From contig JAZKJC010000002.1 in NCBI GenBank assembly GCA_040384565.1, positions 1,064 to 65,063 of the forward strand: a stretch of 64,000 nucleotides of DNA, given 5' to 3'. Of this stretch, positions 1 through 64,000 are shown in pieces. This stretch comes from Patescibacteria group bacterium. Its GTDB lineage: Bacteria; Patescibacteriota; Saccharimonadia; Saccharimonadales; JAZKJC01. The position numbers and the translations under genes are program-made. The notes beneath the pieces are model-generated. The model saw only the letters and a program-made list of their open reading frames with translations. It made no database searches and had not been told where the DNA came from. How positions within the stretch are numbered: position 1 is the first letter of the stretch; each line of letters starts with the position of its first letter.

Positions 1-46
1 TACCATTTGCGTACTACATCAGTTGGTTTGGCGCTAAAAGTCTTCA

Positions 47-505
47 TTATTCTACCACTTTCTTAGCAGCGACTGCTTTTGTTGCAGTTTTGCTGTCAGC
101 TGTCAGCTGTTTACTGTTAGCTGGTTTTGAAACAGGAGCTTCCTTAAGATCATCCACGAAGCTAACGCGCGCCATCTGGGCATTATCACCGCGCCGCAGA
201 ATTGTGCGCTCAATTCTTAAGTGACCACTGTTTCTGGCTGTTAATTTAGGAGCAATTTCATCAACAAGCTTATGAGCCACGCCAACTGTTTGCAACTGGC
301 TTACAATTTGTCTACGGTTATGCAGATCACCTTTCTTTGCCTTGGTAATAAGCTTTTCCAGGTAAGGCACAATCTCCTTGGCCTTAGGCAGGGTTGTCTC
401 GATTGATTCGTACTTAATCAGTGACTCTGCAAGTCCTTGCATCAAGGCTTCGCGTTGATCACGCTCGCGATTGAATTTACGACCTTGGTAGCCGTGCCTA
501 TGCAT
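47..505 (-). CDS. rplQ: 50S ribosomal protein L17
   Basis: ORF track 47..520. MHRHGYQGRKFNR matches the L17 N-terminus. The ATG at 505 is preceded by GCCGGAGG; the track start at 520 is a TTG inside that SD. Lys/Ala-rich C-terminal tail. Confidence 0.93.
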   Translation of the reverse strand: MHRHGYQGRKFNRERDQREALMQGLAESLIKYESIETTLPKAKEIVPYLEKLITKAKKGDLHNRRQIVSQLQTVGVAHKLVDEIAPKLTARNSGHLRIERTILRRGDNAQMARVSFVDDLKEAPVSKPANSKQLTADSKTATKAVAAKKVVE

Positions 506-602
<97 letters not shown>

Positions 603-1544
603 TTAGATTTCCAGCTCCGCCATTTTTTCTTTGACTTCGTCTAGAGCTTTGCTGCCAAAGCCCTTAAGTTCGCGTAACTCTCCGTCACTTAGTGCAAATA
701 AGTCCTTTAGAGTGTGAATGTCGTTATTAATAAGTGCGTTAGTTGTACGAGCTGACAAGTTCAGGTCTTCAATAGGAGTCATTAGCTCGGCAGGCTCATC
801 GTTTTCCTTAATATCACCGGCTTCCCCGGACATTGATAGTGGAGCCGAGGCTTCAATACGAGTTTGACCTGCTAATGCAGTGTACTGGTTTACTAATATA
901 GCTGCTGCCTCTTCAAACGCATCTCTAGGCGTGATTGAACCATCTGTGTCGACGCTGATTAAAAGTTTATCCAGGTCCGTCATTTGTCCAACACGGGTGT
1001 TTTCTACCTTGTAACGTACACGCAGAACAGGGCTATAAATAGCATCCAAGGCAACGTGATCGCTTGGTTTTTTAGCAGTACCTTCGTCAATAGTACGGTA
1101 GCCACGGCCTGTTTCTACTACTAAATCGGCGACAAATTTTGCCTTGTCATCATCAATTGTGGCAATAACATGGCTTGGGTTAACTATTTCTACGTCAGCA
1201 TTTGTCTCAATATCTCCTGCTGTTACTACGCCTTTGCCTTGCTTGGATATACGTAATGTCTGTACTTCATCACCAAAAACGCGGAATCGTACTGATTTAA
1301 GATTCATCATAATGTCAACGGCGTCTTCTTTGACGCCCTTTACGGTGGTAAATTCATGAGTAACGCCCTCAATTTTGAAAGAGGTAATAGCCGCGCCAGA
1401 AATAGACGAAAGTAATACCCTCCGCAAGGAGTTACCCAGTGTCATACCATAACCTGAGTGCAATGGCTCAATAGTGAATGTAGCACTGGTGGCACCTTGA
1501 TCGTCGACTCTTACGACTCCTGGTGTGTGAATAATCTTTGACAT
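603..1544 (-). CDS. rpoA: DNA-directed RNA polymerase subunit alpha
   Basis: 313 aa. N-terminal and C-terminal domain pattern (..LRRVLLSS.., C-terminal ..LSARTTNAL..). GGAGG SD upstream. Position between rpsD and rplQ. Confidence 0.95.
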   Translation of the reverse strand: MSKIIHTPGVVRVDDQGATSATFTIEPLHSGYGMTLGNSLRRVLLSSISGAAITSFKIEGVTHEFTTVKGVKEDAVDIMMNLKSVRFRVFGDEVQTLRISKQGKGVVTAGDIETNADVEIVNPSHVIATIDDDKAKFVADLVVETGRGYRTIDEGTAKKPSDHVALDAIYSPVLRVRYKVENTRVGQMTDLDKLLISVDTDGSITPRDAFEEAAAILVNQYTALAGQTRIEASAPLSMSGEAGDIKENDEPAELMTPIEDLNLSARTTNALINNDIHTLKDLFALSDGELRELKGFGSKALDEVKEKMAELEI

Positions 1545-1565
1545 ATATGTTTCGCCTCCTTCAGC

Positions 1566-2186
1566 TTAGCGTGAGTAGTACTCTACTATTAATTGTTCGT
1601 TGATATCGGGTTCTGCTTCTTCGCGAGTAGGCAAGCCAGTAATTGTAACTACCAGCTTCTTTCTGTCCGCTTTCAACCAAGCCGGTAGGCTGGTTGGAGC
1701 CGGACTAATGTCATCCAATCGTTTGAAGTACTCACTCTGTTTGCTATGATCACGAACCACCAGTTCGTCTCCTGCAGATAATCTCATTGATGGTATATCA
1801 ACCCGTCTTCCATTAAGCATAAAATGACCATGGGTAACTAGCTGGCGAGCCGCGCGGCGCGATGGTGCTAAACCTGCCCTGTAAACCGCATTATCGGCAC
1901 GCTGTTCTAGTAGTTGCAGTAACATTTCACCAGATTGGCCGTCTCTTCTGGAAGCCTCTTTCATAAGATTACTAAACTGGCGTTCAAGTAGGCCATAGAG
2001 ACGTTTGACTTTCTGCTTCTCACGCAACTGCAAAGAGTATTGGCTGGCTTTAGCTCTATAGCCACGGCCGGTGTTTTGCTGGCCAGGTGTCGCTGTGCGC
2101 TTAACTAATGCCTTGTGGGCTTTAGGATGGAGAGCATAGCCCTCGCGGCGGCTCATTTTAACAATTGATTGCGTGTCTCGGGCCAT
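1566..2186 (-). CDS. rpsD: 30S ribosomal protein S4
   Basis: MARDTQSIVKMSRREG.. is the typical S4 N-terminus. Operon context. Confidence 0.95.
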   Translation of the reverse strand: MARDTQSIVKMSRREGYALHPKAHKALVKRTATPGQQNTGRGYRAKASQYSLQLREKQKVKRLYGLLERQFSNLMKEASRRDGQSGEMLLQLLEQRADNAVYRAGLAPSRRAARQLVTHGHFMLNGRRVDIPSMRLSAGDELVVRDHSKQSEYFKRLDDISPAPTSLPAWLKADRKKLVVTITGLPTREEAEPDINEQLIVEYYSR

Positions 2187-2328
2187 TATGCGCTCCCTCC
2201 GGTCGCTTCAATTATCAATTTACAATTTTCAATTTTCAATGATGGAACATGCTTCGCATGTGTATTATCGAAGAGAAAAGATATTAATGATACTTGTTCA
2301 ATGTTAGCTGTTATGTAAGGCATAGCGA
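2187..2328. repeat. Intercistronic spacer (rpsK|rpsD) with CAATTTT-type heptamers, hairpin ACATGC-TTC-GCATGT (2247-2261) and a conserved leader box
   Basis: Shares about 60 nt (GCGCTCCCTCCGGTCGCTTCAAT..CAATTT..TTCAATG) with spacers 3249-3401 and 14344-14470. GTCGCT/AGCGAC ends could close the spacer. Confidence 0.75.
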
Positions 2329-2811
2329 CTAGACCCTTCTGGCTTTCCGTGGACGCACTCCACCGTGAGCCACACCAGTTACATCCCGAATGCTATCAAC
2401 ACGTATATCCAAGTTCTGTAGGCTCCTGATGGCGGCTTCACGGCCGAGACCTATGCCTTTGACGTAAACGTCCACTTTGCTAAGTCCAAAAGATTGTTTA
2501 ACAAGCTGGCCGGCTTTTTCTGCAGCGACTTGGGCAGCATACGCAGTGCCTTTTTTTGAACCACGGAACCCGCAGGCACCCGCGCTACTCGCTGCTAGAA
2601 CTCCTCCACTGGTGTCAGTGAATGTAACGATGGTATTATTGAATGTTGCTAGAACATGCAAATGTCCAGCTGACACCGAACGCTTGATCTTTTTCTTTTT
2701 GGTAGGCTTAGCAGAAGTCGTTTCATCTGTTTGAACCGCTGTCGATTCTTGAGTGAGCTCTGCAGCTGGTTCCTTGATTTCTTCAGGTGTATTAGGATTG
2801 TCATCAGCCAT
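2329..2811 (-). CDS. rpsK: 30S ribosomal protein S11 with N-terminal low-complexity extension
   Basis: S11 core (..GHLHVLATFNNTIVTFTD..). The ATG at 2811 (MADDNP) has a GGAGAGGAG SD; the track start at 2829 lies inside that SD. Confidence 0.92.
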   Translation of the reverse strand: MADDNPNTPEEIKEPAAELTQESTAVQTDETTSAKPTKKKKIKRSVSAGHLHVLATFNNTIVTFTDTSGGVLAASSAGACGFRGSKKGTAYAAQVAAEKAGQLVKQSFGLSKVDVYVKGIGLGREAAIRSLQNLDIRVDSIRDVTGVAHGGVRPRKARRV

Positions 2812-2861
2812 GTTATTGCTCCTCTCCATAATGAATTTGGTCGTTTATAATCTGCATAATG

Positions 2862-3248
2862 TTACGTCTTTGAAGCCGATTTAGGTTGAGCTCCACCAAT
2901 AGCAGTCCTTTTGCCTCGTCTAGTCCTGGCATTTGTGCGGGTTCGTTGGCCCTTAGAAGGTAAGCCAATTTTATGTCGGATCCCACGGTAGCTATTGATA
3001 TCTTTAAGACGCTTTATGTTGGTAGAAACAACGCGCTGCAACTCACCTTCTACCATGTAATGCTCATTGATAACGTCTTGGATGCGTGAAATTTCGGAAT
3101 CAGTCAGGTTCTTAACTCTGGTTGTGACCTCTACGTTGGCCGACTTTAACACTTCGCCGCTAACTTTTGGTCCAATGCCATAGACATAGGTAAGAGCAAT
3201 TTGCACTTGTTTGGCGTCAGGAATGGTAACTCCGGAAATTCTCGCCAT
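2862..3248 (-). CDS. rpsM: 30S ribosomal protein S13
   Basis: MARISGVTIP.. is the S13 N-terminus. SD is CCGGAGGGAG. Confidence 0.95.
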   Translation of the reverse strand: MARISGVTIPDAKQVQIALTYVYGIGPKVSGEVLKSANVEVTTRVKNLTDSEISRIQDVINEHYMVEGELQRVVSTNIKRLKDINSYRGIRHKIGLPSKGQRTRTNARTRRGKRTAIGGAQPKSASKT

Positions 3249-3401
3249 TACGCTCTCCCTCCGGTCACTTCAATTTTCAGTTCACAATTTTCAGTTTTCA
3301 ATGATGGAAAGTGCGCTGCACTTGTTTTTTCATTGGAAATTGGAAACTGATAATTGATTGTAAATTGGTAATTGGTAAATGGTAAATTGAGCATAGCGAC
3401 G
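3249..3401. repeat. Heptamer-repeat spacer (rpmJ|rpsM): CAATTTT/CAGTTTT units, GTGC-GCT-GCAC hairpin, then GGAAATT/GGAAACT/GGTAATT/GGTAAAT units
   Basis: The right arm GGAAACTGATAATTG is 13/15 complementary to the left arm CAATTTTCAGTTTTC. Confidence 0.8.
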
Positions 3402-3518
3402 TTAACCTTGCCTTTGCTTATGCTTAGGTTTAAGTTTGTTGATAACATAAATACGCCCTTTGCGGCGTACGATAATATCGTCAGGACTAATCTTTTTAAC
3501 ACTTGCACGCACTTTCAT
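3402..3518 (-). CDS. rpmJ: 50S ribosomal protein L36
   Basis: Not in the ORF track. Hand translation gives [38 protein letters not shown], canonical L36, between infA and rpsM. Confidence 0.9.
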
Positions 3519-3567
3519 GCGGATCATTCCCCTTTATATAAGTGTGAATGACACACTGCTTAATTTA

Positions 3568-3786
3568 TTATGTTTTGCGGTACGTTATCCGACCCTTCGT
3601 AAGATCGTAAGGGGTCAATTCTACCGTAACGCTGTCCCCCGGCACAAGGCGAATGTAGTGTTTCCGCATCTTGCCGGCGACATGAGCTATAATCTTATGG
3701 CCGTTCTCGAGTTCAACACGGAACTGAGTACCTGGTAAGGCCTCTACTACTGTTCCTGCTAGTTCGATAACCTCTTTATTCGCCAT
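3568..3786 (-). CDS. infA: Translation initiation factor IF-1
   Basis: [30 protein letters not shown].. S1-like IF-1. The ATG at 3786 is chosen over the longer track ORF. Confidence 0.93.
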
Positions 3787-3854
3787 AGATGTATAACAAG
3801 GCTCAAGTATATCAGACCTGTCAAGACTTTGCAAAGAAGTTTTTCAGATTGATT

Positions 3855-5354
3855 TTATTGTTGTTTATTTCGCTTTCGTCTTGGCAGGAAACGGAGACGT
3901 CTTGCACCTGTAGCTGCTTCTGCAGCTGACTGTTGATCGTAGAAGAAGTCCGGCTGTTCATACTGATCATAGGTGACCATAAGTGCCCGCGATTCGATAG
4001 CTCGCAGTGTCTCAAGCGCCACTGACACCAAGATAAGGATACTCGTTCCACCGATTGCAATATTGGTTGATAAAAATCTCTGGCCAATAATTGGCAGAAG
4101 TGCTAAGAAGCCCAGACTTATAGCTCCAAACAGCGTTAGCCGATTCACAATTTTACTGAGGTATTTTTCTGTTTGGACACCTGATCTGACATCTGCTATA
4201 AAGCCACCTTGCTTCTGTAAATTCTCGGCTATTTCCTTGGCATTGAACGTAATGCTTGTATAGAAGAATGTAAACACAAAAACAAGAAAGAAATAAACAG
4301 CTGGGTAAATGTAGGGTATTAAACCAGGTGTCTGGAATGTTTCCTGGCTGGGTGTCGCAAACCATAGCACCAATTTGTCACCAATAGCTTGCAAGTTTGC
4401 GCTGCTAGCAGTGGTCATTAATTGACCGGCAAAGCTTGGAACACTCAAAAATGCTACCGCAAATATAATCGGTATCACACCGGCAGTAATAAGCTTTATA
4501 GGTAGTGTCGTGGTAACGCCGCCATAAGCTCTGTTACCCTGAACGCGCTTAGCATAATTGATAGTTATTTGTCTGGCTGCTTCGTTTAATTTGACTATAA
4601 ACACAGTCACAGCCACGACAATGGCAAGCATAAGCGCGCCAAATATTAGCCCTTTCCCATTGATAGGTAAGGTTTTCCCAAACACAACAAACTTGCTACT
4701 TTGATCAATAATTGAAGTAAGGATAGAATTTACGGTGCTAGGCAAGCTGCTTATAATACCCACGGTAATAATCAGCGAAATACCATTTCCCACGCTTTGC
4801 TCCGTCATAAGCTCGCCCAGCCACATTAGTATCATAGCACCACCCGTTAGAGCACCGACCATAAGCACCCACTGCATAATACCCGCACCCGCCGTAATAT
4901 CCCCAATTCCGCCAATTTGCTGAGCTTGAGTGCGGACCAAGTAAATTGCTCCAATAGACTGGATAATCGCCAACGGGAAAGTTAGCATACGGGTATACTG
5001 ATTGATTTTTTTCCGGCCATACTCGCCCTCTTTATTAAGGTTTTCAAGCCTTGGGATGGCTTTAGTTAGAAGCTGCACAATAATAGAAGCATTAATATAT
5101 GGTCCAAGCCCAACCAACATTATTGAAAAGTTGGCTAACGCTCCACCGGAGAGAACATCTAAAAAGCTAAGTAATTGAGGCGTGTCACTACTGGTAAATA
5201 GGTTTTGTAAGACTTGCTTTAGAGTTTCGGGATTACTCAATGGAATTGGAATATGAGCCAATACACGGAAAACAAGCAGCATGCCCAGCACCGCCAAAAT
5301 ACGCTTGCGCATATCGCTACTTTTTAGTGATGTCCATATAACTTTCCAGCTCAT
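3855..5354 (-). CDS. secY: Preprotein translocase subunit SecY (C-terminal extension)
   Basis: 499 aa, polytopic. Position after rplO. No adk or map follows. Confidence 0.94.
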   Translation of the reverse strand: MSWKVIWTSLKSSDMRKRILAVLGMLLVFRVLAHIPIPLSNPETLKQVLQNLFTSSDTPQLLSFLDVLSGGALANFSIMLVGLGPYINASIIVQLLTKAIPRLENLNKEGEYGRKKINQYTRMLTFPLAIIQSIGAIYLVRTQAQQIGGIGDITAGAGIMQWVLMVGALTGGAMILMWLGELMTEQSVGNGISLIITVGIISSLPSTVNSILTSIIDQSSKFVVFGKTLPINGKGLIFGALMLAIVVAVTVFIVKLNEAARQITINYAKRVQGNRAYGGVTTTLPIKLITAGVIPIIFAVAFLSVPSFAGQLMTTASSANLQAIGDKLVLWFATPSQETFQTPGLIPYIYPAVYFFLVFVFTFFYTSITFNAKEIAENLQKQGGFIADVRSGVQTEKYLSKIVNRLTLFGAISLGFLALLPIIGQRFLSTNIAIGGTSILILVSVALETLRAIESRALMVTYDQYEQPDFFYDQQSAAEAATGARRLRFLPRRKRNKQQ

Positions 5355-5440
5355 TTACTCACCAAACCTTTATGTGTCATGATTTACTTATGTGCAGTAT
5401 ATCGTATTTAGTTATTGCGACCAAAACTTTGAATTTCAGT

Positions 5441-5908
5441 CTATTTTTTTGGTTTATCCTGCTTCTGACGTTTGACTTGGGGTGTTACGTCAAAGCTTCC
5501 GCCTTGCTTCTGTATGGCGGCTATTGCAGTTACGCTAGCTGCTTGTAGCTTTACAGTTACTTTCTTTGTAACTTCACCTTTTGTTATCAATTTTACTTGT
5601 ACATAGGGGCTGGAGATAAGTCCTGCCGAGGCAAGTGTAAAATTGTCAACCGTGCCACTGAATTGGCCCAATTGTCCGGTATATAAGGCTTCCATTTTTA
5701 CTCGTATACTCCGGAAACCACGCAGCTTTGGTAGGCGCTGCATCAAAGGGTTTTGGCCACCCTCAAATCCAGGACGACGCCCATTGCCAGTACGTGAGTT
5801 TTGGCCTTTGGTACCGCGGCCTGCGGTTTTACCACGGCCTGCCGAAATACCGCGGCCTACTCGCCGTGCTTTTTCATTTGCGGTAACATTTAATTCATGA
5901 AATTTCAT
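5441..5908 (-). CDS. rplO: 50S ribosomal protein L15
   Basis: ..[19 protein letters not shown].. Gly/Arg-rich L15 motif. Confidence 0.94.
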
Positions 5909-6501
5909 GTTTTTACCTCAACCAGCTTTGCTGCCTTAGATTCAACTTTAGGGCTGCTAGTGACCTTGGTCTTTTTAGGATTATTTTTCTTGGTGAGCCA
6001 TTTATCAGGGTGTTCAACAGCTTCCAGTGCTGCCAATGTCGCATAAGCCGTGTTGATTTTATTGGTTGATCCTAAAGATTTTGAAAGTATATTTGTTATA
6101 CCCGCTACCTCAACTACTGTACGAACAACACCACCGGCTATCAATCCCGTACCAGGGGCTGCAGGCTTAATCAAAATCCTAGAGCCACCAATCTTAACTT
6201 CAGAATCGTGAGGAATTGTTCCATTTACAATAGAAATAGTCACGAAGTGTTTCTTTGCGACCTCGACCGCTTTTGTTACCGCGGTTGTAACATCAGCACC
6301 CTTGGATATACCAATACCAACTTTGCCTTTATGATCACCTACTACTACTAGTGCCCGAAAACGGAATCTTCGTCCACCCTTAACTACTCTTGCGACACGG
6401 TCAATATGTACGACACGCTCATCAAACTGCTTTTCCTCAGCCGGTCCGTTGCGATCATTCCTGTTAGGGCGGTTGCTTCTATCTTGTCCAAATTCAGCCA
6501 T
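5905..6501 (-). CDS. rpsE: 30S ribosomal protein S5
   Basis: ..[18 protein letters not shown].. S5 motif. 4-nt overlap with rplO. No L30 gene in between. Confidence 0.94.
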
Positions 6502-6854
6502 TAGAATTTCAATCCTCCTGCTCGGGCAGCATCTGCCAGAGCTTTAATACGTCCATGGTACAGTCGACCATTGCGATCAAACACTACTTGATTAATCTTA
6601 GCCGCTTTTGCTTTCTTGGCAATTTCTGTACCCATTATCGCAGCATTCTCTGTCATGGTGCCTTTAGCCTTGCTGCCAGCAGTCGTAACATAAGCAAGCG
6701 TTTTGCCCTTAGAATCATCAACAATCTGTGCAGTTACATGCTGATTGCTAATATAAACAGTCAGTCTAGGCCGAGTAGTGCTACCGACAATTTTGGAGCG
6801 AACTCGCTTTTTACGGAGAGTTAAGTTATGTATTTTGTGTTCTAATCGTTCCAT
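6501..6854 (-). CDS. rplR: 50S ribosomal protein L18
   Basis: [21 protein letters not shown] is the L18 pattern. Confidence 0.94.
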
Positions 6855-7393
6855 TATTTATCCTTACCTGACTTACCGCTCTTGCGGATAATACGTTCAC
6901 CAACATACTTTAGACCCTTACCCTTATAAGGTTCGGGCTTTTTAAGCGCCCTTATTTCTGCAGCTACTTGGCCAACCTGCTGTTTACTAATGCCGCTAAT
7001 AGTGATTATATTCTGTTCAACTGTGGCGGTAACACCGGCTGGCAAGGGGTGATTAATGTCGTGTGAAAAACCAAGATTAAGTTTTAAGCCTTGTCCGGCT
7101 AAAGCTACACGGTAACCCACACCATTCAGTTCAAGTTGTTTGCTAAAGCCCGTCGATACGCCTATTACCATGTTATTTACTAACGCCCTCATCAAACCAT
7201 GTTTTGCCCGGTTAGGCGCCTCGTCATTATCACGCAAAACTAGGATTTGGCTGTCTTGCTGTTTAACCTGCACCCCAGGCATCGTAAATTGTGTTAACGT
7301 TCCCTTAGTTCCACTCACAGTAATAGTATCCGGGTCGACAGTGATTGTCACGCCAGACGGAATGTCTATTGGCAGTTTTCCTATGCGACTCAT
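6854..7393 (-). CDS. rplF: 50S ribosomal protein L6
   Basis: MSRIGKLPIDIPSGVTI.. is the L6 N-terminus. Confidence 0.95.
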   Translation of the reverse strand: MSRIGKLPIDIPSGVTITVDPDTITVSGTKGTLTQFTMPGVQVKQQDSQILVLRDNDEAPNRAKHGLMRALVNNMVIGVSTGFSKQLELNGVGYRVALAGQGLKLNLGFSHDINHPLPAGVTATVEQNIITISGISKQQVGQVAAEIRALKKPEPYKGKGLKYVGERIIRKSGKSGKDK

Positions 7394-7426
7394 TTCATTA
7401 TTCCTTTATATACTCGTATTAGTCCG

Positions 7427-7828
7427 TTAATAAACTTTACAAATTAATTCACCGCCAACGGCTTGCTTCTTGGCTTCAAAACCGGTCATGATTCCCTTGC
7501 TTGTACTGACAATTACAATACCCCGTCCTTGTTTGACTTTTGGCATTTTGTCGGCAGATGTATACAGTCTTCGCCCAGGCTTGCTTAGTCTCTTTATCTC
7601 CGTTATACGTGGATTACTATCCTCGCTGTGAAGCTTCAGGATTAAGGACTTACCAATGCTTACGTCGCTGACCTTTACCTCATCGATATAGTGATTAGAT
7701 TGTAACAATCGTGCCACCGACTCTTTAACCTTGGAGTGCGGTAGGACAATCTCTGACTTATGTACCGCTAATGCGTTACGAATACGGGTTAGCATGTCAG
7801 CTAATGGATCGGTTGATACTAAAGACAT
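7427..7828 (-). CDS. rpsH: 30S ribosomal protein S8
   Basis: ..DPLADMLTRIRNA.. is the S8 signature. Confidence 0.95.
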   Translation of the reverse strand: MSLVSTDPLADMLTRIRNALAVHKSEIVLPHSKVKESVARLLQSNHYIDEVKVSDVSIGKSLILKLHSEDSNPRITEIKRLSKPGRRLYTSADKMPKVKQGRGIVIVSTSKGIMTGFEAKKQAVGGELICKVY

Positions 7829-7932
7829 TGTGAAACCTCCGGTTTCATGAGCAGTGATGAAGCCCCATTCATTGCTCTTTGCTCATTGCTCTTTGCTCGT
7901 TTTAGATGTGAAATGAAATGTAACATCATATA
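7829..7932. repeat. Spacer (rpsN|rpsH) with a 14-nt (2x7) CATTGCTCTTTGCT repeat and GTGAAATGAAATG
   Basis: Tandem units seen directly. 23 nt (7869-7891) are identical to 9232-9254 inside the rplX 5' end. Confidence 0.8.
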
Positions 7933-8202
7933 TTACCAGCTTGCCTTTGTTACGCCAGGTATTTCACCTTTGCTTGCATGTTCCCGGAATGATATGCGGC
8001 TTAGGCCAAACTGCCTCATAAACGCTCTAGGCCGTCCTGTTTCTAGGCAACGGTTTTTTAGCCTGGTTGGTGAAGAATTTTTAGGTAATCTATGCAAACC
8101 TTCACGATCCCCAAGTTCCTTTAGCTCAGCACGTTTAGCTGCGTACTGAATTATCATACGGCGTCTTTTTAAGTCTCTTGCGATATTTGATTTCCTAGCC
8201 AT
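7933..8202 (-). CDS. rpsN: 30S ribosomal protein S14 (long, non-zinc form)
   Basis: 89 aa, ..[20 protein letters not shown].. No CxxC pairs. Confidence 0.93.
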
Positions 8203-8906
8203 TACTTACTCTCCTCTTCCGTTACCGGGCCCTTAACTTCTTCCTCACTTGTCTCTAAAATTGGTTCGTCCACAGACTTTGCTTCTTGCTTCTCTACCGG
8301 TTTTGGTTCAGCCTTATGATCAGACTTTTCAACCGGCTTAACCAAAGGTTTTTCAAATGGCATACCAAATTTTTCCAGTAACGTTTTAGCATGAGAAGCT
8401 TCTTGTGCGCGGATTACAAAAACTGCCTGTAAGCCATGGGTGGTTGTAGTTTCTTCAAACGTAAGCTCTGGGAAAACTGACTGATCGTTTATGCCAATAC
8501 TAAAGTTACCAGATTTATCAAAGGCCTTTAATTTGACTCCGTGAAAATCCCTAAGTCTTGGCAAAACAATATTTATTAATCGATCCATAAATTCATACAT
8601 CTTATCGCCACGTAAAGTAACCTTTAGACCGATCTTATTACCTTCACGTAGCTTAAAGCCGGCTATCGATGTCTTTGCGATAGTTTCTATAGGCTTTTGG
8701 CCAGTTATCTTAGTTAAAGTATTATGCGCTGTTTCAATAATTTTCTTATCGTCTTTTGCCTTGCCTAAACCCACATTGACTACAATTTTTTCAAGACGAG
8801 GGGCTTGATTGACATTTGCAAGACCAAGCTCTTTCTGAAGTTCGGCTATAAGCTTTGCACGATAAAGTTCCTTAAGCCGTGGGAATACAATATTTTGCGT
8901 ACCCAT
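8202..8906 (-). CDS. rplE: 50S ribosomal protein L5 with Lys/Glu/Pro-rich C-terminal tail
   Basis: L5 core, then about 55 aa of KPVEK-type low complexity. Confidence 0.93.
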
Positions 8907-9256
8907 TACTTTATCTCCTTGTTAGTGGTTTTGTAGATACGGGTTTTTGATCCGTCTTTAGCTACGTTATAACCAATTCGAGATGGTATTTTCTTGACAG
9001 GTTCGTATGCAGCTACTTTGCTAGTCCATATTGGCTTAGTCAAATCAATAATGCCGCCTTGTGGATAAGCTTTATTAGGCTTCTGGTGCTTTTTGACAAT
9101 ATTAATTCCCTCGACAGTAACCTTGTTTTCCTGGGGGTGAGTATTAAGAATCTTGCCAGTTTTGCCTTTGTACTTTCCGGAAAGTACTATCACAGTGTCG
9201 CCCTTATTCAATCGAATCTTAAAGACTTTGCTCATTGCTCTTTGCTCATTGCTCAT
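8906..9256 (-). CDS. rplX: 50S ribosomal protein L24
   Basis: ..KIRLNKGDTVIVLSGKYKGKTGKI.. KOW motif. The ATG at 9256 is preceded by CCGGAGG within the rplN 3' end. The track ORF is over-extended into rplN. Confidence 0.9.
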   Translation of the reverse strand: MSNEQRAMSKVFKIRLNKGDTVIVLSGKYKGKTGKILNTHPQENKVTVEGINIVKKHQKPNKAYPQGGIIDLTKPIWTSKVAAYEPVKKIPSRIGYNVAKDGSKTRIYKTTNKEIK

Positions 9257-9257
9257 A

Positions 9258-9626
9258 TCAGAGTACCTCCGGTGCAAGGCTGATGATCTTGGCGTAACCT
9301 TGATCGCGTAATTCTCTGGGAACAGGCCCGAAAATACGTGTTGCCTTAGGCAATTTATCTTCACCAACAATTACCGCCGCGTTATCATCAAAGCGAATTA
9401 TTGAGCCATCTTTACGCTTAATAGCATCACGGGTGCGGACAATAACTGCACGAACAACTGACTTGCGTTTGACCGCGCCACTTGGGTTTGCGGTTTTAAC
9501 GGTTGCAACTATAACATCACCAACTCTTGCATAGCGACGCCGTGTTCCACCAAGCACACGTATACAGAGGATTTCCTTAGCTCCACTGTTGTCACATACT
9601 AGTAATCGGGATTCTTGCTGAATCAT
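9258..9626 (-). CDS. rplN: 50S ribosomal protein L14
   Basis: [17 protein letters not shown].. is canonical L14. Confidence 0.96.
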
Positions 9627-9961
9627 TTAGGCTCTCCCGTGGTTTCTTTTTCAGCTAAAGCTTCTACTTTTTTCTTGGTAGCAAGGGTTTTTTCTGTCAC
9701 GACAGCTTCTTCGTGCCGGATAACAGCCTGGTTTAAGACCTTAGTGAGCGTGTAGTGCTTGTGCTTGGATATTGGACGCGTTTCACTTATTAACACCTTA
9801 TCGCCAAGTTTGGCTTCGTTCTTTTCGTCATGAGCCATAACTTTTTTGCTTACTGTGTATTGCTTTTTATACAAAGGATGAGTTTTGCGTGAGCGGGCAG
9901 TAACAACAATTGTCTTGTCGCTCTTATTGGATGATACGATTCCCGTTACAGTTTTAGCCAT
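9623..9961 (-). CDS. rpsQ: 30S ribosomal protein S17
   Basis: [20 protein letters not shown].. The ATG at 9961 has a CCGGAGGG SD. Confidence 0.93.
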
Positions 9962-10118
9962 CAGACATTCCCTCCGGTCATATTTTCCATTTTCCATTTA
10001 TCATTTATCATTAATTTGTCAGTTAACATTTCACAGACGAAGCCATCACATGCAGATTGTCTGGCAAATGAGAATTGAGAATTAATTGGTAAATGAGAAT
10101 TGGTAAATGAGAAATTGG
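9962..10118. repeat. Heptamer-repeat spacer (rpmC|rpsQ): ATTTTCC x2, ATTTATC x2, central CAGAC..GTCTG hairpin, GAGAATT x2, GGTAAATGAGAATT x2
   Basis: Seen directly. The arms are partly complementary (for example UCUCAUUUA pairs with UAAAUGAUA at 8/9). Confidence 0.8.
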
Positions 10119-10319
10119 TCATACTGTCTCCTTGATAAGTTGCTCGGATAAAACGGTTAACATACGCGCCAAGTCTTTGCGCTTGTTACGCAATTGCCGG
10201 ACATTGGTTGACTCACCCATATGAACTCGGCGGCGGATTTCTGCAATCTCAGCACGAAGTTTTGTGCTTTCAGTAGCCAAATCATCAGTTTTAAGTTTGC
10301 GGATTTCAACTATTTTCAT
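10119..10319 (-). CDS. rpmC: 50S ribosomal protein L29
   Basis: MKIVEIRKLKTDDL.. The ATG at 10319 is preferred; the track start is a TTG. Confidence 0.9.
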   Translation of the reverse strand: MKIVEIRKLKTDDLATESTKLRAEIAEIRRRVHMGESTNVRQLRNKRKDLARMLTVLSEQLIKETV

Positions 10320-10324
10320 AATAT

Positions 10325-10738
10325 TCAAGCCTCATCCTTCACCAAAAACTTGGTCTTTAGTGGCAGCTTGTGGGACGCCAGGCGCATTGCCTCACGGGCC
10401 ACTTCTTCTGTAACACCCTGCATTTCGAACAATACGGTTCCAGGACGGACTTTGGCTACGTAAAACTCCGGATTGCCTTTGCCACTGCCCATTTTGACGT
10501 CCTGTGGCTTACGACTAACTGGAGTATGTGGGAATATTCGGATCCAGATTTTACCACCACGCTTAACATAACGTGTCATAGATTGACGTGCAGATTCGAT
10601 TTGTCTTGATGTAATACGTTCATGCCCCTGAGCCTGCAAAGCATATTGGCCAAAAGAGATTTCGTTGCCCACGGTTGCAACACCACGAATCTTACCTTTA
10701 AACACCTTTCGGTGTTTTTGTCGCTTGGGCATCAACAT
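10325..10738 (-). CDS. rplP: 50S ribosomal protein L16
   Basis: [11 protein letters not shown].. is the L16 N-terminus. Confidence 0.95.
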
Positions 10739-10852
10739 GAGGAAGCTCCTTTCAGTCGCGAGGAATGAGATATGAGATATGAGATATGAGCAAAAATGTC
10801 TTCACTCATGACTCCTAACTCATGACTCATGACTCTAAAATGTTTCGACATT
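10739..10852. repeat. Heptamer-repeat spacer (rpsC|rplP): GAGATAT x3 facing ACTCATG-type x4, plus an AAAATGT-TTCG-ACATTTT hairpin abutting the rpsC stop
   Basis: Seen directly. The arms pair with one mismatch and one wobble per unit. Confidence 0.8.
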
Positions 10853-11485
10853 TTAAGTAACCTCCCCTTTGTAGATCCATACTTTGATGCCGATTAGGCC
10901 TGAGCCAGGATATGCTGCGGTAGTTTTATGGAAATCAATGTCAGCGCGGATAGTGTGCAGCGGCACACTACCTTCTACAGTTTTCTCGCGTCGGGACATT
11001 TCAGCACCACCAAGACGGCCGGCTATCTCTATACGAATACCCTTAGCGCCAGCACGCATAGTTGCGGCAGCAGATGATTTGACGGCACGCCTAAAGGCGA
11101 TACGTCGCTCTAGCTGATGCGCAATGTTCTCAGCAACCAACTTAGCGTATAGTTCAGGTTTCTTGATTTCTTCAATGTTTACTCTGGTTGGAACACCGTA
11201 AATTTTTTCTATAGCAGCTTTGAGTTCTTGCGCGCCAGTTCCACCACGACCTATCACAACGCCTGCTTTGGCTGTACTGATTGTGACTGACACCAAATTA
11301 GGTGAGCGCTCTATATCAACTTTATTGACTGAGCCACGGCTTCCCACTTTAGTCTGGATTAGACGGCGCACTGTCAGGTCTTGGGTCAGAAATGTAGCGT
11401 AATCACGTTTACTGGCGAACCAACGGCTGCGCCAATCTTTGTTAACCTGCAAACGCATTGAGATTGGATTAACTTTTTGTCCCAT
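10853..11485 (-). CDS. rpsC: 30S ribosomal protein S3
   Basis: MGQKVNPISMRL.. KH domain pattern. Confidence 0.95.
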   Translation of the reverse strand: MGQKVNPISMRLQVNKDWRSRWFASKRDYATFLTQDLTVRRLIQTKVGSRGSVNKVDIERSPNLVSVTISTAKAGVVIGRGGTGAQELKAAIEKIYGVPTRVNIEEIKKPELYAKLVAENIAHQLERRIAFRRAVKSSAAATMRAGAKGIRIEIAGRLGGAEMSRREKTVEGSVPLHTIRADIDFHKTTAAYPGSGLIGIKVWIYKGEVT

Positions 11486-11859
11486 TACTTTGCCTCTTTC
11501 TTGGTAATCGGTTTTTTGGCAATGCGCTGTTCGCCATCAACTGCTACAAAAATATGCGAACTACGGCGCTGAAAGGGTAATGCGCGTCCCATAGCAGCTG
11601 GTCGGTAACGTTTAAGACTAGGACCAGTACTAACATGGATAGAAGTAATCTGTAATGTATCCGGTTTAAAATTATGATTGTGGTCTGCGTTAGCTTTAGC
11701 GCTTTCTATAACTTTACGCACAACCAGTGCCGAACGCCTAGGCGTATGGTTCAAAATAGTAATTGCGTCTTCGACACTGCGGCCACGAACCAAAGCAGCT
11801 ACAACGGCAACTTTGCGAGGACTCATGCGAACACCTTTAACCGATGCGTGGACTGACAT
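11485..11859 (-). CDS. rplV: 50S ribosomal protein L22
   Basis: ..VRMSPRKVAVVAALVRG.. L22. Confidence 0.94.
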   Translation of the reverse strand: MSVHASVKGVRMSPRKVAVVAALVRGRSVEDAITILNHTPRRSALVVRKVIESAKANADHNHNFKPDTLQITSIHVSTGPSLKRYRPAAMGRALPFQRRSSHIFVAVDGEQRIAKKPITKKEAK

Positions 11860-11860
11860 C

Positions 11861-12136
11861 TTAGCTGCCTCCCTTTGCTAATTTGCCGCCATGCTTACGA
11901 AATTTGCGAGTTGGGCTGAATTCACCAAGTTTATGGCCAACCATGTTTTCAGTAACAAATACCGGGATATGAATTTTGCCGTTGTGTACGGCTATAGTCT
12001 TGCCAACAAAATCAGGGCTAATAGTACTGGCACGCGCCCAGGTCTTGATTATGGTACGATCCTCAGAACCTAGTGCAGCCACTTTCTTAGCAAGCTTAGG
12101 GTCGATAAATGGTCCTTTTTTTAGCGATCTACTCAT
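11861..12136 (-). CDS. rpsS: 30S ribosomal protein S19
   Basis: [15 protein letters not shown].. is canonical S19. Confidence 0.96.
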
Positions 12137-12501
12137 TGACTTTCTCCTGTATAGCCTTTTATAGCTGCTGATGCAGCTTGCATTATTAGAAACACTTCTG
12201 ATCCGGGTTGCACACCATTGTTTATTACATTGCTATGCCATTCGATTGGTAATCCATATGGATTTTCAAATGCTGCTACTCCTAGGTCTAAAGCTACCGA
12301 CTCATTTGTATCCGAAGCTTTCACCTGCCCTTCCACAACAAGTCTCCAATAAGCATCTAATGCCGTACCAGGAAATGCTGCCACTCGTTTAACGTCAGCA
12401 AATGCAGGTCCTTCGCCCTTTTTAGGAAAGTCTAATAAAGGTTTTCCTACACTAATTTGTTTAAATCCGAGTTCTGGGAATAAATCCCTAAAAAATCCCA
12501 T
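12133..12501 (-). CDS. Hypothetical 122-aa protein embedded between rplB and rpsS
   Basis: The ORF starts 2 nt after the rplB stop, with an AAGAGGAAA SD inside the rplB 3' end. It ends in an ATGA overlap with rpsS. I see no recognisable motif. Confidence 0.6.
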
Positions 12502-12503
12502 AA

Positions 12504-13340
12504 TTATTTCCTCTTCGCCGCATGGCGGGATTTAACAATAAACTGATTATTAGCTTTACGGCTGCGTGTTTTATACCCCAATGTCTTCTGGCCCCAAGGC
12601 GTACGTGGATCTTTGCCCATACCATGGCGGCCACCATCACCCCCACCGTGGGGGTGATCTGCCGCATTCATAACCACACCGCGGACGGTTGGGCGGATGC
12701 CTTTGTGACGATTACGTCCGGCCTTACCAATCTTCATGTTCTGGTGCTGCTCATTGCCAATTACGCCAATACTGGCACTGCATTCAACATGTACCATCCG
12801 GACTTCGCCGCTGGGTAGTTTGACCTGCGCGTAATCATTTTCCTTAGCTACCAGTTGCGCGCCAGTGCCGGCTGAACGTACCATCTGAGCACCTTTGCCA
12901 GCTTGCAACTCGATGGCATGAATTATGCTACCAACAGGGATAGATTTGAGTGACATGCGGTTGCCGCTATCAATGGCGGCTTCATCTCCGCTATGAACTT
13001 TTTGGCCTACGACCATGCTGTTTGTAGCCAGAATATAGTGGTATGTATTGGTACTATCCTTGATGCGGGCAATACGGGCACTGCGGTTCGGGTCGTATTC
13101 TATCTGCTCAATAACCGCCTCTGTGCCGGGTGCTAAACGGAAGTTTAATAGTCTGTAGAATTTACGGACGCCGCCGCCGCGGTGTCTTGTAGTAATACGT
13201 CCTTGGTTATTGCGGCCAGAATTCTTTTTCTTAATTACAATGAGGGATTTTAGTGGTTTACGAGTTGTGATTGCAGACAAATCCTGATTTGTCATTCCAC
13301 GTCGGCCAGGAGTTGTCGGATTATAAAGTTTTAGGCTCAT
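12504..13340 (-). CDS. rplB: 50S ribosomal protein L2
   Basis: 278 aa, ..HPHGGGDGG.. is the L2 signature. Confidence 0.96.
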   Translation of the reverse strand: MSLKLYNPTTPGRRGMTNQDLSAITTRKPLKSLIVIKKKNSGRNNQGRITTRHRGGGVRKFYRLLNFRLAPGTEAVIEQIEYDPNRSARIARIKDSTNTYHYILATNSMVVGQKVHSGDEAAIDSGNRMSLKSIPVGSIIHAIELQAGKGAQMVRSAGTGAQLVAKENDYAQVKLPSGEVRMVHVECSASIGVIGNEQHQNMKIGKAGRNRHKGIRPTVRGVVMNAADHPHGGGDGGRHGMGKDPRTPWGQKTLGYKTRSRKANNQFIVKSRHAAKRK

Positions 13341-13681
13341 TTTTTGGCTTCTTTGGATTTAGATTTAGCTGGTTTGGTGTCTTCTTCACTCGCAAATACT
13401 GGTAAACTGTCGCCCTTTTTGAGCGTCACGAATGCTTTCTTCATGTCAGCGCGCTTGCCAAACTTTTGTTTGCCGCCTTTGCGTACAGTACGTTTAACCT
13501 TGCCAGGAATATTAGCAATATTAACGCTAGTAACGGTAACGTCGAACTGGGCCTGAACCGCATTAGTAACGGTCAGTTTGTTAGCGTCGCCAGGAACCTG
13601 AATAACATATACACCTGCGGTTTGGCTCAACCCATAGGCTTTTTCGCTCACTCGCGGCTTGAGTGTCATTGACTTATCCAT
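13337..13681 (-). CDS. rplW: 50S ribosomal protein L23 (Lys-rich C-terminal tail)
   Basis: L23 pattern and position between rplD and rplB. Confidence 0.92.
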   Translation of the reverse strand: MDKSMTLKPRVSEKAYGLSQTAGVYVIQVPGDANKLTVTNAVQAQFDVTVTSVNIANIPGKVKRTVRKGGKQKFGKRADMKKAFVTLKKGDSLPVFASEEDTKPAKSKSKEAKK

Positions 13682-14343
13682 TATTTGACCTCGGCTTTCG
13701 CGGCCTTAATTTTTGGAGTAAGCCAGGCGGTTACAAGTGCAAGGGCATCCTTGGTGATGGTAATATTATCGGCATTCATAACGTCATAAACATTGATATA
13801 TGTGGCTTGTATAAGTTTGATGTTCTGGAGGTTTTTTGTAACACGGACTATATCTTCCGTTTTATCAGCAACAACCAGAAGGGTAGTCTTGTTGGCACCT
13901 ATTTTAGTAAGTAGCCCGACAATTTCGCTTGTCTTAACTGTTTTGAGCGTAATATCTTCTAACACAATAAGCTTGTTTTCTGCGGCGGCAATACTTAGGG
14001 ATTGCCTTATTGCTTGGCGCTTGGCGCTAATATTAAGTTTGTGGCTATAATTTTCCAGCCCGGTAGGTCCAAAGGCAATACCACCACCACGCCAAATAGG
14101 GTTACGAGAAGAACCAAATCGTGCGCGCCCTGTGCCTTTTTGCTTCCACGGTTTGCGTCCACCTCCACTAACTAAACCACGGGTTTTGGTTTTTGCAGCG
14201 CTAGTGCGTCCATTGGCCAAGTAAGCAACGTAGGCAGTTTTGAGCAACTCGTGGTTTTTAGGGACAATACCAAATATTGCCTTATCTAACTTGGCAGGTA
14301 CTGTAGCTTTTGTGCCGGCCTTAGTAAATGTAGCAACCGACAT
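13681..14343 (-). CDS. rplD: 50S ribosomal protein L4
   Basis: ..GGGRKPWKQKGTGRAR.GS.R.P.WRGGG.. is the L4 signature. Confidence 0.95.
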   Translation of the reverse strand: MSVATFTKAGTKATVPAKLDKAIFGIVPKNHELLKTAYVAYLANGRTSAAKTKTRGLVSGGGRKPWKQKGTGRARFGSSRNPIWRGGGIAFGPTGLENYSHKLNISAKRQAIRQSLSIAAAENKLIVLEDITLKTVKTSEIVGLLTKIGANKTTLLVVADKTEDIVRVTKNLQNIKLIQATYINVYDVMNADNITITKDALALVTAWLTPKIKAAKAEVK

Positions 14344-14470
14344 CAGGCGCTCCCTCTGGTCGCTTCAATCATCAATTTACAATTATCAATTTCCAATGGG
14401 GCTACACTAGCTGCATTGGGTATTGATGTTTGATCCTTGAATGAAAATTGAAAATTGAAAATTGAAAATT
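14344..14470. repeat. Spacer (rplC|rplD): conserved leader box plus GAAAATT x4 (14443-14470) abutting the rplC stop
   Basis: Four perfect heptamers. The leader is homologous to those at 2187-2250 and 3249-3310. Confidence 0.85.
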
Positions 14471-15085
14471 TCATGACTCTTTACCCCGCACGAGTACAAT
14501 GGCTTTTTTAGGTCCGGGTATGGCACCAGTTACACCTATTACGCCGAGCTCAAGATCAACTAATGCGACTTTGAGGTTGCGTACCGTAACTTTTTCATCG
14601 CCCATTTGCCCGGCCATCTTCTTGCCTTTAAAAATCTTCTGGGGATACATGGAACCTATTGAACCAGGACGTCGATAGGAGCCACCGCCATGTGTCTTGC
14701 GTCCACGGTGAAAGTTGTGGCGCTTAATTGTGCCAGCCCAGCCTTTGCCCTTACTGGTACCAGTAACGTGGACGATGTCGCCTATACTAAAAACGTCGGC
14801 TGCAAATTGCGAGCCGACGCTTAGTTCTTCTGGCAGTTCTGTAATGCGGAATTCACGCACAAGCTTGGACTGCATCTTTGAGGGTTTAAAGTGCCCCGCA
14901 AGTGCTTTGCCCATCTTTGACACTGTTTCGGTACCTAGCTGCACGGCTTGATAGCCGTCGGTTTCTGTGTTCTTGATCTGGGTAACAACATTAGGCTTAA
15001 CTGAAAGTAAGGTAATAGCAACAACCACACCATCATCCGCAATAGTGCTTGTCATACCGACTTTTCTGGTAATTAATGCTTTCAC
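14471..15085 (-). CDS. rplC: 50S ribosomal protein L3
   Basis: (GTG)KALITRKVGMT.. is the L3 N-terminus; ..GKGWAGTIKRHNF.. motif. Confidence 0.94.
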   Translation of the reverse strand: MKALITRKVGMTSTIADDGVVVAITLLSVKPNVVTQIKNTETDGYQAVQLGTETVSKMGKALAGHFKPSKMQSKLVREFRITELPEELSVGSQFAADVFSIGDIVHVTGTSKGKGWAGTIKRHNFHRGRKTHGGGSYRRPGSIGSMYPQKIFKGKKMAGQMGDEKVTVRNLKVALVDLELGVIGVTGAIPGPKKAIVLVRGKES

Positions 15086-15210
15086 TTACGCCCTTCTTAA
15101 ATTTTATGCCCAAACATAAACATAAAAATGCTCGGCTATGACTGGTTTTCACCCCTGTTATGGCAGTGAACCTTGCTCATAAACCAAGAAATTTATTTAG
15201 ATACCATAAC

Positions 15211-15240
15211 AGATTAGCAGAGAACCTCCGTATCTGTCAA
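15211..15240 (-). promoter_or_regulatory. Candidate sigma70-type promoter TTGACA-18-TAATCT upstream of rplC
   Basis: Hexamers read on the minus strand. A 9-bp inverted repeat (CTGTTATGG/CCATAACAG) lies nearby. Confidence 0.3.
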
Positions 15241-15272
15241 CCCGTTGTTTATTCCACACTGCTAAGAGTGTG

Positions 15273-15560
15273 CTACAGAATATTAATAAATAGGCCAGTT
15301 TGAGACCAAAAACCTACAAAACTGGCGATAATTATGATCGCATACTCGATTTTGCGATCAATTTTAAAATGGTCATGAGCCGCGAATATTATTCCAACTA
15401 TTAGCCCAAGCGGTATAGGAATTTGTTTTGTAAGCCCAGGGTCAACAAAACGCACCCACTGTGAGCCGACTATTAGGTACATAACTATTTTCAGCACATA
15501 TACACCGTCTAGTTCTGTCGGCTCGCCTTTTGGTTGTCTTTTTCTTTTAGTTTTGGCCAT
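15273..15560 (-). CDS. Hypothetical small membrane protein between rpsJ and rplC
   Basis: About 95 aa. Basic N-terminus (MAKTKRKRQPKG) followed by 2-3 hydrophobic helices. ATG at 15560. Confidence 0.5.
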   Translation of the reverse strand: MAKTKRKRQPKGEPTELDGVYVLKIVMYLIVGSQWVRFVDPGLTKQIPIPLGLIVGIIFAAHDHFKIDRKIEYAIIIIASFVGFWSQTGLFINIL

Positions 15561-15623
15561 AAGCACATTAAAGCATATCCAAAATTAAAAATAAATCCTT
15601 CGACTTCGCTCAGGATGATCTAT

Positions 15624-15783
15624 AGCCATCCCCAAAGCAAAATCTGTTTCCTGAGGTGATGGCTTAGTGTGTCAAAAACTTTTATCTCCGACTAAGACAT
15701 ATCGGTTGATACGTCGCAGGAGGAATGGAAGTTTTTGGCCGCTAAGGTGCGGCTCAGGATGCGGGTTATGTTTTGGGATGGCT
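15624..15783 (-). other. Candidate structured RNA element starting 6 nt after the rpsJ stop
   Basis: Nested inverted repeats: AGCCATCCCCAAA/TTTTGGGATGGCT (12/13), CCTGAG/CTCAGG and CTTAG/CTAAG. Confidence 0.3.
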
Positions 15784-15789
15784 AAAGGA

Positions 15790-16272
15790 TCACATTTTGA
15801 TTTCGGCATCGCAGCCAGCTGGAAGCGAGAGATTCATCAAGCTGTCTATTGTCTTTGGTGTTGGATCAAATACGTCAATTAAGCGCTTGTGAACACGCAT
15901 CTCAAACTGCTCACGACCCTTTTTGTAAACATGGGGACTTTTAACTACTGTGTATGTGGTCTTTTTAGTTGGAAGTGGAATTGGCCCGGCAATAGTCGCT
16001 CCGGTACGGAGCGCAGTATCAACAATTTGTTTAGTTGAAAGGTCAATTACCTTGTGATCATAAGCCTTTAAGCGAATTCGTATCCGCTGCTTGGTACTAG
16101 CTTCCGGCTTACCGCCTGTTTGCTTAGCAGGCTTTGAAGCAGGTGTTGTAGGCTTAGCTTCTGCTACTGGCTCAGCCGCAACATCAGGTGCAACTACTTT
16201 TTCAGCCTTAAGTTTTGTATCTTCTGTTTTTTCTGCAACTTTAGCAGTGCTTTTCTTTTTAGCGTCGGCCAT
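15790..16272 (-). CDS. rpsJ: 30S ribosomal protein S10 with an Ala/Lys/Pro-rich N-terminal extension of about 60 aa
   Basis: ..[17 protein letters not shown].. S10 core. The ATG at 16272 has an AAGGAG SD. Confidence 0.93.
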
Positions 16273-16377
16273 TATGAACTCCTTGTGATGTAACATCTTT
16301 ACAGTTGTTATGTGGAACATCTGCAACGACTTTTAGTCACCACGATTAATTTACTTTTATAACTTTACTATATTCGC

Positions 16378-17691
16378 CTACTGTTGTAAAACGTTTGTAA
16401 ATAATGTTTTAAGAACACCTCTAGCTAGTAGCCCATAGGACTTAGTAGGCGCATTTACAAGTAGTCTGCCGGAATCAGCCAAGGCTCGCAGACCCAATCC
16501 ACTCCGTTCACTTAAAGTGGGTTTAACACCAAGATGCCCTGACGCAAAGTCTTTGCGGGCGTCAAGAACTGTATCAGCCAGGTAACCTGTTTTGGCAAAC
16601 AAGCGCAGCCATTTGTTAAAACGTATGCGGTTGTTATCATACGGATCCAAGTATAATATATCGCCAAACATTTCAGCTTCAGCTAGATTAATTTCAACTA
16701 CTTGACGGAGGCTATGAGATTTTAATCTCTTATCAGCAAAGCCTGTTAATGCTAGAAAGGTATTTATAAGCAACTGCTGCCTGTGAGGAACTTGCTGCAA
16801 GTACATATCCCTGAAAGCTTCAGCTTCCTTGCCCGTCATACCAGCGACTGGCTGGCCCCGTAATAGTTCAGCAACACTCCACTCCAACAAAGCCGGATCT
16901 TGTTCATCAACAAGATTATCTAAACAACGAGCTGCAAGCAGAGTAGCTCGCCAACATTCATGTTCTTCATCAGTAACCTGAACACCGAAACCCTCGGCCA
17001 CTGCATGGAACATAGCCGCACCACTTTCTCCCCGCAAGTGTTCTTCTTCAGATGTTCCATTGCGAACAGTATTATATGCAGCCCTAGCAGTTGCCAGAAT
17101 TATATCCATATCGCCGCGAAAGCTTGCTGTCTCGGCGTACTCAATGTCTAACAGAGCCCGTGTTCTTACCCAATCATCTGAACTTTCCGGACTATAGCCG
17201 TTCGTATGTTGGGATAATTGGAATTTTCCAAAAACTGCTGGTTTAGTTGTGTATCTTGAATATATCCACAACTTTTGTTCTGACGGGCTCAAAACATCCA
17301 GTGTTTCAACCACATCCTGCATTATTAATGGCCGAGGCCCAACCATAGACATGGTGCCATTGTAGATATTGAGAGTCTGGGGCATTTCATCCAGATGTTT
17401 AGAACTTAATCGTGCGCCGAGCTGAGTTCTTCGACTATCGTTAGATCCTTCAGATGCTGTTTCCGGAGTACCTGGAGGCATGGTTTGGAATTTATAAAAA
17501 GTGAACGGCTCAAATCCTAGCCCGTAACGAGTCTGTTTAAAAATCGGATTCATGCCATCACTATGCTGAATTGCTGCAGCAATTGCGGCGCTACCCGGTA
17601 CAAACAAAGGCATTAAAGCAGTAATGCCAATCAAATCTAGCGCCCGTTTATGTGGACTCAACGTCCAGTCTTCACCAATTTTCTCTGCCAT
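16378..17691 (-). CDS. Phosphoglycosyl transferase (Bac_transf-type) fused to an Asp-box, isoprenoid-synthase-like C-terminal domain
   Basis: N-terminal half: HKRALDLIG.., PIFKQTRYG, KFQTM, LDEMPQ, MVGPRPL. C-terminal half: ARCLDNLVDEQD and YLADTVLDARKDF. ATG at 17691 (MAEKIG), 7 nt after a TATAAT. Confidence 0.75.
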   Translation of the reverse strand: MAEKIGEDWTLSPHKRALDLIGITALMPLFVPGSAAIAAAIQHSDGMNPIFKQTRYGLGFEPFTFYKFQTMPPGTPETASEGSNDSRRTQLGARLSSKHLDEMPQTLNIYNGTMSMVGPRPLIMQDVVETLDVLSPSEQKLWIYSRYTTKPAVFGKFQLSQHTNGYSPESSDDWVRTRALLDIEYAETASFRGDMDIILATARAAYNTVRNGTSEEEHLRGESGAAMFHAVAEGFGVQVTDEEHECWRATLLAARCLDNLVDEQDPALLEWSVAELLRGQPVAGMTGKEAEAFRDMYLQQVPHRQQLLINTFLALTGFADKRLKSHSLRQVVEINLAEAEMFGDILYLDPYDNNRIRFNKWLRLFAKTGYLADTVLDARKDFASGHLGVKPTLSERSGLGLRALADSGRLLVNAPTKSYGLLARGVLKTLFTNVLQQ

Positions 17692-17835
17692 AAGTTTGAT
17701 TATAATAACACATAGTAATGAATTCAGCAAAATTGTGCATACTAAACTTCGTTATATTCAGTCCGGGCGTGTATTGTATTTCAGCTTGTTAACAAGCCGA
17801 GTCACAAAGTTCAAGCAATCGAGATAAAAATGTGC

Positions 17836-17875
17836 TAATAACAAAACATCCAGCAGTGCATAACTCGCTACTGGA
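17836..17875 (-). terminator. Rho-independent terminator after tuf
   Basis: Minus-strand RNA UCCAGUAG-N11-CUGCUGGA (8 bp, one G-U), followed by UGUUUUGUUAUU. Confidence 0.5.
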
Positions 17876-17901
17876 GGTTTTGTATCGCACGCTGTTCGCT
17901 G

Positions 17902-19083
17902 CTATTTGTTGATCTTAGTCACAACACCGGCACCAACTGTGCGGCCACCTTCGCGAATTGCGAAGCGCAGACCTTGTTCCATGGCAATTGGAGCTAACAG
18001 TTTAACCTTGAAAGTTATTGTGTCGCCTGGCATGACCATTTCTTTGTCAGCTGGCAATTCAACCTCACCGGTTACGTCGGTTGTACGGAAATAAAACTGA
18101 GGCTTGTAGCCTTTAAAGAATGGAGTGTGACGTCCACCCTCTTCTTTGGTAAGTACATATACTTCTGAATCAAATTCTGTGTGTGGAGTGATGGAACCTG
18201 GCTTGCAAAGCACTTGACCGCGCTCAATGTCATCACGCTCAATACCACGCAGCAAAACACCTACATTGTCACCAGCTTGACCTTGGTCAAGGTTCTTTTT
18301 GAACATTTCAACACCTGTCACCACAACTTTTTTGGTTGGGCGAATACCAACGATTTCAACTTCTTCGTTGATCTTTACAACACCTTGCTCGACACGGCCA
18401 GTAGCAACCGTGCCCCGGCCTTTGATAGAGAATACATCTTCAATAGGCATCAGGAATGGCTTTTCAAGTTCACGCTTTGGTTGCGGGATAAAATCATCCA
18501 TAGCCTTAACAAGTTCCATGATCGCGTCTTCGTCAGCAGCAGAACCCTCTAAAGCTTTTGTAGCTGAGCCTTTAATGATTGGAGCGTCTTCGTCAAAGTC
18601 ATTCTTGGCAAGAAGTTCACGAATATCCATTTCAACTAGTTCAACTAATTCAGGATCAGCTAGGTCCATCTTGTTCATAAAGACCAATATCTTAGGTACG
18701 CCAACTTGTTTTGCCAGCAATACGTGTTCGCGGGTTTGAGGCATAGGACCATCAGCGGCAGAAACAACCAAAACAGCGCCGTCAATTTGAGCAGCACCTG
18801 TAATCATGTTCTTGATATAGTCAGCGTGACCAGGCATATCAACGTGAGCGTAGTGGCGTTTTTCTGACTCGTATTCCTGGTGAGACGTAGCAATGGTTAT
18901 ACCACGGGCTTTTTCTTCTGGAGCATTGTCAATTTCGTCATATTTAATTGGTTTGTTGACGTCGCTTGGAAGCTTTTTAGCAAGCACGGTAGTAATAGCG
19001 GCTGTCAAAGTAGTTTTACCATGGTCAACGTGACCCATAGTACCAACGTTTACGTGCGGTTTACTTCTGTCAAAATCTGCCAT
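17902..19083 (-). CDS. tuf: Elongation factor Tu
   Basis: 393 aa, [11 protein letters not shown](M)PGHADY, NKMD motifs. Confidence 0.97.
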
Positions 19084-19210
19084 TGATGATCTCCTTTACC
19101 CTGAACTAATCAGGAGTAATTTAGTATTATTTAGCATGAGCTAAAACAACTCACACGAGTTACCAAACAATAGTACCCGACCTCAAGAAGTTTGTAAATA
19201 GCTGAGGTTG

Positions 19211-19636
19211 TTATTTTGCGTAATCCTTTAAGGCTGTAACTTTTGTGTTGGTAGCTTTGCCTTGGTGTTTTACATTATCGGTAACTAACTGGGCGTCATA
19301 TTGTTTCGCCAAGACTATAAAAGCCGCGTCGTAATAAGTTATTCCTAAACTCTCGGCGAGCAGAAAGGTCTTTTGCGCACTCGTACTGGTTTCACTGGAA
19401 TAAATTATGGGTAAGCTATACAAGGCTTCCAAGCAAACCTTGGCTTGCTTCATTGTCAATTGCTTGCCCTTAAGCAGGACGTTTCCAGTTTCATATTTTA
19501 GTAGCTCCGGTGCCATAAGCATGACCTTGCCAACCTCAGCATCTTGTAAAATTAGATCGGCTTGATCCAGGTCCTGCTCATTGTCTTTATTCAGCCATTT
19601 TATAACTACTGAAGTGTCGACTACCAGCCAACTCAT
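19211..19636 (-). CDS. vapC: PIN-domain toxin VapC
   Basis: MSWLVVDTSVVIKW.., acidic residues at ..ELLKYE.., ..YDAAF.., ..TDN.. 4-nt overlap with the upstream antitoxin. Confidence 0.8.
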   Translation of the reverse strand: MSWLVVDTSVVIKWLNKDNEQDLDQADLILQDAEVGKVMLMAPELLKYETGNVLLKGKQLTMKQAKVCLEALYSLPIIYSSETSTSAQKTFLLAESLGITYYDAAFIVLAKQYDAQLVTDNVKHQGKATNTKVTALKDYAK

Positions 19637-19890
19637 ATCCGACTTCGGTCTTGCTCCAAAAATTCAGCCGCACTTTTGCTGCCTTTTCCGGATATAGCTC
19701 GTGATTTTTGAATGTTGCGTTTGATTTGAACCCAATCCGTAGGTAATTGGTGGGGGCGTATAACAATTTCATCAGGATTAACAACAGATATAGAGACAGC
19801 CGAAAAGGGTGCGACCCAGCTTAACTGCTTGCGGACTTGATCGGGTATTGTTAACTGTCCTCTGTTTCTAATAATACTAATATTTTTCAT
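19633..19890 (-). CDS. vapB: AbrB/SpoVT-type antitoxin VapB
   Basis: ..IRNRGQLTIPDQVRKQL.. swapped-hairpin motif. Overlaps vapC. Confidence 0.75.
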   Translation of the reverse strand: MKNISIIRNRGQLTIPDQVRKQLSWVAPFSAVSISVVNPDEIVIRPHQLPTDWVQIKRNIQKSRAISGKGSKSAAEFLEQDRSRI

Positions 19891-19896
19891 ATAATC

Positions 19897-19925
19897 AGAT
19901 TATCAAATAATCAGAATTATGTCAA
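19897..19925 (-). promoter_or_regulatory. Promoter TTGACA-17-TAATCT, 6 nt before the vapB ATG (leaderless-type)
   Basis: Hexamers and spacing read directly. The direct repeat TCTGATTAT x2 overlaps the promoter and could be an operator. Confidence 0.5.
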
Positions 19926-19962
19926 AGACCGTTGGAGTTCATGGTCAGCATATTTTAATTTG

Positions 19963-22050
19963 CTATTTGCTATTTTTGGCGATGATGGCTTCGGCTACAT
20001 TGCTTGGCACATCTGCGTAATGGTCAAGTTCCATGCTGGAGCTTGCTCGGCCCTGGGTGCTACTGCGTAGGTTAGTTGTGTAGCCAAACATTTCGCCTAG
20101 CGGCACAAAAGATGTGATTTCTTTGATACCGGCGCTTAGATCTTCCATAGATTCTATGCGGCCACGCTTTGAGTTTAGATCACCTATAACGTCACCCATG
20201 AATTCTTCCGGTGTTACTACTACTACTTTCATAACTGGTTCAAGCAGGACTGGACTGGCTTTTTTGACACCGCTTTGCAGGGCCATTGAGCCGGCAATTT
20301 TGAAAGCCATTTCGTTACTGTCTACATCGTGGTATGAACCGTCATACAGTTCTGCTTTAACATCAACTACCGGGTAACCGGCTAAGACACCGTTATTCAG
20401 CGCTTCAATAATGCCTTGTTCTACGGGTTTAATGTACTCGCTCGGAACAACACCACCCTTGATGGAGTTAATAAACTCAAAGCCTTTGCCTTGCTCGTTT
20501 TGGCTCAGACGGATCCAGACATCACCGTATTGGCCACGGCCACCGGATTGCCGTATAAACTTGCCTTGGGCCTCTATGCCGTCTTTGCGGATAGTTTCGC
20601 GGTATGCAACCTGCGGCTGGCCAATGTTGGCTTCTACCGAAAACTCGCGCTTCATACGATCAACAATAATTTCCAGGTGTAGCTCTCCCATTCCACTGAT
20701 GATGGTTTGGCCGGTTTCTTCGTCTACCTTAATCCGGAAAGTTGGATCTTCTTCTGCTAAGCGTTGCATGGCAATGCCCATTTTTTCCTGGTCAGCTTTG
20801 GTTTTTGGCTCAATAGCAATAGATACGGGCGGTTCAGGGAATGTAATGCTTTCCAGGACAATTGGGCTGTTTGGATCGCAAAGCGTGTTGCCAGTCGTGG
20901 TGCCCTTAAGACCTACAATTGCGGCGATATCACCAGCTTCTACATCTGTCACGTCTTCACGTTTATCGGCTTGCATACGTACAATACGGCCAACACGCTC
21001 TTTTTCTCCTGTGGAACTATTCAGTACGTATGAACCAGCGGTAAGCTTACCGGAATATACCCGGAAATAGGCTAATTTGCCTACAAATGGATCGGTTGCA
21101 ATCTTAAAGGCTAGTCCTGCAAATGGCTCGTCGGCGCTAACTTTGCGTTCTATTTCGTCACCGGTTTTAGGGTGTGTTCCCCAAGTACTGCCACGGTTGA
21201 GCGGGCTCGGCAGTAAATCAACCACTAAATCCAGAACTTTTTCTACAATAACACCGCGGCCATCACCACCAGTTACGACAAAGAAATTTCCTGCCAATAG
21301 CGCGGAGCGAATCGCGTGTCGGATTTCGTCTTCACTTAAACCGTCTTCGCCGACCTCAAAGTATTTCTCTAGGGTTTTTTCGTCTTCCGCAACGGCGTTT
21401 TCAACCAAGAGGCTACGGTATTTTTTGACCTTATCCAACATGTCCGCGGGAATCTCTGTCTCAACCAGCTCTTTATCAGTAAAATCTTTATAGGTGTAGG
21501 CTTTCATGGCAATCAAGTCAACGACTCCATTGATTGCTTGCTCAAAACCTATTGGCAAATGGATAGGGAAAGCGCGTTTATTAAGACGGGCGTGGATGGT
21601 ATCGAGCGATTTGTAGAAGTCGCCGCCGGTTTGGTTGATCTTATTAATAAAGCAAATACGTGGCACATTGTACTTGTCAGCCTGGCGCCAAACGGTTTCA
21701 GATTGAGATTCCACACCCATTTTGCCATCAAACACAACAACTGCACCATCAAGCACGCGGAGCGAACGCTCTACCTCAACCGTAAAGTCAATGTGTCCTG
21801 GCGTGTCAATAATGTTAATCTGGTGGTCTTTCCAGTAGCAAGTTACAGCGGCCGAGACAATGGTAATACCCCGCTCGCGCTCTTGTGCCATCCAGTCTGT
21901 CGTTGTCTCACCATCATGTACGGCACCAATTTTGTGCTTAAGCCCTGTGCGGAAAAGAATCCCCTCAGTAGTAGTAGTCTTCCCAGCATCAATATGGGCA
22001 ATAATCCCAATATTCCGAATCTTATCCAACGCATATTTCTTAGCCGCCAT
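19963..22050 (-). CDS. fusA: Elongation factor G
   Basis: 695 aa, [17 protein letters not shown], five-domain length. Confidence 0.97.
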
Positions 22051-22401
22051 TTATTGTCTCCGATTTCTTATATTTGTTACAACTCCACGAGCAAAGCCTA
22101 CAAGTGTTCTACGTATAGGCTGGACATCCATTCTGTCCCTTGTGGGACATAACGAATTATCTGGACCAGCACAATTATCCAGTCTAGCCGTTGCATTAAT
22201 CTCCAATAAGCGCAATCTTAGTTTTGGCCCATCTAAAGTGGGTAAGCAATTGTCAGGCATACCGTCCGTGGCATTGCCTGGTATATCCATAGTATACAAC
22301 TCAACACTGCGCGCTTTCGCTGGGCAGACTATGCCTGTAGTAGGACACAAAATATCAGGATCTGCCGTGCCACTTTGTCCAGAAAATATTGCCTCAGTCA
22401 T
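22051..22401 (-). CDS. Hypothetical Cys-containing 116-aa ORF between rpsG and fusA (coding status uncertain)
   Basis: The stop abuts the fusA ATG, and the fusA SD lies within its 3' end. It has no SD of its own, and the opposite strand is also open here. Confidence 0.35.
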   Translation of the reverse strand: MTEAIFSGQSGTADPDILCPTTGIVCPAKARSVELYTMDIPGNATDGMPDNCLPTLDGPKLRLRLLEINATARLDNCAGPDNSLCPTRDRMDVQPIRRTLVGFARGVVTNIRNRRQ

Positions 22402-22421
22402 TATGTTCGGCGTGTCTTAAG

Positions 22422-22535
22422 GTTGCTGTATGAAGAGGCAGTACAAGGAAGCCGTGAAGCACGGAGCGAACCGTACTTTGCGGTACGGTGAGTGAGTACT
22501 GGAGCAGCTGACGCAGTAATGTGCTTCATACAGTG
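22422..22535 (-). other. Candidate four-helix structured RNA element starting 6 nt after the rpsG stop
   Basis: P1 CTGTATGAAG/CTTCATACAG (10 bp), P2 CAGTAC/GTACTG, hairpins CCGTG-AAG-CACGG and ACCGTAC-N6-GTACGGT. Confidence 0.4.
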
Positions 22536-22539
22536 GCCG

Positions 22540-23019
22540 TTAAAACCTGGCGAAGTGGGCAAAGGCCCTATTAGCTTCTGCCATTTTGTGAGTATCTTCT
22601 TTTTTCTTTACTGCTGATCCGGCGCTGTTGTATGCGTCTACTAGCTCTAGTGCCAGGCGGTCTTCCATGCTCATTCCCTTGCGGCTGCGAGCGGCGGCCA
22701 CAAACCACATCATTGTCAGGTGGTTTTGGCGCTGACCTTTGACCTCAAATGGGATCTGATAGTTGGCGCCTCCAACACGGCGGGAACGAGTTTCCATGTG
22801 GGGCTGGACATTCTTCATAGCTTGATCAAACACTTCCAGCGGGTTCTGTACTTTTAGTTTGTCGGCAGCTTTTTGCAAACCGCCATAGACCAAACGCTCA
22901 GCAAGCTGTTTCTTGCCGTTTAGCATGACACGGTTAATCAAACGCTGCACGCCCACACTATTATAGATTCGATCTGGCGGAATAACCCTAACCAGTGATT
23001 TGGTTACTTTACGCGGCAT
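22540..23019 (-). CDS. rpsG: 30S ribosomal protein S7
   Basis: MPRKVTKSLVRVIPPD.. The ATG at 23019 has an AAGGAGGTG SD. Confidence 0.95.
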   Translation of the reverse strand: MPRKVTKSLVRVIPPDRIYNSVGVQRLINRVMLNGKKQLAERLVYGGLQKAADKLKVQNPLEVFDQAMKNVQPHMETRSRRVGGANYQIPFEVKGQRQNHLTMMWFVAAARSRKGMSMEDRLALELVDAYNSAGSAVKKKEDTHKMAEANRAFAHFARF

Positions 23020-23326
23020 AGAATTCACCTCCTTCGCTGAACTTATCAGGACAAGCTGCCATCAAGTCTTGCCAGTCTTCAGGCCCAAGCGTGGATGGAT
23101 CTTGTCGAGCATCCCGGATAAGCCCATCGATGGCTTCAGGCGCAAGTGGTGATGTGGAGGTTGCTTCGGAAGCACTCTGCAATCCAGCTTCCCCGCTAAC
23201 CATATCAAGATTACTGCGTGCTCTGCCTAAAGCCAGGAGTAGAGCATATCCAGCACCGGCACCAACAATGTATGGTAGAGTAGGTGGGTTAATCCCATCA
23301 GATGGTTGATTAGTTTCAGCAGCCAT
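23009..23326 (-). CDS. Hypothetical 105-aa protein (one predicted TM helix) embedded between rpsL and rpsG
   Basis: TAATG overlap with the rpsL stop. The 3' end overlaps the rpsG start by 11 nt and encodes the rpsG SD (..SEGGEF..). Confidence 0.55.
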   Translation of the reverse strand: MAAETNQPSDGINPPTLPYIVGAGAGYALLLALGRARSNLDMVSGEAGLQSASEATSTSPLAPEAIDGLIRDARQDPSTLGPEDWQDLMAACPDKFSEGGEFYAA

Positions 23327-23739
23327 TATTTACTATCTTTCTTTGAGCCATATTTAGAACGGCCGTTTTTACGGTTAGCTACACCCTGGAGATCCAAAGT
23401 ACCTCGTACAACATGGTAGCGGACACCAGGAAGATCCTTTACGCGGCCACCACGAATCATGACAACGGCGTGTTCCTGCAAGTTGTGGCCTTCACCACCA
23501 ATGTACGCCCAGACTTCATGGCCGTTGGTTAGTCGCACGCGGGCAACCTTACGTAGGGCTGAGTTTGGCTTTTTAGGAGTTTTGGTAGTTACCTTGATAC
23601 AGACTCCCCGCTTAAAAGGCGCGGGTTTTTCGTAGTTTCTGGTCTTTAGGTTGTTTGTAACACGGTGCAAATGCGGCGAACTAGACTTCTTTTGTTTAGA
23701 AGCGCGTGGTTTACGTACTAATTGGTTAATAGTTGGCAT
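23326..23739 (-). CDS. rpsL: 30S ribosomal protein S12
   Basis: [12 protein letters not shown].. ..[10 protein letters not shown].. is canonical S12. Confidence 0.97.
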
Positions 23740-23849
23740 TTATACTCCTTTAGATGTGCAATCTACTGCTGCAAGCGAATGCCATACGCCAGGCTCAGAT
23801 TGCTTAGTGAACTTGTCAACATTAACAGATGTATTGGAATATTTCAACT

Positions 23850-26800
23850 CTAATTGTCTTCCAATACAATTTTTTGGTCCAAATCATGGGTTGGATTGTA
23901 GCCAGTTCCGACTGGAATTCGTCGTCCCAAGATGACATTTTCTTTAAGTCCATACAGTTTGTCTATCTTGCCGCTGGTGGCAGCCGCAATCAGTACGCGG
24001 GTGGTGTCCTGGAATGACGCGGCGCTCAGGAATGAATCGGTTGATAGGCTAGCTTTGGTAATACCGAGTAGAAGCTGAGTAACTTTAGCTGGCTGTTTAT
24101 TTTCAGCAACCAGGTTTTCGTTGGCTTCAACTACTGCTAGCTTGCTTACTATATCTCCAGTAACAAAGTCACTATTGCCAGCTTCTTCTACTTGTACGCG
24201 GCTGAACATCTGGCGCACAATGATTTCAAGGTGTTTATCGGCTATATTTTGGCCTTGTCCCGCAAAAATCCGTAGGATTTCGTTCATTATATAGCGCTGT
24301 GTTGGCTCGACACCCTGCAAGCGCATTAGTTCATGAAGATTTATTGAGCCGTTGGTCAGCCGCTGTCCAGCAACAACTTTGTCGCCATCTTTAATGTACA
24401 GCTGTTTGAAGCCTGGTATTTCGTAACGAATCAGGCTTTTGCTGGTTGGGACAATAACGACATGCTTGTCAGTTACTTCAGCTTTTCCGGCCATTGGGGA
24501 AATCAGTGGGTTGCTGTTATCTTCTTCTGCAGCAACGACGTCGCCAATGGCAACTTCTGTGCCGTTGGCAATATGCGCCTTGCGGCCAGCTAATACTAGC
24601 TTGACCTTTTCCTGATCATCGGCTGTAACCTGAACAATGTAATGGTCGTTTTCTTCCCAAGCCGCAGCTGTGCCGGCAATGTCAGACAAATATGCTTGTC
24701 CTTTAGGCGTACGCACCTCGAACAGTTCCTCTACACGTGACAACCCTTGTGCGGTGTCATCTGCAACCACACCACCTGAACGGTGTTTTGAGTCAAGGCT
24801 TAACTGCGTGCCGGGTTCGCCAATACTTTGGGCTGCGATTACTCCAATTGGATGATGTGCTGCAACCAAATTACCGGTAGCAGGATCTACGCCATATGAC
24901 CTTTGTGGCACACCATGTACGGAAGTGCATGAAAGCGCGCTCATAATCTTTATGCCATCAAGCTTGGCGTCCGCGTCAATTTTGGCAGCGACTTCTTTGC
25001 TGACCTGTTCGCCGGCTTTGATGTAGCCCTTGATGTCCTCGGCAACAAAACGGCCCTCCAGCCTGGATGCATAGCTTACGCCAATTTCTGTGGCATCAGC
25101 TCGCAGTAATGCGAAACCGGGGTCACCACTGTCCATTGGATCATCTTTGTCTATGGTGAAGACATCCTGGCCAACATCTACCAGTCGACGCGTCAGATAA
25201 CCGGCATCCGCAGTTTTAAGGGCAATGTCTATCAAAGCCTTCCGGGTGCCACGCGTACCGGTAAAGTACTCTAGTGGAGTTAGGCCCTTAACGTAACCTG
25301 ACTTAATAGGCAGCTCAATTGCGCTTCCGGTAGCATCCTGAAGCACACCGAGCATACCAACAGCGGAATTCATTTGGGAAATATTGCCACGAGCACCGGA
25401 GTTTATGGCAATAGCGGTAGAAGAAATTTGCCCAACCATCTGTTCGGAAAGCATTGCCTGAACCTTGCTATCAATTTTAGTCCAGGTATCAACCGTCAAA
25501 CGATAGCGCTCTTCCTCTGTAATGAAGCCTTGATCGTACTGGTCTGCAATTGCAGCGGTGCGTTCCTCACCAGCATCAACCACTTTCTGCATTCCCTTAA
25601 TTTCCACAAAGTCACTCATACCAATACTTAAACCGGAACGAGTCGCGTAGCGAAAACCCATATCCTTAAGTTCATCAGCTATCTCAGCGGTTTTTTCCTG
25701 ACCGTACTTTTGATATATGCGGCTCATGACTCCAGTCAATTTTTTCTTAGTCATCGGTTCGTCTTGGAAAGGAAAATCATCGGGGAATATTTCGTTAAAG
25801 ATTAGTCTACCTAGGGTTGTAACTATGATTTCATTGCGGAAAGGTACCCGAACATAGTCTTGTAGCGTAAGACTGCCGGAATCGTAAGCCATAATGGCTT
25901 CGTCAATACTCGTGAATGTCTGTGGTTTAGCTTTATTGCTTTCGCGCTCAAAGGTCAAGTAGTAACAACCGAGCACAATGTCTTGTTCGATGTGCAAAAT
26001 TGGCGAACCGTCAGCAGGCTTCAGCAGGTTTTTATTGCTGGCCATGATATCACGGGCTTCGTTTTGAGCAGCATCAGATAATGGCAGGTGGACAGCCATT
26101 TGGTCTCCGTCAAAGTCGGCGTTAAAGCCTTTACATACAAGTGGATGCAACTGAATGGCGCGGCCCTCAATTAGCACAGGCTGGAATGCCTGAATAGACA
26201 AGCGGTGCAATGACGGTGCCCGGTTGAGAAGCACATATTTGCCCTTAATAACTTCGTCAAGTGCGTCCCACACTGCCGTTTCACCAGTTTCGATCATGCG
26301 GGTTGCGGAACGAATGTTATGAGCAAAGTCGTTACGTATCAACCAACCAATTACAAAAGGCTTAAACAACTCTAAAGCCATCATTTTAGGTAGTCCACAC
26401 TGGAACATTTTTAGTTCCGGTCCGGCAACAATTACAGATCGTCCTGAGTAGTCAACGCGTTTACCAAGCAAGTTCTGACGGAAGCGGCCTTGTTTGCCCT
26501 TAAGCATATCACTTAGGCTCTTCAGTCGGCGGCGCTGACCAGTAGCAGCTACGGCACGTCCAGAGCGAGCGTTGTTGTTGTCAATTAACGCGTCAACAGC
26601 TTCTTGAAGCATACGTTGTTCATTGCGGCGAATAACTTCAGGAGCGTTGAGTTCAATTAATTTCTTAAGGCGATTATTACGGTTAATAACGCGGCGGTAA
26701 AGGTCGTTCAGATCGCTGGTAGCAAAACGGCCACCAGTTAGCTGAACCATTGGGCGAAGATCCGGAGGAATAACTGGCAACACACTGACACACATGCTGC

Positions 26801-27671
26801 TTGGCTTAATTCCGGCCCGCAGCATGCTTTCAAGCAGTCTCAGCCGTTTCATTAGCTTCTTCTTGCGTTGACCTTTGGCTTCCTCAGCCTCTTTGGTTAA
26901 TTCCGCAATCAGTGTATCGAGGTTTACGTCAACCAGCAGATCACGGAGCGATGATCCGCCCATACCTACCTCAATAATATCACTCAACTCATCCGGTAAG
27001 GCTCGATAATCGGTTTCGCTAATTAGGTTCAGCTTAGCTAGAGATGTAAGCTGAGCTTTAAACAGATCAAACTCTTCCTGGACCTCTTCCAGCTCTTTGG
27101 TCTGCAGTTCAGCTAATGCTTTCAAATTAGATCCTTCAGCGCTAGCTTCCTTTTCGTAGCGAAGCTTCACTGCTTCTTTCGCGGCAGCAAACTCTGCTTC
27201 TTTGTCAGCAAGAATTTGGTCACGCTTAGCGGTATCTACTTTCTTGATGATGTAGCTGGCAAAATACGCGACGCGCTCCAGGCTTTTAACAGTCATGCCA
27301 AGCAGCAGTCCAATGGCGCTAGGTGTCCCACGCAGGAACCAAATGTGGGCTACAGGACTAGCCAGGTTGATATGGCCCATGCGTTCCCGCCTGACGATAG
27401 ATTTAGTCACAATCTCGCCGTTTTTATCAACAGCTGCTTCGCGTGATCTAACGCCCTTATATTTAGCGTCATGTGGATTAATATCTTTTACGGGTCCAAA
27501 AATACGCTCACAAAATAATCCGTCGCGCTCTGGCTTCTGGGTTCGGTAGTTAATGGTTTCTGGCTTAACAACTTCTCCGTAGCTCCATTCCAGGATGTCT
27601 TCTGGGCTGGCTACAGCAAGTCTTACGGCGTCAAAATCAGCTATATCAGTTCCGCTATTGTAACGCTTCAT
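23850..27671 (-). CDS. rpoC: DNA-directed RNA polymerase subunit beta'
   Basis: 1273 aa, NADFDGDQMAVH catalytic motif. Confidence 0.97.
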   Translation of the reverse strand: MKRYNSGTDIADFDAVRLAVASPEDILEWSYGEVVKPETINYRTQKPERDGLFCERIFGPVKDINPHDAKYKGVRSREAAVDKNGEIVTKSIVRRERMGHINLASPVAHIWFLRGTPSAIGLLLGMTVKSLERVAYFASYIIKKVDTAKRDQILADKEAEFAAAKEAVKLRYEKEASAEGSNLKALAELQTKELEEVQEEFDLFKAQLTSLAKLNLISETDYRALPDELSDIIEVGMGGSSLRDLLVDVNLDTLIAELTKEAEEAKGQRKKKLMKRLRLLESMLRAGIKPSSMCVSVLPVIPPDLRPMVQLTGGRFATSDLNDLYRRVINRNNRLKKLIELNAPEVIRRNEQRMLQEAVDALIDNNNARSGRAVAATGQRRRLKSLSDMLKGKQGRFRQNLLGKRVDYSGRSVIVAGPELKMFQCGLPKMMALELFKPFVIGWLIRNDFAHNIRSATRMIETGETAVWDALDEVIKGKYVLLNRAPSLHRLSIQAFQPVLIEGRAIQLHPLVCKGFNADFDGDQMAVHLPLSDAAQNEARDIMASNKNLLKPADGSPILHIEQDIVLGCYYLTFERESNKAKPQTFTSIDEAIMAYDSGSLTLQDYVRVPFRNEIIVTTLGRLIFNEIFPDDFPFQDEPMTKKKLTGVMSRIYQKYGQEKTAEIADELKDMGFRYATRSGLSIGMSDFVEIKGMQKVVDAGEERTAAIADQYDQGFITEEERYRLTVDTWTKIDSKVQAMLSEQMVGQISSTAIAINSGARGNISQMNSAVGMLGVLQDATGSAIELPIKSGYVKGLTPLEYFTGTRGTRKALIDIALKTADAGYLTRRLVDVGQDVFTIDKDDPMDSGDPGFALLRADATEIGVSYASRLEGRFVAEDIKGYIKAGEQVSKEVAAKIDADAKLDGIKIMSALSCTSVHGVPQRSYGVDPATGNLVAAHHPIGVIAAQSIGEPGTQLSLDSKHRSGGVVADDTAQGLSRVEELFEVRTPKGQAYLSDIAGTAAAWEENDHYIVQVTADDQEKVKLVLAGRKAHIANGTEVAIGDVVAAEEDNSNPLISPMAGKAEVTDKHVVIVPTSKSLIRYEIPGFKQLYIKDGDKVVAGQRLTNGSINLHELMRLQGVEPTQRYIMNEILRIFAGQGQNIADKHLEIIVRQMFSRVQVEEAGNSDFVTGDIVSKLAVVEANENLVAENKQPAKVTQLLLGITKASLSTDSFLSAASFQDTTRVLIAAATSGKIDKLYGLKENVILGRRIPVGTGYNPTHDLDQKIVLEDN

Positions 27672-27817
27672 CGTCCGCTCCTCTCGCTCAAAATCTGAAA
27701 TTTGAATATCGAAATATGAAACAAATTAGAAATTTGAAATCCTAAATCTGAAACGTTTCGAACTTGGAAACTTCGTGCTTGTTTCTGGCTTCGTGCTTCT
27801 TGCTTCGTGCTTAACAT
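27672..27817. repeat. Low-complexity spacer (rpoB|rpoC): GAAAT/TGAAA-type units, GAAACGTTTC palindrome, CTTCGTG x3
   Basis: Seen directly. Confidence 0.7.
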
Positions 27818-30800
27818 TTACGCCTCCTCCTCATTAACGTCGTCATCTGCGGCAACTAGTGTTGAATCGTCATCGTCCGCTAAGGTGGTGTCATCAGTAA
27901 TCACGGTGGTGGCTGGCATATCATCTTCCATTTCCATGACAACAAAATCATCGCCAGGAACTTCCTCGGTAACATCTATATCGGAAATACTAGGCATAGG
28001 AACGTCTACTTGAGGTAGATTTTCTGATTCTTCCTTGATGTTTTCCGCTAGAATTTCTTCTGCGTCTATAACCTTGCTCTGCACAATTAAATCAATCTTT
28101 AGACACAGGCCTTGCAATTCTTTGACCAACACATTGAAGCTCTCTGGAACTTTTGGCCCGACAATTTCGGTACCCTTAATGATTGACTCGTAGGCTTTGG
28201 ATCGTCCGTAAACATCGTCAGATTTAATTGTCAACATTTCTTGAAGCGTATTGGAGGCACCGTAAGCTTCTAACGCCCAGACTTCCATCTCTCCAAATCT
28301 TTGGCCACCATTTTGGGCTTTTCCACCCAAAGGTTGCTGCGTCACCATAGTGTACGGTCCGGTGCTTCGGGCATGAATCTTATCCGCAATCATATGGTTC
28401 AGCTTGATCATATACATTGACCCAACGGTAGTCTTTTCCTTATAAGCATCTCCGGTGCGGCCATCAAACAGCTGTTGTTTTCCGTCTTCAGGGAAGCCAG
28501 CCTCTTTTAATAGTCCCCGGATTTTAGTTGGGGTCACGCCGTCAAATGCCGGACTGGCGACCGTGATGCCCAATGCCCGCGCCGCCATACCAAGGTGAGT
28601 TTCAAACAACTGCCCAATGTTCATACGGGATGGTACACCGAGCGGGTTCACAATGATGTCAACGGGCTTACCATCAGCCATAAATGGCATGTCCTCAACT
28701 GGCAGGATTCGGGCAATAACGCCTTTGTTACCATGGCGTCCACCTAATTTGTCGCCAACGCTAATTTTGCGCATTTGAGCAACAAAAACTTGAATCTGCA
28801 TTAACACGCCTGCCTTAAGCTCATGACCATTGGCTCGACTAAATACTTTGACACCCACGACTTTGCCGTGTTTGCCATTACTCATCCGCTGTGAAGTATC
28901 ACGGACTTCTTTGGCTTTTTCGCCAAATATAGCTCTAAGCAACCGCTCTTCAGAAGAAAGCTCTTGCTCTCCCTTAGGTGTAATCTTACCGACTAAAATG
29001 TCTCCAGGGTGGACTTCTGCGCCAATACGTACAATGCCTTCTTCGTCCAGATGGCGTAGGGCTTCTTCTGACACGTTAGGAATATCACGCGTGACAATTT
29101 CTGGCCCAAGTTTGGTTTCACGAACTTCTACCATGTAGTCAACAATATGAATAGACGTCAGGGTGTCATCTTCTACCAACTTGCGACTGATGATAATAGC
29201 ATCTTCAAAGTTGTATCCACTCCATGGCATGAAAGCTACAATCAGGTCTTTTCCAAGCGCTAACTCGCCGTTGGAAATTGACATTCCCTCAATCAGCGGA
29301 TCACCGGCTTTTACTTTATCGCCACTGCTAACAACAACTTTTTGGTTGATGCTAGTACCCTCGTTACTACGAATAAAATGTAGCGGATTGTAGGTAGTGG
29401 TTCCAGCTTTATATTTAACTACGACTTGCTCGCCTGTGGCCTGAAGTACTTCACCATCCGCGTCAGCTACTATTAACTGGCCGGTATTTCGCGCGGCTGG
29501 TGCTTCCATGCCCGTACCTATAATTGGTGCCTGCGGAATCACCAGTGGCACAGCTTGGCGTTGCTGGTTACTACCCATAAGGCTTCTATAAACATAGTTT
29601 TTCTCAATAAAGGGAATCAGTCCAGCACTTGAGCCAATAATTTGCTTACGTGACGCATCCATATGTGTAACGTCGTTGGCGTCAACTTCTCCGGCCTTTA
29701 GATTACGCCGGGCACTGACACGATCGTTAACAAAAAAGCCGTTTGAGTCAGTCTCCTCGCCGGCGCTTGCAATAACAGCCTGTTCTTCCTGGCTAGCATC
29801 TAAATACGAGACTTCACTGGTTACGACTGCTTTAACCGGCCAGGTAACCTTGCCTTTTACGGCAGCTAATTTTTTGGCATTATCAGCCGTGATCTTTGCC
29901 CCGGCTTTAACAATAACCTTACTTTTATCGTCTACTAAATCTTCAGCAGCAATGTGGCCGGGAGCATCTTTAGCGGTTGCAGAACTAATGACTTTTCGGT
30001 AAGGCGTTTCAATAAAACCGTATTCATTAATACGGGCGTAGGAAGCCAAGTTAAGCACCAACCCAATATTAGCGCCTTCAGGAGTTTCCACTGCGCAGAT
30101 GCGTCCGTAGTGAGTCGCATGGGCATCACGGACTTCAAAGCCAGCCCGTTCACGCGATAATCCGCCAGGGCCCATCGAGCTAAGTCGTCTTTTATGAGCC
30201 AGTTCGCTTAGTGGATTAATCTGGTCCATAAACTGTGAAAGCTGAGAGCTTGCAAAGAACTCACGCACTGCCGCTACCACTGGTCTAGCATTAATCAGCT
30301 GAGCTGGTGTAACTGTCTCGATCTCACTCATACTCATACGGTCTTTGGTGTTACGCTCCATACGCAGTAGTCCAATGCGGAACTGTCTTTGGACAAGCTC
30401 ACCTACTAATTTGACACGGCGGTTTGCCAAACTATCAATATCGTCTACTGGATCTTGAGTATTATTTAAGCGAATTATCTCGGCTACAATTGCAATAAGA
30501 TCTTCTAGCCGCATAATACGGTTTTCGGCAGTATTGGGTACATCTAGGTTTAGACGTTTGTTAATTTTATAGCGGCCAACCCGTGAAAAGTCAAAGCGCT
30601 TATAGTTGTAGAACATGTTTTCAATAAGGCCTCGGGCGTTATCAACTGTAGCTAAATCTCCAGGGCGGAGACGGCGATAAACCTCAATCAAGGCTTCGTT
30701 TGAGCCCTTTGTAGGATCTTTCTCTAAGGTTGCATCAAGATAATTTATTTTGCCTTGATCGACATGCTTAAAGGCTTCTTTCATGGTAGCTTCGTTCATG

Positions 30801-31429
30801 CTGAGCGCGCGCAGCAGAGTAGTAACTGCCATCTTGCGCTTACGGTCAATTTTTACATAAAGGGCGCCGTTAACAGCTGTCTCAAATTCGAGCCAAGCGC
30901 CTCGTCCTGGTATAACTTTGGCACCGTAGTAGCCTTGTGTGCCATGGGCTTCAGCCGTGAAGAAAACTCCAGCTGAACGAATCAGCTGAGATACAACGAC
31001 ACGCTCAGCTCCATTAATAACAAAGGTTCCCCGCGTAGTCATCCAGGGGTAATCGCCTAGATAAATTTCCTGCTCTTTAATTTCGCCCGTGACTTTGTTT
31101 GTCAGCTCTACAGTTGCTTTCAGAGGAGCGTCATATGACACATTGTTTTCGCGGGCTGCTGCTTCGCTAGTTTTAGGAGCTTCAAAACGATAATCTTTGA
31201 AGCTAAGTGATAGTTTGGTGCCGGTGTAGTCATCTATCGGGCTTATTTCTGCTAGCAGTTCGCCTAGACCTTCTTCAATAAACCACTGGAATGACCGGTT
31301 TTGGTGGTCAACCAAATTAGGTAGGTTTAGAGCGTCGTCGTCTTGGGTAAAATATGTTCGCGTCTGTCTATCGGTTTTTGGATTTTTTGTCTGCTTAATT
31401 GATGCGGTGCCTTTAGCCATATATTGCAA
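27818..31429 (-). CDS. rpoB: DNA-directed RNA polymerase subunit beta (acidic C-terminal tail)
   Basis: 1203 aa; ..GGRHGNKGV.., ..FGEMEVWALEAYGA.. The start may instead be the ATG at 31420 (MAKG). Confidence 0.96.
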   Translation of the reverse strand: MQYMAKGTASIKQTKNPKTDRQTRTYFTQDDDALNLPNLVDHQNRSFQWFIEEGLGELLAEISPIDDYTGTKLSLSFKDYRFEAPKTSEAAARENNVSYDAPLKATVELTNKVTGEIKEQEIYLGDYPWMTTRGTFVINGAERVVVSQLIRSAGVFFTAEAHGTQGYYGAKVIPGRGAWLEFETAVNGALYVKIDRKRKMAVTTLLRALSMNEATMKEAFKHVDQGKINYLDATLEKDPTKGSNEALIEVYRRLRPGDLATVDNARGLIENMFYNYKRFDFSRVGRYKINKRLNLDVPNTAENRIMRLEDLIAIVAEIIRLNNTQDPVDDIDSLANRRVKLVGELVQRQFRIGLLRMERNTKDRMSMSEIETVTPAQLINARPVVAAVREFFASSQLSQFMDQINPLSELAHKRRLSSMGPGGLSRERAGFEVRDAHATHYGRICAVETPEGANIGLVLNLASYARINEYGFIETPYRKVISSATAKDAPGHIAAEDLVDDKSKVIVKAGAKITADNAKKLAAVKGKVTWPVKAVVTSEVSYLDASQEEQAVIASAGEETDSNGFFVNDRVSARRNLKAGEVDANDVTHMDASRKQIIGSSAGLIPFIEKNYVYRSLMGSNQQRQAVPLVIPQAPIIGTGMEAPAARNTGQLIVADADGEVLQATGEQVVVKYKAGTTTYNPLHFIRSNEGTSINQKVVVSSGDKVKAGDPLIEGMSISNGELALGKDLIVAFMPWSGYNFEDAIIISRKLVEDDTLTSIHIVDYMVEVRETKLGPEIVTRDIPNVSEEALRHLDEEGIVRIGAEVHPGDILVGKITPKGEQELSSEERLLRAIFGEKAKEVRDTSQRMSNGKHGKVVGVKVFSRANGHELKAGVLMQIQVFVAQMRKISVGDKLGGRHGNKGVIARILPVEDMPFMADGKPVDIIVNPLGVPSRMNIGQLFETHLGMAARALGITVASPAFDGVTPTKIRGLLKEAGFPEDGKQQLFDGRTGDAYKEKTTVGSMYMIKLNHMIADKIHARSTGPYTMVTQQPLGGKAQNGGQRFGEMEVWALEAYGASNTLQEMLTIKSDDVYGRSKAYESIIKGTEIVGPKVPESFNVLVKELQGLCLKIDLIVQSKVIDAEEILAENIKEESENLPQVDVPMPSISDIDVTEEVPGDDFVVMEMEDDMPATTVITDDTTLADDDDSTLVAADDDVNEEEA

Positions 31430-31662
31430 TACTCCCAGGTTATTTTAGTAACGAATAACGTAGCAACTAGAAACACTGACTGTGAATAAAATTGAATTAC
31501 AGCAAATACTGTTTACATATTTGCTGCTTTCTAATTTCTAATTGCTTTTAGTTTGGTGTTTCGCGCGAAGATTACTACCCAGGATTTTGGTGCTTACTTC
31601 TTAAATAAAAGCACAGTCCGTACGTACACTACTTCTTACCATATAGAATATAGAGTCACAGC

Positions 31663-32457
31663 CTACGAGTCAATAGTCATTCGCAGAATTATCAAGCATC
31701 TGATTAGTTCAGCTTTTCCTAAAAGTCTTCCAATAGTACCAAATTGCCTGCCCATTTGTTTGAATAAGCGCGGATCGTCTGAATTTGTAGCAATATTAGC
31801 AGCAACTCGCCTTGCGCTTCTGTGTTTGTGGCGACGTTGCTCAACCTCAACATTATTATGGTAAGGGTGAATTGGTTGTCCATCACCACTATCATCGGGC
31901 ATACCAATCCTAGTGAAGAATCGTGCCCCACCAGCACTTTCAGCTGGGTGAGTGTAAGCTGAGGCAGGCTGTAATGGCCGTGCCTGGCGCAAAGACAAGT
32001 ACGCAAGCATCCGACCCACACCGCGTCTCTGAAAGTTTGGATCTACGGCGATTTTTTCTACCCATCGCCATCTATTTAGTAATGTTACATATTTTAGGCC
32101 ACGTTCAATTTCTGTTTCAGCTGTTACAGAGTCTGCGCTATAGGCAAACCCTATAATATTTTTATACTTTTTGGTCCCGGAATACGCCACCGCTAAAGAC
32201 GGCCTAGAAATGCGTTGTAGGTTTAGACGTCCCTGTTCCACCATTGTTTGCGGATCGCGGTGATCATCCGTAAAGCCTGCCAAATCACCAAAAAAGGCAC
32301 GGATTTCTTCTTCCGTTCGGCGCCCGCGCAACGCTTGTCTGAACGCAACAAGCCCTACGGCATGGCAGCTTTCCCATAAATCCGGCGATACAGTTGGTTG
32401 GGTTGGATCAATTACATCAAACTGTACGCCTCTGAGATCAATTTCTGAAGCAATCAC
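31663..32457 (-). CDS. GNAT-family N-acetyltransferase-like protein
   Basis: ..IAVDPNFQRRGVGRML.. is the acetyl-CoA (Q/RxxGxG) motif. GTG start. Basic C-terminal extension. Confidence 0.6.
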   Translation of the reverse strand: MIASEIDLRGVQFDVIDPTQPTVSPDLWESCHAVGLVAFRQALRGRRTEEEIRAFFGDLAGFTDDHRDPQTMVEQGRLNLQRISRPSLAVAYSGTKKYKNIIGFAYSADSVTAETEIERGLKYVTLLNRWRWVEKIAVDPNFQRRGVGRMLAYLSLRQARPLQPASAYTHPAESAGGARFFTRIGMPDDSGDGQPIHPYHNNVEVEQRRHKHRSARRVAANIATNSDDPRLFKQMGRQFGTIGRLLGKAELIRCLIILRMTIDS

Positions 32458-32525
32458 TTAAAATCTTTTCATACACTTCAGATCATATCATCTGATAACA
32501 CAATAACCATAAGAAATTTAACTGT

Positions 32526-33119
32526 CTATATTTTGGGTGGGGAGGTTATAACTTTGTCTACTACACCGTACTTTTGGGCTTCCGGGGCTGTTAACCAGAA
32601 ATCCCGTTCCATATCTACATGGATTTTAGAAAGCTTCTGGCCTGTGTTTTTGGCCATTATTTCTTCTAATAGCTTTTTTACTCGTAATGATTCACGCAGA
32701 TCAATTTCCTGATCTGTAACTTTTCCTCTTGTTCCGCTACTGGGTTGGTGAATCATAACTGTCGCATTAGGCAATAGGAATCTCTTACCCTTGGTGCCGG
32801 CGCTAAGCAGAAACGCGGCGGCACTGGCCTGTACTCCAATACCCACAGTCTGAATATCATTTTTGACGTATTGCATCGTGTCATAGATAGCCAACGCATC
32901 ATAAACACTTCCACCGGGACTATTAATGTACAGAAATATATCCTTTTTAGCGTCTTCTGACTGCAGAAATAGCATCTGGGCAATAATCAAGTTGGCAGTA
33001 GTTTCGTTTACAGCCGTACCCAAAAATATAATCCGATCTTTTAAAAGCCGGGAATATATGTCGTAAGCTCGCTCATAACGGCCTTCACTTTCAATAACTG
33101 TTGGAACTAATACACTCAT
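32526..33119 (-). CDS. clpP: ATP-dependent Clp protease proteolytic subunit
   Basis: 197 aa; ..INSPGGSV.., ..G.QASAAA.L.., ..MIHQP.. Ser/His motifs. Confidence 0.95.
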
Positions 33120-33176
33120 ATTCCTATCCTTAGCTTTACCGCTACAGACTTAGCAATTCTCTAACATCTATAAGAA

Positions 33177-33205
33177 ATTGTACACAACTGGCACTCCCGA
33201 GTCAA
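33177..33205 (-). promoter_or_regulatory. clpP promoter TTGACT-17-TACAAT
   Basis: Read on the minus strand. 57-nt leader with an AAGGA SD. Confidence 0.55.
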
Positions 33206-33214
33206 GAGTGCTAA
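33188..33214. promoter_or_regulatory. CIRCE-like inverted repeat (TTAGCACTC-N9-GAGTGCCAG in gene orientation)
   Basis: 16/18 match to the CIRCE consensus TTAGCACTC-N9-GAGTGCTAA. The N9 spacer contains the -35 hexamer. Confidence 0.5.
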
Positions 33215-33377
33215 TTGGCACTTATACCCCCAGTGTAGGTAACTAAGTTTTATCTCCGTTTGCCGTATAATAAATGTATGGACAAGCCCGCTAAAAAGAA
33301 TATCGAGCTTCTCACCAAGGATGGATTCCTAAAAGTTTTGAAAAAAGTTAGTAAGAAATTGCCTAAAAATTCAAACA

Positions 33378-33914
33378 ATGCATCCAAAAAGAAACGTAAT
33401 GAATAAGAGCAACCGCTGGTCAACGCCACTTTTTCATAGCCAATTCTTTGGATATGTACAAAGAATCTTATTAGTGTGGTATTGTCCTCTCGGGCTAGCG
33501 GCGGGTCTTGGTATTAGTGTCTATGAAATTGGGTTTGACTTAGCGGTTTTAATGTATGGATTCATTGGAGTGATTGTCATGTATTTTTTTGGTTGGATCC
33601 TTTATATATCTGCAGAGCTTAGCCGCAACTTAACCGCACGATTCACATCGGTTTACCTGCTTTTGGACACTAGGCTTGAGATACCCCGATATCTTAGTGA
33701 CGCTAAGCTGTTGCACTACGACTTAAAATTAAGCCCTGATCGAATTAAAAATAAAAATCTTCGTGCATCTTGGCTCCAAACTCTCGTTGCTTTTATTATC
33801 TTTGGGCTTCTTTTTTTTACCCTAGCGTTCTCGCTCATGCTAAGTAGCGCATTCTTGGTACAAGCTATATATCCAGGTGTATTAGAATTCAAGCTTCCTT
33901 CTACTCAGGCGTAA
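33378..33914 (+). CDS. Hypothetical polytopic membrane protein
   Basis: 178-aa ORF with several hydrophobic helices. The start may be the ATG at 33399. Confidence 0.5.
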   Translation: MHPKRNVMNKSNRWSTPLFHSQFFGYVQRILLVWYCPLGLAAGLGISVYEIGFDLAVLMYGFIGVIVMYFFGWILYISAELSRNLTARFTSVYLLLDTRLEIPRYLSDAKLLHYDLKLSPDRIKNKNLRASWLQTLVAFIIFGLLFFTLAFSLMLSSAFLVQAIYPGVLEFKLPSTQA

Positions 33915-34215
33915 AGGTAATAAACATTTGTCTGCAAACACAAAATTACATCTAGTTTGTCGTATTGAGCATTATAAAATGATGGTTACCTATAGAACTC
34001 AAGTATGCTCAATTAACAGATTAATTTACTTGTTCTGACTATCTCGTTGCCTTAGAACTTACAAACGTGTCAGTAAAGGTAAGTAATTAACTTACTGCTC
34101 ACTGAAGAATGAATTATTATTTTGGGTGACTGGATAAGTAACTGAGCTAATATTTTCTTTAGCCCGCTACACTAGCAGGCTTACTATGTTGGGATAATGC
34201 TACAATACAAGGACT

Positions 34216-34509
34216 ATGAAAAACGTAAAACCACTCAACAGCATGTTTGTTCTAATCCAATCGTTACAGGTAGGATTGTTAGTTGCTCAAGGGCTCCTTC
34301 TCCTATTGCGTGGAGTTAACGAGCTTTCGCTGCCAATCTGGTTTATGCTTTGCCTAGCTGCGGCAGCACAATCTGTAGTTGCACTTAATATGCCCAAGAA
34401 AGTGGACATGAGTGCTCTGGTTGACCGGTCGGCTATAGTAAAGTTACGATTGTTCGCTATCGCCCCCTACGCTTTGATCGTTGCGGGTATACTATACTCT
34501 CAGCAATAA
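34216..34509 (+). CDS. Hypothetical small membrane protein
   Basis: 97-aa ORF with three hydrophobic segments. Confidence 0.45.
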   Translation: MKNVKPLNSMFVLIQSLQVGLLVAQGLLLLLRGVNELSLPIWFMLCLAAAAQSVVALNMPKKVDMSALVDRSAIVKLRLFAIAPYALIVAGILYSQQ

Positions 34510-34548
34510 GGCTTAACTGTATTCATTAATCTCCAACACACAGCAGTT

Positions 34549-35384
34549 TTACAGACTAAGGAACTTTATTTCTTCATCTTCTTCCTCATATATTCCCCGC
34601 CAAACTTTAGTGTCTGTGCCTTTGCTTGTTAGTGCCTCATGAGTCACCACAAAAGTCCCCGTCTTATCCTCATCCACAAAGTACCGGTCATAACCGTACT
34701 CGGCTTCTTTCAGAACTCTGGCTTGGACTTTTTCATTCGGCGTCACGAACAGCAGTGATGGGTAGCCATCACTGGAGACCGCATCCCACTCACCAGAATC
34801 AATGTGCTCCATGTAGGTTTTAATGCGTTTGCGCCTCAGCCAGTACAAGGTATCTTCATGGAAGATATCCAGCATGTAGTTATTGAACTTGGTTTGACTT
34901 GGCTTGCTCCGCTTCAAGTACAGGTCTGGTAGTGGTCTAGGGAAAAAGTCATAGTCACTGAGTTCAAACTTGGTGTAGATTTCGAATGTATTGGGATAGT
35001 GCTGCTGCAGCGCATTGTAGACCCGTATAATGCTCAGGCAATGGGCTACATAGGCTTCATTGGTTGCTAGATTCTTATTCTCTTGTACATATTACGCAGC
35101 GATTTCTCACTTAGGTCGTCATACTTACGTAGTAAGCCGATTGCTTGAGGCGTCAGAAAATAGCTGGCAGGCTTGCCAGCTAACCTGTATGTTTTATCGT
35201 ACCGTTTGGCTACAAATCCTTGCTTCTCTAAAACATACAGGCATTCGTAAACAGTTGATCTGTCTCTACTTTCTGCTTCAGCTAGTAAGTCTGTACTAAC
35301 AAACCTGAACTTATAAACTAACTTCAATAACCCAATTTGCTTAACACTTAACTGCCTTCTATACTTCGGACTTTTCTCTAACAC
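34549..35384 (-). pseudogene. Frameshifted replication-relaxation (wHTH) family gene
   Basis: The 105-aa N-terminal ORF and the 3' reading frame (open from about 35095 to 34549) overlap at 35067-35095 in different frames. Joined length is about 278 aa, homologous to 50796..51614 (for example YMLDIFHEDTLYWLRRKRIKTYMEHIDSGEW versus YLLEVFDPTLPRYRIKKRLKDYVEYLEDGDW). Confidence 0.7.
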
Positions 35385-35548
35385 TGACTATCTGCTACCA
35401 ATCTCCCACACTACCAACGGATCACTCCACTAAACTACTTAGTAGCTCTATATGTATATATTATATAAAGAGAGAATAAAAGAAAGAGGATTACAGAGTA
35501 AATTGGTAGCAAAATGGTGTTATCGGTAGTGGGGTTATGTTTGTAATA

Positions 35549-36442
35549 CTAGGCACTCAGATTGGACTTCGTAACCCTATTGAGAATTGCCCAGAACATT
35601 GACGCACTGTTTCTGTGGGAATACCTAAAAGCATATTCATTGGCATAGGCTTGGAGGTACTTAGCGTCCACGTGCCGATAGACACCCCGAATACCTCGTT
35701 TCATGTTAGACCATAGGTTTTCAACGTTCTGGGTATGGACATTGCCACGAACAAATTCATCCCGACGGTGATTGGTAGTTAAATGGGGATAGCCCATTCG
35801 TTCCAGTTTGATGTAGGAACTCCATTCATCACTATAGACGGTACTGCCCTCAGTAACATTTTGCTCAATCTCTGGCAATAAAACCCTAGCGCCACTGCTT
35901 TTTACGTGTCTGACTTTAGCTTTACCACCTCGTTCAACCATACCAAAGATAGTTTGTGAATTATCTGAATAATTACTGCCCATGCCACGAGTCGGATTGA
36001 GTTTCTTTTTCATGAAAGGTCTGGGCTGAAGATAAGTTTCGTCAACTTCTACTTCGCCCGTTAAGTTGTCATTTTCATGATCAGCCATCATGCTCCTAAT
36101 TTGGTGGAACATGCGCCAGGCAGTTTTGTAGGTTACACCAAGTTCTCGCTCTAGTTGTTTGGCGGATATACCAGCTCTAGTGCTGGCCATAAGGTAAATT
36201 GCATAGAACCAGAGCGTTAGTGGTGTAGCTGACTTATGAAAGATCGTGTCAGCCGTGGGGTGGATATGGTGGCCGCACAGTTCGCAGGAGTAGGACTTAC
36301 GGGTTTTCATGCGGTGGTGGGGCGTAATCTTTTGATCTATAGGGCAGAAGATACCATCGGGATAGAGATAGTCTTTTAACCAATCAAGGCAGGCTTCATC
36401 GTCGGGGAAGTCTCCCTGTAAGTCCTTGATGGTGTATTTCAT
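35549..36442 (-). CDS. IS1595-family transposase (N-terminal zinc ribbon plus DDE domain)
   Basis: ..CLDWLKDYLYPDGIFCP..YSCELCGHH.. zinc ribbon; ..ISAKQLERELGVTYKTAWRMFHQIR.. HTH; DDE region. ATG at 36442. Confidence 0.8.
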   Translation of the reverse strand: MKYTIKDLQGDFPDDEACLDWLKDYLYPDGIFCPIDQKITPHHRMKTRKSYSCELCGHHIHPTADTIFHKSATPLTLWFYAIYLMASTRAGISAKQLERELGVTYKTAWRMFHQIRSMMADHENDNLTGEVEVDETYLQPRPFMKKKLNPTRGMGSNYSDNSQTIFGMVERGGKAKVRHVKSSGARVLLPEIEQNVTEGSTVYSDEWSSYIKLERMGYPHLTTNHRRDEFVRGNVHTQNVENLWSNMKRGIRGVYRHVDAKYLQAYANEYAFRYSHRNSASMFWAILNRVTKSNLSA

Positions 36443-36448
36443 ATTTAC

Positions 36449-36477
36449 ATTGTACACCTCTGTTTACCTACTGTCAA
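36449..36477 (-). promoter_or_regulatory. Transposase promoter TTGACA-17-TACAAT, 6 nt before the ATG (leaderless-type)
   Basis: Near-consensus hexamers just inside the right inverted repeat. Confidence 0.55.
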
Positions 36478-36512
36478 GGGATAAGTGCCTGCTAATTACC
36501 AGGTGTAGCTGT

Positions 36513-36851
36513 CTAAACTTCCCTTGGGTCACGCAGCTCCAGCACTAGAGCAACAGCTGCCACACAACCCATAGCCAGCCGTCCAGGAGAGCCCCATGTT
36601 TCTTGAGCCGCTCGAATTCCAAGGTAACCTATTAGCATTAGGCCAGGCACTGCCAAGCTCATACTACCTTCTTCGCCGCGATTTAGATTGTGGGGCTGAG
36701 GATTTCTAGAACCTACTAACAATTCGTAAACAGTAGGATTTCTGTTGTCAAAGTCTTTAATGGTTTGAATTTTAACCCCACCGTAAGTTTGGCTTGACTG
36801 ACTTCCATCAATTGGTTGTTCCTGTCTTCCAAATCGTTTCCAACTAGACAT
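36513..36851 (-). CDS. Hypothetical protein with C-terminal TM helices
   Basis: 112-aa ORF immediately downstream of tig. Confidence 0.45.
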   Translation of the reverse strand: MSSWKRFGRQEQPIDGSQSSQTYGGVKIQTIKDFDNRNPTVYELLVGSRNPQPHNLNRGEEGSMSLAVPGLMLIGYLGIRAAQETWGSPGRLAMGCVAAVALVLELRDPREV

Positions 36852-36866
36852 AACGCTATACTGACA

Positions 36867-38147
36867 CTATTTGGTGCTTATTGCAACCAGTTTTTCTAGA
36901 GTCTTCTCTGTGAGGATACGTCCGGCAATGTCACGGCGGGCTTCTGGTTTGTCCAGTTCAGTCTGCATTTGTGGGTCCTTGTATTGGTCTCTCAGCAACT
37001 GCATGCGGACATCCAGCTCATCCTCTGTGACCTTAAGTTGCTCTTGTTCAGCTATTTCAGCCAAAACTAAGCTAGCTTTTATGCGCTCCTCAGCTTGTGG
37101 CCGCTTTTGCTCTTTGTGTTGGTCTTCATTTACGCCCTCATCTTTGAGATGCTCTTCCCAAGTCTGCCCCCTATAAGTCAAATTCTGGCGCTCTTCTTGC
37201 TCCATGCGTTCAATTTGGTCATCAACTAATGGTTTTGGTATATCAACTACACTTTTATCACTGATTTGTTTAATTAGTTCGTTTTCATAGACTCTGTCGG
37301 CTTCACGTTGGCGTTCAATGATAAGTTGTTTTTTGATGTCTGACTTAAGTTCCGCAAGTGACTTAAATGGTCCTATTTTTGTAGCAAAATCATCATCTAC
37401 CTTTGGTTCTTTTAGTTCCTGAACCTTAGTAACATTGACTTTAAAGGTAACTTTCTTACTGGCTAAAGCCTTAACGTCATAATCCTTAGGAAAAGCCAGC
37501 GTAAATGTCTTTTCGGTATTGGCTTTCATGCCAATAAGGTTTTCCTCAAACCCGGGTATAAAGGCGTTGCTACCTATAATAAGAGGATAGTCAGCGCCCT
37601 CAGCGCCTTGAACTGGCGCGCCTTTCGTGTCAACACCCTTAAAGTCAATCCAAGCTTGATCGCCTTGACCAGCAGCCCGGTCTACATCTACTTTCTCGGC
37701 TGCTCTTGTCCGCAGCGACGCGATAACTTCTTCTATATCTTTAGCGACTATTGTGACCTTTGGTTTAGTTTTTTTTATTTTTTTATAATCACCGAGCTTG
37801 ATAGCACCCAAGGTTGCGAATGCCGCTTCAAATTCCAATACAGAATAAGGCACAAATTTCTTAACGGTTATATTTGGCTGCCCAACTGGTCGGAGGTTTT
37901 GGGATTGTAAGGCTTGGGAAAACAGTTGCTCAATTGCTTCTTGCAAAAACTGCGACTGCAGACTGGTTGCATTAACGTGTTTCTCGAGAATATTAGACGG
38001 AATTTTACCCGGGCGAAACCCCGGCACTTTTACGCTGTCCTGGAAATGAGCTAAGACGTGCTCCTTTATAGCATCAATCTCAGCTTCGGAGGGAATAATA
38101 GTTACTATAGCCTCTGTTGAAGATGGATGAGTCGCCTGTACTTTCAT
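36867..38147 (-). CDS. tig: Trigger factor
   Basis: 426 aa; N-terminal ..GFRPGKIP.. ribosome-binding signature, central PPIase-like region, C-terminal helical arm. Confidence 0.9.
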   Translation of the reverse strand: MKVQATHPSSTEAIVTIIPSEAEIDAIKEHVLAHFQDSVKVPGFRPGKIPSNILEKHVNATSLQSQFLQEAIEQLFSQALQSQNLRPVGQPNITVKKFVPYSVLEFEAAFATLGAIKLGDYKKIKKTKPKVTIVAKDIEEVIASLRTRAAEKVDVDRAAGQGDQAWIDFKGVDTKGAPVQGAEGADYPLIIGSNAFIPGFEENLIGMKANTEKTFTLAFPKDYDVKALASKKVTFKVNVTKVQELKEPKVDDDFATKIGPFKSLAELKSDIKKQLIIERQREADRVYENELIKQISDKSVVDIPKPLVDDQIERMEQEERQNLTYRGQTWEEHLKDEGVNEDQHKEQKRPQAEERIKASLVLAEIAEQEQLKVTEDELDVRMQLLRDQYKDPQMQTELDKPEARRDIAGRILTEKTLEKLVAISTK

Positions 38148-38165
38148 CCGATTAATCTACCAGGT

Positions 38166-38609
38166 TTAGGTAATTTTTACCAGTAATATTAACCCCGCAA
38201 TCACCCAGACAGCCTCAAAAGGCCAGTTCTTGGCTTTCTCAGCCCATTGGATATTGCCGTGGAATCGTTCAACGGCATTATTGTGAGGCCGCTTAGCACG
38301 TCCCAGCATTTCACGCAGCCAATTTGATAACCACATTAGGTCAGGGCTTGCAGCTGCCAAACCACAGGCTACAGCTAATGCCCAGTATGCTGGTTGCGTT
38401 ATGGCAAACATTAATAGTACTAAAGTTATGCACACAGCATCGAGCCCTAAGATTGTCAGAAATTTTCTGCCTGTATGGTTACCCTCTCCAAAATGGGGCA
38501 AAGCGTCTAATACAAAATGCGACCCAAAAGCTAGCACAATAGCCAGCACAGGCTGATGTACGGTCAATCCAACTAGGCTCCCCGTCAGGAAATGATTAGT
38601 GCCTGTCAC
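38166..38609 (-). CDS. Membrane protein, possibly DUF457/YdjM-like metal-dependent hydrolase
   Basis: ..FGSHFVLDALPHFG.. His/Asp pattern in a polytopic protein. ATGA overlap with hisS. Confidence 0.4.
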   Translation of the reverse strand: MTGTNHFLTGSLVGLTVHQPVLAIVLAFGSHFVLDALPHFGEGNHTGRKFLTILGLDAVCITLVLLMFAITQPAYWALAVACGLAAASPDLMWLSNWLREMLGRAKRPHNNAVERFHGNIQWAEKAKNWPFEAVWVIAGLILLVKIT

Positions 38610-39913
38610 TGCTTTCGATAGTCCTTAATAATGCTGACTATTCTCTCTAAGGAATGCGCCTCTTCTTCTTTTGAGTGCAAATTTTTAAGCATAAACTTAG
38701 ACTCTTCTAATTCTCTTTCGCCTATAAACAGCACGTAGCCTATGCCTTTCTTTACCGCTGTTTTGATCTGTGATTCTGGCTTGCGGCCGGTTTGATCAAC
38801 CGCGACATTCAGGCCCATCTCGCGTAATTGCTTAATAGGTGCTTGGGCTTTATCCGCAACTTCACCAATAAGCACTATATAAATGTCCGTTTCCGGCATA
38901 AGCGCCGGCATAAGCCCATGTGCTTCCAAAAACAGCTTCAACGTAATATCGCCCATGGCAAATCCTACGGCCGGAATAGGCTCAACCCCAAACATGCTGA
39001 CCAATCCATCATACCGGCCACCGCCAAACATACTTCTGTTATTTTCCGGATCGGTGTCAAAGACTTCAAATGCGATGTCAGTGTAGTAGTCAAAACCCCG
39101 CATGAGCGTCGGATCAAACTGGGCATTAGTAACACCATTATTGCCTAGCTTTTCTAGTAATAGCTTCAGTTCAGCAACTGACTCATTGCCAAGTAGTTCT
39201 TCTGGGATTTCATTTAGAGTTGGCGTCTCTAGGAACTGCAGCAAGCGACTACCAACACCGTTTTCCCGCTGTGATGGGCTTATAATCGCGTCAAGTTGGG
39301 CCACAAAAGCTGGCTGATCCATCTTGCGCATGCGGTCAATCAATCGCCTAGCAGTGTCGGCTTGAGTTTGATCGAGTCCTAAATTGCCAGTCAGAAAACT
39401 GTCAACCAGTTTACGGCTATTGACTTTAATAGCGTACGTTTCCCGTTTAGCGCCAAACGCCTGCATGACTGCGTCCGCCATATCTATAATTTCCAGGTCA
39501 GCCGCTAGGTCAGCGATACCAAATATATCAGCGTTTAACTGGTAAAATTCCCGTCCACGGCCCCGCTGCATGCGCTCATATCTCCAAAACTGCGGGATCG
39601 AATACCACCGGGCAGGGTAGGCTAATTCCTGACGTTTACCAGCTATCATACGGCTAACGGTAGGGGTCATTTCTGTTCTCAAAGTCATGCTCCGCCCGCC
39701 CCTGTCTTCAAATGTGTAGGTTTGATCGTTTATGATTTCCTGGTTGCCCTTGCTTAGGTAAAGTTCGGTGGGTTCCAATATGGGCGCATCATATTCTTCG
39801 TAGCCATAGCGTTCGCAAACTTCACGCCACTTAGCATAAATATACTTCTGCAAACGCATATCCTCCGGATAGAAATCCCGCGCCCCTTTAACCGGTTGTG
39901 TAGATAGTGCCAT
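38606..39913 (-). CDS. hisS: Histidyl-tRNA synthetase
   Basis: ..VKGARDFYPED.., ..MTLRTEMTP.., ..FGGGRYDGL.., C-terminal anticodon-binding-type domain. The ATG at 39913 has a GGAGGAAATC SD. Confidence 0.85.
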   Translation of the reverse strand: MALSTQPVKGARDFYPEDMRLQKYIYAKWREVCERYGYEEYDAPILEPTELYLSKGNQEIINDQTYTFEDRGGRSMTLRTEMTPTVSRMIAGKRQELAYPARWYSIPQFWRYERMQRGRGREFYQLNADIFGIADLAADLEIIDMADAVMQAFGAKRETYAIKVNSRKLVDSFLTGNLGLDQTQADTARRLIDRMRKMDQPAFVAQLDAIISPSQRENGVGSRLLQFLETPTLNEIPEELLGNESVAELKLLLEKLGNNGVTNAQFDPTLMRGFDYYTDIAFEVFDTDPENNRSMFGGGRYDGLVSMFGVEPIPAVGFAMGDITLKLFLEAHGLMPALMPETDIYIVLIGEVADKAQAPIKQLREMGLNVAVDQTGRKPESQIKTAVKKGIGYVLFIGERELEESKFMLKNLHSKEEEAHSLERIVSIIKDYRKQ

Positions 39914-39924
39914 GATTTCCTCCA

Positions 39925-41214
39925 TTATAGCTTATTGTTAAAACGTATGTTCACGGCATTTGCGTGGGCCTGAAGACCTTCCGCTTCAGCCATTGTCGTA
40001 ATGGTTTGGCTCAACCGCTTAAGACCTAGTTTGCTTAAAGACTGGAACGTCACTTTTTTTACAAAACTATCCAGCGATAGTCCTCCATAACTACGTGCCC
40101 AGCCATTTGTTGGTAAGGTGTGGTTTGTCCCGGACGCATAATCACCAGCACTTTCTGGTGAGTAGTTGCCCAGAAAAACCGAACCAGCACTTGAGACCCC
40201 AGCCGCCAACTGTTCTGGATTTTTCACGCTCAAGATAAGGTGTTCTGGGGCGTAACTATTCACAAACTCAATAGCACGCTTCAGGTTATCAAAAACTACA
40301 CTAAATGAGTTTTTGAGAGCTTCGGCAGCAATTTCTTTACGGGGTAAGTTCGCTAATTGGAGCTTTAGCTCTTTCTCAATCAGCGGTACTAGCTGATTTT
40401 GCGTGGTAACCAAAACCACCTGGCTATCCGAACCGTGTTCAGCCTGACCCAACAGATCAGCCGCCACGAATGCCGGGTTGGCAGAAGCGTCAGCTAGAAC
40501 CATAACTTCTGAGGGACCAGCTGGCATATCAATCGTTAGACCGTATTTCACGGCGTATTGCTTAGCAGCCATCACATACTGATTGCCTGGGCCAAAGATC
40601 TTATCAACCTTTGGCACCGACTTCGTACCAAACGTCATAGCTGCAATTGCTTGTGCCCCGCCTACAGTGTAGATTTTATCAATTCCACACAATTGAGCTG
40701 CGTAGCAGATAGCTGGCTCAACTGAGACATCTTTGTTTGGCGGCGTACACAATACCACTTCTTGACAACCAGCAATCTGCGCTGGTACGCCGAGCATCAG
40801 CACTGTTGAAGTCAGCGGCGCACTGCCGCCAGGTACATATAGCCCGACCCGCTCAATCGGTCGGCTTTCCCGCCAGCACATTACGCCTGGCATTGTTTCT
40901 AGGCGTTCACGCTGAACATCAAGCACCTGAAGCTCGTGAAATGAATGAATATTCCGGAAAGCTGTGTCAATCGCTCGCTGTAGTTTTATGGGAACCTTTC
41001 GTGCTTGGGCTTTTACCTCTTGCTGGGACAAAACCAACAACGACAGTTTCACTCCATCAAAACGCTCAGTTAATTGTCTGAGCGCGTTGTCACCGCCTTT
41101 TTCTACCTCTGTGAATATTGACTGGACCACTTCATCTAGCCCCGATTGCTCCATCTTAGGTCTACGGCAAAGTTTCTGCCGCAACAACTGATAAGGATTT
41201 TTATATGTTTTCAT
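39925..41214 (-). CDS. hisD: Histidinol dehydrogenase
   Basis: ..IDMPAGPSEVMVLAD..ANP.FVAADLLGQAEH.. is the HisD signature. The start is uncertain (41214 or 41229) and overlaps the hisG-like 3' end. Confidence 0.88.
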   Translation of the reverse strand: MKTYKNPYQLLRQKLCRRPKMEQSGLDEVVQSIFTEVEKGGDNALRQLTERFDGVKLSLLVLSQQEVKAQARKVPIKLQRAIDTAFRNIHSFHELQVLDVQRERLETMPGVMCWRESRPIERVGLYVPGGSAPLTSTVLMLGVPAQIAGCQEVVLCTPPNKDVSVEPAICYAAQLCGIDKIYTVGGAQAIAAMTFGTKSVPKVDKIFGPGNQYVMAAKQYAVKYGLTIDMPAGPSEVMVLADASANPAFVAADLLGQAEHGSDSQVVLVTTQNQLVPLIEKELKLQLANLPRKEIAAEALKNSFSVVFDNLKRAIEFVNSYAPEHLILSVKNPEQLAAGVSSAGSVFLGNYSPESAGDYASGTNHTLPTNGWARSYGGLSLDSFVKKVTFQSLSKLGLKRLSQTITTMAEAEGLQAHANAVNIRFNNKL

Positions 41215-41866
41215 CGGTCTGACCTCCACCTGGCGCTACAAGCACCGGGAACACATCCAGCAAATTTTCAATCACCACAAAATTGTTTTGCTTAACCGTA
41301 TTTGCTTCGTTACTTACCAAGTCCACCGCTGGAAGACCAATGGCCTCTGCCACACCCTCGACACCACCGTTTAATGCAACCTGACAGAGAATGTTAAAGC
41401 GCTCCATGATACCAAGTCCATTGACTATGCCAGGATATGCGGTAATCACACCTAATGGATATGTACCGCTCCGAAGCCTGCTTTTAATCCGTGCTATTTC
41501 TGCCGTTTCAGGCGCTATCAAAGCTATTCTACCCATACGTTTTTGCGTCATTTTGCCCATGACAGTGGTAGTTCTGCGCTGATTACAAGCATATTCCATA
41601 CACCATTCACTGCCAGTTAGACCAACGACACCATCCATTTCAGCACCTGCAAGTTCAACCACTTGCGGCACGTCACGGCCACGAACCCACCAATACGTTC
41701 GGCCGTTGGATTCGACTTTTGCCTTTCGGTCGTCCTGCTTAGGTATTTCTTCTCCTATAAGCTCCTGAAAGGCAGCTACGAACACTTTTTGATAGCGATT
41801 AGGTACGAATACTTGTTTTGCCTCATCAGCCACTTCTGCTACTGCAATATTGTTTAAATTTTTCAT
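41201..41866 (-). CDS. hisG: Short-form ATP phosphoribosyltransferase-like protein (divergent)
   Basis: ..WVRGRDVPQVVE.. and ..GGVEGVAEAIGLPAVDLVSNEANTVKQNNF.. align by eye to short HisG, but the [ST]-G-x-T-[LM] loop is not conserved. The ATG at 41866 has an AGGAGA SD. Confidence 0.55.
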   Translation of the reverse strand: MKNLNNIAVAEVADEAKQVFVPNRYQKVFVAAFQELIGEEIPKQDDRKAKVESNGRTYWWVRGRDVPQVVELAGAEMDGVVGLTGSEWCMEYACNQRRTTTVMGKMTQKRMGRIALIAPETAEIARIKSRLRSGTYPLGVITAYPGIVNGLGIMERFNILCQVALNGGVEGVAEAIGLPAVDLVSNEANTVKQNNFVVIENLLDVFPVLVAPGGGQTDENI

Positions 41867-41890
41867 TTCATTTCTCCTAAACAAATTAAT

Positions 41891-41925
41891 TAACAAACAA
41901 AAACGCCAGCTTGGTGCTGGCGTTT
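41891..41925 (-). terminator. Rho-independent terminator between the yerC-like gene and the hisG-like gene
   Basis: AAACGCCAGC-TTGGT-GCTGGCGTTT, a 10-bp perfect stem, followed on the minus strand by UUGUUUGUU. Confidence 0.6.
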
Positions 41926-41947
41926 GTTATTTGAAATAAATAACTAG

Positions 41948-42280
41948 TTAGACAGCACGTGCTGGCGGGATATGATTGTGGTGAGTTGATAGTTTAGTCA
42001 AAACGGGTTCGTAGCCACCACAGCCGTTTTGCATCCAATCACTTATCCTGGCAACTGTGCGGCTACTCAGCTTTGTTTTGGCCACAATTTCGATATATTT
42101 ACTGCCTGTTTTCAGCATCCGGGCAGCTTCTAACCGGGCGCTAACTTCAATGATTTCTTTCTCTGTCATAACGTCACGCAAAAAGTTTTGCATATCAGAG
42201 CCTGAGTTAATAGACAGCAGAGCCTCAACTAGTTGCTGGGCGGATTCAGATTGCCAAATTGTGGTCTTGCTATCAGACAT
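41948..42280 (-). CDS. TrpR-like YerC/YecD-family DNA-binding protein
   Basis: ..FLRDVMTEKEIIEVSARLEAARML..G.SY.EI..KT.LS..TVARIS.W...G.GGY is the family pattern. ATG at 42280. Confidence 0.7.
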   Translation of the reverse strand: MSDSKTTIWQSESAQQLVEALLSINSGSDMQNFLRDVMTEKEIIEVSARLEAARMLKTGSKYIEIVAKTKLSSRTVARISDWMQNGCGGYEPVLTKLSTHHNHIPPARAV

Positions 42281-42287
42281 ACCCAGT

Positions 42288-42316
42288 ACTTTACCAAAGT
42301 AAAGTGTTTTTGTCAA
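42288..42316 (-). promoter_or_regulatory. Promoter TTGACA-17-TAAAGT, 7 nt before the ATG (leaderless-type)
   Basis: Read directly on the minus strand. Confidence 0.55.
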
Positions 42317-42393
42317 CAGTTAATTTTTATTACATTATTTTTATTTCTTGCTGGTGTCCTACTTCATTTCCGCATTTGGGCAACTTACTGTAA

Positions 42394-42696
42394 TTAGGCG
42401 ATGTTGCCTCTACTTTCGCGGCTGTGCCAGACACGGATTATTACGACCGTATCCCCGTCTGCATACATATATCTCAGCACATAGGCTCCTGCGCCGTAGG
42501 CCATAAACAGCTCACGCCTGCCAGTTTCATCTGGCATTGGACGACCTAGCCTGGGCGTAGTTTTAAGTAATTCCACTCCGCGCAAGATAGTTTCCGCAGC
42601 CCTATTAGCTGATGCGGGACTTTTGCCGTTTAAAAATGCATAAAGTCGTTCAACGCCACTAACAGCTTCTGGCAACCATCTAAGGGGCCTACCCAT
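42394..42696 (-). CDS. parE: ParE/RelE-family toxin
   Basis: 100 aa, ..WLPEAVSGVERLYAFL.. ..VVIIRVWHSRE.. Typical of a plasmid-stabilisation toxin. Confidence 0.75.
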   Translation of the reverse strand: MGRPLRWLPEAVSGVERLYAFLNGKSPASANRAAETILRGVELLKTTPRLGRPMPDETGRRELFMAYGAGAYVLRYMYADGDTVVIIRVWHSRESRGNIA

Positions 42697-42843
42697 GATA
42701 ACCTTTCAAGATAGAGGAGATGATCTTCGAGTTAAAACTGCTTATGGAGAAAGAAGCATACCTTTGGTACGTTGGACTGAGACAGAAGTAGTTTTGGCCG
42801 GAAAGGGCTGGTCTAGTTTGGGAGGTTATTATGGGTAGGACCC
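42684..42843 (-). promoter_or_regulatory. 21-nt inverted repeat (42684-42704 / 42823-42843, 19/21) bracketing the antitoxin-toxin spacer. The proximal arm covers the parE SD and ATG
   Basis: rc(42684-42704) is AGGTTATCATGGGTAGGCCCC; 42823-42843 is AGGTTATTATGGGTAGGACCC. Confidence 0.6.
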
Positions 42844-42845
42844 TT

Positions 42846-43118
42846 TCAATGTGGGGCACGGTTTGATGCCTTGCCACTCGCGAGCCCCTCAAGCCACCGC
42901 TCTACTTTATCGCCATCTATCGCGTTACCAGTAAGAACGTAGTGTTCCCAGCGCTCTAGATCTTCACTCTTTTCCTGCTCGTAGCGTTCTTCGCGCTCCA
43001 AATAATCTTCTACAGCCGTCCGCATCAGCCAATGAGGTGAACGTTTACGCTTCGCGCCCAAAGCCTTAAGCCGACTCTGAGTTTGATCATCCAATTTGAT
43101 ACCCTGCGTTGTAGCCAT
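42846..43118 (-). CDS. Ribbon-helix-helix (CopG/ParD-like) antitoxin
   Basis: MATTQGIKLDDQTQSRLKALGAKRKRSPHWLMRTAVEDYL.. RHH pattern upstream of parE. Confidence 0.7.
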   Translation of the reverse strand: MATTQGIKLDDQTQSRLKALGAKRKRSPHWLMRTAVEDYLEREERYEQEKSEDLERWEHYVLTGNAIDGDKVERWLEGLASGKASNRAPH

Positions 43119-43124
43119 AAAATT

Positions 43125-43153
43125 ATGGTAGCACTAGGTGCAACCTTTTACAA
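43125..43153 (-). promoter_or_regulatory. Promoter TTGTAA-17-TACCAT, 6 nt before the antitoxin ATG (leaderless-type)
   Basis: Read directly. A small GCAC-TAG-GTGC palindrome sits in the spacer. Confidence 0.4.
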
Positions 43154-43212
43154 CCACTACATAAACCTAAAATACCAGAGGCAAGAATTAATAACAGCGG
43201 CAGCTAAAGCTA

Positions 43213-43221
43213 TGTTAAAAT
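43213..43221 (+). promoter_or_regulatory. Extended -10 TGTTAAAAT, 6 nt before the ATG at 43228
   Basis: Read directly. Confidence 0.4.
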
Positions 43222-43227
43222 ATTTCT

Positions 43228-43464
43228 ATGGCTAAAGATAATAATTACGTTGGCGTATTGCTGGAAGATATCGAATCAAAATTGAAAGGTATTGCTGAAG
43301 CGGTTGCCGATTTAAACAAGAAAGCTATTCAAGCAGACCAAAGACTAAATAAAATTGAAGAAAACACCAACCTGATTCCAGCTGTTCAAGCAGCAATTAA
43401 AGACCAGACCAAACAGCTTAATACTCAAGGATTGCGAATCGCAGACCTAGAAACAGCCCGGTAA
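43228..43464 (+). CDS. Hypothetical 78-aa coiled-coil-like protein
   Basis: ORF track. Heptad-like charged/hydrophobic pattern. Confidence 0.45.
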   Translation: MAKDNNYVGVLLEDIESKLKGIAEAVADLNKKAIQADQRLNKIEENTNLIPAVQAAIKDQTKQLNTQGLRIADLETAR

Positions 43465-43700
43465 CGGTAGTGAGGGGGTAATTAGGCCAGGCTTCATTGC
43501 TCTAGAACTCCGCGCTTAGGTGCTAACTATGGTTCGGTACAGCATGGTTAACTGGATTTGCTAAGTTTTCATATGCAAAAATTGATTGCGGCCGACTGGC
43601 AGGCTATTCAAGAATTTATTGACCGCAACGTGAATCTGCTAAAATACCTGAGCTGGCCAAGAAAGTAATCTTGCTGCGGTCAGCCACAACTCTCAACTAA

Positions 43701-44039
43701 ATGAATAACAAAACTAAATTTTTTGATTCAAGATTAAAGTGGCTATTAACCGCATTAGCTGTCAACATCGTTTTATTTATTTGGCTACAAACAACTTCTG
43801 GCCATTCAAGTGCCGTTTGTAGTCCAACCCTTGCAAGTAATCTCCATATATTCTTTGTAGTCTTAATGATGGGCTTAACTTCGTCATACTGGTTTGTAAG
43901 GTTTATATTTTGGCCAAACGGCCCAAAAAATCAGCTGTCTTATAAATTAGGTTGGATAATGGGAGCTTTTATAGGTTTGTTTTTTGCAGGCGTATTATAT
44001 TTTGGCCTTGGAATTATTGCGTGGGGAACATGCTTCTAA
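43701..44039 (+). CDS. Hypothetical membrane protein (112 aa)
   Basis: Three or four hydrophobic helices. Confidence 0.45.
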   Translation: MNNKTKFFDSRLKWLLTALAVNIVLFIWLQTTSGHSSAVCSPTLASNLHIFFVVLMMGLTSSYWFVRFIFWPNGPKNQLSYKLGWIMGAFIGLFFAGVLYFGLGIIAWGTCF

Positions 44040-44131
44040 AGCACCTCAATAATGAACAATCTAGTAAATTTTATGAAAAGGGTTTGGCCCTTAACTAGGG
44101 AAGATGTGTTCACTTTTGAACTTTATCTTTT

Positions 44132-44233
44132 TTGGTGCCCTTGAAGCACTTTCATGCGAACTCCTTTTGGCTTGGCTTGACCAATTTATAAAGTCTTTTA
44201 GCCAGTATTAATACTACAAATTTAACAGCTTAG
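44132..44233 (+). repeat. Direct repeat copy 1 (about 100 bp)
   Basis: About 52/60 identity over the first 60 nt with 47350-47409; weaker similarity to the end. Confidence 0.75.
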
Positions 44234-44369
44234 AGGATACTTCTATCGAAGATTCAGGGGCAGTAGCACCCAACAAAACTGCAAATGCCTCTCCGGTTGG
44301 TTGGTTAGTGCACGCGCAAGGTTTGGAAAATATTTGTTGGTAATTTTAAACCTACTTACAGCAGTGTTC

Positions 44370-46601
44370 CTACAAAGCTACTGAGACGCTATTGGATGAC
44401 GGTGAATCGTTCTTTGCCGCGTCGTAAGCTACTACGTAATACGAATAAGTAGTGCCGGCTGTAAGCCCGGTATCGGTGAAATTCAGGCTAAAGGAATAGC
44501 CTGCTAGGCTAGTACTGGTGATTGTTTTACCCTTTGAGGTGGTGGAGGTACTGCGATAAATCTTATAGCCTGCTACGCCAACATTGTCTGTAGCGGCCGT
44601 CCAATTTAATGAAACCGAGTTGCTGGTTTTTGCGCCAACAACCAAATTCGTAGGTAGTGCTGGCGGTGTTATGTCATCATTTACCACCATAATGCTCTGG
44701 CACGGGGCACCAAACCACTCGTCCTGGCTTTTTTGATGCATCCGCCAGTCGAATTCATAACTGCCGGGAAGACTGGGTGCTGTCAAAGTAGCCGAAACAG
44801 TTGCTGACGCTCCAGTTGCTACATCGCCGTTTAGCGCAATACTGGCGGTTCCCCAAGTATTGCTGCTCGTCTGAGCATATACACCGCTTGACCAGGGATG
44901 TGGCACGACTTCGACCGAAGCAAGGTCATAATCGGCCGCTTTCCAGGCTTTGCTACCGGTATTTTTGATAACCATATTTGTAGTGAAACTCGACCCGGGC
45001 TTGACAGCCATGGGGGTGTTTTGCAAGCTACAGGCGGCATTGTTTGTACTAACAGATCTGCCATTGAATGCTACCCGCACCACTGCTTCGCCAGGGGTAA
45101 TTGATACAGCGGTTATGCTGATCCCACTAATCGGATCAGTAAAGGTCTTGCCTGTTTTCAGGCCAGCGTCGCGTGAACCACCCGGACCCAGTGTAGTTGG
45201 CGTGGTATCAATAATGTAGGTAGCCGCTGAACTCGTACAGTCAGCCGCTTGGCGTATGAGCACACCGTAATATTGTGATCGTTCAGGCTCAGTAGCGCTA
45301 GTGCGGCCATCAATAACCCCATACGGCTGGCGCAGCTCGACACAGTAATTAGGGTAATAGGTTTTACCTTTTGCAGGCTGAATAATCTTTAGCTGTTTGA
45401 CGCTGCTATCGCCATTTTCCAGTGGAGTTAAGCTGTAATCACCCGTCGCAGTTACGGTTTGAGTATTGGACGGTTGAAGCCATCCAAGCACTGACTTGTG
45501 CGTCGCGTTCATTTGTAAGTAATTACTATTGCCCATGACGTTATAGGCGTCTTGATATTCTATGTCCTTGCAGTTGGCCGACATTGCTACCGGCAAATTA
45601 TTTGTATCGTAGCAAAATCTGCCATTGGCATGCCTAGCACCGAAGTTGTGTCCCAATTCATGAGCAAGTACCCATGGGTATATACCTCTGGAGTTGACAA
45701 TACCCGCATAGGCAGTATTACCGCCCACTTGAGCTATCCCGCTAAAACCGCAATTCGTTGCGGCGTAATTGCCGTCGGGCCAAAGGTAAACAAAATTGTC
45801 GTAACCGGAAAGATCATGGCCTTCAGCAGTAGCCATCTCATATGCTTCTGTCCTCCAGTAGCCATAAAAACAGTTCTTGGAAGTGGTTGGCACGGCGTAC
45901 CAGCCGAATACGTCTCCATCCGGGTTAATTTTGCCAGTGAGGCTGCGCTCGTTATATGACGTTTCGCGGTAGTAGAGATTAACTGGTGGTTCCTCCGACC
46001 CAGGATTCAACCATTCTGTGCCAAATATTTGACGTTTAATAGTAGCGACGTCGACTGGTTTAACGGGGTTGTCTGCCCATGTGATCAAAATAACGGCGGT
46101 TTTGCGCGGGCTGTGATGGGGCAAGGCTTTGTAGGTTACTTCAAAATCGCTGCCACCCCTGGAAGCCAACTTAATGGTGCTCCCATCCTTGCGGCCACGG
46201 ATGTTAACTTTTGAGCCGGTAAGTAGTTCTGGTTCGGGCCCAGCGAATTCCAACCGGTATTTTTGACCGTCAGCTGCCTTTAGATTAAATTCTTCATGGT
46301 GTTCCCATTTTGAAACGTCAGGCTCTGGTTTGCCATCTTTGTCTAGTTTGAAGTTATCAAAACCCAGAACTTCAAGCTCACCAGATAGACTGACTAGTTG
46401 GGAAGAGTTGGGTATAGGCGCTGCAAACGACCTATATAGTGCGTATGTTCCAATAGCTGCGAACAACAGCACAAACAATAGCAGGTGAGTGCGCTGGAGA
46501 TTATGCGCCCTTTGAAGTACGAATTGCTTTATGCGCAAAAAACGAGAGCCAGATGCTGGGTGTGTTTGTTGTGGTTGTTTGTCTTCTTTATGGTCGGTCA
46601 T
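44370..46601 (-). CDS. Membrane-anchored secreted metzincin-type zinc metalloprotease with a C-terminal FN3 domain
   Basis: N-terminal TM helix; HELGHNFGARH is a perfect HExxHxxGxxH; C-terminal ..SVSLNWTAATDNVGVAGYKIYRS.. FN3. Confidence 0.8.
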   Translation of the reverse strand: MTDHKEDKQPQQTHPASGSRFLRIKQFVLQRAHNLQRTHLLLFVLLFAAIGTYALYRSFAAPIPNSSQLVSLSGELEVLGFDNFKLDKDGKPEPDVSKWEHHEEFNLKAADGQKYRLEFAGPEPELLTGSKVNIRGRKDGSTIKLASRGGSDFEVTYKALPHHSPRKTAVILITWADNPVKPVDVATIKRQIFGTEWLNPGSEEPPVNLYYRETSYNERSLTGKINPDGDVFGWYAVPTTSKNCFYGYWRTEAYEMATAEGHDLSGYDNFVYLWPDGNYAATNCGFSGIAQVGGNTAYAGIVNSRGIYPWVLAHELGHNFGARHANGRFCYDTNNLPVAMSANCKDIEYQDAYNVMGNSNYLQMNATHKSVLGWLQPSNTQTVTATGDYSLTPLENGDSSVKQLKIIQPAKGKTYYPNYCVELRQPYGVIDGRTSATEPERSQYYGVLIRQAADCTSSAATYIIDTTPTTLGPGGSRDAGLKTGKTFTDPISGISITAVSITPGEAVVRVAFNGRSVSTNNAACSLQNTPMAVKPGSSFTTNMVIKNTGSKAWKAADYDLASVEVVPHPWSSGVYAQTSSNTWGTASIALNGDVATGASATVSATLTAPSLPGSYEFDWRMHQKSQDEWFGAPCQSIMVVNDDITPPALPTNLVVGAKTSNSVSLNWTAATDNVGVAGYKIYRSTSTTSKGKTITSTSLAGYSFSLNFTDTGLTAGTTYSYYVVAYDAAKNDSPSSNSVSVAL

Positions 46602-46651
46602 TTTTAATATGTTAAATCACTCTTTATTAATAGCAAAACTGCTTTTATTGT

Positions 46652-47173
46652 TCATGGTGTTGTAGGGCACTCTGTTGCATTTTGGGCGCACACGCGGAAA
46701 CTTACGCTGGCAAGTATGGTATCACGCTGTTTAGTGCGCGGAGCATCCCCCCATTTGACGTCAGCCGTACAGTCAGCAGCTCCGCTGACCCAAGCCGGAC
46801 TGGCAAGACCAAACACACCGTCGTCCAATACCCCAGCAAAATAACCTTCGGTACCTTGCGAAACAAGTACACCGTTCTGGTAGCATTTGAGATTGACAAA
46901 CGGCTTAGCCGTCTGAGTGCTTGAGACATTAAAACGTATTTTATCGTTCCAGTTTAAAACCCCATTGCTATCTTTGTCAGTTACCAATATTGGCTGGCTG
47001 ATGGTTGTAGTGCCAGCTGGACCACCACCTCCACCTCTGGGTGCTGCAAAACCCTGCAAGAGGGTAAATGCGGCCATAGCGCCAAACAGCAAGGCGAAAA
47101 TAGTAATTTGCAAACCCGAGAAGCTTTTGCGGCGCTGTAAAACGTTTGTTTTCTTGAGTTTTTTGATTGCCAT
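46652..47173 (-). CDS. Hypothetical secreted or anchored 173-aa protein (4 Cys)
   Basis: N-terminal TM helix followed by FAAPRGGGGG. Co-oriented and immediately upstream of the metalloprotease. Confidence 0.55.
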   Translation of the reverse strand: MAIKKLKKTNVLQRRKSFSGLQITIFALLFGAMAAFTLLQGFAAPRGGGGGPAGTTTISQPILVTDKDSNGVLNWNDKIRFNVSSTQTAKPFVNLKCYQNGVLVSQGTEGYFAGVLDDGVFGLASPAWVSGAADCTADVKWGDAPRTKQRDTILASVSFRVCAQNATECPTTP

Positions 47174-47349
47174 GGTTATAAAGCTATCCTATTAAGTTTA
47201 GTCTGCTTTGAAATAAACATAGCACTATCAATATGGGTTGTCAATAACACATAAGCAACATGGTAGCGGGGGCAGGACCAGATGGTTAATAAGGTTTAAC
47301 GTCCTGCTGGCTTTTTCAAAGTAAAGAATTAAAAAATAGGGTGTCCAGA

Positions 47350-47451
47350 TTGGTGCACTTGAAACACTTTCATACGAACACCTTTTGGCCTGGCTAGACC
47401 AAATTATGAAAGCATTCAATAGTAGTAATGATACAGATTTAACAGATTAAA
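47350..47451 (+). repeat. Direct repeat copy 2 (about 100 bp)
   Basis: See 44132-44233. Overlaps the 3' end of the XRE gene region. Confidence 0.75.
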
Positions 47452-47665
47452 ACAAGTCTAGGGATTTGATCTTCAGCACTCTCATGATGCTTTGTAGCTT
47501 TTCAAACGACGGATTTTCCTGGCCGCGCTCAATCCGTGCGTAGTAGTTGACATGCATATTCGCTTTGTCTGCGACGTCTTGTTGCTTCAAACCAGCTTTC
47601 TCACGAGCTTGTCGAAAGGTTTCGCCCAAGGCTTTATGTGTTCTGTCATATTCACCACTAGTCAT
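47447..47665 (-). CDS. XRE-family helix-turn-helix transcriptional regulator
   Basis: ..REKAGLKQQDVADKANMHVNYYARIERGQENPSFEKL.. HTH_3 pattern. Confidence 0.85.
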   Translation of the reverse strand: MTSGEYDRTHKALGETFRQAREKAGLKQQDVADKANMHVNYYARIERGQENPSFEKLQSIMRVLKIKSLDLF

Positions 47666-47723
47666 ATACGGATACTATACCATCCTATTCTGGAGTAAGA
47701 CTATTGTCTTTTTTGGGCTCGTT

Positions 47724-47737
47724 AAGCGCTAGTGCTT
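47724..47737. promoter_or_regulatory. 14-bp near-palindrome AAGCGCTAGTGCTT in the XRE/PGT divergent region (candidate operator)
   Basis: 6 of 7 positions pair. Overlaps the CTTGCA -35-like hexamer. Confidence 0.4.
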
Positions 47738-47773
47738 GCAATAGTGGAATCTTAAAGTACACTTATGTAATAT

Positions 47774-48538
47774 ATGAGTAGAATTGCCAACACAGACTAT
47801 GGTCATCTAGTGGCTCGACTCGCAGAGCCTGAGTATTTTGACCCCAGTAATATGCCTACAGGACGTGAGTACTTACATAGTGAGGCAGAAGTGGTGTTTG
47901 ATGCAATGATGTCTATTGCTGTTTTGCCAATTACGAGCTTGCCGACTATAGCCGGTGCTGCTGCAATAAGACTTATTGATCATGAGCACCCCATCTTTAC
48001 TCAAGCTCGGATTGGCTACATGAGCAAGCCTTTTACAATTTTCAAGCTTACCACGATGCCGGGTGTACCAGAGAATACTCACAGTAATGGGCGATATAAT
48101 GATCCGCGCAGAAGCCAGCTAGGCCGACTTTTAAGCCTTTTAAGAATTGATGAGTCACCACAGCTGCTTAACGTAGCCCGCAGAGAGATGTCTATTATTG
48201 GACCACGTCCCTTACTTGGATCAATATTGGATCAGGCTCGTTATTTTGTTGGCCCAAAAAAAGCAGATGAATGGGTTAAGGTCCGCTCACTGGCATTGCC
48301 TGGAATTTTTGATGACTTTAGCAATCAACATCACGGCTATAAGTTAAGCGAAGATGAGGGTGAATTATGGCGTCAGAGGATTGCCATAGAGGAGGCTTAT
48401 ATTTTAGAGAAAGCCTCTTTTCAAGAGGATTTGCGGATAGTACTTGCTACTGTAAAGTTATTTGGAACTACAGCCATAAAACATTCCGGAAAGCTGCTCC
48501 ATGGTGTACGGTCTCGGGCTAGAAAGGCTAAGAAATAA
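47774..48538 (+). CDS. Small monotopic phosphoglycosyl transferase (Bac_transf)
   Basis: ..PIFTQARIGYMSKPFTIFKLTTM.., ..IDESPQLLNV.., ..MSIIGPRPL.. Paralogue of the N-terminal half of 16378..17691. Confidence 0.8.
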   Translation: MSRIANTDYGHLVARLAEPEYFDPSNMPTGREYLHSEAEVVFDAMMSIAVLPITSLPTIAGAAAIRLIDHEHPIFTQARIGYMSKPFTIFKLTTMPGVPENTHSNGRYNDPRRSQLGRLLSLLRIDESPQLLNVARREMSIIGPRPLLGSILDQARYFVGPKKADEWVKVRSLALPGIFDDFSNQHHGYKLSEDEGELWRQRIAIEEAYILEKASFQEDLRIVLATVKLFGTTAIKHSGKLLHGVRSRARKAKK

Positions 48539-48541
48539 AAT

Positions 48542-49225
48542 ATGGTAGATATTGCTAGGTCGGAATGTACTCGTACGCATACATATAGTAGAGGTGCAGA
48601 AATATTTAGACTTGCTGCCGAAAGTTTTGGAGTAACACTTCCGAGCGAACAGTTAGGAGAATGGCAATTCCTAATAAAAGCAGCGTTTACTCTCGATAAT
48701 ATTTTAGATAGTGATATGCCGTTATCTGAGCGTGAAAAAGCTTTTGACGAAGGCGTAGAAGCACTGTTGTATCCCTTAGCTGAACAATGGGATGATCGGA
48801 AGATCAATAGGGTCGTCAGTGCTGCGGATCGTGTCAAAAACATTGCTGCTGAAAAACGTGAGGCCGTTTCTGCGAGACTGCTTGGTAAGTTAGCCGTACA
48901 TGAGGGTGAAGAAACGGCACGCTTCTTACAGTTAGATAATCCAGCTGGTAGCAATGCCGATGACTTCAATACATGGTTAAAATATCTACTTAGATTTGGC
49001 GTACCAATTGATACCGCTGTGGATTTACGAGAAGACTATGGGCATAACCTTACACAAGTTACACCTACACGCCTAAACAGTGCCGTTATTGCTTCATTTG
49101 CCATGCCGTGGGCTAGGCAGTTATTAACTAGAACACCTAGTCGCTTATACCGTCCGCTATTTGCAGCTGCTCGAGCAGTTACGCAAGACACGGCTAAGGA
49201 TACTGTACTCCAATCTACTCCTTAG
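48542..49225 (+). CDS. Asp-box helical protein homologous to the C-terminal half of 16378..17691 (isoprenoid-synthase-like?)
   Basis: GAEIFRLAAESFGV..AAFTLDNILDSD.. and FNTWLKYLLRFGVPIDTAVDLREDY align to GAAMFHAVAEGFGV..AARCLDNLVDEQD.. and FNKWLRLFAKTGYLADTVLDARKDF. The start is 4 nt after the PGT stop. Confidence 0.7.
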   Translation: MVDIARSECTRTHTYSRGAEIFRLAAESFGVTLPSEQLGEWQFLIKAAFTLDNILDSDMPLSEREKAFDEGVEALLYPLAEQWDDRKINRVVSAADRVKNIAAEKREAVSARLLGKLAVHEGEETARFLQLDNPAGSNADDFNTWLKYLLRFGVPIDTAVDLREDYGHNLTQVTPTRLNSAVIASFAMPWARQLLTRTPSRLYRPLFAAARAVTQDTAKDTVLQSTP

Positions 49226-49281
49226 TTTGTGTACCAATGCTAGGTATCTGACCAGTCCCGGACAGGTTGGTCAAACAACGA

Positions 49282-50301
49282 TTATAATATTGCGGCCGGA
49301 TCTTCACCTTGCACAGTTGTTTCTTTAAGCGCCGCGGCCAGTTCTTTGCCTGTTATCTCTTGGCACCGTTGCCAAATTTCTTGTTTCAAAAGTTCAATAT
49401 CACTCGTATTTGAATATTCGACATACCCGTAATAGACCCCGGCAGCAAGTGGTGAACCAACTTTCATATCAATGGATCTTGCGCGTCGATTTGTACGAGG
49501 TATAACGTAGGCGCTGGATTGACTATCAAAGTAGAGGTTAAAGCTAAGCCCTAGTCTTAATAATTCATCTAGAATAGCCGTTGTTCGGTCTAGTTTTGCA
49601 CCTTTAGACTCGCCGTCTATCTTATAGCAGACTGAAGGGTGCTCTGTTGATGCTGACACCACAACACCGTCTTTTTCTTTAAGCGGCCGATATTCAGATG
49701 AGAATATAGGTAATACTTCATCAAAAAGAGAGATATGTGCATGTTCAGGTATTGTGGCGCCGCTGCCATGAAGCTGGATTGCCGCACCGGCAAATTTAGT
49801 TCGTTCCATAAAGTCAAAGATTAGACCGTACTGGTTGCGTGTAAATAGTTCCCTATGCTGTCTTACGGTCAAAAGTAATTGCCCGTCAAAATATGGAAAG
49901 TTGTTAAAGCCAAGAGCGAATGAGTCATTAAATTTGTCCATAAAGTCACTGTCAGCATCTTTATCGGGTAGGGTGATCACATTATCTCGAGATTCTAACA
50001 CTCCGCACAATGAGCATGGGCAGGCAGGTCGCTGGTCATATACCGCTTTACGGTATGCGAAAGTGGGAATATAGCGCACTTTTCCTGCAAGTCCATCAAT
50101 ATCTACTGGTCGATCAACAATTTCATCACGATTCCAATACACATGCCCCCCCAAACGGGCTTCTTCCAAACGGGCAAGCAATACATGTTTTAGTCCTTGC
50201 AATGCTGTTGCGGCATGGGGAGGTATACCTTCGGACAACCTATCTGATGTTGTGAAGGGATCTAGAATTTCAAACGTATCAGGCTTTAATTGCTCCGTCA
50301 T
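49282..50301 (-). CDS. GalT/HIT-superfamily nucleotidyltransferase or phosphorylase-like protein
   Basis: ACPCSLCG Cys cluster, FNNFPYFDGQLLL, IPEHAHISLF (HxHx motif). Confidence 0.55.
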   Translation of the reverse strand: MTEQLKPDTFEILDPFTTSDRLSEGIPPHAATALQGLKHVLLARLEEARLGGHVYWNRDEIVDRPVDIDGLAGKVRYIPTFAYRKAVYDQRPACPCSLCGVLESRDNVITLPDKDADSDFMDKFNDSFALGFNNFPYFDGQLLLTVRQHRELFTRNQYGLIFDFMERTKFAGAAIQLHGSGATIPEHAHISLFDEVLPIFSSEYRPLKEKDGVVVSASTEHPSVCYKIDGESKGAKLDRTTAILDELLRLGLSFNLYFDSQSSAYVIPRTNRRARSIDMKVGSPLAAGVYYGYVEYSNTSDIELLKQEIWQRCQEITGKELAAALKETTVQGEDPAAIL

Positions 50302-50363
50302 AAGTAATAATTACTATACAAATGCCATTTAATCAAATATTACGAATGTGAAGTTAAAAACTA

Positions 50364-50657
50364 TCATTCTTCAGCTGCAAGCTTCTTAATGTAACCAGTT
50401 CTAGACTCTTCGACCAGTGCAGTGTAGTGGTCAAGAGCAGCATCGGTGACAGATACTACACCCGCGATTTCACCTAATGAGCGATAAAAGTGTCTCGCAC
50501 CTGGTGACATAACATCTGTTGAAGGAGTTTTATGATTTGTGTTTAATCCTTCTGCTTCTTGATGAACCCTATCTACGTCTTCAAAACTGCCAGCACCAAT
50601 AAGTATCGGCTCACCGCCGTGAAGACCATAGTATATTTCGACCTGGTTGGCTACCAT
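50364..50657 (-). CDS. Hypothetical 97-aa protein
   Basis: ORF with its own leaderless-type promoter, upstream of the GalT-like gene. Confidence 0.5.
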   Translation of the reverse strand: MVANQVEIYYGLHGGEPILIGAGSFEDVDRVHQEAEGLNTNHKTPSTDVMSPGARHFYRSLGEIAGVVSVTDAALDHYTALVEESRTGYIKKLAAEE

Positions 50658-50663
50658 ATAATT

Positions 50664-50692
50664 ATGTTAACATATTTGTTAATGGACGTCAA
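50664..50692 (-). promoter_or_regulatory. Promoter TTGACG-17-TAACAT, 6 nt before the ATG (leaderless-type)
   Basis: Read directly. Confidence 0.5.
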
Positions 50693-50795
50693 AGTTCAGG
50701 TGTCATTTACTGGGCTGGTTAAGTGCGAAGTCAGGAGGCTAGTTCGTTTGGCTCTTTCATCTTGCTATCAGGATTTTATCTATCGCAAACAGAGC

Positions 50796-51614
50796 TCAAG
50801 CCTCCTCCCAAATCTCCCCTCTAACCCCCAGTGCTCTTAATTTGTCTACGGTTGCAAACCGTACATGTGGCCTGTCATCATCGTCATGCTCCCATATATC
50901 CGCCAGCAGGCTTCTAGTACGGCGCTTGGCATAGATTAAGTCAGTTGTCCTTGGGCATACAAACAGGATTATTGGTAATGCTACGTTGGTTTCACTCTCC
51001 CAATCACCATCTTCCAGGTATTCCACGTAATCTTTAAGCCGTTTCTTTATACGGTAACGAGGCAGTGTTGGATCAAATACTTCCAGTAGGTAGCTGTTGG
51101 TAGTGGTTTCTTCTCCAGTGGAGCTATCTAACTCCTCTTTGGAAAAACAAAGATGCGGATGCACCAGTTCACTATCAGCTAGAAAGTGGAAGTAATTGTC
51201 CTGAAGGTAGTTGGCTTCAGTCTCGTAGTAGTAGCGAGCAGTATCTGTTCTGCCCTTTTCTAGCGTAATGCAGCAATCGGCAATGAGCATACACCGGTCA
51301 ATAAATGTTTGGCTGCGAGATGGTTCACGGTAGCGTTTACGAACTTCGTGGATTGGATGCTTATCCCCTGTTTTTAGGAAGCGTACGCCATTAATGTTGA
51401 TGTAGTAGATAGCGGGCTTGGTTTTCTCGGCGAAGTCGGTAGAGTAGATCCAAGCTACGTATTGTTTTTCTCGGAGATCTTTTAGCCAGACGTTTATTCT
51501 TTTATAGTCACTATGGTTCATTAGTGTTTGAATTTGGATTCTATTTAAGAATCTATGGGTATAAAGAAGTTTTAGGATTGTTTGTTGCTTAATAGTTATG
51601 CTAGGTAGTTTCAT
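50796..51614 (-). CDS. Replication-relaxation family protein (wHTH N-terminus)
   Basis: ..QQTILKLLYTHRFLNRIQIQTLM.. resembles plasmid/ICE Replic_Relax proteins. Intact paralogue of the pseudogene 34549..35384. Confidence 0.65.
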   Translation of the reverse strand: MKLPSITIKQQTILKLLYTHRFLNRIQIQTLMNHSDYKRINVWLKDLREKQYVAWIYSTDFAEKTKPAIYYININGVRFLKTGDKHPIHEVRKRYREPSRSQTFIDRCMLIADCCITLEKGRTDTARYYYETEANYLQDNYFHFLADSELVHPHLCFSKEELDSSTGEETTTNSYLLEVFDPTLPRYRIKKRLKDYVEYLEDGDWESETNVALPIILFVCPRTTDLIYAKRRTRSLLADIWEHDDDDRPHVRFATVDKLRALGVRGEIWEEA

Positions 51615-51754
51615 TGAATGTATAGTTATATGGTGATAGTTTGTTTAGTATCTATTTTGGAGCTGCTTTCATTTGCCAAACCCTCCTACACCGTATACTT
51701 GCAAGGGTAGAAAACACAATGAGTTTACAATAACTCTTTAGATATTGCTACTTT

Positions 51755-51776
51755 TTGTCCTAGCAGACTAGGACAA
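51755..51776. promoter_or_regulatory. Palindrome TTGTCCTAG-CAGA-CTAGGACAA
   Basis: 9-bp perfect arms. Confidence 0.4.
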
Positions 51777-51817
51777 TATAAAATCGTCAGAAAGCTGGGG
51801 ATAACCGCTTGCAATAC

Positions 51818-51851
51818 ACATTATATGGATAGTATACTATCCATATAATGT
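51818..51851. promoter_or_regulatory. 34-bp perfect palindrome ACATTATATGGATAGTA|TACTATCCATATAATGT overlapping a TTGCAA..TATACT promoter-like region
   Basis: Verified base by base. Lies 16 nt upstream of the ATG at 51867. Confidence 0.6.
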
Positions 51852-51866
51852 TAGTGGAGGGTATCC

Positions 51867-52148
51867 ATGCAGCGGTCAAACCAAGTAATTGAACCGACAA
51901 AATTCACCGGCTTAGCTGATGCTCTTCAGCCTATTGATGATGCTTTGCGACGCATATTCAGCACCTCGGAAGAGGAAACTAGGTTGCAGCGAACCCGCAG
52001 GATTATGGGTAGCGCGATTGACGATGTTTCTGACGAAGATCTGGAAATCTATATAACAGAAATTCAGTATCTGATTGATGCTTGGTTTGATGAGTTTGAA
52101 CGTCAGGCTTTTGACGGCGTAACCTTAAAGCAATTGATCCAGGAATAG
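51867..52148 (+). CDS. Hypothetical acidic 93-aa protein upstream of the recombinase
   Basis: GGAGGG SD. The stop is 4 nt before the recombinase ATG. Confidence 0.55.
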   Translation: MQRSNQVIEPTKFTGLADALQPIDDALRRIFSTSEEETRLQRTRRIMGSAIDDVSDEDLEIYITEIQYLIDAWFDEFERQAFDGVTLKQLIQE

Positions 52149-52152
52149 CGAC

Positions 52153-53694
52153 ATGGAAAACGCTGCTTTCACTCCTAAAGTTACAGCAAAGCAGTGTGCA
52201 GTTATTTACCTGCGTGTATCAACCGAGGAACAAGTAGATAACTATTCGCTAGATACTCAGGCTGATCTTTGCCGTAAAGAAGCAGAGCGCCGGGGCTTAA
52301 CAGTTATGGAGATTTTTCGGGAGGAAGGACGGTCTGCTAAAACAATTCGTGAGCGACCCACTTTAATTGAGCTTTTAGGGTATTGTCGAAAGAACCGGAA
52401 AGACATTGCTGCTGTTATCGTCTACCGATTAGACCGCATATCTCGTCAAACAGCCGATTACTTAGCCATTCGCAAAAAGCTAGTTGAATCAGACATTACG
52501 CTTATCTCTGCTAGCGAGCCAACTGGAGACACACCCACAGAACGTTTTGTCGAAACAATGCTGGCAGGTTTTGCCCAAATGGATAACGACGTCCGTGGTG
52601 AACGTTCTAGAAACGGTATGAAGGCACGATTTATGAGTGGCCTACCTAATGGAAGCCCCTCACTCGGTTATTTAAAAGAGAATGGTTACGCCGTCAAAGA
52701 CCCTGAAACATTTAGTGCTTTGCAAGTCGCCTGGCAACTTATGGAAACCGGCACAAAAAGCCTGCGGGAAATGGCTAAGATTCTGAATGATCAGGGCATT
52801 ACTGATAGGCGTAAGGGCTATAAAGATTCGCCAATACGAGCCCAAACTTTGAGTGGTATCTTTCGTAATAAGTTTTACGCTGGCAAGGTAGTATCCAAGA
52901 AGTATGGGCTGGAAGTTCAAGGCCAGCATACTCCTATGGTCACCGAAGAAATGTTTTACCGCGTACAGGCGATCCTAGACGGTAGAAACCGCAATGCATC
53001 ACCTACGCTTGCCAGACGCAGCCTGGAAAGCCCTGACTTCCCATTAAGACGTATAATTATCTGCAATAACTGCGATCATTCATTCAGCGGAGCATGGAGC
53101 AAAGGGAAACGACAGAAATATGCATACTATTTCTGCGTGAAGCGCTGTAGCTCGTCGGTAACGATCAGTGACATAGAAACTACCACCGATGAACTGTTAA
53201 GGGATATAACGCTTAAAGATGAGTCTGTGAAGCTTATTAACGCCTTCTTGCGCCGTACGTACTATTTGCAGATTGACTCGCTGAAACAAAAACGTGACCA
53301 TGCGGACATTGAACTGCAGAAGATCTACGAAACCCGCCAGGCACTCATACAGAAGAATTTGGATGGTGTCTACTCTGACGACATCTTCAAAGAGCAGAAT
53401 AAAGTCCTGGAAGAAAAGATCAAAGCTATCCAAGCGGCTAAGAATGATACGGTGATAGAGAAATACAACCTAGAAGCTATTAGCAAGTTTATCCAGGAGA
53501 AGTTTACTAACCTTAATGAAACCTTTTCCACCTCTGAGCTGACACTTAAACGCGTCCTCATGTGTTCACTATTCCCCAAAGGATTACGTTGGGGCTATCC
53601 GGGGTATGTGAACACCCAAATCAGTCCATTCTACCGAAGTTTTCTGGCTCTTCAAGGACGTCAAGTCCAGATTGGTGCGGATGAAAGGACTTGA
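52153..53694 (+). CDS. Large serine recombinase
   Basis: ..AVIYLRVSTEEQ..YSLDTQ.. catalytic Ser region, ..VYRLDRISR.., recombinase domain, Cys cluster (CNNCDH..YYFC..RC), C-terminal coiled-coil region. Confidence 0.88.
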   Translation: MENAAFTPKVTAKQCAVIYLRVSTEEQVDNYSLDTQADLCRKEAERRGLTVMEIFREEGRSAKTIRERPTLIELLGYCRKNRKDIAAVIVYRLDRISRQTADYLAIRKKLVESDITLISASEPTGDTPTERFVETMLAGFAQMDNDVRGERSRNGMKARFMSGLPNGSPSLGYLKENGYAVKDPETFSALQVAWQLMETGTKSLREMAKILNDQGITDRRKGYKDSPIRAQTLSGIFRNKFYAGKVVSKKYGLEVQGQHTPMVTEEMFYRVQAILDGRNRNASPTLARRSLESPDFPLRRIIICNNCDHSFSGAWSKGKRQKYAYYFCVKRCSSSVTISDIETTTDELLRDITLKDESVKLINAFLRRTYYLQIDSLKQKRDHADIELQKIYETRQALIQKNLDGVYSDDIFKEQNKVLEEKIKAIQAAKNDTVIEKYNLEAISKFIQEKFTNLNETFSTSELTLKRVLMCSLFPKGLRWGYPGYVNTQISPFYRSFLALQGRQVQIGADERT

Positions 53695-53756
53695 ACCTTC
53701 ACGCCTTACGGCACCAGCTCCTAAAACTGGCGTGTCTACCATTCCACCACATCCGC
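53673..53756 (-). tRNA. tRNA-Leu (anticodon UAG), CCA encoded
   Basis: Hand-folded. Acceptor GCGGATG/CATCCGC, 3-bp D stem, anticodon stem CCAGT/GCTGG with loop TTTAGGA, long variable arm GCC-GTAA-GGC, T arm GAAGG-TTCAAGT-CCTTT, ACCA. Confidence 0.88.
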
Positions 53757-53769
53757 ATACTGAGATATT

Positions 53770-54303
53770 TTACGAGATTCTACGGTAAAAGACTAGCTGA
53801 GCGTCGCCGTAGCTTTTGACTTTGATTTGTTCAAAGCCTACAAGTTCCTCTGCTTTTAGATGCCCGGGCCACGACATGACCAATAGACCTCCGGCTTTTA
53901 CATGAACTGATAACTTTTGGATATCTCTGATAAGTAGGCGGTCATATGGGGGATCACATAGCACCAAGTCAAATAATTGTTTGCTAAATCTGGAGGACCA
54001 ACGCAAACAATTTCCGGAAACAAGTGTTACCTGACCGGACAAATGAAGAAGCTGAATATTACCCTGTATCAACTTCTGGGCACCTTTGTCGAGCTCAATC
54101 GCAATAGCAGAGCTGGCTCCTCTACTAATAGCCTCAAAGCTGAGTGCGCCGCTGCCGGCAAAAGGATCAAGGACAGTTAAGCCAGAAACGTCGCCCAGCA
54201 TATTAAATAGTGCGCCACGTACTTTGTCCGCCATTGGGTGTGTGCGGTGACCAGTGGGAGCCGTGAATTCTCTGCCACCTAGTTCTCCAGAAATAACCCT
54301 CAT
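53770..54303 (-). CDS. rsmD: 16S rRNA (guanine966-N2)-methyltransferase
   Basis: ..LDPFAGSGALSFEAISRGA.. and ..CDPPY.. motifs, 177 aa. Confidence 0.85.
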   Translation of the reverse strand: MRVISGELGGREFTAPTGHRTHPMADKVRGALFNMLGDVSGLTVLDPFAGSGALSFEAISRGASSAIAIELDKGAQKLIQGNIQLLHLSGQVTLVSGNCLRWSSRFSKQLFDLVLCDPPYDRLLIRDIQKLSVHVKAGGLLVMSWPGHLKAEELVGFEQIKVKSYGDAQLVFYRRIS

Positions 54304-55121
54304 TTTTTAACTAAACCTGCGTCAAATAGCGCGCAGTACCATGCAAGCGTAACAGTGTGTACCAGAGTAGGACCTAGACGATGACGCACTTGCCATGCCA
54401 TTCTAGGAGTCCAACCTTTTTGGCGATAATTTTTGTACATGTCTAGTACGGCTATTTCACGAGCTGCTTGATTGAACTGCTTAACAGCACCAATTTCAAC
54501 GGCTTTTGTTAGTTGGGCTTGCGATGGTAATGATTCTTTGAAAGTCAGCGGAGCGATTAGAGTAGCCACACCAAGTTCGAACGAACTGTGGGTAGTAAAT
54601 AAACCGCCAGCTCCCCACATTTTCCAATTATTTTGAACTTTATGACGCGCAGTCAGACCTGGCATTATAAGTTTTTTCCTAAAATTGGTTCGCGTCTCAA
54701 TGCCCTCACCACCCATAAGTTTACTAAGCTCTTCTTCATAGGGGTAGTGATGAGCTGGAGTTAGCCCATCAACCAAAGCGTGGGCAAGCCATGCGGCCTC
54801 AAATGCCGCACGTTCAGTTTTACCTTTTTTAAGTTCACTAACAAGTCCATTGTAATGATCTTGTATGATACCTGGCAAGTGATCGTCTTTCTCGTCAAAA
54901 GGATTGAAATAGTGCCATGGTTCATCCTTGGCAGGACTTTTACGCTTAATACCATCAGGACCGTTTAACCCCTCAAAATGCAGTATGTCTTTTATTAGCG
55001 GAAAGCTGCCTGAGCTGCCAGGCAGCCTTTCAAGTTGCTTGCGCGATACCCGATCAATCTTTTGATGAGCACCTAATAGGGCACCAGAATGTTTTGAAAA
55101 TACAATCAATCCGGAATACAT
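54300..55121 (-). CDS. Hypothetical protein, possibly with a zinc-dependent phospholipase C / P1-nuclease-like fold
   Basis: ..AAWLAHALVDGLTPAHH.. His/Asp cluster. ATG at 55121; the track N-terminus is encoded by the heptamer repeat. Confidence 0.45.
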   Translation of the reverse strand: MYSGLIVFSKHSGALLGAHQKIDRVSRKQLERLPGSSGSFPLIKDILHFEGLNGPDGIKRKSPAKDEPWHYFNPFDEKDDHLPGIIQDHYNGLVSELKKGKTERAAFEAAWLAHALVDGLTPAHHYPYEEELSKLMGGEGIETRTNFRKKLIMPGLTARHKVQNNWKMWGAGGLFTTHSSFELGVATLIAPLTFKESLPSQAQLTKAVEIGAVKQFNQAAREIAVLDMYKNYRQKGWTPRMAWQVRHRLGPTLVHTVTLAWYCALFDAGLVKK

Positions 55122-55220
55122 GTCGTTTAGCAACGGTAGAAAGGAGAAAGGAGAAAGGAGAAAGGAGAATTGCCGCTCCCTCACTCCTCACTCCATACTC
55201 CTCACTCCGGTCAAATCTCC
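55122..55220. repeat. Heptamer-repeat spacer (recG|downstream gene): AGGAGAA x4 (55142-55169) facing CTCACTC-type x4
   Basis: In the mRNA sense, GGAGUGA/GGAGUAU x4 is followed by UUCUCCU x4 (CUCCUUUCU, 16S-3'-end-like). Confidence 0.85.
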
Positions 55221-57284
55221 TTAATTTAGGTTTGTTACTAATCTTGCCGATTTGACCCTTGCGGCCAGCTCAGGGTATTTTAGCAAATTTTCTTTCTTAT
55301 CTATAAATTCCTGAGCGCTATGACGGGCTTCTGATATTAGTTTCGTATCTGTCAATTTTGCAATCCTAAGGTCTAATTGACCATGCTGCAGTGTGCCGTA
55401 AATTGCACCCGGACCACGTAGTTCCAAATCGTACTCTGCGAGTTTAAATCCATCTGAAGAATGTTCGAGCGCACGTAAACGTGGTGATGGTGGCTGGCTG
55501 TCACTAATTAGCAAGTAGCAGTAGCCCTGGTGCTCACTACGACCTACCCTGCCACGCAGTTGATGTATTTGAGCCAAGCCAAACCGTTCTGGATTTTCGA
55601 TTAGCATAACAGTGGCGTTGGGCACATCAACACCGACTTCTATTACTGTAGTTGAAATAAGTATGTCCAGCTCGTGTTTTACAAACGCCTGCATAATAGC
55701 GTCTTTCTGTGCTGGTTTTAGCTTGCCATGCAGCAAGCTAACTCTGCGGTGCTTAAACACGCCATTAGTAAGTTCCGCATAGATTTGTTCCACAGATTTT
55801 GCCGGCATAAGCTCGGAATCGCTAATTAGCGGGCAGACTACAAACACCTGACGCCCGGCTGAGATTTCTACATCTATTTTCTCATATACTTTTGATCGCT
55901 CGTTAAGTGTAATCAGATCAGTTTTAATTTGTTTACGGTTAGCGGGTTTACTGCCAATGACAGAAATATCTAGCTCGCCATAAAGCGTCAGTGCCAGGCT
56001 GCGCGGAATAGGCGTAGCTGTCATAGACAGCACATGGGGCATGTGACCGGCCTTAGCCTGTAGCTTTTTACGCTGATCCACGCCAAAACGGTGTTGCTCA
56101 TCAATTATTACAAAACCGAGTTTGTGCATATCTACTTTTTCCTGGAGCAGGGCGTTGGTGCCAATCATAAAACGTATATCGCCGTTGGCAATACGTTTAT
56201 GTGCCTCATGCTTTTGGGATGGCTTAAGTCCGCCCACTAGCAGACCTACCTCGCCCGCCATAGCTACTGGCTCCAAAAGCTTATGTACAGTCTCGGCGTG
56301 TTGCCGGGCCAATAGTTCGGTCGGTGCCATTAGAGCCACCTGATAACCCTGTTTGATCGCCATTAGTGCTGCCATTGCTGCCACTACAGTTTTGCCCGAC
56401 CCGACATCACCCTCAATTAACCGGTTCATCGGTTGAGAACGTTGCATATCCTGATAGATTTGCCAGACAACCCGTTTTTGGTCAGGTGTTAGGTGAAATG
56501 GCAAATGCTTAACAAAGCTCCTGGCTAGCTTTTCGTCAAACGGGATAGAAACGGTATGTTCTTGTTGTAGCTCATATTTGTTTAGCAATGCTGCCAGAGT
56601 AAGCTCAAATACTTCCTCAAAGCCTAATCGTTTTTTAGCAGCTAACAAATCCTGTTGACTACTAGGAAAATGTATTTGCTCGACCGCATCACTCCTACTG
56701 TACAAGGACAGTCCTTGTACAAGCCATTTAGGGAGAGTTTCGGGTAAATCTTGAATCAAAGGCAAAACTTCACGAATAGTTTTTCTGATCTGAGTAGATG
56801 TTAGCCCTTTTGTTTCTTTATATATTGGCACAATCCTCGCAGTACTAACTGGGAAGCTGCTAACAAGTTCTATTGATGGGTTCTGAATACTAAGTCGCTG
56901 GCGCTTAAGACTAAAATCACCAGAAATATAGTATTCCTGATCACTCTTTATTGATGCCGCTCTGTAAGGCTGATTAAACCAGATAAGCCGCACGCTGCCG
57001 GTATCATCACTGGCAGCGGCTTCGGTTATATGCAATCCACGCCGGGCATATCGGCCTGATGATTGTTTTATAAAAGCTTTGATTGTGACATTGCCGGGCC
57101 GGATTTGGTTGATCAGTTGTACTTGTGAGTAGTCATCATATCGCCGCGGATAGTAATCAATCAATTGACCAATTGTTTTAATGCCTAAAATGGAGAATTT
57201 CTTTGCAAGCTCAACCCCAACACCTTTTACGTTAGTCAATGGGCTATGTAATGTCATGTGTTGTGTAGTATAAAACAATGCCAC
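55221..57284 (-). CDS. recG: ATP-dependent DNA helicase RecG
   Basis: 687 aa, wedge domain plus ..GDVGSGKT.., DEQHRFG, ..QLRGRVGR.. helicase motifs. Confidence 0.93.
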   Translation of the reverse strand: MALFYTTQHMTLHSPLTNVKGVGVELAKKFSILGIKTIGQLIDYYPRRYDDYSQVQLINQIRPGNVTIKAFIKQSSGRYARRGLHITEAAASDDTGSVRLIWFNQPYRAASIKSDQEYYISGDFSLKRQRLSIQNPSIELVSSFPVSTARIVPIYKETKGLTSTQIRKTIREVLPLIQDLPETLPKWLVQGLSLYSRSDAVEQIHFPSSQQDLLAAKKRLGFEEVFELTLAALLNKYELQQEHTVSIPFDEKLARSFVKHLPFHLTPDQKRVVWQIYQDMQRSQPMNRLIEGDVGSGKTVVAAMAALMAIKQGYQVALMAPTELLARQHAETVHKLLEPVAMAGEVGLLVGGLKPSQKHEAHKRIANGDIRFMIGTNALLQEKVDMHKLGFVIIDEQHRFGVDQRKKLQAKAGHMPHVLSMTATPIPRSLALTLYGELDISVIGSKPANRKQIKTDLITLNERSKVYEKIDVEISAGRQVFVVCPLISDSELMPAKSVEQIYAELTNGVFKHRRVSLLHGKLKPAQKDAIMQAFVKHELDILISTTVIEVGVDVPNATVMLIENPERFGLAQIHQLRGRVGRSEHQGYCYLLISDSQPPSPRLRALEHSSDGFKLAEYDLELRGPGAIYGTLQHGQLDLRIAKLTDTKLISEARHSAQEFIDKKENLLKYPELAARVKSARLVTNLN

Positions 57285-57310
57285 CAGATAATGAGATACT
57301 TGGGCTATTT

Positions 57311-57748
57311 CTACTCCACCACCACTGTCCCGTTAGTGGTCGGATTCAGGTGGTCGTGGTAGGTGTATTCGCCTGGCTGGTCAAAGGTGTAGCTGTAGGT
57401 ACCACCTTCTATACCGATGATGTCTTTGCTGTCTAGCCCGGTTAGACCGGTATGTTCCGGGTGGGGATTGCTGGCAACATGGTGCACAACGGAGTCTTTG
57501 TTAGTCCAAGTGACGGTTGTACCTTTGGATATTTTCAGTGTCGCGGGGATGAAGCCCTCTTTGGTGATTTCTACTTGAGCAGCTGTTTGTTGACTAGCTC
57601 CCTGATCAGGTGATTGGTCGGTTTGTTTGTTAAGGTTGAGTGCCAGGCCAATGATGAGCACCAGCAGCAACGCACCGGTGATGACCAATACCTTGACCGT
57701 ATTTCTGGGGTCATGGCTGGGGATTGGGTTTTCTTCGTCTGGGTTCAT
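57311..57748 (-). CDS. Membrane-anchored cupredoxin-like protein lacking any cysteine
   Basis: TM helix, then ..FIPATLKISKGTTVTWTNKD..HHV.. ..GEYTYHDHLNPTTNGTVVV. This is the plastocyanin-like strand pattern but without the Cys ligand. Confidence 0.55.
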   Translation of the reverse strand: MNPDEENPIPSHDPRNTVKVLVITGALLLVLIIGLALNLNKQTDQSPDQGASQQTAAQVEITKEGFIPATLKISKGTTVTWTNKDSVVHHVASNPHPEHTGLTGLDSKDIIGIEGGTYSYTFDQPGEYTYHDHLNPTTNGTVVVE

Positions 57749-57776
57749 ATAGCTCCTACTTTCTTGAATTAGTTAA

Positions 57777-60700
57777 TTACTTCTTATTCGTACTTGCTAC
57801 GACAGCCGTATTGCTGGCCGGCCCTTGACGGTTATTGGTATCTAGAGCTATGACGTAGTAACTGTAGCGGGTGTTGGGTTTGGCAGTAGCGTCACCGTAA
57901 ATAGTGGCCGGTCCGTTGGTAGTGCCTAGTTCCGTGAATTGGCCAGTCGTGCCTACCTGACGGTAGATTTTGTAGCGGGCAATGTTGTCAGTGGCAGCGG
58001 TCCAACTTAAGTTAACTTGGTTGGAGCTAATAATAGTAGGTATTAGTTTGGTGGGCGCAGTTGGCGGGGTGGTGTCACCGCCGGTGGTAGGCGCAGCTGG
58101 AGTAGCGACGGTTTTGGTGGTGGTTGGGTCGGATAATAGGCTTGAGTTGTCCTTAGCTATTACGTAGTAGTAATAGGTCGTGCTGGCGCTGACTGAATCG
58201 GTGTAGCTGAGATTGGTTGTAGTGGCTATGTTCATGAATTGGCCAGTAGTACCGGTTTGGCGGTAGATTAAGTATTCCTTGATGCCGCTGGCGTCTGTGC
58301 TGGCTGTCCAGGTTAGTTTGGCCTGGGTAGCGCTCAAGGCAGTGGCGGCGAAGCTGCCAGGAGTTGAGGGCCGCGTTGTATCTGGAGGAGCCTGAGTAGT
58401 AGCAGTCGCAGTGGAGCTGAGACCGCTGGGGTTGCCGGCAGCGTCAAGGGCCTCAATAGCATAGCTGTAAGTCGTGCCACCAGTTACGGCGCTGTCACTA
58501 AAGCTGGTGCCAGTTATATTGTTGGTTAAGATGTCGGTTGGGGTACCGGTGCCTAGGCGTCGGTAGACCCGGTAGCTGATGACACCAACAACGTTATCTG
58601 TGCTGGCTGTCCAATTAACGTTTACGAGCGTAGGACTGGCAGCTGAGGCTGACACGTTATCAGGTATGGAAGGACGGGTGGTGTCGGTTGGAGGGGGTGG
58701 GGGCGGCGTGACTGTGCCAGCATCGCCCAGGAAGAGGCCGGCCAAAACGGCATTAGTGCTAGTGCCGGCATTGTTTTGGGTTGTAATTGTCAGTGTACCG
58801 CCCGCGGGGACATTGATCGGAGCGTTAATCCAAACACCTTGATTAAAGGATGAAGTAATACTAGCGGCCCTGGGGCCAGATCCGTCATTAACGGTGACGG
58901 TCTGGCGGCGGGCGATAGAGTCCTGATCCAGGGCGTAGAGGTGCAGATTGCCGCTGTAGGCTGAGCTGAAGTTCAGCTTGACGTCGAACTGGGTGCCGGC
59001 GTAGACCGCGGTAGACTTGCGGATGGTTTGGTCTGGGCTTTGCAAAGCTCGGGTTTCGGCACTGGACATAGTCCATTGGTGGCGTTGGGCGCCGTTGATA
59101 GTCATAGTAACGCCTGCCGGTAGTGATATGAGGTCGGTGTCACCGGCATTCCATTCGAATAATACATACCCATCCTTACCGTAAGTGCCGACCCAGTTGC
59201 CTTGGGGGGATTGGCTGGTAGTCAGGGCGGCGGCTGGTTGCGGGGTGGTTAGGGTGACGGTGTTGGAATTACTGGAGACATTGCCTGCCCCGTCACGGGC
59301 TTTGACATAGTAGCTGTAAGTAGTACCACCGGCCAGGCCGTTGGCGTCACCGTAACTGGTAACCAGGCCCACGGTAGCGATCTTGACGTTATTACGCCAG
59401 ACTTCGTAGCCGGATAAGCCGGAGCCGCCAGTGTCGGTACTGGCTGTCCAGGACAGGTTGATCTGGGTGGCACTGACAGCCGAGCCGGATAGGGTTGGGG
59501 TGGATGGCGCGGTAGTGTCCGGAGCTTGAGGGGTGGTGATGGTCTTTACAGCAAAGTCCGAAAAGTTTCCGGCCGCATCCTTGGCTCGGACTGAGAAAGT
59601 GTAGGCAGTGTTGGCTGTAAGGCCGGTGTTGTTGTACGTGGTAGTCGGACTATTGACCGTAGCAATTAAGCCAGGCAGGCCACCGGAATTACGATAGACA
59701 TAGTATTGGGTGACGCCCACATTGTCGGTGGAAGCGGACCAACTGAGGTTGACTTGAGTGGCACTGACGGCAGTGGCGTTGAAGTTGCCCGGTATTGTAG
59801 GCGGGGTGGTGTCGGCAGGAACTGGCGGGGTGACGCTTAGTGGTGTAGACTTGTCGGATTCAGCGCTGTCATAGTCTATAGCCGATACTTGATAGGTATA
59901 GGTATTTGGTGACGCAACAGCTGTGTCGGTATAGGTTAGCTGGGTGGTATAGGTGTAAAAATTGCCATTGCGGTAAATGCGGTATTCTTTCACGCCCTTG
60001 TCGTCCGTACTGGCGTTCCAGGCTAGGGCAATGGAGTTAGATGTCACACTGGTGGTGCGCAGATTAGCCGGAACTGTGGGCGCAGTATTTGGTGCAGCGA
60101 TGGTTAGTGTCTTGCTTAACGAGTTGTTACTCTCGTTGCTTTCATTGGGGATAGCGTTTGAAGGGTCAACCACGGCCAGTACAGCATGCGACCCGGCAGT
60201 TGCCGTCCAGGTGCTAACACCACCCGGGCCATCTACGCTGGCCAAGGTACGGCTTTCGCCTGGAGCTAATGGCCAGCCGGCGTTACCATTCCAGCCTGCC
60301 GAAGTCCCGTCGACGCTGAACGCAATAACGAGACCCTCAGGCGTAGAAGCCGTGCCAACATTTTTAACGGTGGCACTGACGGTTACCAGGTTGCCGGACT
60401 GTGGTGAAGCAGGTGTCCAGGTGATGGAGTCCGGGACCACGATTAGGTCAGGCTGACTCGTAGGAGGGGGTGGGTCAGTGATCCCAATGGGAACAAGCCA
60501 GCATAAATAGTTGTCACCCCAACTATGCGGATCACTGGACTCAAATACTAGTACGCAGTCGGTATCTTCATTGTCAGGATTACCAGCATAACTCCAGTGA
60601 AGCCCTATATATGTATTAGAACAGAGCACATTATCGTTCCAGGTGTAAGGATCCGCGGGTTCAGTAATATTGGTACAGTTATACTCTACCGTTTTATCGG

Positions 60701-63700
60701 TCGGCCACGCGCTGGTAAACGTAAGACCAACATCAGGACTCGCGCATAAAACATTATCACCCCACCCATGCGGATCTGTTGTTTCGTTGATGTAAATACA
60801 ACCGGGCTGAAGCGGTTTAATTGTTTCTACATACCTATTCCAACACAAGTAATTATCTTCCCAGCCGTAGCCGCCACCGTCCCAATCGGACGGTTCTTCG
60901 ATCTTTACACAGCCGGTGTCAGCGTCTTCATATATATTACCTCTCCAGCTCCAATCGAAGTGGACGTTGGGATTAGAGGTACAGATAACGTTATCTCCCC
61001 AGGTGTCCGGGTCATCAGGTTCGTAGATACGGACACAGTTAGCTGGCAAATTGGTTGGGTCGGGGTGAGCGGTACTCCAAGTCAAACCAAGGTCGGGTGA
61101 CATGCACAGGACATTGTCGTACCAGGGGGCAGTTTCAGATGTTTCGTTCATATTGATACAGCCGGCTGGCAGGGGCGCGCTTACCGAGCCAGGTTTATAG
61201 GTGTCCCAACACAAGAAGTTATCAGTCCAATAGTGGGGGTCTTCGGCTTCGTTCATTGATACGCAAGTTGTGTTGGTGTCAGAAATGTTGCCCCAGTAAC
61301 TCCAGCGCAGATTTACATCTATTAGGGTACACAGTACGTTATCCCCCCAGGTATCCGGATCGCCTGGTTCGTACAACCCTACGCATTTGGGGGCAAGCGG
61401 ATACTCGGGCGGCCAGGCACTGGTATAGCTCCAACCAAGGTCCTGGTTCGAACAAAGATGATTGTCCCCCCAGGCGTGTTCAGGCGGCTCGGATGATTCG
61501 TGAATTTGTACACAAGATCCGGGCAAACCATTACCATCGGAGGCGGTGTACCAGTTCATCTGGAGATCACGCGGAATACGTTCTTGGGGCCAGGCGGTAG
61601 TCCAGGAGGCGGTTATGTTGGTGGGAGTGTAGTCTTTTGGCCAGGAGTCAGTGTATGTCATTGATGTTTTGAAATCGGGAGGGACACCTTGGTTTGTCTG
61701 GGCCGGGAGACCTATGTAGCGTCCAAACAATTTTCTTTCTCCTGACGCCTGGATAATCGCATACGCGTCTGAACCAGCATTATCAACCATGTCTATGTAA
61801 GGGGTGGCCGATGAAGGGGTGGCCGCCGCAGAGCCGAAGTAGCGTGCATTGCCAAATGAAAATATTCCGCCGTCCCTGGCGACAAGCCAGTAGCCTTTGC
61901 TATCCACAGTAGCCTGCATGCCAATAATCGGCTGGTTTAATTTAATGGCGCCTGTCGATCCGTAAAAGCGCGCGTCTCCAAAGGCGAATACTCCACCGTC
62001 ACTAGCAAACAGCCAATAACCACTATTTGTATCTGTCACTTCCATGCCGATAATCGGACTATTTAAAGTTTTACCTCCAAGTGAGCCGTATGATTTGGCA
62101 GCGCCATAAGCGAATATCCCACCGTCAGAGGCCACCAGCCAATAGCCCGTCTTGCCATCTACATAATCACTGCGCGAGGCCATCCCCACAATTGGTTTGT
62201 TTAAGGTAATGCTACTCGCGTCGCCATAATGTTTAGCGTCGCCATGGGCAGACACTTTGCCATTTTGTAGGGCTATGTAGTAACCTACATTTTTAGCCGA
62301 AATTGAAATAGCAGCTACCGGAGCTGACAAGGCCTTGCCAGCCAAGTCACTGTAAGTAGTGATGGACTCACCACAATTCGTAACCTTGCCGTCACTGGAA
62401 AGCACCCGGTATCCGGGCTTTTCGTTATTATATTGTTTGGGAGAATCAATGCTGACCCCGTTTGTGATCGGACAGGCTACTGCGGCGGTTATGCCAGTAT
62501 TAAACCAAGCGCTTCTCTCATTCAGCACTTTGGCCTGGTTGTCATTGAGTGCGACATTTTCTAGCCCTGCTGCATAATTTTTATCATGTCCGCAACTACC
62601 CATAAGTGTAGCGTCACAAGTATGTGAGAGAGTAAAGCCATGTCCAATTTCGTGAGCTAATAGCGGCAGTTGCTGGGAACACTTACTATTAGCGCTATAG
62701 ACACCAATACCGAGTTTTACGTTTGGCGCTTCATCAAAATCCTTATTCGGATCCTCTCCTGTATCGTCCTGGGTATCATTTCTTGCGCCGCCCCAACCCG
62801 TACAACCATCAGCATGCCAACTATAGAGTATAGCCGTATTACTATCGTAAGCTGCAAATTCTGCAGCTAAGTGTTGATACGTAAAAAAGGTCCTGTCTGG
62901 GTTGCTTGTGCCGCTACAAGTATAATAGCTTTCCGGACAGGCCTTATACTGTGCTTCGGTCAGCCGACCCTTTACAACCTTTACTTCACTGGTAATGAAA
63001 GGTTTTTTAACCCTATCAGCGTAAAAAGCGGCTATCCTATTCGCGGCGTCCGTTATCTTCGCCTGAGCGTCAGCGGGTTGCGCCTGGTCAGCTGGATAGA
63101 CGTACAAAAACCGGACTTTTTTCTGTGCCTGCGCATAAACTTTACCCGACTCTGCGGCACTCGTAATCGTCCTGTCACCGTTAGTAAATTCCGGTACTTC
63201 TGGCAAGGTACGGATTTTTACAACTTTGCCATCATCGCCTTTATAAACTTTGGCTTCTTTTGACAGCTTGCCTTTTACTTCTTGAGCTTTGTCACCAAGT
63301 AGTTTGCTGGTTTTGGATTTTTTATCTTTGTCTAAATAGGCCTTGAATTCATCTGGCACTGGCTCGAGGTCTTGACCGGATTTGTTTTGCTGGACGGTCT
63401 GAACGTAAATGGTATCCGAGTCAAATGGCTTAGTAGCTTTGGCGCACTCACTTTCCAAATATTTCGTAATGTCTTCGAAACCATTTGGCCGTTCACCAGA
63501 ATAAAGTTCTATACTGCGCTTACCACGATCTGTAAATAGGCTTACGCTTGGTTCAGCTCCAACCGGGGCTGGAATCCGATCCTTTGGCACTGTTCTGGCG
63601 CGGATCCTGTCAAAACCTTTTTCCCGTACTGTATTAAATAGAGTTTCGATCTCTTTTTCATTGAGTTTGCGTGTGCGAATTGACCACAATGAACTATTAT

Positions 63701-64000
63701 CACTTTTGTTATGGGTAGCATGCGGGTCGCCACAGAGCATAGAACCGTCACCGTAAAGCAACATAGCGGGAGGACCGCCCTTGGGAAATTCATCTTCTAT
63801 AACTTCATGGCTCATTGGTGTGTCGTAGCGGATAACAAGTTCGTCTGCACCTGTCGGAATGTTTCCATAATCATTCTGCGCATAATTTGTCACAAGAAAA
63901 TATACACTCCCGAAAACTGCAAAAATACCTATAAAAGTCAGAACCTGTCCGTATTTTGAGAGGTTTAAAAAGCGATACGTCAGTATATTAATCCTTGAAC
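57777..64000 (-). CDS. Giant surface protein (>2038 aa; 5' end beyond the window): TM anchor, HExxH metalloprotease-like region, beta-propeller-like repeats, 9 Cys/Trp repeats, CARDB, 6 FN3 and one CBM-like domain
   Basis: The frame stays open from 63893 to 64000 (..VLTFIGIFAVFGSVYFLV.. TM helix, no start codon), so the track GTG start is artefactual. HEIGHGFTLSH at 62622-62654. FN3 signatures (..LSWTASTD..Y.VYR..) x6. Confidence 0.85.
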   Translation of the reverse strand, partial: SRINILTYRFLNLSKYGQVLTFIGIFAVFGSVYFLVTNYAQNDYGNIPTGADELVIRYDTPMSHEVIEDEFPKGGPPAMLLYGDGSMLCGDPHATHNKSDNSSLWSIRTRKLNEKEIETLFNTVREKGFDRIRARTVPKDRIPAPVGAEPSVSLFTDRGKRSIELYSGERPNGFEDITKYLESECAKATKPFDSDTIYVQTVQQNKSGQDLEPVPDEFKAYLDKDKKSKTSKLLGDKAQEVKGKLSKEAKVYKGDDGKVVKIRTLPEVPEFTNGDRTITSAAESGKVYAQAQKKVRFLYVYPADQAQPADAQAKITDAANRIAAFYADRVKKPFITSEVKVVKGRLTEAQYKACPESYYTCSGTSNPDRTFFTYQHLAAEFAAYDSNTAILYSWHADGCTGWGGARNDTQDDTGEDPNKDFDEAPNVKLGIGVYSANSKCSQQLPLLAHEIGHGFTLSHTCDATLMGSCGHDKNYAAGLENVALNDNQAKVLNERSAWFNTGITAAVACPITNGVSIDSPKQYNNEKPGYRVLSSDGKVTNCGESITTYSDLAGKALSAPVAAISISAKNVGYYIALQNGKVSAHGDAKHYGDASSITLNKPIVGMASRSDYVDGKTGYWLVASDGGIFAYGAAKSYGSLGGKTLNSPIIGMEVTDTNSGYWLFASDGGVFAFGDARFYGSTGAIKLNQPIIGMQATVDSKGYWLVARDGGIFSFGNARYFGSAAATPSSATPYIDMVDNAGSDAYAIIQASGERKLFGRYIGLPAQTNQGVPPDFKTSMTYTDSWPKDYTPTNITASWTTAWPQERIPRDLQMNWYTASDGNGLPGSCVQIHESSEPPEHAWGDNHLCSNQDLGWSYTSAWPPEYPLAPKCVGLYEPGDPDTWGDNVLCTLIDVNLRWSYWGNISDTNTTCVSMNEAEDPHYWTDNFLCWDTYKPGSVSAPLPAGCINMNETSETAPWYDNVLCMSPDLGLTWSTAHPDPTNLPANCVRIYEPDDPDTWGDNVICTSNPNVHFDWSWRGNIYEDADTGCVKIEEPSDWDGGGYGWEDNYLCWNRYVETIKPLQPGCIYINETTDPHGWGDNVLCASPDVGLTFTSAWPTDKTVEYNCTNITEPADPYTWNDNVLCSNTYIGLHWSYAGNPDNEDTDCVLVFESSDPHSWGDNYLCWLVPIGITDPPPPTSQPDLIVVPDSITWTPASPQSGNLVTVSATVKNVGTASTPEGLVIAFSVDGTSAGWNGNAGWPLAPGESRTLASVDGPGGVSTWTATAGSHAVLAVVDPSNAIPNESNESNNSLSKTLTIAAPNTAPTVPANLRTTSVTSNSIALAWNASTDDKGVKEYRIYRNGNFYTYTTQLTYTDTAVASPNTYTYQVSAIDYDSAESDKSTPLSVTPPVPADTTPPTIPGNFNATAVSATQVNLSWSASTDNVGVTQYYVYRNSGGLPGLIATVNSPTTTYNNTGLTANTAYTFSVRAKDAAGNFSDFAVKTITTPQAPDTTAPSTPTLSGSAVSATQINLSWTASTDTGGSGLSGYEVWRNNVKIATVGLVTSYGDANGLAGGTTYSYYVKARDGAGNVSSNSNTVTLTTPQPAAALTTSQSPQGNWVGTYGKDGYVLFEWNAGDTDLISLPAGVTMTINGAQRHQWTMSSAETRALQSPDQTIRKSTAVYAGTQFDVKLNFSSAYSGNLHLYALDQDSIARRQTVTVNDGSGPRAASITSSFNQGVWINAPINVPAGGTLTITTQNNAGTSTNAVLAGLFLGDAGTVTPPPPPPTDTTRPSIPDNVSASAASPTLVNVNWTASTDNVVGVISYRVYRRLGTGTPTDILTNNITGTSFSDSAVTGGTTYSYAIEALDAAGNPSGLSSTATATTQAPPDTTRPSTPGSFAATALSATQAKLTWTASTDASGIKEYLIYRQTGTTGQFMNIATTTNLSYTDSVSASTTYYYYVIAKDNSSLLSDPTTTKTVATPAAPTTGGDTTPPTAPTKLIPTIISSNQVNLSWTAATDNIARYKIYRQVGTTGQFTELGTTNGPATIYGDATAKPNTRYSYYVIALDTNNRQGPASNTAVVASTNKK
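60501..61514 (-). repeat. Nine tandem coding repeats of about 35-40 aa: C-[VI]-x-[IMLV]-x-E-x2-D-P-x2-W-x-D-N-x-[LI]-C ... W-S
   Basis: Repeats delimited by eye in the translated product (aa 794-1131 of the track ORF). Confidence 0.8.

Follow-up and report, generated by a model that had tools for sequence, protein, structure and literature searches.

Few gene boundaries in bacteria are as conserved as the junction between the genes for ribosomal proteins S12 and S7 (rpsL and rpsG), which is usually seen either as a spacer with a regulatory role or as a plain overlap of the two genes. A neighboring junction of the same gene set is known to hold an additional gene: in Bacillus subtilis, ybxF (rpl7Ae), which encodes a conserved protein of the L7Ae family, lies between rpoC and rpsL. 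Variable gene content at a fixed position is familiar from a very different setting: in pneumococci, the variable capsule locus lies between the conserved genes dexB and aliA and is exchanged when these flanks recombine homologously. In E. coli, S7 binds the rpsL–rpsG spacer of the str operon and represses coupled translation (Dean, Saito and Nomura, summarised in PMC3616713); extended rpsL–rpsG spacers are found in many bacteria, and the E. coli intercistronic structure itself is reported to have a narrow distribution (PMC3616713). Where the stop codon of one gene overlaps the start codon of the next, experiments in other organisms have demonstrated coupling by termination-reinitiation (Huber et al. 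2019, PMC6728339).

Here we describe an rpsL–rpsG junction of another kind, in a 64,000-nucleotide stretch of DNA (hereafter the window) from a member of the Saccharibacteria (GenBank assembly GCA_040384565.1, contig JAZKJC010000002.1). The two genes are separated by an insert of 306 nt that is occupied by a single open reading frame, ORF105, already predicted by gene callers (NCBI V4702_00680, ‘hypothetical protein’). The features of the region, including the Shine–Dalgarno (SD) sequence of rpsG, are these:

23326–23739, minus strand: rpsL, ribosomal protein S12, 137 aa (Pfam PF00164, E 3.8e-36); stop codon TAA
23324–23328, minus strand: TAATG, rpsL stop and ORF105 start overlapping by one base, the last base of TAA being the A of ATG
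23009–23326, minus strand: ORF105, orphan acidic ORF of 105 aa (105 codons plus TAA), C-terminus ...SEGGEFYAA
23225–23278, minus strand: hydrophobic Gly/Ala/Leu-rich segment LPYIVGAGAGYALLLALG, ORF105 residues 17–34, followed by RAR; marginal membrane-anchor candidate
23027–23146, minus strand: C-terminal acidic region, ORF105 residues 61–100; small helical module predicted by AlphaFold2
23026–23034, minus strand: rpsG SD, AAGGAGGTG, within the ORF105 codons for E-G-G-E and 6 nt upstream of the rpsG ATG
23009–23019, minus strand: 11-nt overlap of ORF105 and rpsG, ..TAT GCC GCG TAA over ATG CCG CGT AAA
22540–23019, minus strand: rpsG, ribosomal protein S7, 159 aa (Pfam PF00177, E 1.1e-54)
22051–22529, minus strand: rpsG–fusA junction, occupied by a chain of SD-less ORFs (ORF42, 22401–22529; ORF116, 22051–22401)

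This geometry agrees with a preliminary description of the window, in which ORF105 begins at a TAATG shared with the rpsL stop, ends 11 nt inside rpsG and has the rpsG SD among its final codons. The extent of the second overlap follows from the rpsG start, for which tblastn alignment with 124 S7 genes, all of them beginning MPRK, establishes the ATG at position 23019; the GTG at 23028 given in an automated ORF list was dropped as a start on the same alignment. The stop codon of ORF105 is an out-of-frame reading of the conserved Arg–Lys codons of S7 (CGT AAA), and its ending, ATGCCGCGTAA, also occurs at two other loci (L082 and L083). Likewise, TAATG is also the motif that directly joins rpsL to rpsG in relatives, with a gap of −1 nt in 44 of 124, and comparison of the junction sequences reveals that the 3′ end of rpsL in the window lacks the AAGGAG found there in insert-less relatives.

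Comparing the junction across the Saccharibacteria reveals how it departs from the usual state. The gap between rpsL and rpsG measures only −1 to +9 nt in 107 of 124 loci, and the earlier assumption that a short regulatory spacer is the norm does not apply to this clade. Because the normal junction of the clade has no spacer, the S7 autoregulatory site of E. coli, which had been taken as the point of reference, is a poor one, and its reported narrow distribution is in line with this. Sixteen inserts of at least 106 nt are present when the window is included, and 14 of them consist of a single ORF that covers at least 99% of the gap, starting 0–2 nt from the rpsL stop and ending −2 to +10 nt from the rpsG start (Fisher combined p = 2e-14 for gap filling across inserts). 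Such filling ORFs, which span 35–105 codons, are found at 14 of the 125 junctions, or in about one relative in nine.

Although they share a position, the junction ORFs do not form one homologous family. The best pairwise E value among them at the protein level is 0.03 in a 16-sequence database, blastn and tblastx between inserts gave no matches, and the rpsL–rpsG junction ORFs show no similarity to those of the S7–fusA junction. Pfam searches with ten other junction ORFs were without a match, as was a protein search with a concatenated query of 13 junction ORFs and ORF116, which yielded 8000 candidates. An origin of the inserts from rpsL, rpsG or other local DNA was rejected after blastn and tblastx comparison with all loci and the window, and an apparent C-terminal ‘[hydrophobic]-G-x-[hydrophobic]’ motif was dropped as post hoc, pairwise and profile scores giving it no support. 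In a tree of S12 and S7 the insert-bearing loci are dispersed among insert-less sisters, and the sister taxa L005 and L011 have inserts that are unrelated to each other. Judging from these comparisons, ORF105 has been inserted where the junction is normally closed and belongs to a recurrent class of unrelated ORFs, a class that is defined by position and not by sequence family. With small acidic genes of other, unrelated kinds at this place in roughly one of every nine relatives, the junction looks like a slot for the gain, loss and possibly swapping of small genes.

Since ORF105 was sampled once, on a single MAG contig of a lineage that was itself sampled once, it is worth considering that it might be a chance ORF or an annotation artefact within an assembly insertion. 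However, when the 306-nt insert is shuffled, a filling ORF arises in only 0.7% of cases (p = 0.007), and the ORF105 frame is the sole stop-free frame of the six and also the sole one with a positive codon score. At 0.37 bits per codon, this score is comparable to those of rpsL (0.32) and rpsG (0.37); shuffles conditioned on an open frame score −0.05 ± 0.10, and 0 of 600 reach the observed value. The net charge of the product, −10, is likewise far from the shuffle null of +7 ± 4.4, with 0 of 600 shuffles as negative, and the GC content at codon positions 1, 2 and 3 is 0.66, 0.54 and 0.35. In other words, ORF105 has the codon usage and composition of its host to a degree that an open frame alone does not produce. 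Furthermore, the architecture recurs in 13 other independent assemblies, where one junction ORF is present on 37 contigs and variants of its cluster on up to 18, and 12 of the 13 filling ORFs outside the window have both a significantly gene-like codon score and a significantly negative charge, the exception being the 35-aa ORF of L005, which has neither. A chance or artefactual origin is very improbable in the face of these observations, and the proposal that ORF105 is a real, gene-like ORF stands; it is probably a real protein of a lineage-specific kind. A search for promoter- or terminator-like sites within ORF105 on the coding strand found none.

The coding statistics also bear on the idea that the 306 nt are an S7-binding or otherwise structured mRNA element in which the ORF is incidental, an idea for which the S7-mediated repression in E. 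coli and the extended spacers of many bacteria provide the precedent. The region of the window and that of E. coli do share their position between rpsL and rpsG, but in E. coli this place is taken by an untranslated RNA of about 100 nt that is structured and binds S7, whereas the window has one 306-nt ORF with strong coding statistics and no structure signal, set against an ancestral-looking Saccharibacteria state without any spacer. Specifically, the insert does not fold in excess of its dinucleotide shuffles (z = +0.21, with 59 of 100 folding as well), and an Rfam search of positions 19000–28000 at E ≤ 1 returned nothing except a chance SCARNA18 match upstream of rpsL; these results favor the coding reading. 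The insert thus has the character of neither an untranslated spacer nor a stable, conserved structure. Moreover, the inserts share no nucleotide conservation with one another, the substitutions in two positional analogues (below) are codon-like, and the default junction of the clade is spacer-free. A regulatory RNA is already disfavored on these grounds, and we give it hardly any credence. As a matter of annotation, position alone is no ground for naming long rpsL–rpsG spacers ‘S7 leader RNAs’.

The way in which ORF105 might be translated can be read from its two junctions. Same-strand stop/start overlaps are present at both ends, and a ribosome-binding site of its own is absent for ORF105 (−1.2 kcal/mol to the anti-SD) but not for rpsG, whose SD pairs with ACCUCCUUU at −13.5 kcal/mol, the strongest anti-SD match in the region. 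We infer from this arrangement that ORF105 is translated by termination-reinitiation after S12; because it has no SD, only those ribosomes that have just finished rpsL and start again at TAATG would translate it. These ribosomes would then pass through the rpsG SD and terminate 11 nt inside rpsG, and S7 would be made by de novo initiation on the strong SD, by reinitiation, or by both; given the strength of the SD, rpsG can probably also initiate independently. As a consequence of termination-reinitiation together with the rpsG SD arrangement, the ORF105 protein would be produced in step with S12 and S7, and the coupling of the operon would remain intact. In E. coli, the synthesis of S7 depends through coupling on translation of S12 over the intercistronic region, and the insert of the window, where such coupling is predicted, has the same operon position. 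With the pairs of Huber et al., ORF105 shares the one-base TAATG overlap at its 5′ end, a short overlap at its 3′ end and the lack of a preceding SD; the differences are that coupling is here a prediction and that the downstream SD is very strong. An ORF at this place had also been supposed to alter the coupling of S7 and EF-G translation, and it may conceivably do so; the rpsG SD is of normal or greater strength in all insert-bearing loci, that of the window being the strongest. The possibility that rpsG offsets the insert by a stronger SD across loci was rejected, as the means differ little (−8.7 kcal/mol in insert-bearing loci versus −8.05 kcal/mol, p = 0.45).

The predicted product is strongly acidic, with a pI of 4.05. 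It had been described as having a single hydrophobic helix that would make it a single-transmembrane protein, and the segment LPYIVGAGAGYALLLALG does exist, with a Gly- and Ala-rich hydrophobic core of 16–18 residues. Its transmembrane status is marginal, however: the Kyte–Doolittle 19-residue maximum is 1.49 against a usual cut-off of 1.6, and the AlphaFold2 helix at residues 24–40 has low confidence (pLDDT about 50), so that ORF105 is a possible rather than an established single-transmembrane protein. The AlphaFold2 model, made from the single sequence with an overall pLDDT of 60 (low confidence), places C-terminal helices at residues 63–75, 82–91 and 93–96 with pLDDT of 74–83, and a Foldseek comparison of this model with the PDB gave no fold match (best E 2.4). 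The protein would have a helical C-terminal part and may be anchored by one weak hydrophobic helix.

ORF105 is an orphan, without a homologue in the collections searched. A word-indexed search of 5.8 billion proteins matched only ORF105 itself, and a full HMMER search of 1.84 billion representative proteins returned ORF105 and one TPR-repeat protein, which was rejected as a homologue because its score is summed over four repeats with about 36% identity over 39 aa. There was no match to any family in Pfam, NCBIfam, PHROGs or PADLOC, and neither a metagenome scan with ORF105 nor phage records contained a relative. Genome and metagenome scans based on S7 found no orthologue in any collection searched, the closest S7 being only 89–90% identical. 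In being small, without homologues and predicted by standard gene callers, ORF105 resembles the orphan small genes of other Patescibacteria; it differs from them in its fixed position, its double coupling, the consistent acidity of its class and the repeated presence of unrelated ORFs in this one junction. Similarly, it resembles ybxF as a small non-canonical gene among rpoC, rpsL, rpsG and fusA, but it lies between S12 and S7 and has no family, whereas ybxF is at another junction.

Evidence of selection comes from two positional analogues that are not homologous to ORF105 and that have close relatives of their own, and both of these show codon-like substitution and no frame-disrupting changes, an outcome that favors the coding reading. 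Between the inserts of L083 and L161, dN is 0.043 and dS 0.295 (ratio 0.15), third positions account for 10 of 16 differences, and the other two frames give ratios of 1.6–1.9. In the L006 family, 15 of the 17 protein variants of the cluster were read, all of 72 aa; pN/pS is mostly 0.2–0.5, and the third-position excess is marginal (12 of 23, p = 0.048). These values count against a reading in which the insert is simply tolerated DNA, kept open and translated so that ribosomes reach rpsG without an untranslated gap, and with it coupling loss and Rho polarity, the peptide being functionless, and acidic and well-coded only because an abundant junk peptide must be soluble, harmless and cheaply translated. 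Such a reading is supported by a geometry that is identical while the insert sequences are unrelated, even in the sister taxa L005 and L011, and by an rpsG SD of normal strength in every insert. At the rpsG start, TAATG or the conserved CGTAAA/CCTAG automatically closes two of three reading frames, and in the L006 family no part of the locus varies as much as the insert (10.6% of sites variable, against 0.7–2.5% elsewhere); both facts fit this reading too. Nonetheless, the ratio of 0.15, the low pN/pS at constant length, and a charge and codon score far beyond open-frame nulls in 13 of 14 filling ORFs all argue against it, and the cheapest coupling is no insert at all, as the insert-less relatives show. 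Part of the selection, charge and codon signals could result from generic constraints such as solubility, and selection could favor good codons and an acidic, soluble composition even in a product without a function of its own. On balance we regard a functionless peptide as unlikely, and consider it reasonably probable that ORF105 is a true gene, specific to its lineage, whose translation gives a small and strongly acidic protein, and that it was inserted into the normally closed rpsL–rpsG junction of the str operon.

The age of one insert adds to this reading of ORF105 as a genuine inserted gene. In the single pair L083/L161, one member of which is a contig of 571 bp, the insert dS of 0.295 is far lower than the dS of 1.48 in the adjoining rpsL, and the rpsL of L161 is no nearer to that of L083 than to those of other clade members; because the insert is so much younger than its flanks, it suggests exchange between lineages. 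Capsule-type loci offer a parallel, with unrelated content at a fixed position, very conserved flanks, a patchy distribution over the tree and, here in one allele, an age much below that of the flanks. The differences are that the unit at this junction is a single promoter-less ORF of 35–105 codons within an essential ribosomal operon, that its translational coupling is inferred, and that exchange is indicated by one pair only. It is possible, and we put it forward tentatively, that the rpsL–rpsG and rpsG–fusA junctions of Saccharibacteria form an ‘expression slot’, in which lineages gain, lose and trade unrelated, promoter-less genes for small acidic proteins through homologous recombination in the ultra-conserved flanks, and translational coupling alone gives these genes the expression level of ribosomal proteins; ORF105 would be a cassette of this kind, a recently born gene or a fast-evolving accessory factor acting, for example, on the ribosome or at the epibiont–host interface. 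Our guess is that the product is accessory and dispensable, and that the slot lends it expression at the level of ribosomal proteins.

While the practical result for ORF105 itself is modest, the essential operon of a reduced-genome lineage appears repeatedly to host unrelated small genes that have coding-like composition, fill the junction exactly and are probably coupled at both ends. This provides a system for asking how small genes that are new or foreign come to be expressed when they lack a promoter or SD, whether translational coupling acts as a filter on which insertions survive, and whether conserved flanks let small genes cross species boundaries.

A functional variant of our preferred reading, that of a genuine acidic protein, would have the junction ORFs, including ORF105, act on the very basic S12 and S7 as an escort, an assembly factor or a modulator of S7 autoregulation, which would explain both stoichiometric co-expression and shared acidity. 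The position within the S12–S7 pair is suggestive, as are the acidity, which departs strongly from the compositional null, and the pI of 4.05–5.46 in all rpsL–rpsG filling ORFs save the 35-aa ORF of L005. We nevertheless hold such a role to be improbable: what speaks for it is purely compositional, the ORFs share no sequence or motif conservation, 107 of 124 relatives manage without one, and no similarity to a known ribosome-associated family was seen in Pfam, NCBIfam or Foldseek/PDB. Most ORFs of the adjoining S7–fusA junction are acidic too. Also, the neighboring junctions of the operon in the window are likewise filled with inserted genes.

The source of the window is a metagenome-assembled genome of the Saccharibacteria (Patescibacteria), and the S7 genes closest to its own are all from Saccharibacteria assemblies. 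Between rpsL (S12) and rpsG (S7) it carries a 105-codon ORF, here ORF105, which NCBI labels 'hypothetical protein V4702_00680, Patescibacteria group bacterium'. The genes lie in the following order:

23850-27671, minus strand: rpoC
23326-23739, minus strand: rpsL
23009-23326, minus strand: ORF105
23026-23034, minus strand: AAGGAGGTG, the rpsG Shine-Dalgarno sequence (SD), inside the last codons of ORF105
22540-23019, minus strand: rpsG
22051-22529, minus strand: two small chained ORFs
19963-22050, minus strand: fusA

The rpsL stop and the ORF105 start have one base in common, in TAATG. ORF105 ends in ..AGC GAA GGA GGT GAA TTC TAT GCC GCG TAA. Alignment with other S7 genes, every one of which opens with MPRK, puts the rpsG start at the ATG at 23019, 11 nt ahead of the last base of the ORF105 stop. 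The preliminary description had this geometry exactly right, in the TAATG, the 11-nt overlap and the placement of the rpsG SD within the end of the ORF.

This arrangement departs from the usual one. Among 160 loci fetched via S7 from genomes and metagenomes, 124 are Saccharibacteria loci in which the end of rpsL and the start of rpsG are both present, and in 107 of these the two genes are separated by -1 to +9 nt, mostly as TAATG overlaps or a 2-nt gap, with rpsG served by an AAGGAG within the last rpsL codons; ORF105 is thus an insertion into a junction that is normally closed. Seventeen loci have a gap of at least 45 nt, and inserts of at least 106 nt occur at 16 junctions, including the window's. 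In 14 of the 16, a single ORF takes up at least 99% of the inserted sequence, starting 0-2 nt from the rpsL stop and ending -2 to +10 nt from the rpsG ATG; the shuffle p-values of these filling ORFs are individually 0.0005-0.17, and Fisher's combination gives 2e-14. The two exceptions are L102, with an AT-rich non-coding spacer, and L100, in which the first 79 nt of the insert are a 7-nt periodic repeat. L001 was left out of these statistics because it is a scaffolding or masking artefact, in which a duplicated rpsL 3′ part borders a run of N at about 2733-2890. Where rpsG starts, TAATG or conserved Arg-Lys codons read out of frame (CGTAAA/CCTAGA) close two of the three frames, so part of the tight 3′ coupling comes free; an open frame through the insert, unlike that part, is not free.

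The insert-bearing loci are scattered over a neighbour-joining tree of S12 and S7, most having insert-less close neighbours, among them the window, whose nearest relatives (L081 and L099) are both insert-less. The only sister pair in which both members have inserts, L005 and L011, carries unrelated ones of 106 and 267 nt. No similarity was detected among the junction ORFs, ORF105 included (best pairwise E 0.03 in a 16-sequence database), blastn and tblastx gave no matches between inserts, and no Pfam domain was found in ten junction ORFs. We found no paper on rpsL, rpsG and Saccharibacteria together. At L025, a 14-15-nt direct repeat, GAGAGCAAGTAATG, flanks the insert (2666-2680 and 2875-2889) and repeats the usual rpsL-end/rpsG-start junction on either side of it, as would follow from an insertion that copied the junction; such a repeat would allow precise loss. 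One contig labelled 'Dongiaceae bacterium', an alphaproteobacterial family (L040, DATMTU010000041.1), has a Saccharibacteria-type rpsL-rpsG junction and an S7 68% identical to the window's, and is probably mis-binned.

Several statistics agree that ORF105 is a genuine coupled ORF, as first described, and probably translated. When the interior of the 306-nt insert is shuffled, a gap-filling ORF arises in just 0.7% of trials, and among the six frames only that of ORF105 is both stop-free and positive in codon score. With codon usage modelled on 16 of the window's long genes, ORF105 scores 0.37 bits per codon, level with rpsL (0.32) and rpsG (0.37), and its GC content by codon position is 0.66/0.54/0.35. 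Since an ORF that served coupling only would also be stop-free, the null was made of shuffles conditioned on being open: these score -0.05 +/- 0.10, with 0 of 600 reaching 0.37, and their expected net charge is +7 +/- 4.4 against -10 for ORF105, with 0 of 600 as negative. The preliminary description had raised RNA structure as the alternative, and here the RNA shows no gain in folding over shuffled sequences (z = +0.21) and has no match in Rfam; nor does the coding strand inside ORF105 hold a promoter- or terminator-like site. On the codon, charge and frame statistics and the lack of an RNA-structure or Rfam signal, ORF105 has the behaviour of a gene that is translated and whose acidic composition is selected, rather than that of a structured spacer. 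The filling ORFs as a group, ORF105 included, are acidic (pI 4.05-5.46), save the 35-aa ORF of L005, and except for that one each lies far from its own open-frame null in charge and codon score.

As a protein, ORF105 is alone. A word-indexed search of 5.8 billion proteins returned only ORF105 itself, and neither a metagenome scan, nor phage records, nor Pfam, NCBIfam, PHROGs and PADLOC gave a relative or a match. A full HMMER pass over 1.84 billion representatives returned ORF105 and one TPR-repeat protein, which we rejected as a homologue, its score being the sum of four weak repeat matches. The single-sequence AlphaFold2 model is poor overall (pLDDT 60). It predicts that the C-terminal residues 61-100 are helical (pLDDT 74-83), and at residues 24-40 it places a helix of low confidence; Foldseek found no match to the model in the PDB. 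Of the single transmembrane segment first proposed, the hydrophobic stretch is real, but as a membrane helix it is marginal (Kyte-Doolittle maximum 1.49). Taken alone, then, ORF105 is an unremarkable orphan; what makes it interesting is its membership of a class that recurs at this particular position.

Conservation of the reading frame, suggested at the outset as a means of judging the ORF, can be followed in two positional analogues. Contig L161 carries an allele 90% identical to the 61-aa ORF of L083, and between the two inserts dN is 0.043 and dS 0.295 (ratio 0.15), with 10 of 16 differences at third positions and ratios of 1.6-1.9 in the other two frames. The adjoining rpsL has a dS of 1.48, and the L161 rpsL is no closer to that of L083 (81% identity) than to those of other clade members (about 80%); on these values, purifying selection acts on the protein that the insert encodes, and the insert is far younger than the genes beside it. 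Such an age difference is what would be expected if lineages had exchanged the insert by recombination through the conserved flanks, in what is one case with one partner on a 571-bp contig. In the pairwise alignment the tract of high identity appears to begin in the last ~25 nt of rpsL and to break off about 30 nt into rpsG (bounds set by eye). The 90% cluster that contains the 72-aa ORF of L006 has 17 protein variants, one found on 37 contigs and another on 18; all 15 variants read are 72 aa long, and in 7 of 7 loci with DNA examined the ORF occupies the rpsL-rpsG junction, joined by TAATG on each side. Pairwise pN/pS in this family is mostly 0.2-0.5. No other part of the locus varies as much as the insert, where 10.6% of sites are variable; the figure is 0.7% for rpsL, 2.5% for rpsG and about 3% for the S7-fusA gap. 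These insert genes, like those of L083 and L161, are thus constrained but fast-evolving.

It is worth considering how such a gene would be expressed. At the 3′ end of every filling ORF lies an rpsG SD of normal strength (mean -8.7 kcal/mol, against -8.05 in insert-less loci), whereas the SDs before insert ORFs are weaker (mean -5.7 kcal/mol, p = 0.011), that before ORF105, at -1.2 kcal/mol, being tied for weakest. Because ORF105 has no SD, only ribosomes that have completed rpsL and begin again at the overlapping ATG would translate it; restarting at such stop/start overlaps has been shown experimentally in other organisms (PMC6728339). These ribosomes would pass over the rpsG SD and terminate 11 nt inside rpsG, and since that SD is the strongest of the region, S7 synthesis could start either from new initiation or from reinitiation. 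The S7 protein of E. coli binds a structured spacer and represses its own coupled translation (PMC3616713). The analogy first drawn to that site does not fit this clade, as nothing like such a spacer is visible at the window's junction and the default Saccharibacteria junction leaves no room for one. The interpretation first offered is therefore supported in part, with the regulatory effect that it proposed for the ORF as a possible consequence. We read the ORF105 product as a dispensable, lineage-specific accessory protein that uses the junction slot for expression, its function being a guess. The main alternative, in which the peptide does nothing and what counts is that ribosomes translate across the insert, we consider rather unlikely: some of the signals could also arise if selection merely kept a highly expressed peptide soluble and harmless, but the consistent acidity, the gene-like codon scores and the dN/dS below 1 in the analogues favour an accessory protein.

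Extra genes also occupy other junctions of the window downstream of rpsL:

22401-22529, minus strand: ORF42, in the rpsG-fusA gap
22051-22401, minus strand: ORF116, in the rpsG-fusA gap
19633-19890, minus strand: 85-aa ORF, N-terminus AbrB/SpoVT-like by eye, without a profile match
19211-19636, minus strand: 141-aa PIN-domain ORF (PF01850, E 9.6e-9)
16378-17730, minus strand: Bac_transf sugar transferase, between tuf and rpsJ (region 15790-17730)

In the 489-nt rpsG-fusA gap, ORF42 and ORF116 are chained by TAATG and TAA-ATG without an SD, and neither matches a family. Most relatives have in this gap one ORF of 67-150 aa (loci L003-L029, L064, L066 and L082-L113), mostly acidic, often with 4-5 Cys in CxxC-like pairs, and hypervariable, with detectable similarity in few pairs only; a CPTTGxxC motif is common to ORF116 and the L096 ORF (E 0.006). 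In the L006 family (L006, L165-L171), an 18-codon ORF, MPRPVDNSNNIEQTIGDK, begins 3 nt past the S7 stop, mimics the S7 N-terminus MPRK in its first residues and overlaps the start of a 75-aa Cys-rich ORF by ATGA. The 85-aa and PIN-domain ORFs, in the fusA-tuf junction (19211-19890, minus strand), also overlap by ATGA and resemble a toxin-antitoxin pair. The listed rpsJ ORF is 178 aa with a TTG start; its S10 domain occupies residues 83-177 only, so the true start is probably further downstream.

An intergenic repeat family precedes several ribosomal-protein genes of the window (2182-2269, 3244-3395, 9952-10123 and 14339-14478), in which a conserved leader-like block (the complement of GCGCTCCCTCCGGTCGCTTCAAT, containing GGAGGGAG) adjoins arrays of a 7-nt periodic unit, AATTGAA/AATTGTA. 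Two such arrays form an inverted repeat, facing each other, at 14339-14478, and the non-coding first 79 nt of the L100 insert (603-680) are an array of the same kind. A 2038-aa ORF (57777-63893, minus strand), with internal diverged repeats of families D2, D5 and D9 at 57889-59779, is probably a large repetitive surface protein.

Follow-up and report, generated by a model that had tools for sequence, protein, structure and literature searches.

The insertion of a small palindromic element beside a gene, with consequences for that gene, is a known phenomenon. The Correia repeat-enclosed elements (CREE) of Neisseria are non-coding units of ~100–160 bp with imperfect terminal inverted repeats. 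They are multi-copy with a consensus, show a TA target duplication and outward promoters, and are co-transcribed with their neighbours as a long RNA hairpin, altering adjacent expression. The ERIC/IRU of enterobacteria are a comparable case, and ERIC is likewise multi-copy with a consensus. The Rickettsia palindromic elements (RPE, attributed to Ogata et al. 2000) are ~100–150 bp long and reportedly enter protein-coding genes without destroying them, being read in frame as an added peptide. CREE hairpins bind RNase III and can be cleaved by it (PMC2649163).

Canonical RHH-ParE (ParDE-like) operons are organized around an overlap of 13 nt or 4 nt between the antitoxin and toxin genes. In other systems, such as MS2 (coat to replicase/lysis) and rpmI-rplT, neighbouring cistrons are coupled via a helix that sequesters the downstream ribosome-binding site. 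In such helices the downstream start pairs with bases in or close to the terminal part of the upstream cistron, and the upstream arm precedes the stop codon. Among toxin-antitoxin systems, translational coupling has been discussed for ccdAB (PMC9555053), and in axe-txe a short upstream open reading frame (ORF; minigene) near the toxin start was demonstrated to modulate toxin translation (PMC8708949).

Here we describe an RHH-ParE operon of a Patescibacteria metagenome-assembled genome, located in the window, that is, the whole 64-kb stretch of DNA that was analysed. It shares with canonical RHH-ParE operons the two protein families, the gene order, an unchanged antitoxin and the conserved toxin residues, but in place of the short overlap it has a structured spacer of 149 nt, together with a new toxin start and N-terminus. 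The spacer appears to belong to a palindromic insert, which resembles CREE in size range, non-coding character and imperfect terminal inverted repeats and, by prediction, in its long RNA hairpin, co-transcription with its neighbours and effect on adjacent expression. In contrast to CREE, it has no clean target duplication and no promoter-like site. Going by description, it also resembles RPE as a palindromic insert in a coding region; however, with 166 nt of net extra DNA it is out of frame, disconnects the former start codon and brings in a new one. Its predicted helix pairs a downstream start as the known coupling helices do, but it comes from a single locus, appears to be insertion-derived and has its 5' arm after the upstream stop, whereas MS2, rpmI-rplT, ccdAB and axe-txe are conserved and experimentally verified. 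The position of the insert is unusual: a limited literature search turned up no earlier case of an insertion like this at the stop/start junction of a toxin-antitoxin pair, and no paper treating MITEs in Patescibacteria.

The RHH-ParE junction and its homologues

The operon consists of two genes:
42846..43118, minus strand: RHH antitoxin gene (CopG/PutA-type ribbon-helix-helix), 90 aa, from ORF and Pfam analysis
42394..42696, minus strand: parE toxin gene in its present form, 100 aa, from Pfam PF05016

The antitoxin gene, read from 43118 to 42846, ends with TGA at 42848..42846, and its product matches Pfam RHH_1 and PutA_1st, both above the cut-offs. The toxin, read from 42696 to 42394, contains a ParE_toxin domain (PF05016, E = 1.3e-13, 51.7 bits against a cut-off of 23). 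With the toxin domain present and an RHH antitoxin immediately upstream on the same strand, the locus has the attributes of a type II ParE/RHH pair. It departs from the overlapping or abutting gene order that is usual in the family, the two genes being separated by the 149-nt gap at 42697..42845.

A total of 215 ParE homologues were found, of which the closest non-self sequence is 69% identical. To place the gap in context, 80 ParE-subfamily loci were taken from species-representative genomes, of which many belong to Saccharibacteria or Patescibacteria; an RHH antitoxin homologue lies upstream of ParE in 74 of these 80 (tblastn). Stop/start spacing was measured in 71 genome loci and is –13 nt in 40 and –4 nt in 22, the largest gap being +12 nt, while in the three nearest ParE homologues, all taken from metagenome assemblies, the spacing is +2, –13 and –13 nt. 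The premise of a first-pass annotation of this DNA, that antitoxin-toxin pairs normally abut, thus holds for the RHH-ParE family across these 74 loci. A comparable spacer or insert occurs in none of the 74 (the 71 plus the three closest), all of them distant relatives whose ParE is at most 71% identical.

The toxin itself is well preserved. All 23 invariant and all 18 near-invariant residues of the family are kept, with neither a frameshift nor a stop codon, a pattern compatible with continued expression as far as sequence conservation can indicate. Only the N-terminus deviates: it reads MGRPLRWLPEA against Mxx[VIL][KR]WLPEA in the family, with one additional residue and four differing residues at the start. 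Homology to the ParE family picks up again at R6-W7, and the MGRPL that precedes it falls within the palindromic block described below.

A palindromic block at the stop/start junction

The following features were delineated between the two genes and at their edges:
42682..42845, no strand assigned: imperfect palindromic block of 164 nt, taken to be an insert (inverted repeat, self-alignment, junction alignment and excision)
42812..42845, minus strand: predicted hairpin 5' arm, the antitoxin-side terminal inverted repeat, which includes the 21-mer 42823-42843
42682..42715, minus strand: predicted hairpin 3' arm, the toxin-side terminal inverted repeat, which includes the 21-mer 42684-42704
42846..42859, minus strand: apparent vestige of the toxin's ancestral start, with GTG at 42859..42857 and CCC CAC ATT after it (homologue junctions, MAFFT alignment and excision)
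42689..42859, minus strand: bridging ORF of 56 codons plus stop, running from the vestigial GTG through the entire insert
42695..42838, plus strand: antisense ORF of 47 aa, wholly within the insert, a hypothetical protein in GenBank

The first-pass annotation had drawn attention to a 21-nt inverted repeat, and its two copies were found at exactly the positions that it gave, 42684-42704 on the minus strand and 42823-42843 on the plus strand. A scan of the 64 kb with up to three mismatches returned these two matches only, with none expected from 100 shuffles. The annotation's count of 19 paired positions in 21 stands, all of them Watson-Crick, but its G-U and A-C exceptions do not: the mRNA (minus) strand has U.C and A.C at these two positions, and a G.U pair arises only if the plus-strand letters are taken as the RNA. 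The repeat also extends further than had been noticed, with full arms of 34 nt (42682-42715 and 42812-42845) that are complementary at 28 of 34 positions (82%). The inner 96 nt between the arms have weak self-complementarity, equalled by 25 of 1000 shuffles. Taken together, the 149-nt spacer and the first five parE codons form a single imperfect palindrome of 164 nt. No further hairpin element of similar type was found elsewhere in the 64-kb window.

As the annotation had recognized, the repeat covers the SD-like motif and start codon of parE. The 3' arm contains an SD-like AAGG (42705..42702), the ATG (42696..42694) and codons 2–5; the AAGG-to-ATG spacing is 5 nt, and the ATG lies almost exactly at the start position of the family. 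The annotation had further described the upstream arm as an inverted copy of the toxin's 5' end, and the plus-strand reading that it quoted, ATGGGTAGGACC, is indeed present at 42831-42842. The likeness is real, yet it does not call for an arm that evolved to match parE: the upstream arm resembles the inverted toxin 5' end because that 5' end is itself a terminal repeat of the insert, whose complement sits at the insert's opposite end, 2 nt past the antitoxin stop. An apparent inverted copy of a gene's 5' end can thus reflect a gene start that lies inside the terminal repeat of an element.

This reading draws on the junctions of the homologues. In a MAFFT alignment of these junctions, homology ends at '...aaaccgtgccccaca' and restarts at 'tagatggttgcc', and the block of 160-plus nt between the two boundaries aligns to no homologue. 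The homology breakpoints fall within 1–2 nt of the ends of the inverted repeat, and compared with the family the locus carries 166 nt of net extra DNA (42682..42847 or 42683..42848). The overlap motif of the family, ccGTGyccnaaRTAR, is still found at the antitoxin stop, as ccGTGCCCCACATTGA. When the 166 nt were deleted in silico, the old GTG opened a 99-aa toxin beginning MPHIRWLPEA, of consensus length and pattern; a 14-nt stop/start overlap was obtained; and the antitoxin was identical, ending in ...NRAPH with a TAG stop.

Since three features of the junction are restored at once by the excision, the spacer is best explained as an insertion into a formerly canonical junction. That it entered a canonical stop/start overlap in this lineage is well supported by the sequence comparison, with the qualification that the ancestral junction is a reconstruction in which the nearest ParE is 69% identical and the 74 empty-site loci are not sister strains. 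There is also strong evidence, of the same kind, that the present parE ATG and its SD-like motif are part of the inserted DNA. The insertion left the antitoxin protein unaltered and separated the toxin body from its ancestral start (GTG, 42859), which is now out of frame with it.

Predicted hairpin and translation of the toxin gene

When the minus-strand RNA of 42870..42660 (211 nt) was folded, the whole spacer formed one long hairpin with an MFE of –59.2 kcal/mol (z = –4.08); none of 200 shuffles was as stable. The predicted energies are –36.7 kcal/mol for the arm duplex and –48.3 kcal/mol for the 164-nt hairpin alone. Both the MFE and the centroid structure are predicted to pair the parE SD-like motif and start codon, and the helix is retained in the MFE structure of the entire 811-nt bicistronic RNA. 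Co-transcriptional folding, which the first-pass annotation had proposed as a check together with RNA folding, was approximated by folding successive prefixes: most of the 5' arm remains unpaired until transcription has passed the 3' arm, whereupon 28 of 34 pairs form.

The mean unpaired probability over positions –15 to +5 is 0.25 in parE, compared with a family median of 0.40. Opening positions –18 to +12 is predicted to cost 17.2 kcal/mol, compared with 14.4 ± 4.7 kcal/mol (maximum 25.8) for all homologues and 11.4 kcal/mol (maximum 22.7) for homologues of similar G+C. The value for parE is ~0.6 sd above the family mean and inside the family range. An exceptional occlusion of the ParE ribosome-binding site was therefore rejected, both measures being within the family range; in these models the occlusion appears real but not extreme. 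The setting differs: in the homologues the structured toxin start lies inside the antitoxin ORF, where it is continuously opened by ribosomes, while here it lies 149 nt past the stop.

We propose that a palindromic MITE-like or foldback insert entered the RHH-ParE overlap and split the toxin from its ancestral start. On the bicistronic mRNA, the insert would fold as a long hairpin that pairs the new ribosome-binding site; the direct coupling through the overlap would be lost, and ParE synthesis would be lowered relative to that of the antitoxin. Attenuation of ParE translation by the hairpin is likely, judging from the predicted fold. Residual ParE synthesis may still depend on upstream translation, by either of two routes. 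Ribosomes that stop at the UGA of the antitoxin gene could loosen the base of the helix, or ribosomes that still initiate at the vestigial GTG could read the bridging ORF across both arms of the hairpin, unwinding them, and stop on AUGGGUAG, where the UAG stop of this ORF (42691..42689) overlaps the parE start. The bridging ORF lacks statistical support, 11% of shuffled inserts being equally open, and it was kept as a possibility only, not as significant evidence. A +1 frameshift joining it to ParE at GGG-UAG was also considered and rejected, no supporting motif spacing being found.

The first of these routes is close to the mechanism that the first-pass annotation had put forward, in which the helix is a structural coupling device and the toxin is translated only if it is melted by a ribosome that finishes the antitoxin ORF, keeping toxin output at or below antitoxin output. 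Such a lock, selected for its function, is favoured by the strength of the predicted helix, which covers the SD-like motif and the AUG, and by the 5' arm, which starts directly after the antitoxin stop, 1 nt beyond it. From the size of the ribosome footprint, however, a ribosome at the UGA would reach approximately the first 10–12 nt of the 5' arm; the ~10–12 bp thus opened would free parE codons 2–5, but not the SD-like motif or all of the AUG. Because the SD-like motif stays paired, the mechanism would work at best by destabilizing the helix. The opening energy inside the family range also speaks against a lock, and the helix is already accounted for by the palindromic insertion. The comparison with homologous loci, by which the annotation had proposed to judge its own model, went against it: the spacer is absent from all 74, and complementarity to the own toxin start, 19/21 here, averages 12.4 and reaches at most 16/21 in 75 homologues, none of which has comparable pairing. 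The idea of a conserved, selected device with counterparts in homologues was therefore given up, while the strong predicted helix beside the antitoxin stop was retained; since absence from relatives leaves room for a function at this locus, the proposal is considered partly supported. A further argument for selection is that ParE is intact although 6 of the 34 arm positions do not match: had the two arms begun as identical copies, this would hint weakly at selection on ParE since the insertion. The argument is weak, as MITEs often have imperfect termini to begin with. Overall, a selected lock seems unlikely to us.

We also regard as unlikely a silencing of the toxin, in which the ATG in the hairpin is not meaningfully used and the locus consists of an antitoxin and a recently disabled, still undecayed toxin. 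Among the kinds of damage by insertion, a loss of toxin output is the one that a toxin-antitoxin pair tolerates; here the ancestral start is severed from the toxin body and out of frame, and the new SD-like motif is weak (AAGG) and paired in the predicted fold. Such silencing is, however, difficult to reconcile with a ParE that keeps its 23 invariant and 18 near-invariant residues and is free of frameshifts and stops, and with an ATG that has an SD-like motif at 5-nt spacing nearly at the start position of the family. Quite improbable, in our estimate, is the co-option of the insert as a lock and relay, in which ParE would be made exclusively by ribosomes that start at the GTG, traverse the bridging ORF and reinitiate at AUGGGUAG; if true, this would be a newly evolved, insertion-built device setting the toxin-to-antitoxin ratio. 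We consider it probable that a palindromic insert bounded by terminal repeats split the operon, and that the helix is a by-product of this event rather than a conserved regulatory design.

If the operon was split in this way, it would illustrate how a toxin-antitoxin operon comes through an insertion into its stop/start overlap, the place where it is most sensitive: nothing changes in the antitoxin, and the toxin would restart from a codon in the terminal repeat of the insert, which is automatically wrapped in the hairpin. Should ParE still be made, the locus would be a natural experiment on how much coupling and control of the toxin-to-antitoxin ratio is needed, and an example of post-transcriptional regulation arising anew from a small palindromic insert, in a Patescibacterium with a reduced genome. 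Should ParE not be made, it would represent an ordinary early step of toxin decay. With either outcome it is a single-locus curiosity, and not a new class of system.

Origin and other contents of the insert

Several properties of the insert are those expected of a MITE. It has terminal inverted repeats at the insertion boundaries (34 nt, 82%), it is small and without transposase capacity (164 nt, its ORFs being orphan and domain-free), and empty sites are present in 74 loci, all of which belong to distant relatives. A look-up of the window's own ParE and antitoxin in a contig index, aimed at population variants or an allele with an empty site, gave no entry. The difference between the net extra DNA and the palindrome (166 = 164 + 2) would fit a target-site duplication of 2 bp, but the flanks read GA and AG. 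Inspection by eye and excision of the TA, TNA, GA and 5-bp options yielded no clean duplication. In contrast to the multi-copy CREE and ERIC, the insert is known from a single copy, and no similar sequence was found: blastn of the 64-kb window and 80–83 related loci, distant blastn against plasmids and phages, scans of IMG/VR and JGI metagenomes with the terminal 21-mer, and protein-level searches with both spacer ORFs (5.8 billion proteins; JGI metagenomes) returned no second copy. Mobility of the insert is therefore a hypothesis.

The alternative to a mobile origin is a one-off event, namely an inverted duplication, a template switch or the capture of foreign DNA during repair, with no family of transposable elements involved. 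The lone copy among all collections searched and the lack of a visible target-site duplication would both agree with it. Neither half of the palindrome, however, resembles the ancestral local sequence, since the family has no spacer that could have been duplicated; in addition, the ends of the repeat coincide with the boundaries of the insertion, as expected of an element bounded by terminal inverted repeats. We therefore hold a non-mobile origin to be highly improbable. Barely credible is the remaining alternative, in which the spacer encodes a real plus-strand protein of 47 aa and the inverted repeat is incidental. The ORF does have an ATG, an upstream AAGGGG and a GenBank annotation, but it is an orphan, matching only itself among 5.8 billion proteins and having no Pfam match. 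Approximately 1 in 10 shuffled inserts is open over its length in a given frame, and in a palindrome an open frame on one strand tends to go with one on the other. The 47-aa antisense ORF is probably a spurious gene call.

Other classes of element, and an error of assembly, were considered as well. An integron attC site was rejected by inspection of the sequence only, the arms being devoid of the R''/R' core motifs (RYYYAAC / GTTRRRY). PATE-type elements have subterminal hairpins rather than long, mutually complementary termini, and an IS200/IS605-type element (PATE) was ruled out on anatomy alone. Artefactual foldbacks are usually perfect; here the arms are imperfect (82%) and the insert lies mid-contig in an 86-kb contig, and an assembly artefact was judged unlikely.

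For structured RNAs, a search of the entire window with Rfam 15 at gathering level matched tRNA only, and an E-value search of 41800-43800 gave nothing in the spacer at E ≤ 1. An internal promoter or intrinsic terminator in the spacer was rejected: no promoter-like site was found within 42682-42845, and terminator-like stems are no commoner than in shuffles (2 in the region, against an expectation of 1.1). No U-tract follows the main hairpin. The two terminator-like matches are weak 6-bp stems on opposite strands, at 42794-42811 on the plus strand and at 42771-42757 on the minus strand, the latter being followed by CUUCUUUCUC.

Antitoxin 3' end and reading frames

The nucleotide motif AAACCGTGCCCC, characteristic of the homologous RHH-ParE loci, is retained in the window at the 3' end of the antitoxin gene (42846-42875). 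The frame in which the antitoxin reads this motif differs from that used in the family, via a +2 and then a +1 shift, such that the protein ends in ...SNRAPH, compared with ...PCPK or ...KWPK in the family. The toxin-frame translation of the same motif, M-P-x-I, is unchanged. This suggests that the constraint on the overlap came from the toxin frame and not from the antitoxin tail. In two related loci, a second, partial ParE-like match is present (L015, 373-573; L067, 2084-2176), located a few kb away from the principal toxin-antitoxin pair. Such matches could represent toxin copies that were duplicated or are decaying.

Open reading frames within and at the edge of the insert

Two plus-strand reading frames are associated with the palindromic insert that separates the antitoxin from parE:
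42695-42838, plus strand, hypothetical protein V4702_00775 (47 aa; GenBank annotation), antisense, inside the spacer
42823-42866, plus strand, ORF of 11 codons, running antisense to the 3' end of the antitoxin gene (read from the sequence)

The ATG of V4702_00775 and that of parE, on the opposite strand, share a CATG tetranucleotide. In a search of 5.8 billion proteins it proved to be an orphan, and its annotation is probably an over-call. The 11-codon ORF is opened by the antitoxin-side arm, which carries an outward-facing GGGAGG followed, after 6 nt, by ATG GGT AGG ACC CTT..., an arrangement that corresponds to the mirror symmetry of the insert. Its Shine-Dalgarno sequence is stronger than the one parE now uses.

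Flanking regions

Upstream of the antitoxin, whose start is at 43118 on the minus strand, lies a divergent plus-strand gene at 43228; a 22-nt inverted repeat (77%; 43112-43133 and 43213-43234) bridges the region between the two. Because both genes begin with ATGGCTA, each arm contains a start codon. The antitoxin ATG is also overlapped by a short palindrome, CCATAA-AA-TTATGG (43115-43128), which could serve as the operator for the RHH protein.

Two features lie on the parE side:
41948-42316, minus strand, TrpR/YerC-like repressor gene (Pfam Trp_repressor, E = 7e-14)
41885-41941, hairpin with 26-nt arms (AAACGCCAGC...GCTGGCGTTT), between the TrpR-like gene and hisG

The repressor gene is positioned in this Patescibacteria contig with the toxin-antitoxin pair on one side and the hisG-hisD genes on the other. 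The hairpin may represent either a terminator or the leader of the his operon; its Rfam match to 'freshwater-2 RNA' is below threshold (29.1 bits, gathering score 49.9), and minus-strand hits lie at 41864-41943.

Follow-up and report, generated by a model that had tools for sequence, protein, structure and literature searches.

We propose, with a probability of about 85%, that positions 47343-53678 of the window (the whole 64,000-nucleotide stretch of DNA analyzed here) are an integrative, plasmid-like element of 6.3 kb that occupies the 3' end of a tRNA-Leu(UAG) gene. At its left end, the backbone of such an element would have an XRE regulator, followed by a Replic_Relax gene, a palindromic operator/promoter and, at the right end, an operon of a 93-aa protein and a large serine recombinase (LSR). 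We hypothesize that the LSR recombines an attP site inside its own last codons with an attB site formed by the tRNA 3' terminus, and that integration would rebuild the tRNA with a few element-derived nucleotides while splitting the recombinase gene. In other words, the integrated copy would carry tRNA-antisense codons (DERT*) in place of the original tail of the enzyme.

Comparison with about 85 related Patescibacteria loci (80+ for counts of gene content; single loci are cited as L002, L084 and so on) demonstrates, at the level of sequence, the anatomy of the element and both of its junctions, as well as the family-wide conservation of the overlap with tRNA genes, of its frame, of the left end and of the tail. 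Present-day excision, and replication in circular form, we infer, and the exchange of tails, the 93-aa protein and the XRE regulator with its palindrome may control directionality and expression.

Table 1. Features of the element, its attachment sites and the adjoining DNA (window coordinates)
Feature	Position	Strand	Remarks
LSR-less relic adjoining the element	44133-47342		second attL-type end, protease and 173-aa protein
Relic attL-type end, TGGTGC	44133-44138		
Relic attL-type end, tail GALEALSCELLLAWLDQFIKSFSQY*	44134-44211		
M11-like metalloprotease (relic)	44370-46601	-	
Secreted 173-aa protein (relic)	46652-47173	-	
attL core, left copy of 14-nt repeat	47343-47356	+	longest match of the junction in 52 kb upstream
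Element left end (P' arm), tail GALETLSYEHLLAWLDQIMKAFNSSNDTDLTD*	47352-47450	+	in frame with LSR across reconstructed attP
XRE-family HTH regulator, 72 aa	47447-47665	-	HTH_3, 1.6e-15; element left end, convergent with tail segment
Variable cargo region, four genes	47774-50657		no homologues in the other 80+ loci
Phosphoglycosyl transferase (cargo)	47774-48538	+	Bac_transf, 1e-29
227-aa ORF (cargo)	48542-49225	+	
339-aa ORF (cargo)	49282-50301	-	
97-aa ORF (cargo)	50364-50657	-	
Replic_Relax protein (PF13814)	50796-51614	-	Pfam 40.9 bits (cut-off 25.3), E=3e-10; candidate plasmid-type replication/nicking
34-bp perfect palindrome, two divergent TATAAT boxes	51818-51851		between Replic_Relax gene and 93-aa/LSR operon
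Acidic, all-helical 93-aa ORF	51867-52148	+	coupled to LSR gene; directly upstream of LSR in 78/81 loci
LSR, integrated form, 513 aa	52153-53694	+	Pfam, PHROG and PDB matches
attR core, right copy of 14-nt repeat	53665-53678	+	8 nt of LSR 3' end, then tRNA ..GCACCA-3' antisense
Host tRNA-Leu(UAG) gene, intact, CCA encoded	53673-53756	-	ARAGORN, Rfam; its 3' end provides the B' attachment half-site
attR junction sequence			..GACGTCAAGTCCAGATTGGTGCGGATGAAAGG..
attL junction sequence			..AATAGGGTGTCCAGATTGGTGCACTTGAAACA..
Predicted attP junction sequence			..GACGTCAAGTCCAGATTGGTGCACTTGAAACA..
Predicted attB junction sequence			..AATAGGGTGTCCAGATTGGTGCGGATGAAAGG..

A recombinase gene that runs into a tRNA gene

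The single tRNA gene that ARAGORN finds in the window is a tRNA-Leu with anticodon tag, a call backed by Rfam RF00005 (58.4 bits; gathering score 29). The convergent LSR gene, whose product ends in ..QVQIGADERT*, overlaps it by 22 bp (53673-53694), just as the initial annotation had stated, and its final four codons and stop come from the antisense strand of the tRNA. The same annotation held that the element supplies the replacement tRNA sequence; this is borne out for the last few nucleotides, but most of the overlap is host tRNA read in antisense to the first stop.

By its architecture the protein is a serine integrase, with a resolvase catalytic domain (PF00239, E=8.3e-32, residues 16-160, containing the motif YLRVSTEEQ) followed by RD and ZD. 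Pfam assigns the Recombinase domain (PF07508) at E=1.3e-12; the zinc ribbon (Zn_ribbon_recom, PF13408) scores 21.8 bits, under the cut-off of 25.3, and has the CxxC...CxxxC cysteines (CNNC...CVKRC). The best PHROG match is 'integrase' (3.6e-83), and structural matches in the PDB are the catalytic domain of TP901-1 integrase and the C-terminal domain of A118 integrase, the latter aligned to residues 196-380. The LSR has more than 1000 homologues and is the sole recombinase inside the element, which contains no tyrosine-family integrase.

Because the LSR frame enters a convergent tRNA gene at 70 of about 85 homologous loci, always in the single frame xxT GGT GCx, the overlap is, on this comparative evidence, not a chance read-through. 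The tRNAs entered in this way belong to 11 amino-acid families and represent 25 anticodons.

Attachment sites and element boundaries

The element is bounded by an exact 14-nt direct repeat, GTCCAGATTGGTGC, whose left copy holds a 6-nt fragment of the tRNA. The second-best match of the junction in the 52 kb upstream is 10 nt long, and by our own arithmetic about 0.002-0.01 chance matches of 14 nt would be expected. The far junction, which the initial annotation assumed and could not locate, is placed at the left copy. As in an Islander-type insertion, there is an intact tRNA at one end, a displaced tRNA fragment at the other and an integrase gene between them; the fragment is far shorter than in typical members of that class.

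Related loci point to the same edges. The homology of L084 and L085 to the window stops exactly at 53678, the right edge of the core, where their sequence runs on into the left end of another element in a tandem array. Three independent assemblies (L012, L016 and L061) have contigs that terminate at the core. At 13 loci with Leu, Gly, Glu, Pro, Ala and Gln targets, attL and attR have in common the 5-8 nt with which the 3' end of the cognate tRNA begins. The shared attL/attR sequence spans only 5-14 nt, and the stretches from the 13 loci overlap at +2..+5, which places the probable crossover at +2..+5 of TGGTGC (counted from the encoded CCA end), or about positions 71-74 of the tRNA. Neither dyad symmetry, scanned in 15 reconstructed attP sites, nor a positional logo built from 62 attR sites gave a clear centre for the crossover dinucleotide. 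The T-loop-like hexamer TCGAAC occurs twice: the P' arm has it at +23..+28, the tRNA at +18..+23.

A search for a displaced long tRNA 3' fragment (31-mer, at most 3 mismatches) found none, and when the DNA left of attL was searched for remains of an LSR 3' end, the matches were no better than in shuffled sequence. There are 8 nt of LSR-like sequence to the left of attL, which implies that the element integrated beside an older relic and that the history of the locus is composite.

A tail encoded at the opposite end of the element

The attP core corresponds to LSR codons 506-509, and across the reconstructed attP the LSR frame carries on into the left end of the element; in the integrated state, a stop at 47337 closes this tail frame. 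The tail is 30 aa long and conserved (ALE-L--EHLLAWLD---K-F); an HMM of it has 26 hits at 22 loci, every one of them on the same strand as the LSR. The two forms of the enzyme would share 509 residues, followed either by DERT* in the integrated form (513 aa) or by the 30-aa amphipathic tail in the circular form (539 aa). Since the tail lies at the opposite end of the element and in frame across attP, the full 539-aa enzyme would be encoded by the circular form alone. We hypothesize that the tail has a role in the circular-form enzyme, in other words in integration.

It is conceivable, but unlikely, that this segment is a DNA recognition arm (P') only and never protein, with the 513-aa form or a read-through product functional in both states. 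Nucleotides +13..+33 are conserved at third codon positions too, as a protein-binding site would be, and integrated copies tolerate tRNA-derived LSR tails of 4 to about 70 residues. However, the LSR frame necessarily reads through in the circle, and of the 22 copies 20 keep it open over 21 codons or more. Tail codons 12-22, which lie beyond the arm, show the variation typical of coding sequence, with second positions conserved, third positions free, an invariant Trp and a hydrophobic periodicity, and even L084, whose LSR is 27% identical, has an analogous W-containing continuation. Part of the conservation of the tail could nonetheless reflect a constraint on the DNA site rather than on the protein.

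An adjoining relic and the left extent

To the left, the element adjoins a relic that lacks an LSR and has an attL-type end of its own. A single composite element of ~9.5-11.4 kb, with its left end at 44.1 kb (or 42.3 kb), its right end at the tRNA and 47343 as an internal relic site, is a rather improbable explanation of this arrangement. It would account for the intact tail ORF at the second attL-type end (44133-44211) and for the horizontal sharing of the protease/173-aa island, which is 97% identical in L002 against only about 75% for the housekeeping genes of the two loci; LSR arrays could also, in principle, move jointly. Yet in L002 the island sits beside tRNA-Leu and a 77-bp LSR remnant without the 6.3-kb block, and 47343-47450 forms a complete attL-type junction with conserved spacing to the XRE gene. 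Further left, there is no tail or core signature beyond 44133, and the window genes at 39925-44039 (hisD to a 112-aa ORF, including the ParE module) have no homologue in any related locus.

These observations bear on the cargo that had first been suggested, extending left through an XRE/PGT cassette, a protease pair and a ParE module to about 42.3 kb. The XRE/PGT cassette does lie inside the 6.3-kb element, but the protease pair belongs to the separate relic ending at 44133. An extent to 42.3 kb is not supported, and we see no link between the ParE module (42.4-43.1 kb) and the element or the relic.

Gene content of the 6.3-kb element

The backbone of the preferred 6.3-kb element includes, as originally annotated from the ORFs and now with a Pfam assignment, a replication-relaxation gene divergent from the coupled 93-aa ORF upstream of the LSR. 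The Replic_Relax protein has weak PHROG matches to 'replication initiation' and homologues in 44 loci. The 93-aa protein matches no family in Pfam, PHROG or NCBIfam and no fold in the PDB, its predicted structure is helical (pLDDT 67), and it is a candidate directionality factor or regulator. The 34-bp palindrome between the two transcription units is identical or near-identical in L008, L010, L016, L019, L052 and L083, and most loci have an analogous palindrome 300-410 bp upstream of the LSR start; we regard it as a candidate operator or origin. Homologues of the XRE regulator occur in 22 loci, and in the window, L006 and L028 the gene and the core are 92-97 nt apart.

The four cargo genes between these conserved parts have zero homologues in the other 80+ loci. 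Scans of the cargo with PADLOC, NCBIfam and PHROG returned only the sugar transferase and the XRE regulator, and no defence-system match. Across the family the cargo includes surface-glycan genes, protease genes and even a DGR.

Pfam and PHROG found no transfer or virion genes within 47343-53678. The pairing of Replic_Relax with an integrase, and the absence of a complete conjugation or virion module, fit an integrative plasmid or integrative mobilisable element as far as gene content can indicate. A cryptic prophage or phage satellite is very improbable. LSRs are classic phage integrases, as the best PHROG match recalls, and an XRE repressor with an operator resembles a lysogeny switch, but the 6.3 kb contain no capsid, terminase or tail genes, the backbone partners of the LSR are Replic_Relax and, in the larger relatives L084 and L211, a DUF87/TrwB-like ATPase, and the LSR relatives in the viral collection (IMG/VR) reach no more than 26-28% identity, none of them close.

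Related loci and mobility

The tRNA-RsmD-RecG context is conserved in L002, L007 and L008, and the DNA on the LSR side differs. A contig with an identical RsmD/tRNA stretch (L001) comes from SRR26324625. Flanks conserved on both sides in all relatives, the pattern initially named as contrary to an integrated element, are not seen. A relative with an empty tRNA-Leu site had been proposed as a check: L002 has the same context and lacks the 6.3-kb block, but it retains the LSR remnant, so it is not a clean empty site. We rejected the possibility that the element brought the tRNA with it, as the tRNA-RsmD-RecG synteny persists where the element is absent. LSRs 88-91% identical to that of the window occur in L083 and L086 in other host contexts and at different tRNA-Leu isoacceptors, and the target tRNA changes even among LSRs at least 70% identical. 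Genomes of ~1 Mb often hold several LSR copies, and tandem arrays of elements are seen (L084). The conserved tRNA side, the variable LSR side, L002 without the block and the arrays all support the original proposal of an integrated, plasmid-like and non-phage element at a tRNA 3' end, with its recombinase gene abutting the junction.

Searches for the excised form recovered neither a circular contig nor an attP-form protein. Exact-junction scans gave 0 matches for attB and attP in metagenome contigs and 0 for attP in viral contigs, and in a looser scan for P arm plus core the listed matches were all noise, none with an LSR. When proteins were searched with the C-terminus of the LSR and the tail joined to it, the search returned only truncated LSR remnants ending in ..GADERT, and an exhaustive search with a 35-aa tail returned only tiny attL ORFs and no attP-form enzyme.

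The least probable of the alternatives, a domesticated and immobile recombinase in an old, vertically inherited arrangement with the tRNA (for example a regulatory or inversion system), would agree with the near-universal arrangement in the family, with these empty junction scans and with a host-like composition (the suggested k-mer/GC segmentation, run with tetranucleotides, does not mark the element, z <= 1.6), but it is at odds with the recurrence of closely related LSRs in different contexts, with target switching, with variable cargo, arrays, truncated remnants and multiple copies per genome, and with a tail translatable only from the circle.

Comparison with known systems

AICEs and actinomycete integrative plasmids such as pSAM2 and SLP1 are small, tRNA-integrating elements that combine replication and integration, sometimes with a single FtsK/TraB-like transfer ATPase, and use tyrosine integrases. 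Their ATPase is comparable to the DUF87/TrwB-like ATPase of L084 and L211; the window element has no transfer ATPase. Islander-type islands likewise insert at tRNA 3' ends, regenerate the tRNA, keep the integrase gene beside it and leave tandem arrays and decayed relics at one tRNA. They use tyrosine integrases, however, whereas the enzyme here is a serine recombinase, and they usually duplicate tens of nucleotides of the tRNA, as against only 5-8 nt here.

Crossing an att site is known to change expression between integrated and circular states. In the integration-dependent immunity of mycobacteriophages, the gene affected is that of a repressor, which loses a degradation tag, and in Tn4451 the promoter of TnpX is assembled at the circle junction. 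The element described here shares this principle; the difference is that the recombinase's own C-terminus is exchanged.

Phage LSRs (A118/LI, TP901-1, phiC31, Bxb1) resemble the enzyme in having Resolvase and Recombinase domains and a zinc ribbon with a (here presumed) coiled-coil region and in the short common core of attL and attR. In contrast to phage LSRs, the targets here are tRNA 3' ends, attP lies in the 3' coding end of the recombinase gene, the carrier is a small plasmid-like Patescibacteria element and not a phage, and no RDF was identified. In the model for LI (A118) integrase, the ZD motif is shifted 5 bp outward in attP relative to attB (PMC3783163), the same P'/B' offset that TCGAAC shows here (+23 vs +18).

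A parallel in design is found in the archaeal 'suicidal' integrases of the SSV1/pTN3/pT26-2 type, in which attP also lies in the integrase gene, the target is a tRNA and integration changes the ORF. In these, gene, site and possibly directionality control form one compact module (PMC8371274), and integrases with attP in their own gene have been reported as exclusively archaeal (PMC8371274). SSV-type enzymes are tyrosine recombinases (Phage_integr_3) whose gene is split into inactive N- and C-terminal halves, whereas the bacterial serine recombinase loses a 30-aa C-terminal tail only and keeps its catalytic and DNA-binding domains.

Implications for Patescibacteria

We tentatively propose, at somewhat less than even odds, that a large Patescibacteria clade of LSRs reads generic features of tRNA genes, the acceptor end/CCA and the T-loop, with the canonical 5-bp offset between attP and attB; such reading would allow hops between tRNA species. 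The placement of attP inside the gene would then act as a state switch, in which the tailed enzyme of the circle integrates and the tail-less enzyme of the integrated copy has altered directionality or stability. If true, this would be a bacterial serine-recombinase counterpart of the archaeal 'suicidal' integrases.

Both tRNA targeting by serine integrases and an attP inside a bacterial recombinase gene appear to be undescribed. We found no description of a serine recombinase with its joining site in its own gene and a tail that differs between integrated and free states, a design that recurs across Patescibacteria. The bacterial serine enzyme represents a milder version of the attP-in-gene design and, through the swap of its C-terminal tail, offers a testable model of directionality.

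To our knowledge, hardly any mobile elements have been described from ultra-small CPR bacteria, and the element family is probably a main route of gene exchange among them. Closely related LSRs retargeted to 25 tRNA anticodon types provide a data set on how LSR specificity is encoded, and the family may yield integration tools for organisms that are hard to manipulate genetically.

Recombinase gene and tRNA target

The 513-aa reading frame that the initial annotation described as a large serine recombinase (LSR) ending within a convergent tRNA-Leu gene is, judged by its sequence, a bona fide LSR. It carries the catalytic motif YLRVSTEEQ and aligns with the TP901-1 and A118 integrases (PDB); a zinc-ribbon match is sub-threshold, with the cysteines present. 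The proposed geometry was confirmed, with a 22-bp overlap between the LSR gene and the tRNA gene, which encodes its CCA and has a 7-bp acceptor stem. The coupled 93-aa ORF and the divergent Replic_Relax gene described upstream of the LSR were both found, and to the right of the tRNA lie housekeeping genes for an RsmD-like methyltransferase and RecG.

Coordinates of the features discussed (window positions)
Feature	Position	Strand	Remarks
Histidinol dehydrogenase, HisG-like protein, TrpR-family regulator	39925-42316		histidinol dehydrogenase E=2e-167
ParE toxin, RHH antitoxin-like gene directly upstream	42394-43118		ParE PF05016, 1e-13; between his/TrpR genes and relic
recG-like fragment	43578-43658		80 bp, like recG 3' end; inverted; ~500 bp left of the relic's attL
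Relic (LSR-less unit)	44133-47342		adjoins the element
Left end of relic	44133-44211
Element	47343-53678		6.3 kb
attL core	47343-47356
Palindrome	51818-51851		perfect, 34 bp; two divergent TATAAT boxes; between Replic_Relax gene and 93-aa/LSR operon
LSR ORF	52153-53694	+	513 aa; C-terminus ..QVQIGADERT*; Resolvase and Recombinase domains
attR core	53665-53678
tRNA-Leu(UAG)	53673-53756	-	sole tRNA gene in window; Rfam 58.4 bits
2038-aa ORF	57777-63893		GC 0.52-0.55

This arrangement is widespread. Homologues of the LSR number more than 1000, the best 120 of which are all at least 58% identical, and the genome loci span Saccharibacteria, Berkelbacteria, Microgenomates, CPR2 and other Patescibacteria. 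In 70 of about 85 loci the 3' end of the LSR gene runs into a convergent tRNA, always in one constant frame and in 62 of the 70 with an encoded CCA (xxT GGT ...). The target tRNAs span 25 anticodons and 11 amino acids, and LSR C-termini in the databases resemble antisense tRNAs (ADERT*, GTPDRIRTYDLW.., GAPEGIRTPD.., GAGEETLTLDLFLGKEAL*). LSRs at least 70% identical to that of the window target Leu(UAG), Leu(CAG), Gly(GCC) or Arg(CCG), and an LSR of 27% identity in locus L084 likewise ends ..KLGADERT* in a tRNA-Leu. Many genomes hold at least two copies, and truncated LSR stubs adjoining tRNA-Leu are common.

A large LSR atlas mentions neither tRNA targets nor Patescibacteria (PMC10083194), a review describes recombinases with a target inside their own gene as exclusively archaeal tyrosine enzymes (PMC8371274), and full-text literature searches of incomplete coverage uncovered no account of LSR elements from CPR bacteria. 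The design therefore appears to be an undescribed variation on known recombinase elements, the enzyme here being a serine recombinase, and bacterial.

Ends of the element

The far junction, which the initial annotation did not locate, noting that serine recombinases leave no long direct repeats, was found at a repeat of only 14 nt. This exact direct repeat, GTCCAGATTGGTGC (repeat search, family D17), combines the tRNA-terminal GCACCA with the 8 LSR-coding nucleotides that adjoin the tRNA. Nothing else in the 52 kb upstream matches the 75-nt junction over so great a length (the runner-up has 10 nt), and we calculate a chance expectation of about 0.002-0.01 matches of this kind.

Three independent observations support its left copy as attL. 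First, in the related loci L084 and L085 (LSR 88% identical), nucleotide homology with the window ends exactly at 53678 and is followed by the left end of another element, with a second LSR and tRNA-Leu 9.6 kb beyond the break; the arrangement reads as a tandem array. Second, a related contig, L002, whose RecG and RsmD genes are about 75% identical to those of the window, has the same tRNA, then only a 77-bp LSR 3' remnant and then the 173-aa and protease genes. The comparison with empty-site relatives proposed earlier thus yielded a relative without the 6.3-kb block, but the LSR remnant means that it is not a pristine empty site. Third, the DNA immediately inside 47356 matches an element end conserved in other loci.

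L002 contains a 10-N scaffold gap (5337-5346) whose flanks overlap by ACCC and agree with the contiguous sequence of the window; the join looks real, though the contig is a scaffold. The L084 array (11521-21220) stands at tRNA-Leu(CAG), and its second element encodes the 27%-identical LSR, with the same AAGTC-N5-TGGTGC arm, alongside a DNA methylase and a ResIII helicase.

Contigs of three assemblies end on the core to the nucleotide (L012 starts at -1, L061 starts at 0, L016 ends at +5), as expected from branching assembly graphs at polymorphic junctions, which is suggestive but not proof. Exact-junction scans of metagenome and viral collections found no attP or attB junctions, and no circular contig was recovered. 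Tetranucleotide and GC segmentation, another suggested check, marked no boundary of the element.

A recombinase gene across the reconstructed attP

If the two ends of the element are joined at the core, reading on from the right into the left end keeps the LSR frame open for 30 further codons (..QIGA-LETLSYEHLLAWLDQIMKAFNSSNDTDLTD*), and the stop of this tail coincides with that of a convergent XRE gene. In the integrated state a stop four codons upstream shuts the tail frame, and translation of the tail therefore requires a circular (or tandem) junction. The encoded enzyme would thus have 539 aa in the circular form versus 513 aa when integrated.

Other loci have the same class of sequence after the core (TGGTGC-CCTTGA-GCACTTTC-TTCGAACACCTTTTGG; protein consensus G-A-L-[DEN]-x-L-x-F-E-H-L-L-x-W-L-D-x-[LI]-x-x-x-[FY]). 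A tail HMM detected 26 copies in 22 loci; every copy shares the strand of the LSR, and only the one in L011 does not lie upstream of it. Codon-position entropy distinguishes two parts: nucleotides +13..+33 are conserved even at third positions, like a DNA site, and tail codons 12-22 vary like coding sequence, with second positions conserved, third positions free and an invariant Trp. Two successive tail copies precede one LSR in L019 (1020, 2369) and L016 (764, 1890); the L019 copy at 2369 is broken by stop codons and the L016 copy at 1890 scores only weakly, and these look like more stacked or decayed elements at one tRNA.

In the 13 loci with both ends, attL and attR have in common the first 5-8 nt of the cognate tRNA 3' end (TGGTGC, TGGTGCC, TGGTAGCC or TGGTCG). 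All shared stretches intersect at +2..+5, counted from TGGTGC, so that the crossover would lie there, in the last acceptor-stem/discriminator/C74 nucleotides. Neither dyad symmetry scanned over 15 reconstructed attP sites nor a logo of 62 attR sites showed a clear centre. The idea that the element supplies replacement tRNA sequence holds for the extreme 3' end only.

Backbone, cargo and flanks

The 93-aa ORF lies upstream of the LSR in 78 of 81 loci; its product, all-helical in a structure prediction (pLDDT 67), had no fold or family match in PHROG, NCBIfam and PDB fold searches. Replic_Relax occurs in 44 loci and an XRE regulator in 22; in the window, L006 and L028 the spacing between regulator and core is 92-97 nt. 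The palindrome is identical in loci whose LSRs are just 70-90% identical, a conservation exceeding that of the flanking genes, and most LSR loci have comparable palindromes at equal distance. We read it as a candidate operator and perhaps an origin as well.

The cargo, a phosphoglycosyl transferase and ORFs of 227, 339 and 97 aa, was found in this element only among related loci; bigger relatives have an additional DUF87/TrwB-like ATPase. One relative (L211 6092-13070; L212) has a left end with a 72-aa XRE and a tail that shares 91% identity with that of the window. Next come, as cargo, a DUF87/TrwB-like ATPase, a PIN protein and a reverse transcriptase paired with bAvd (likely a diversity-generating retroelement).

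A phage identity was rejected, as the element has no virion genes and IMG/VR no close relatives. The initial reading of an integrated small plasmid or integrative mobilisable element (IME) is supported, and we regard the element as plasmid-like or IME-like.

The proposed extension of the cargo to about 42.3 kb was not supported. The window contains a second left end (TGGTGC then GALEALSCELLLAWLDQFIKSFSQY*; tail HMM) with 81% DNA identity to the end at 47350, and between it and 47342 lie only an M11-like protease and the 173-aa secreted protein. L002 is 97% identical to window 46522-47238, the part of this island that its short contig covers, and its copy abuts the LSR stub and tRNA. In our interpretation the island is what remains of an earlier, similar element after loss of its backbone. 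Left of the attL core stand 8 nucleotides that resemble the LSR gene, consistent with the present element having integrated between this relic and the tRNA. Homologues in related loci and the tail HMM linked 42.3-44.1 kb (ParE/RHH, small ORFs) to neither unit.

The recG-like fragment shares 82% identity with the recG end of L002 and, over 41 nt, shows 76% complementarity to that of the window itself (55274-55314). It may be left over from an old rearrangement or represent captured host DNA. Patescibacteria are usually described as lacking amino-acid biosynthesis; for the his/TrpR genes on this contig attributed to them, a binning problem or horizontal origin is worth checking. The 2038-aa ORF, with markedly higher GC, strong GC skew, internal repeats about 300 bp apart (D1-D6) and a tetranucleotide profile that departs strongly from that of the remaining window (z up to 10), probably encodes a repetitive surface protein.

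Proposed mechanism

We propose that the circle would be maintained by Replic_Relax, and that the XRE regulator and palindrome would gate expression of the 93-aa/LSR operon. Through the tail swap, the enzyme would differ between integrated and circular states. That this swap acts as a state switch, for directionality or stability, is a tentative proposal to which we give roughly a one-in-three chance.

For integration, the LSR would bind the tRNA 3' region as a B' half-site. The P' arm has, at +23..+28, a copy of the hexamer TCGAAC that the tRNA carries in its T-loop at +18..+23. By analogy, this offset repeats the outward displacement of 5 bp that a model of LI integrase gives to the zinc-ribbon motif in attP versus attB (PMC3783163). 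Recognition of such generic tRNA features would account for the easy retargeting of these recombinases.

Follow-up and report, generated by a model that had tools for sequence, protein, structure and literature searches.

Judged from its sequence, the Cys-bracketed, Trp-rich region of a giant surface protein of a Patescibacteria MAG is built from a domain of about 115 aa with three homologous sub-repeats, present here in three copies, and this domain is the unit of folding and of evolution. It represents a domain family that has not been described before, with a job of a familiar sort, and is common to more than 1000 cluster representatives rather than peculiar to the protein in which it was noticed.

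The giant ORF contains nine Cys-bracketed loops

The window, a stretch of 64,000 nucleotides, encodes on its minus strand a giant ORF (57777..63893) of 2038 aa if the listed GTG is taken as the start; its product has the same sequence as P0092, a cluster representative of the 1.84-billion-protein search. The true start is probably located further upstream. An in-frame hydrophobic segment (VLTFIGIFAVFGSVYFLV, 63891..63944, minus strand), lying upstream of the listed start codon and running into it, has the sequence of a probable N-terminal signal anchor, and a TM segment was found at the equivalent place in the homologous giant proteins P0151, P0122 and P0099.

The nine Cys-bracketed, Trp-rich repeats of the original prediction are real and are located at 60501-61514 (minus strand), corresponding to aa 794-1131. 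This region holds exactly nine C-x4-E-x2-DP-x2-W-x-DN-x-[LIV]-C loops, with Cys pairs at 794/814, 837/855, 877/895, 912/930 and 953/971 (loops 1-5) and at 995/1017, 1032/1050, 1073/1091 and 1113/1131 (loops 6-9). The motif W.DN.[LIV]C was counted nine times in the giant ORF, compared with a mean of 5e-5 and a maximum of 1 in 20,000 shuffled versions, and a six-frame translation revealed no further occurrence in the window. C, E, W, D, N and C are kept in 9/9 loops. The array is strongly acidic (pI 4.05; 55 acidic vs 9 basic residues) and contains 6.5% Trp; the medians of the whole family are pI 4.17 and net charge -11. Since no tandem repeat was found in the array at the DNA level and the loop units are only 24-57% identical to one another at the protein level, the repeats must be old.

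The array consists of three domains with three sub-repeats each

Initially, a repeat of 35-40 aa had been taken as the unit. Of that first interpretation, a real, Cys-bracketed module without a family assignment stood, but the independent 35-40 aa loop did not, and was replaced by the domain of about 115 aa. The closest relatives among the units are 1/4/7, 2/5/8 and 3/6/9, a period-3 pattern, with 37-57% identity between units of the same type vs mostly 24-38% for other pairs. Alignment of the family profile to itself gave a shift of ~41 residues (99% probability, E=2e-18), and HMM matches were full-length units of about 112 aa. When loops were counted in 199 homologues with a strict regular expression, 150 of these proteins had 3, 6 or 9.

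The domain HMM likewise splits the array into three domains of ~115 aa on the minus strand: copy 1 with loops 1-3 (aa 777-896, 61206..61565; HMM envelope 776-897), copy 2 with loops 4-6 and a degenerate first strand (aa 897-1018, 60840..61205; envelope 901-1019) and copy 3 with loops 7-9 (aa 1019-1132, 60498..60839; envelope 1023-1133, 87 bits). Family membership was defined by a full-length match to the ~112-115 aa domain profile, which all three copies gave; they scored 58-87 bits against a 4-sequence seed HMM and showed three sub-repeats with the invariant Cys pair and the E / W / D-N residues. Across 596 family sub-repeats the consensus positions were C 100%, E 98%, W 100%, D 97%, N 99% and C 100%, and E, D, D and N were conserved at 94-99%.

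A confident match to an existing repeat family was looked for in sequence and profile searches against Pfam, NCBIfam and PDB and none was obtained, in line with the original failure to assign the module to a family. A search of one full-text library of papers also gave no relevant match.

All other parts of the protein are likewise encoded on the minus strand. A metzincin-like metalloprotease head (aa 275-434, 62592..63071) matched Pfam Reprolysin_5 with E=4.6e-4, below the curated cutoff, and its zinc motif HEIGHGFTLSH (aa 414-424, 62622-62654) was seen directly in the sequence. The flanks of the array are as first noted. On the upstream side there are about six beta-propeller-like GY[WY]...DGG...FG blades of ~42 aa each (aa 494-735, 61689..62414), for which no Pfam or NCBIfam match was obtained, and on the downstream side a CARDB domain (aa 1147-1260, 60114..60455; PF07705, E=3.8e-14). 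Between blades and array, a preface (aa 740-776, 61566..61676) contributes short strand segments that contain Trp but lack Cys loops (FKTSMTYTDSWPKDY / ITASWTTAWPQE) and is kept across the CPR subfamily. Pfam fn3 matched six stretches of the giant ORF (E=1.1e-27), three at aa about 1271-1556 (59226..60083) and three further ones at aa about 1737-2038 (57780..58685). The order array, CARDB, fn3 was also found in P0099, P0104, P0122, P0151 and P0166.

Predicted structure of the domain

Domain copy 3 was modelled by AlphaFold2 with pLDDT 89.1 and pTM 0.82 as an all-beta structure of nine strands, three per sub-repeat. In each sub-repeat, a beta-hairpin would come after a short '[FL]xWS' strand, and the hairpin loop of 10-14 residues would bear the conserved E-(P)-x-D-P-x-x-W-x-D-N. 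The invariant Cys pair probably clamps the open end of each hairpin through a predicted disulfide; the family-wide invariance of the pair, and its position in the model, at the beginning and end of two adjacent strands, fit the disulfide-closed loop suggested earlier. The array would thus show nine equivalent acidic, Trp-containing loops. Foldseek with the domain model found no similar fold in the PDB (best match E=1.2, TM 0.23), and no propeller was seen in the model.

For the whole array, pLDDT was 80.5 and pTM 0.47, and the predicted arrangement is that of beads on a string. The preface forms the first three predicted strands of this model (E10-14, E19-23 and E27-31; aa 744-765), over which block pLDDT ranged from about 70 to 87.

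The family is large and attached to envelope-degrading enzymes

Independent homologues of the module had been found earlier at E down to 2e-46. In the 1.84-billion-protein search, profile A1 retrieved 1061 cluster representatives with a cutoff of E<=1e-3, and 424 when the cutoff was tightened to E<=1e-30; P0092 matched with E=2.5e-88, a value to be read with the window's own copies being included in A1. Family members belong mostly to Myxococcota, in addition to Bdellovibrionales, Pseudoalteromonas and several CPR lineages, all of them lineages whose members are known to attack other cells or to live on them (on predation by Pseudoalteromonas, see PMC6962226). Some members are eukaryotic, including an octocoral astacin that also bears TSP1, CUB and C-type lectin domains. 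The domain was not found in 50,697 phage genomes and gave one match in IMG/VR, and is therefore nearly absent from phages.

The partners include M15/VanY, M23 (beside the domain in 9/65), GH25, amidase_2, S8, astacin, reprolysin-like, GH5+CBM2 and PLD, and further CARDB, NPCBM, CBM96, Lectin_C, CUB, Laminin_G_3, CHAP+CARDB, Ricin_B and PI-PLC, the latter with a weak B_lectin match. The domain very frequently follows a catalytic domain as an appendage, and in 77/199 proteins it forms the C-terminal end, the position at which lysins and CAZymes carry binding modules. It is also carried by the Saccharimonadales protein L033, whose N-terminus resembles that of a pilin, with an N_methyl match that is weak and below cutoff. 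Two paralogues of the window's MAG share a stretch of ~270 aa with 100% identity.

A binding function is favoured for the array

We lean, with some reserve, towards the view that the array is a multivalent extracellular binding module, possibly Ca2+-dependent, for a glycan or cell wall, targeting the surface of host or prey. The ligand would be a repeating surface polymer of another cell, i.e. peptidoglycan, an associated glycan or another polysaccharide, and binding may be Ca2+-assisted. The window protein is probably membrane-anchored, and its array would hold the metalloprotease head and the remaining parts against the surface of the host cell; in myxobacteria, Bdellovibrionales and Pseudoalteromonas the domain would aim secreted lytic enzymes at prey. 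Because the module also occurs on the secreted wall-degrading enzymes of predators, it probably aids the giant protein of the epibiont in gripping another cell. Glycan or metal binding, as suggested from the start, is plausible on the basis of the partners (lysins, cellulase, lectins) and the acidity (pI about 4). Proteases, phospholipases, cellulase and PG hydrolases make up a mixed set of partners, which does not point to any one ligand. Classical cell-wall-binding domains of lysins are common in phages, and the near-absence of the domain there counts against a cell-wall-binding reading.

It is less probable, and on balance unlikely, that the array acts passively, as a rigid spacer or stalk without a ligand of its own, stiffened by disulfides and possibly Ca2+, which like fn3, CARDB and Ig-like domains holds catalytic or adhesive parts off the membrane. 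Its neighbours in the chain are indeed of the spacer type (CARDB, 6x fn3), the domain occurs in 1-3 tandem copies, and the inter-domain confidence of the model is low (pTM 0.47). Retention of E/D/W/D/N in 9/9 loops is equally expected of a purely structural motif; in pseudo-symmetric lectins, the ligand sites of some lobes often degenerate, and a motif kept in every lobe is typical of structural residues rather than ligand sites. Genuine binding modules alongside (CBM2, Ricin_B, B_lectin, NPCBM) could do the binding and make the domain redundant as a binder, favouring a linker role. However, in many proteins (e.g. P0013, P0030, P0047, L012 and L040) the domain is the only non-catalytic part and C-terminal, and a spacer leading nowhere makes little sense. 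Moreover, spacer domains are rarely so selective for predatory and epibiotic lineages or so consistently joined to envelope-degrading enzymes.

We regard as improbable a role in protein-protein interaction or regulation, be it binding of a protein receptor on the target cell, oligomerisation, retention on the own surface or masking of a hydrolase until deployed. Attachment to proteases, with the octocoral astacin as a typical context, would suit such a role, as would the presence in the pilin-like L033, and the identical stretch of the two MAG paralogues could reflect selection for a shared partner. Most partners, however, are polysaccharide- or peptidoglycan-active enzymes, and Myxococcota, CPR and Cnidaria all show high conservation of the loop residues, which argues for a chemically generic ligand (sugar or metal) over a lineage-specific protein partner.

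The favoured reading, multivalent binding to a glycan or cell wall, can be extended to a broader proposal that we put forward as tentative and somewhat doubtful. The domain would be a new fold and a new Ca2+-dependent carbohydrate- or cell-wall-binding family with three sites per domain, by which predators, CPR epibionts and cnidarians aim hydrolases or adhesins at foreign cells. In CPR it would be the host-recognition element of anchored giant proteins in which one conserved core (propeller, 3x module, CARDB, fn3) is combined with interchangeable heads (CAP, M64, metzincin) and tails (NPCBM, CBM96, dockerin-like), the module region being homogenised between paralogues by gene conversion.

Implications

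A domain found in more than 1000 protein clusters has had neither a Pfam or NCBIfam model nor a solved structure, and its definition would annotate a blank region in many of the lytic enzymes that myxobacteria, Bdellovibrionales and Pseudoalteromonas secrete. If it does bind glycans or cell walls, it would constitute a new CBM or cell-wall-binding family and a candidate for what sets the range of prey or hosts open to predatory bacteria. Engineered lysins could also be targeted by means of it. The occurrence of the domain in the conserved core of anchored giant surface proteins and in a pilin-like protein therefore makes it a concrete candidate for the means by which CPR cells recognise and hold their host.

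Comparison with known domains and systems

Several families with repeated or Cys-rich units were compared and rejected. The Myxococcus cysteine-rich repeat (TIGR02232) and other NCBIfam Cys-repeats gave no match over the module in the window protein and five canonical members. For an RCC1-like repeat, the best PDB match of the sub-repeat profile was the HERC2 RLD, which was not significant (E=0.86, 12.9 bits). The Hydra SWT (sweet tooth) domain, a ConA-like beta-sandwich of ~190 aa present twice in proteins of 370-390 aa, is unlike the module in its description and peptide sequences (PMC3531485). The top Foldseek match in both searches was the C-terminal (resistin-like) domain of PCSK9, which is disulfide-rich, pseudo-three-fold and all-beta; these matches were not significant (E=0.17-1.2, probability 0.05, TM 0.09-0.23) and give no evidence of relationship.

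The Ca2+/sugar site of C-type lectins carries the motifs EPN ... WND, to which the E-P-x-D ... W-x-D-N in the predicted disulfide-closed loop, with its Ca2+-compatible acidic context, bears a superficial likeness. Size and architecture of the domain are wholly different, though; Lectin_C (PF00059) had no match on the module, no CTLD was returned by Foldseek, and octocoral P0148 bears a separate Lectin_C (aa 867-975) outside its module copies (219-335 and 404-523).

Ricin-type beta-trefoil lectins (R-type / CBM13), which serve enzymes and toxins as multivalent sugar-binding parts, share with the domain three ~40 aa repeats, each with one Cys pair spanning ~18-19 residues and followed by an aromatic strand, and aa 256-300 of P0013 weakly matched the NCBIfam Rv1419 lectin (E=0.0018, 17.9 bits; cutoff 200). 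Still, it is very improbable that the domain is a highly divergent known three-fold lectin fold (beta-trefoil/CBM13 or beta-prism) and so not structurally new: Ricin_B_lectin and RicinB_lectin_2 (PF00652 / PF14200) gave no Pfam match even at E<=1 in the window protein and canonical members, comparison of the family profile by hhalign with a ricin-B alignment, albeit a shallow one (Neff 1.4), gave 0.07% probability, the confident model has nine strands instead of twelve and retrieved no trefoil or prism by Foldseek, the consensus has [FL]xWS and WxDN without the QxW of the (QxW)3 motif, and Pseudoalteromonas proteins carry a genuine, clearly distinct Ricin_B next to the domain.

The binding modules of lysins and CAZymes (SH3b, LysM, PG_binding_1 and CBM families) have no sequence or fold relation to the domain, which differs from them also in its near-absence from phages and in that its binding is predicted. 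Both are used alike, as parts without catalytic activity that are appended to an enzyme, frequently at its C-terminus and frequently in tandem; the domain takes this position on M23, M15, GH25, amidase, CHAP and GH5 enzymes.

Nine-loop array of the giant surface protein

The giant surface protein is encoded on the minus strand at 57777-63893 (2038 aa from the listed GTG), and the nine-loop array covers aa 794-1131 of this ORF (60501-61514, minus strand). Its 18 cysteines form nine brackets (794/814, 837/855, 877/895, 912/930, 953/971, 995/1017, 1032/1050, 1073/1091 and 1113/1131), each of which encloses the pattern C-[VIT]-x-[IMLV]-x-E-x2-(D/E)-(P)-x2-W-x-D-N-x-[LIV]-C. The core W.DN.[LIV]C occurred nine times in the ORF versus a mean of 5e-5 in 20,000 ORF shuffles, and six-frame translation of the window revealed zero further occurrences outside the array. 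Thus, the nine Cys-bracketed, Trp-rich repeats of the original prediction were confirmed, as were the flanks it had named, GYW...DGG blades upstream and a CARDB domain (aa 1147-1260) downstream.

The array is strongly acidic (pI 4.05; 55 Asp and Glu vs 9 Lys and Arg residues) and has a Trp content of 6.5%. No tandem repeat was found in it at the DNA level. Since the repeat units share just 24-57% pairwise identity as protein, the array is old and diverged and did not arise by a recent expansion.

Three-lobed domain as the folding unit

The repeats had been described as units of 35-40 aa. The nine loops do exist, but the true unit is a three-lobed domain, as seen from a periodicity of three and from HMM units of ~112 aa. 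Units 1/4/7 were 37-49%, units 2/5/8 40-57% and units 3/6/9 42% identical, with most other pairs at 24-38%. An HMM seeded with four single-domain proteins recovered full-length ~112-aa units throughout the family, three of them in the window protein, and in a self-alignment of the family profile an offset of ~41 residues had a probability of 99%. The loop number in most homologues was 3, 6 or 9, and in the 5.8-billion-protein set homologues covered the query stepwise, over roughly a quarter, half or most of its length. In addition, ...DNYLC[WY] formed the exact C-terminal end of many homologues. Judged from these sequence relationships, the folding unit of the array is a three-lobed domain of three sub-repeats each, hereafter called the module.

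The consensus of 596 sub-repeat copies reads G-[FL]-x-[WF]-S-x-A-G-P-I-x-G-x-x-C-[VT]-x-[IVW]-x-E-P-x-D-P-x-T-W-x-D-N-[YF]-[LF]-C, with C, W and C conserved to 100% and E, D, D and N to 94-99%. The window copies represent a divergent variant typical of CPR (Patescibacteria-type) lineages, in which the first strand is degenerate in copies 2 and 3. A conserved, loop-less 'preface' (FKTSMTYTDSWP...ITASWTTAWPQ...) lies ahead of copy 1.

AlphaFold2, run with a 65-sequence alignment, produced a confident model of copy 3 (pLDDT 89.1, pTM 0.82). The model contains nine strands, three per sub-repeat: a WS strand, a strand beginning at the first Cys and a strand ending at the second Cys, the last being directly preceded by a one-turn helix at W-x-D. 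The invariant Cys pair is placed at the open end of the hairpin, which would fit a disulfide clamp beneath a 10-14-residue loop. When the whole array (aa 735-1140) was modelled, pLDDT was 80.5 but pTM 0.47; thus, the single domains look credible while their mutual arrangement is undefined.

Probable anchoring, domain layout and relatives of the window protein

The reading frame continues without a stop ahead of the listed GTG (63891-64000, minus strand) and there encodes a hydrophobic segment, VLTFIGIFAVFGSVYFLV, preceded by Arg/Lys residues. A TM anchor is present at the equivalent place in the relatives P0151, P0122 and P0099. Because of this segment and the anchors of the relatives, the window protein is predicted, very probably correctly, to be membrane-anchored and extracellular. 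The start was probably annotated too far downstream, and the 2038-aa product (cluster representative P0092, starting MTNYAQ) would then lack its real N-terminus, possibly encoded outside the window.

The TM anchor is followed by a metzincin-like head, in which the HEIGHGFTLSH motif is intact, GYW blades, the preface and three module copies, CARDB, three fn3 domains, a ~185-aa domain and another three fn3 domains. The approximately six blades of ~42 aa (61689-62414, minus strand, aa 494-735; type GYWLVASDGGIFAFGDAxFYGS...LNxPIVGM) presumably form a beta-propeller; they produced no match to Pfam or NCBIfam at E<=1 and are present in all CPR-type relatives. The beta-rich ~185-aa domain between the two fn3 blocks (58668-59225, minus strand, aa 1557-1742; SPQGNWVGTYGKDGYVLFEWNAG...NAVLAGLFLG) matched neither Pfam nor NCBIfam significantly; P0099 has this domain too.

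GYW blades, module copies, CARDB and fn3 make up the core common to P0099, P0104, P0122, P0151 and P0166; three module copies are present in the first three, and two were detected in P0151 and P0166. Among these five proteins both the heads (CAP, M64, reprolysin-like) and the tails (NPCBM, CBM96, dockerin-like) vary. P0099 (MES2971554.1), which has a CAP-domain head, is a paralogue from another contig of the same MAG. It is 63% identical to the window protein overall and 100% identical over aa ~745-1013 (60855-61661), a stretch corresponding to the preface and module copies 1-2, with flanks at 30-70%. A recent gene conversion or exchange of a cassette between the genes of giant surface proteins would explain the identity, as would an assembly artefact.

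The window is chromosomal, with rpoB/rpoC, EF-G and recG nearby. A small cupredoxin-domain protein is encoded directly downstream of the giant gene (57311-57748, minus strand), and 11 kb away lies a gene for a second putative surface protease of 743 aa (44370-46601, minus strand) with an M6-like domain and an fn3-like C-terminus. The G+C content was 0.49-0.51 over the giant gene (56001-64000) vs 0.42-0.48 elsewhere in the window. A large XisF/CcrB-like serine recombinase is encoded on the plus strand at 52153-53694, ~4 kb from the giant gene; recombinase and G+C content together may reflect horizontal acquisition, or the latter mere amino-acid composition.

Distribution and partner domains of the module family

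Among 1.84 billion cluster representatives searched by profile, 1061 proteins matched at E<=1e-3; of these, 807 stayed within E<=1e-10 and 424 within E<=1e-30. In the 5.8-billion-protein set the module was combined with M15/VanY, M23, GH25, amidase_2, S8, astacin, reprolysin-like, GH5+CBM2 and PLD domains; among the cluster-representative homologues the partners were M23, CARDB, fn3, astacin, NPCBM, CBM96, M10, PKD, Laminin_G_3, RHS, CUB and Lectin_C. Genomes revealed a CHAP+CARDB+module architecture in two CPR lineages, module plus M23 in Bdellovibrionales, and in Pseudoalteromonas a PI-PLC+module protein with a weak B_lectin match and, separately, module+Ricin_B.

When GTDB was scanned with one genome per species, the 80 listed of 135 confirmed loci belonged mostly to Myxococcota, in a list biased to canonical sequences by search patterns derived from a tight myxobacterial-type alignment. 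Further taxa in this list were Bdellovibrionales, Pseudoalteromonas luteoviolacea/rubra/umbrosa and, from the CPR, Paceibacteria, Saccharibacteria/Saccharimonadales, Moraniibacteriota and Parcubacteria. In four myxobacterial M15 proteins (P0001, P0003, P0009, P0021) the module copies are followed by a Gly/Ala-rich linker and then by a Cys, a hydrophobic helix and a C-terminal RRR. This ending resembles the MYXO-CTERM surface-sorting signal, although no model of this type was reported by NCBIfam on P0003. In a Saccharimonadales MAG, locus L033 (2164-3864, 567 aa) combines a pilin-like N-terminus, one module copy and a beta/gamma-crystallin-like C-terminus (N_methyl E=0.0017 and Crystall E=0.00058, both under the Pfam cutoffs). 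By means of such a protein, an epibiont could carry the module on a fibre resembling a type IV pilus.

The family has eukaryotic members as well. P0148 (CAB4021953.1), an octocoral astacin from Paramuricea clavata, contains two module copies besides its TSP1, CUB and C-type lectin domains, and the module is also carried by Lys-rich multi-copy proteins that look eukaryotic (P0054, P0066, P0136), one of which has Notch/LNR repeats and comes from a marine eukaryote catalogue. This suggests inter-kingdom transfer or an ancient origin.

The module was absent from 50,697 phage genomes and from 72,556 plasmids. The sole viral-collection match was a 62.9-kb, high-G+C IMG/VR contig (L081), possibly a prophage of a myxobacterium or a region that was misclassified. 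In the 437-aa secreted protein that it encodes (2854-4167), the module precedes a trypsin-like serine protease (TAAHC...GDSGGP), and the tail is rich in Cys. With this single contig and zero phage genomes, the module was rejected as a phage-lysin cell-binding domain.

Proposed role of the module

The module is appended to adhesin-like proteins and to enzymes that degrade cell envelopes, and the lineages in which this is seen attack other cells or live on them. We favour, with modest confidence, a role in target binding. The conserved acidic, Trp-containing loop of every lobe would be the candidate binding site, possibly with Ca2+, and a repeating surface polymer the candidate ligand. Three domains would then provide up to nine candidate sites and high avidity, by which the array of the CPR protein would fasten a protease-bearing surface protein onto the host wall.

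That the module instead acts as a rigid spacer seems rather unlikely, although two observations speak for it: the motif is kept by all lobes, as expected of structural residues, and the module is often found beside known binding modules. A protein-interaction or regulatory module is improbable.

Comparison with known families and folds

Pfam models up to 2025 and NCBIfam of June 2026 gave zero matches over the module in the window protein and 13 canonical members; weak TS_C and Rv1419 matches in these scans were discarded as short and far under cutoff. Sequence and profile searches of the PDB at E<=10 returned nothing for the domain and nothing significant for the sub-repeat profile, an RCC1 blade of HERC2 being rejected at E=0.86. 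In agreement with the original prediction, which had assigned the repeats to no family, the module has no Pfam, NCBIfam or PDB relative.

The structural check proposed there, AlphaFold followed by Foldseek, pointed the same way: against 350,542 PDB chains the confident copy-3 model reached a best E of 1.2 (TM 0.23) and the whole-array model 0.17. The top match for both, the PCSK9 C-terminal domain (CHRD), had a probability of 0.05 and was regarded as noise, as were MHC and Fab matches, none with E<0.1. Nothing was found in BFVD. Searches of a full-text paper library with module motif strings and for myxobacterial lysin binding domains retrieved nothing relevant. The SWT domain of Hydra was considered and rejected as different, being larger and ConA-like (PMC3531485).

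A very divergent version of a known lectin fold is highly improbable: the module resembles a ricin-type trefoil in its three ~40-aa repeats with one disulfide each and in one weak Rv1419-lectin match within the family, but there was no Pfam match, hhalign gave 0.07% (with a shallow target alignment), no trefoil was among the Foldseek matches and the model has nine strands versus twelve. A genuine Ricin_B domain adjoins the module in Pseudoalteromonas proteins. Altogether, the module family is an undescribed domain family with a probable role of a familiar kind, accessory binding as part of secreted and surface proteins.
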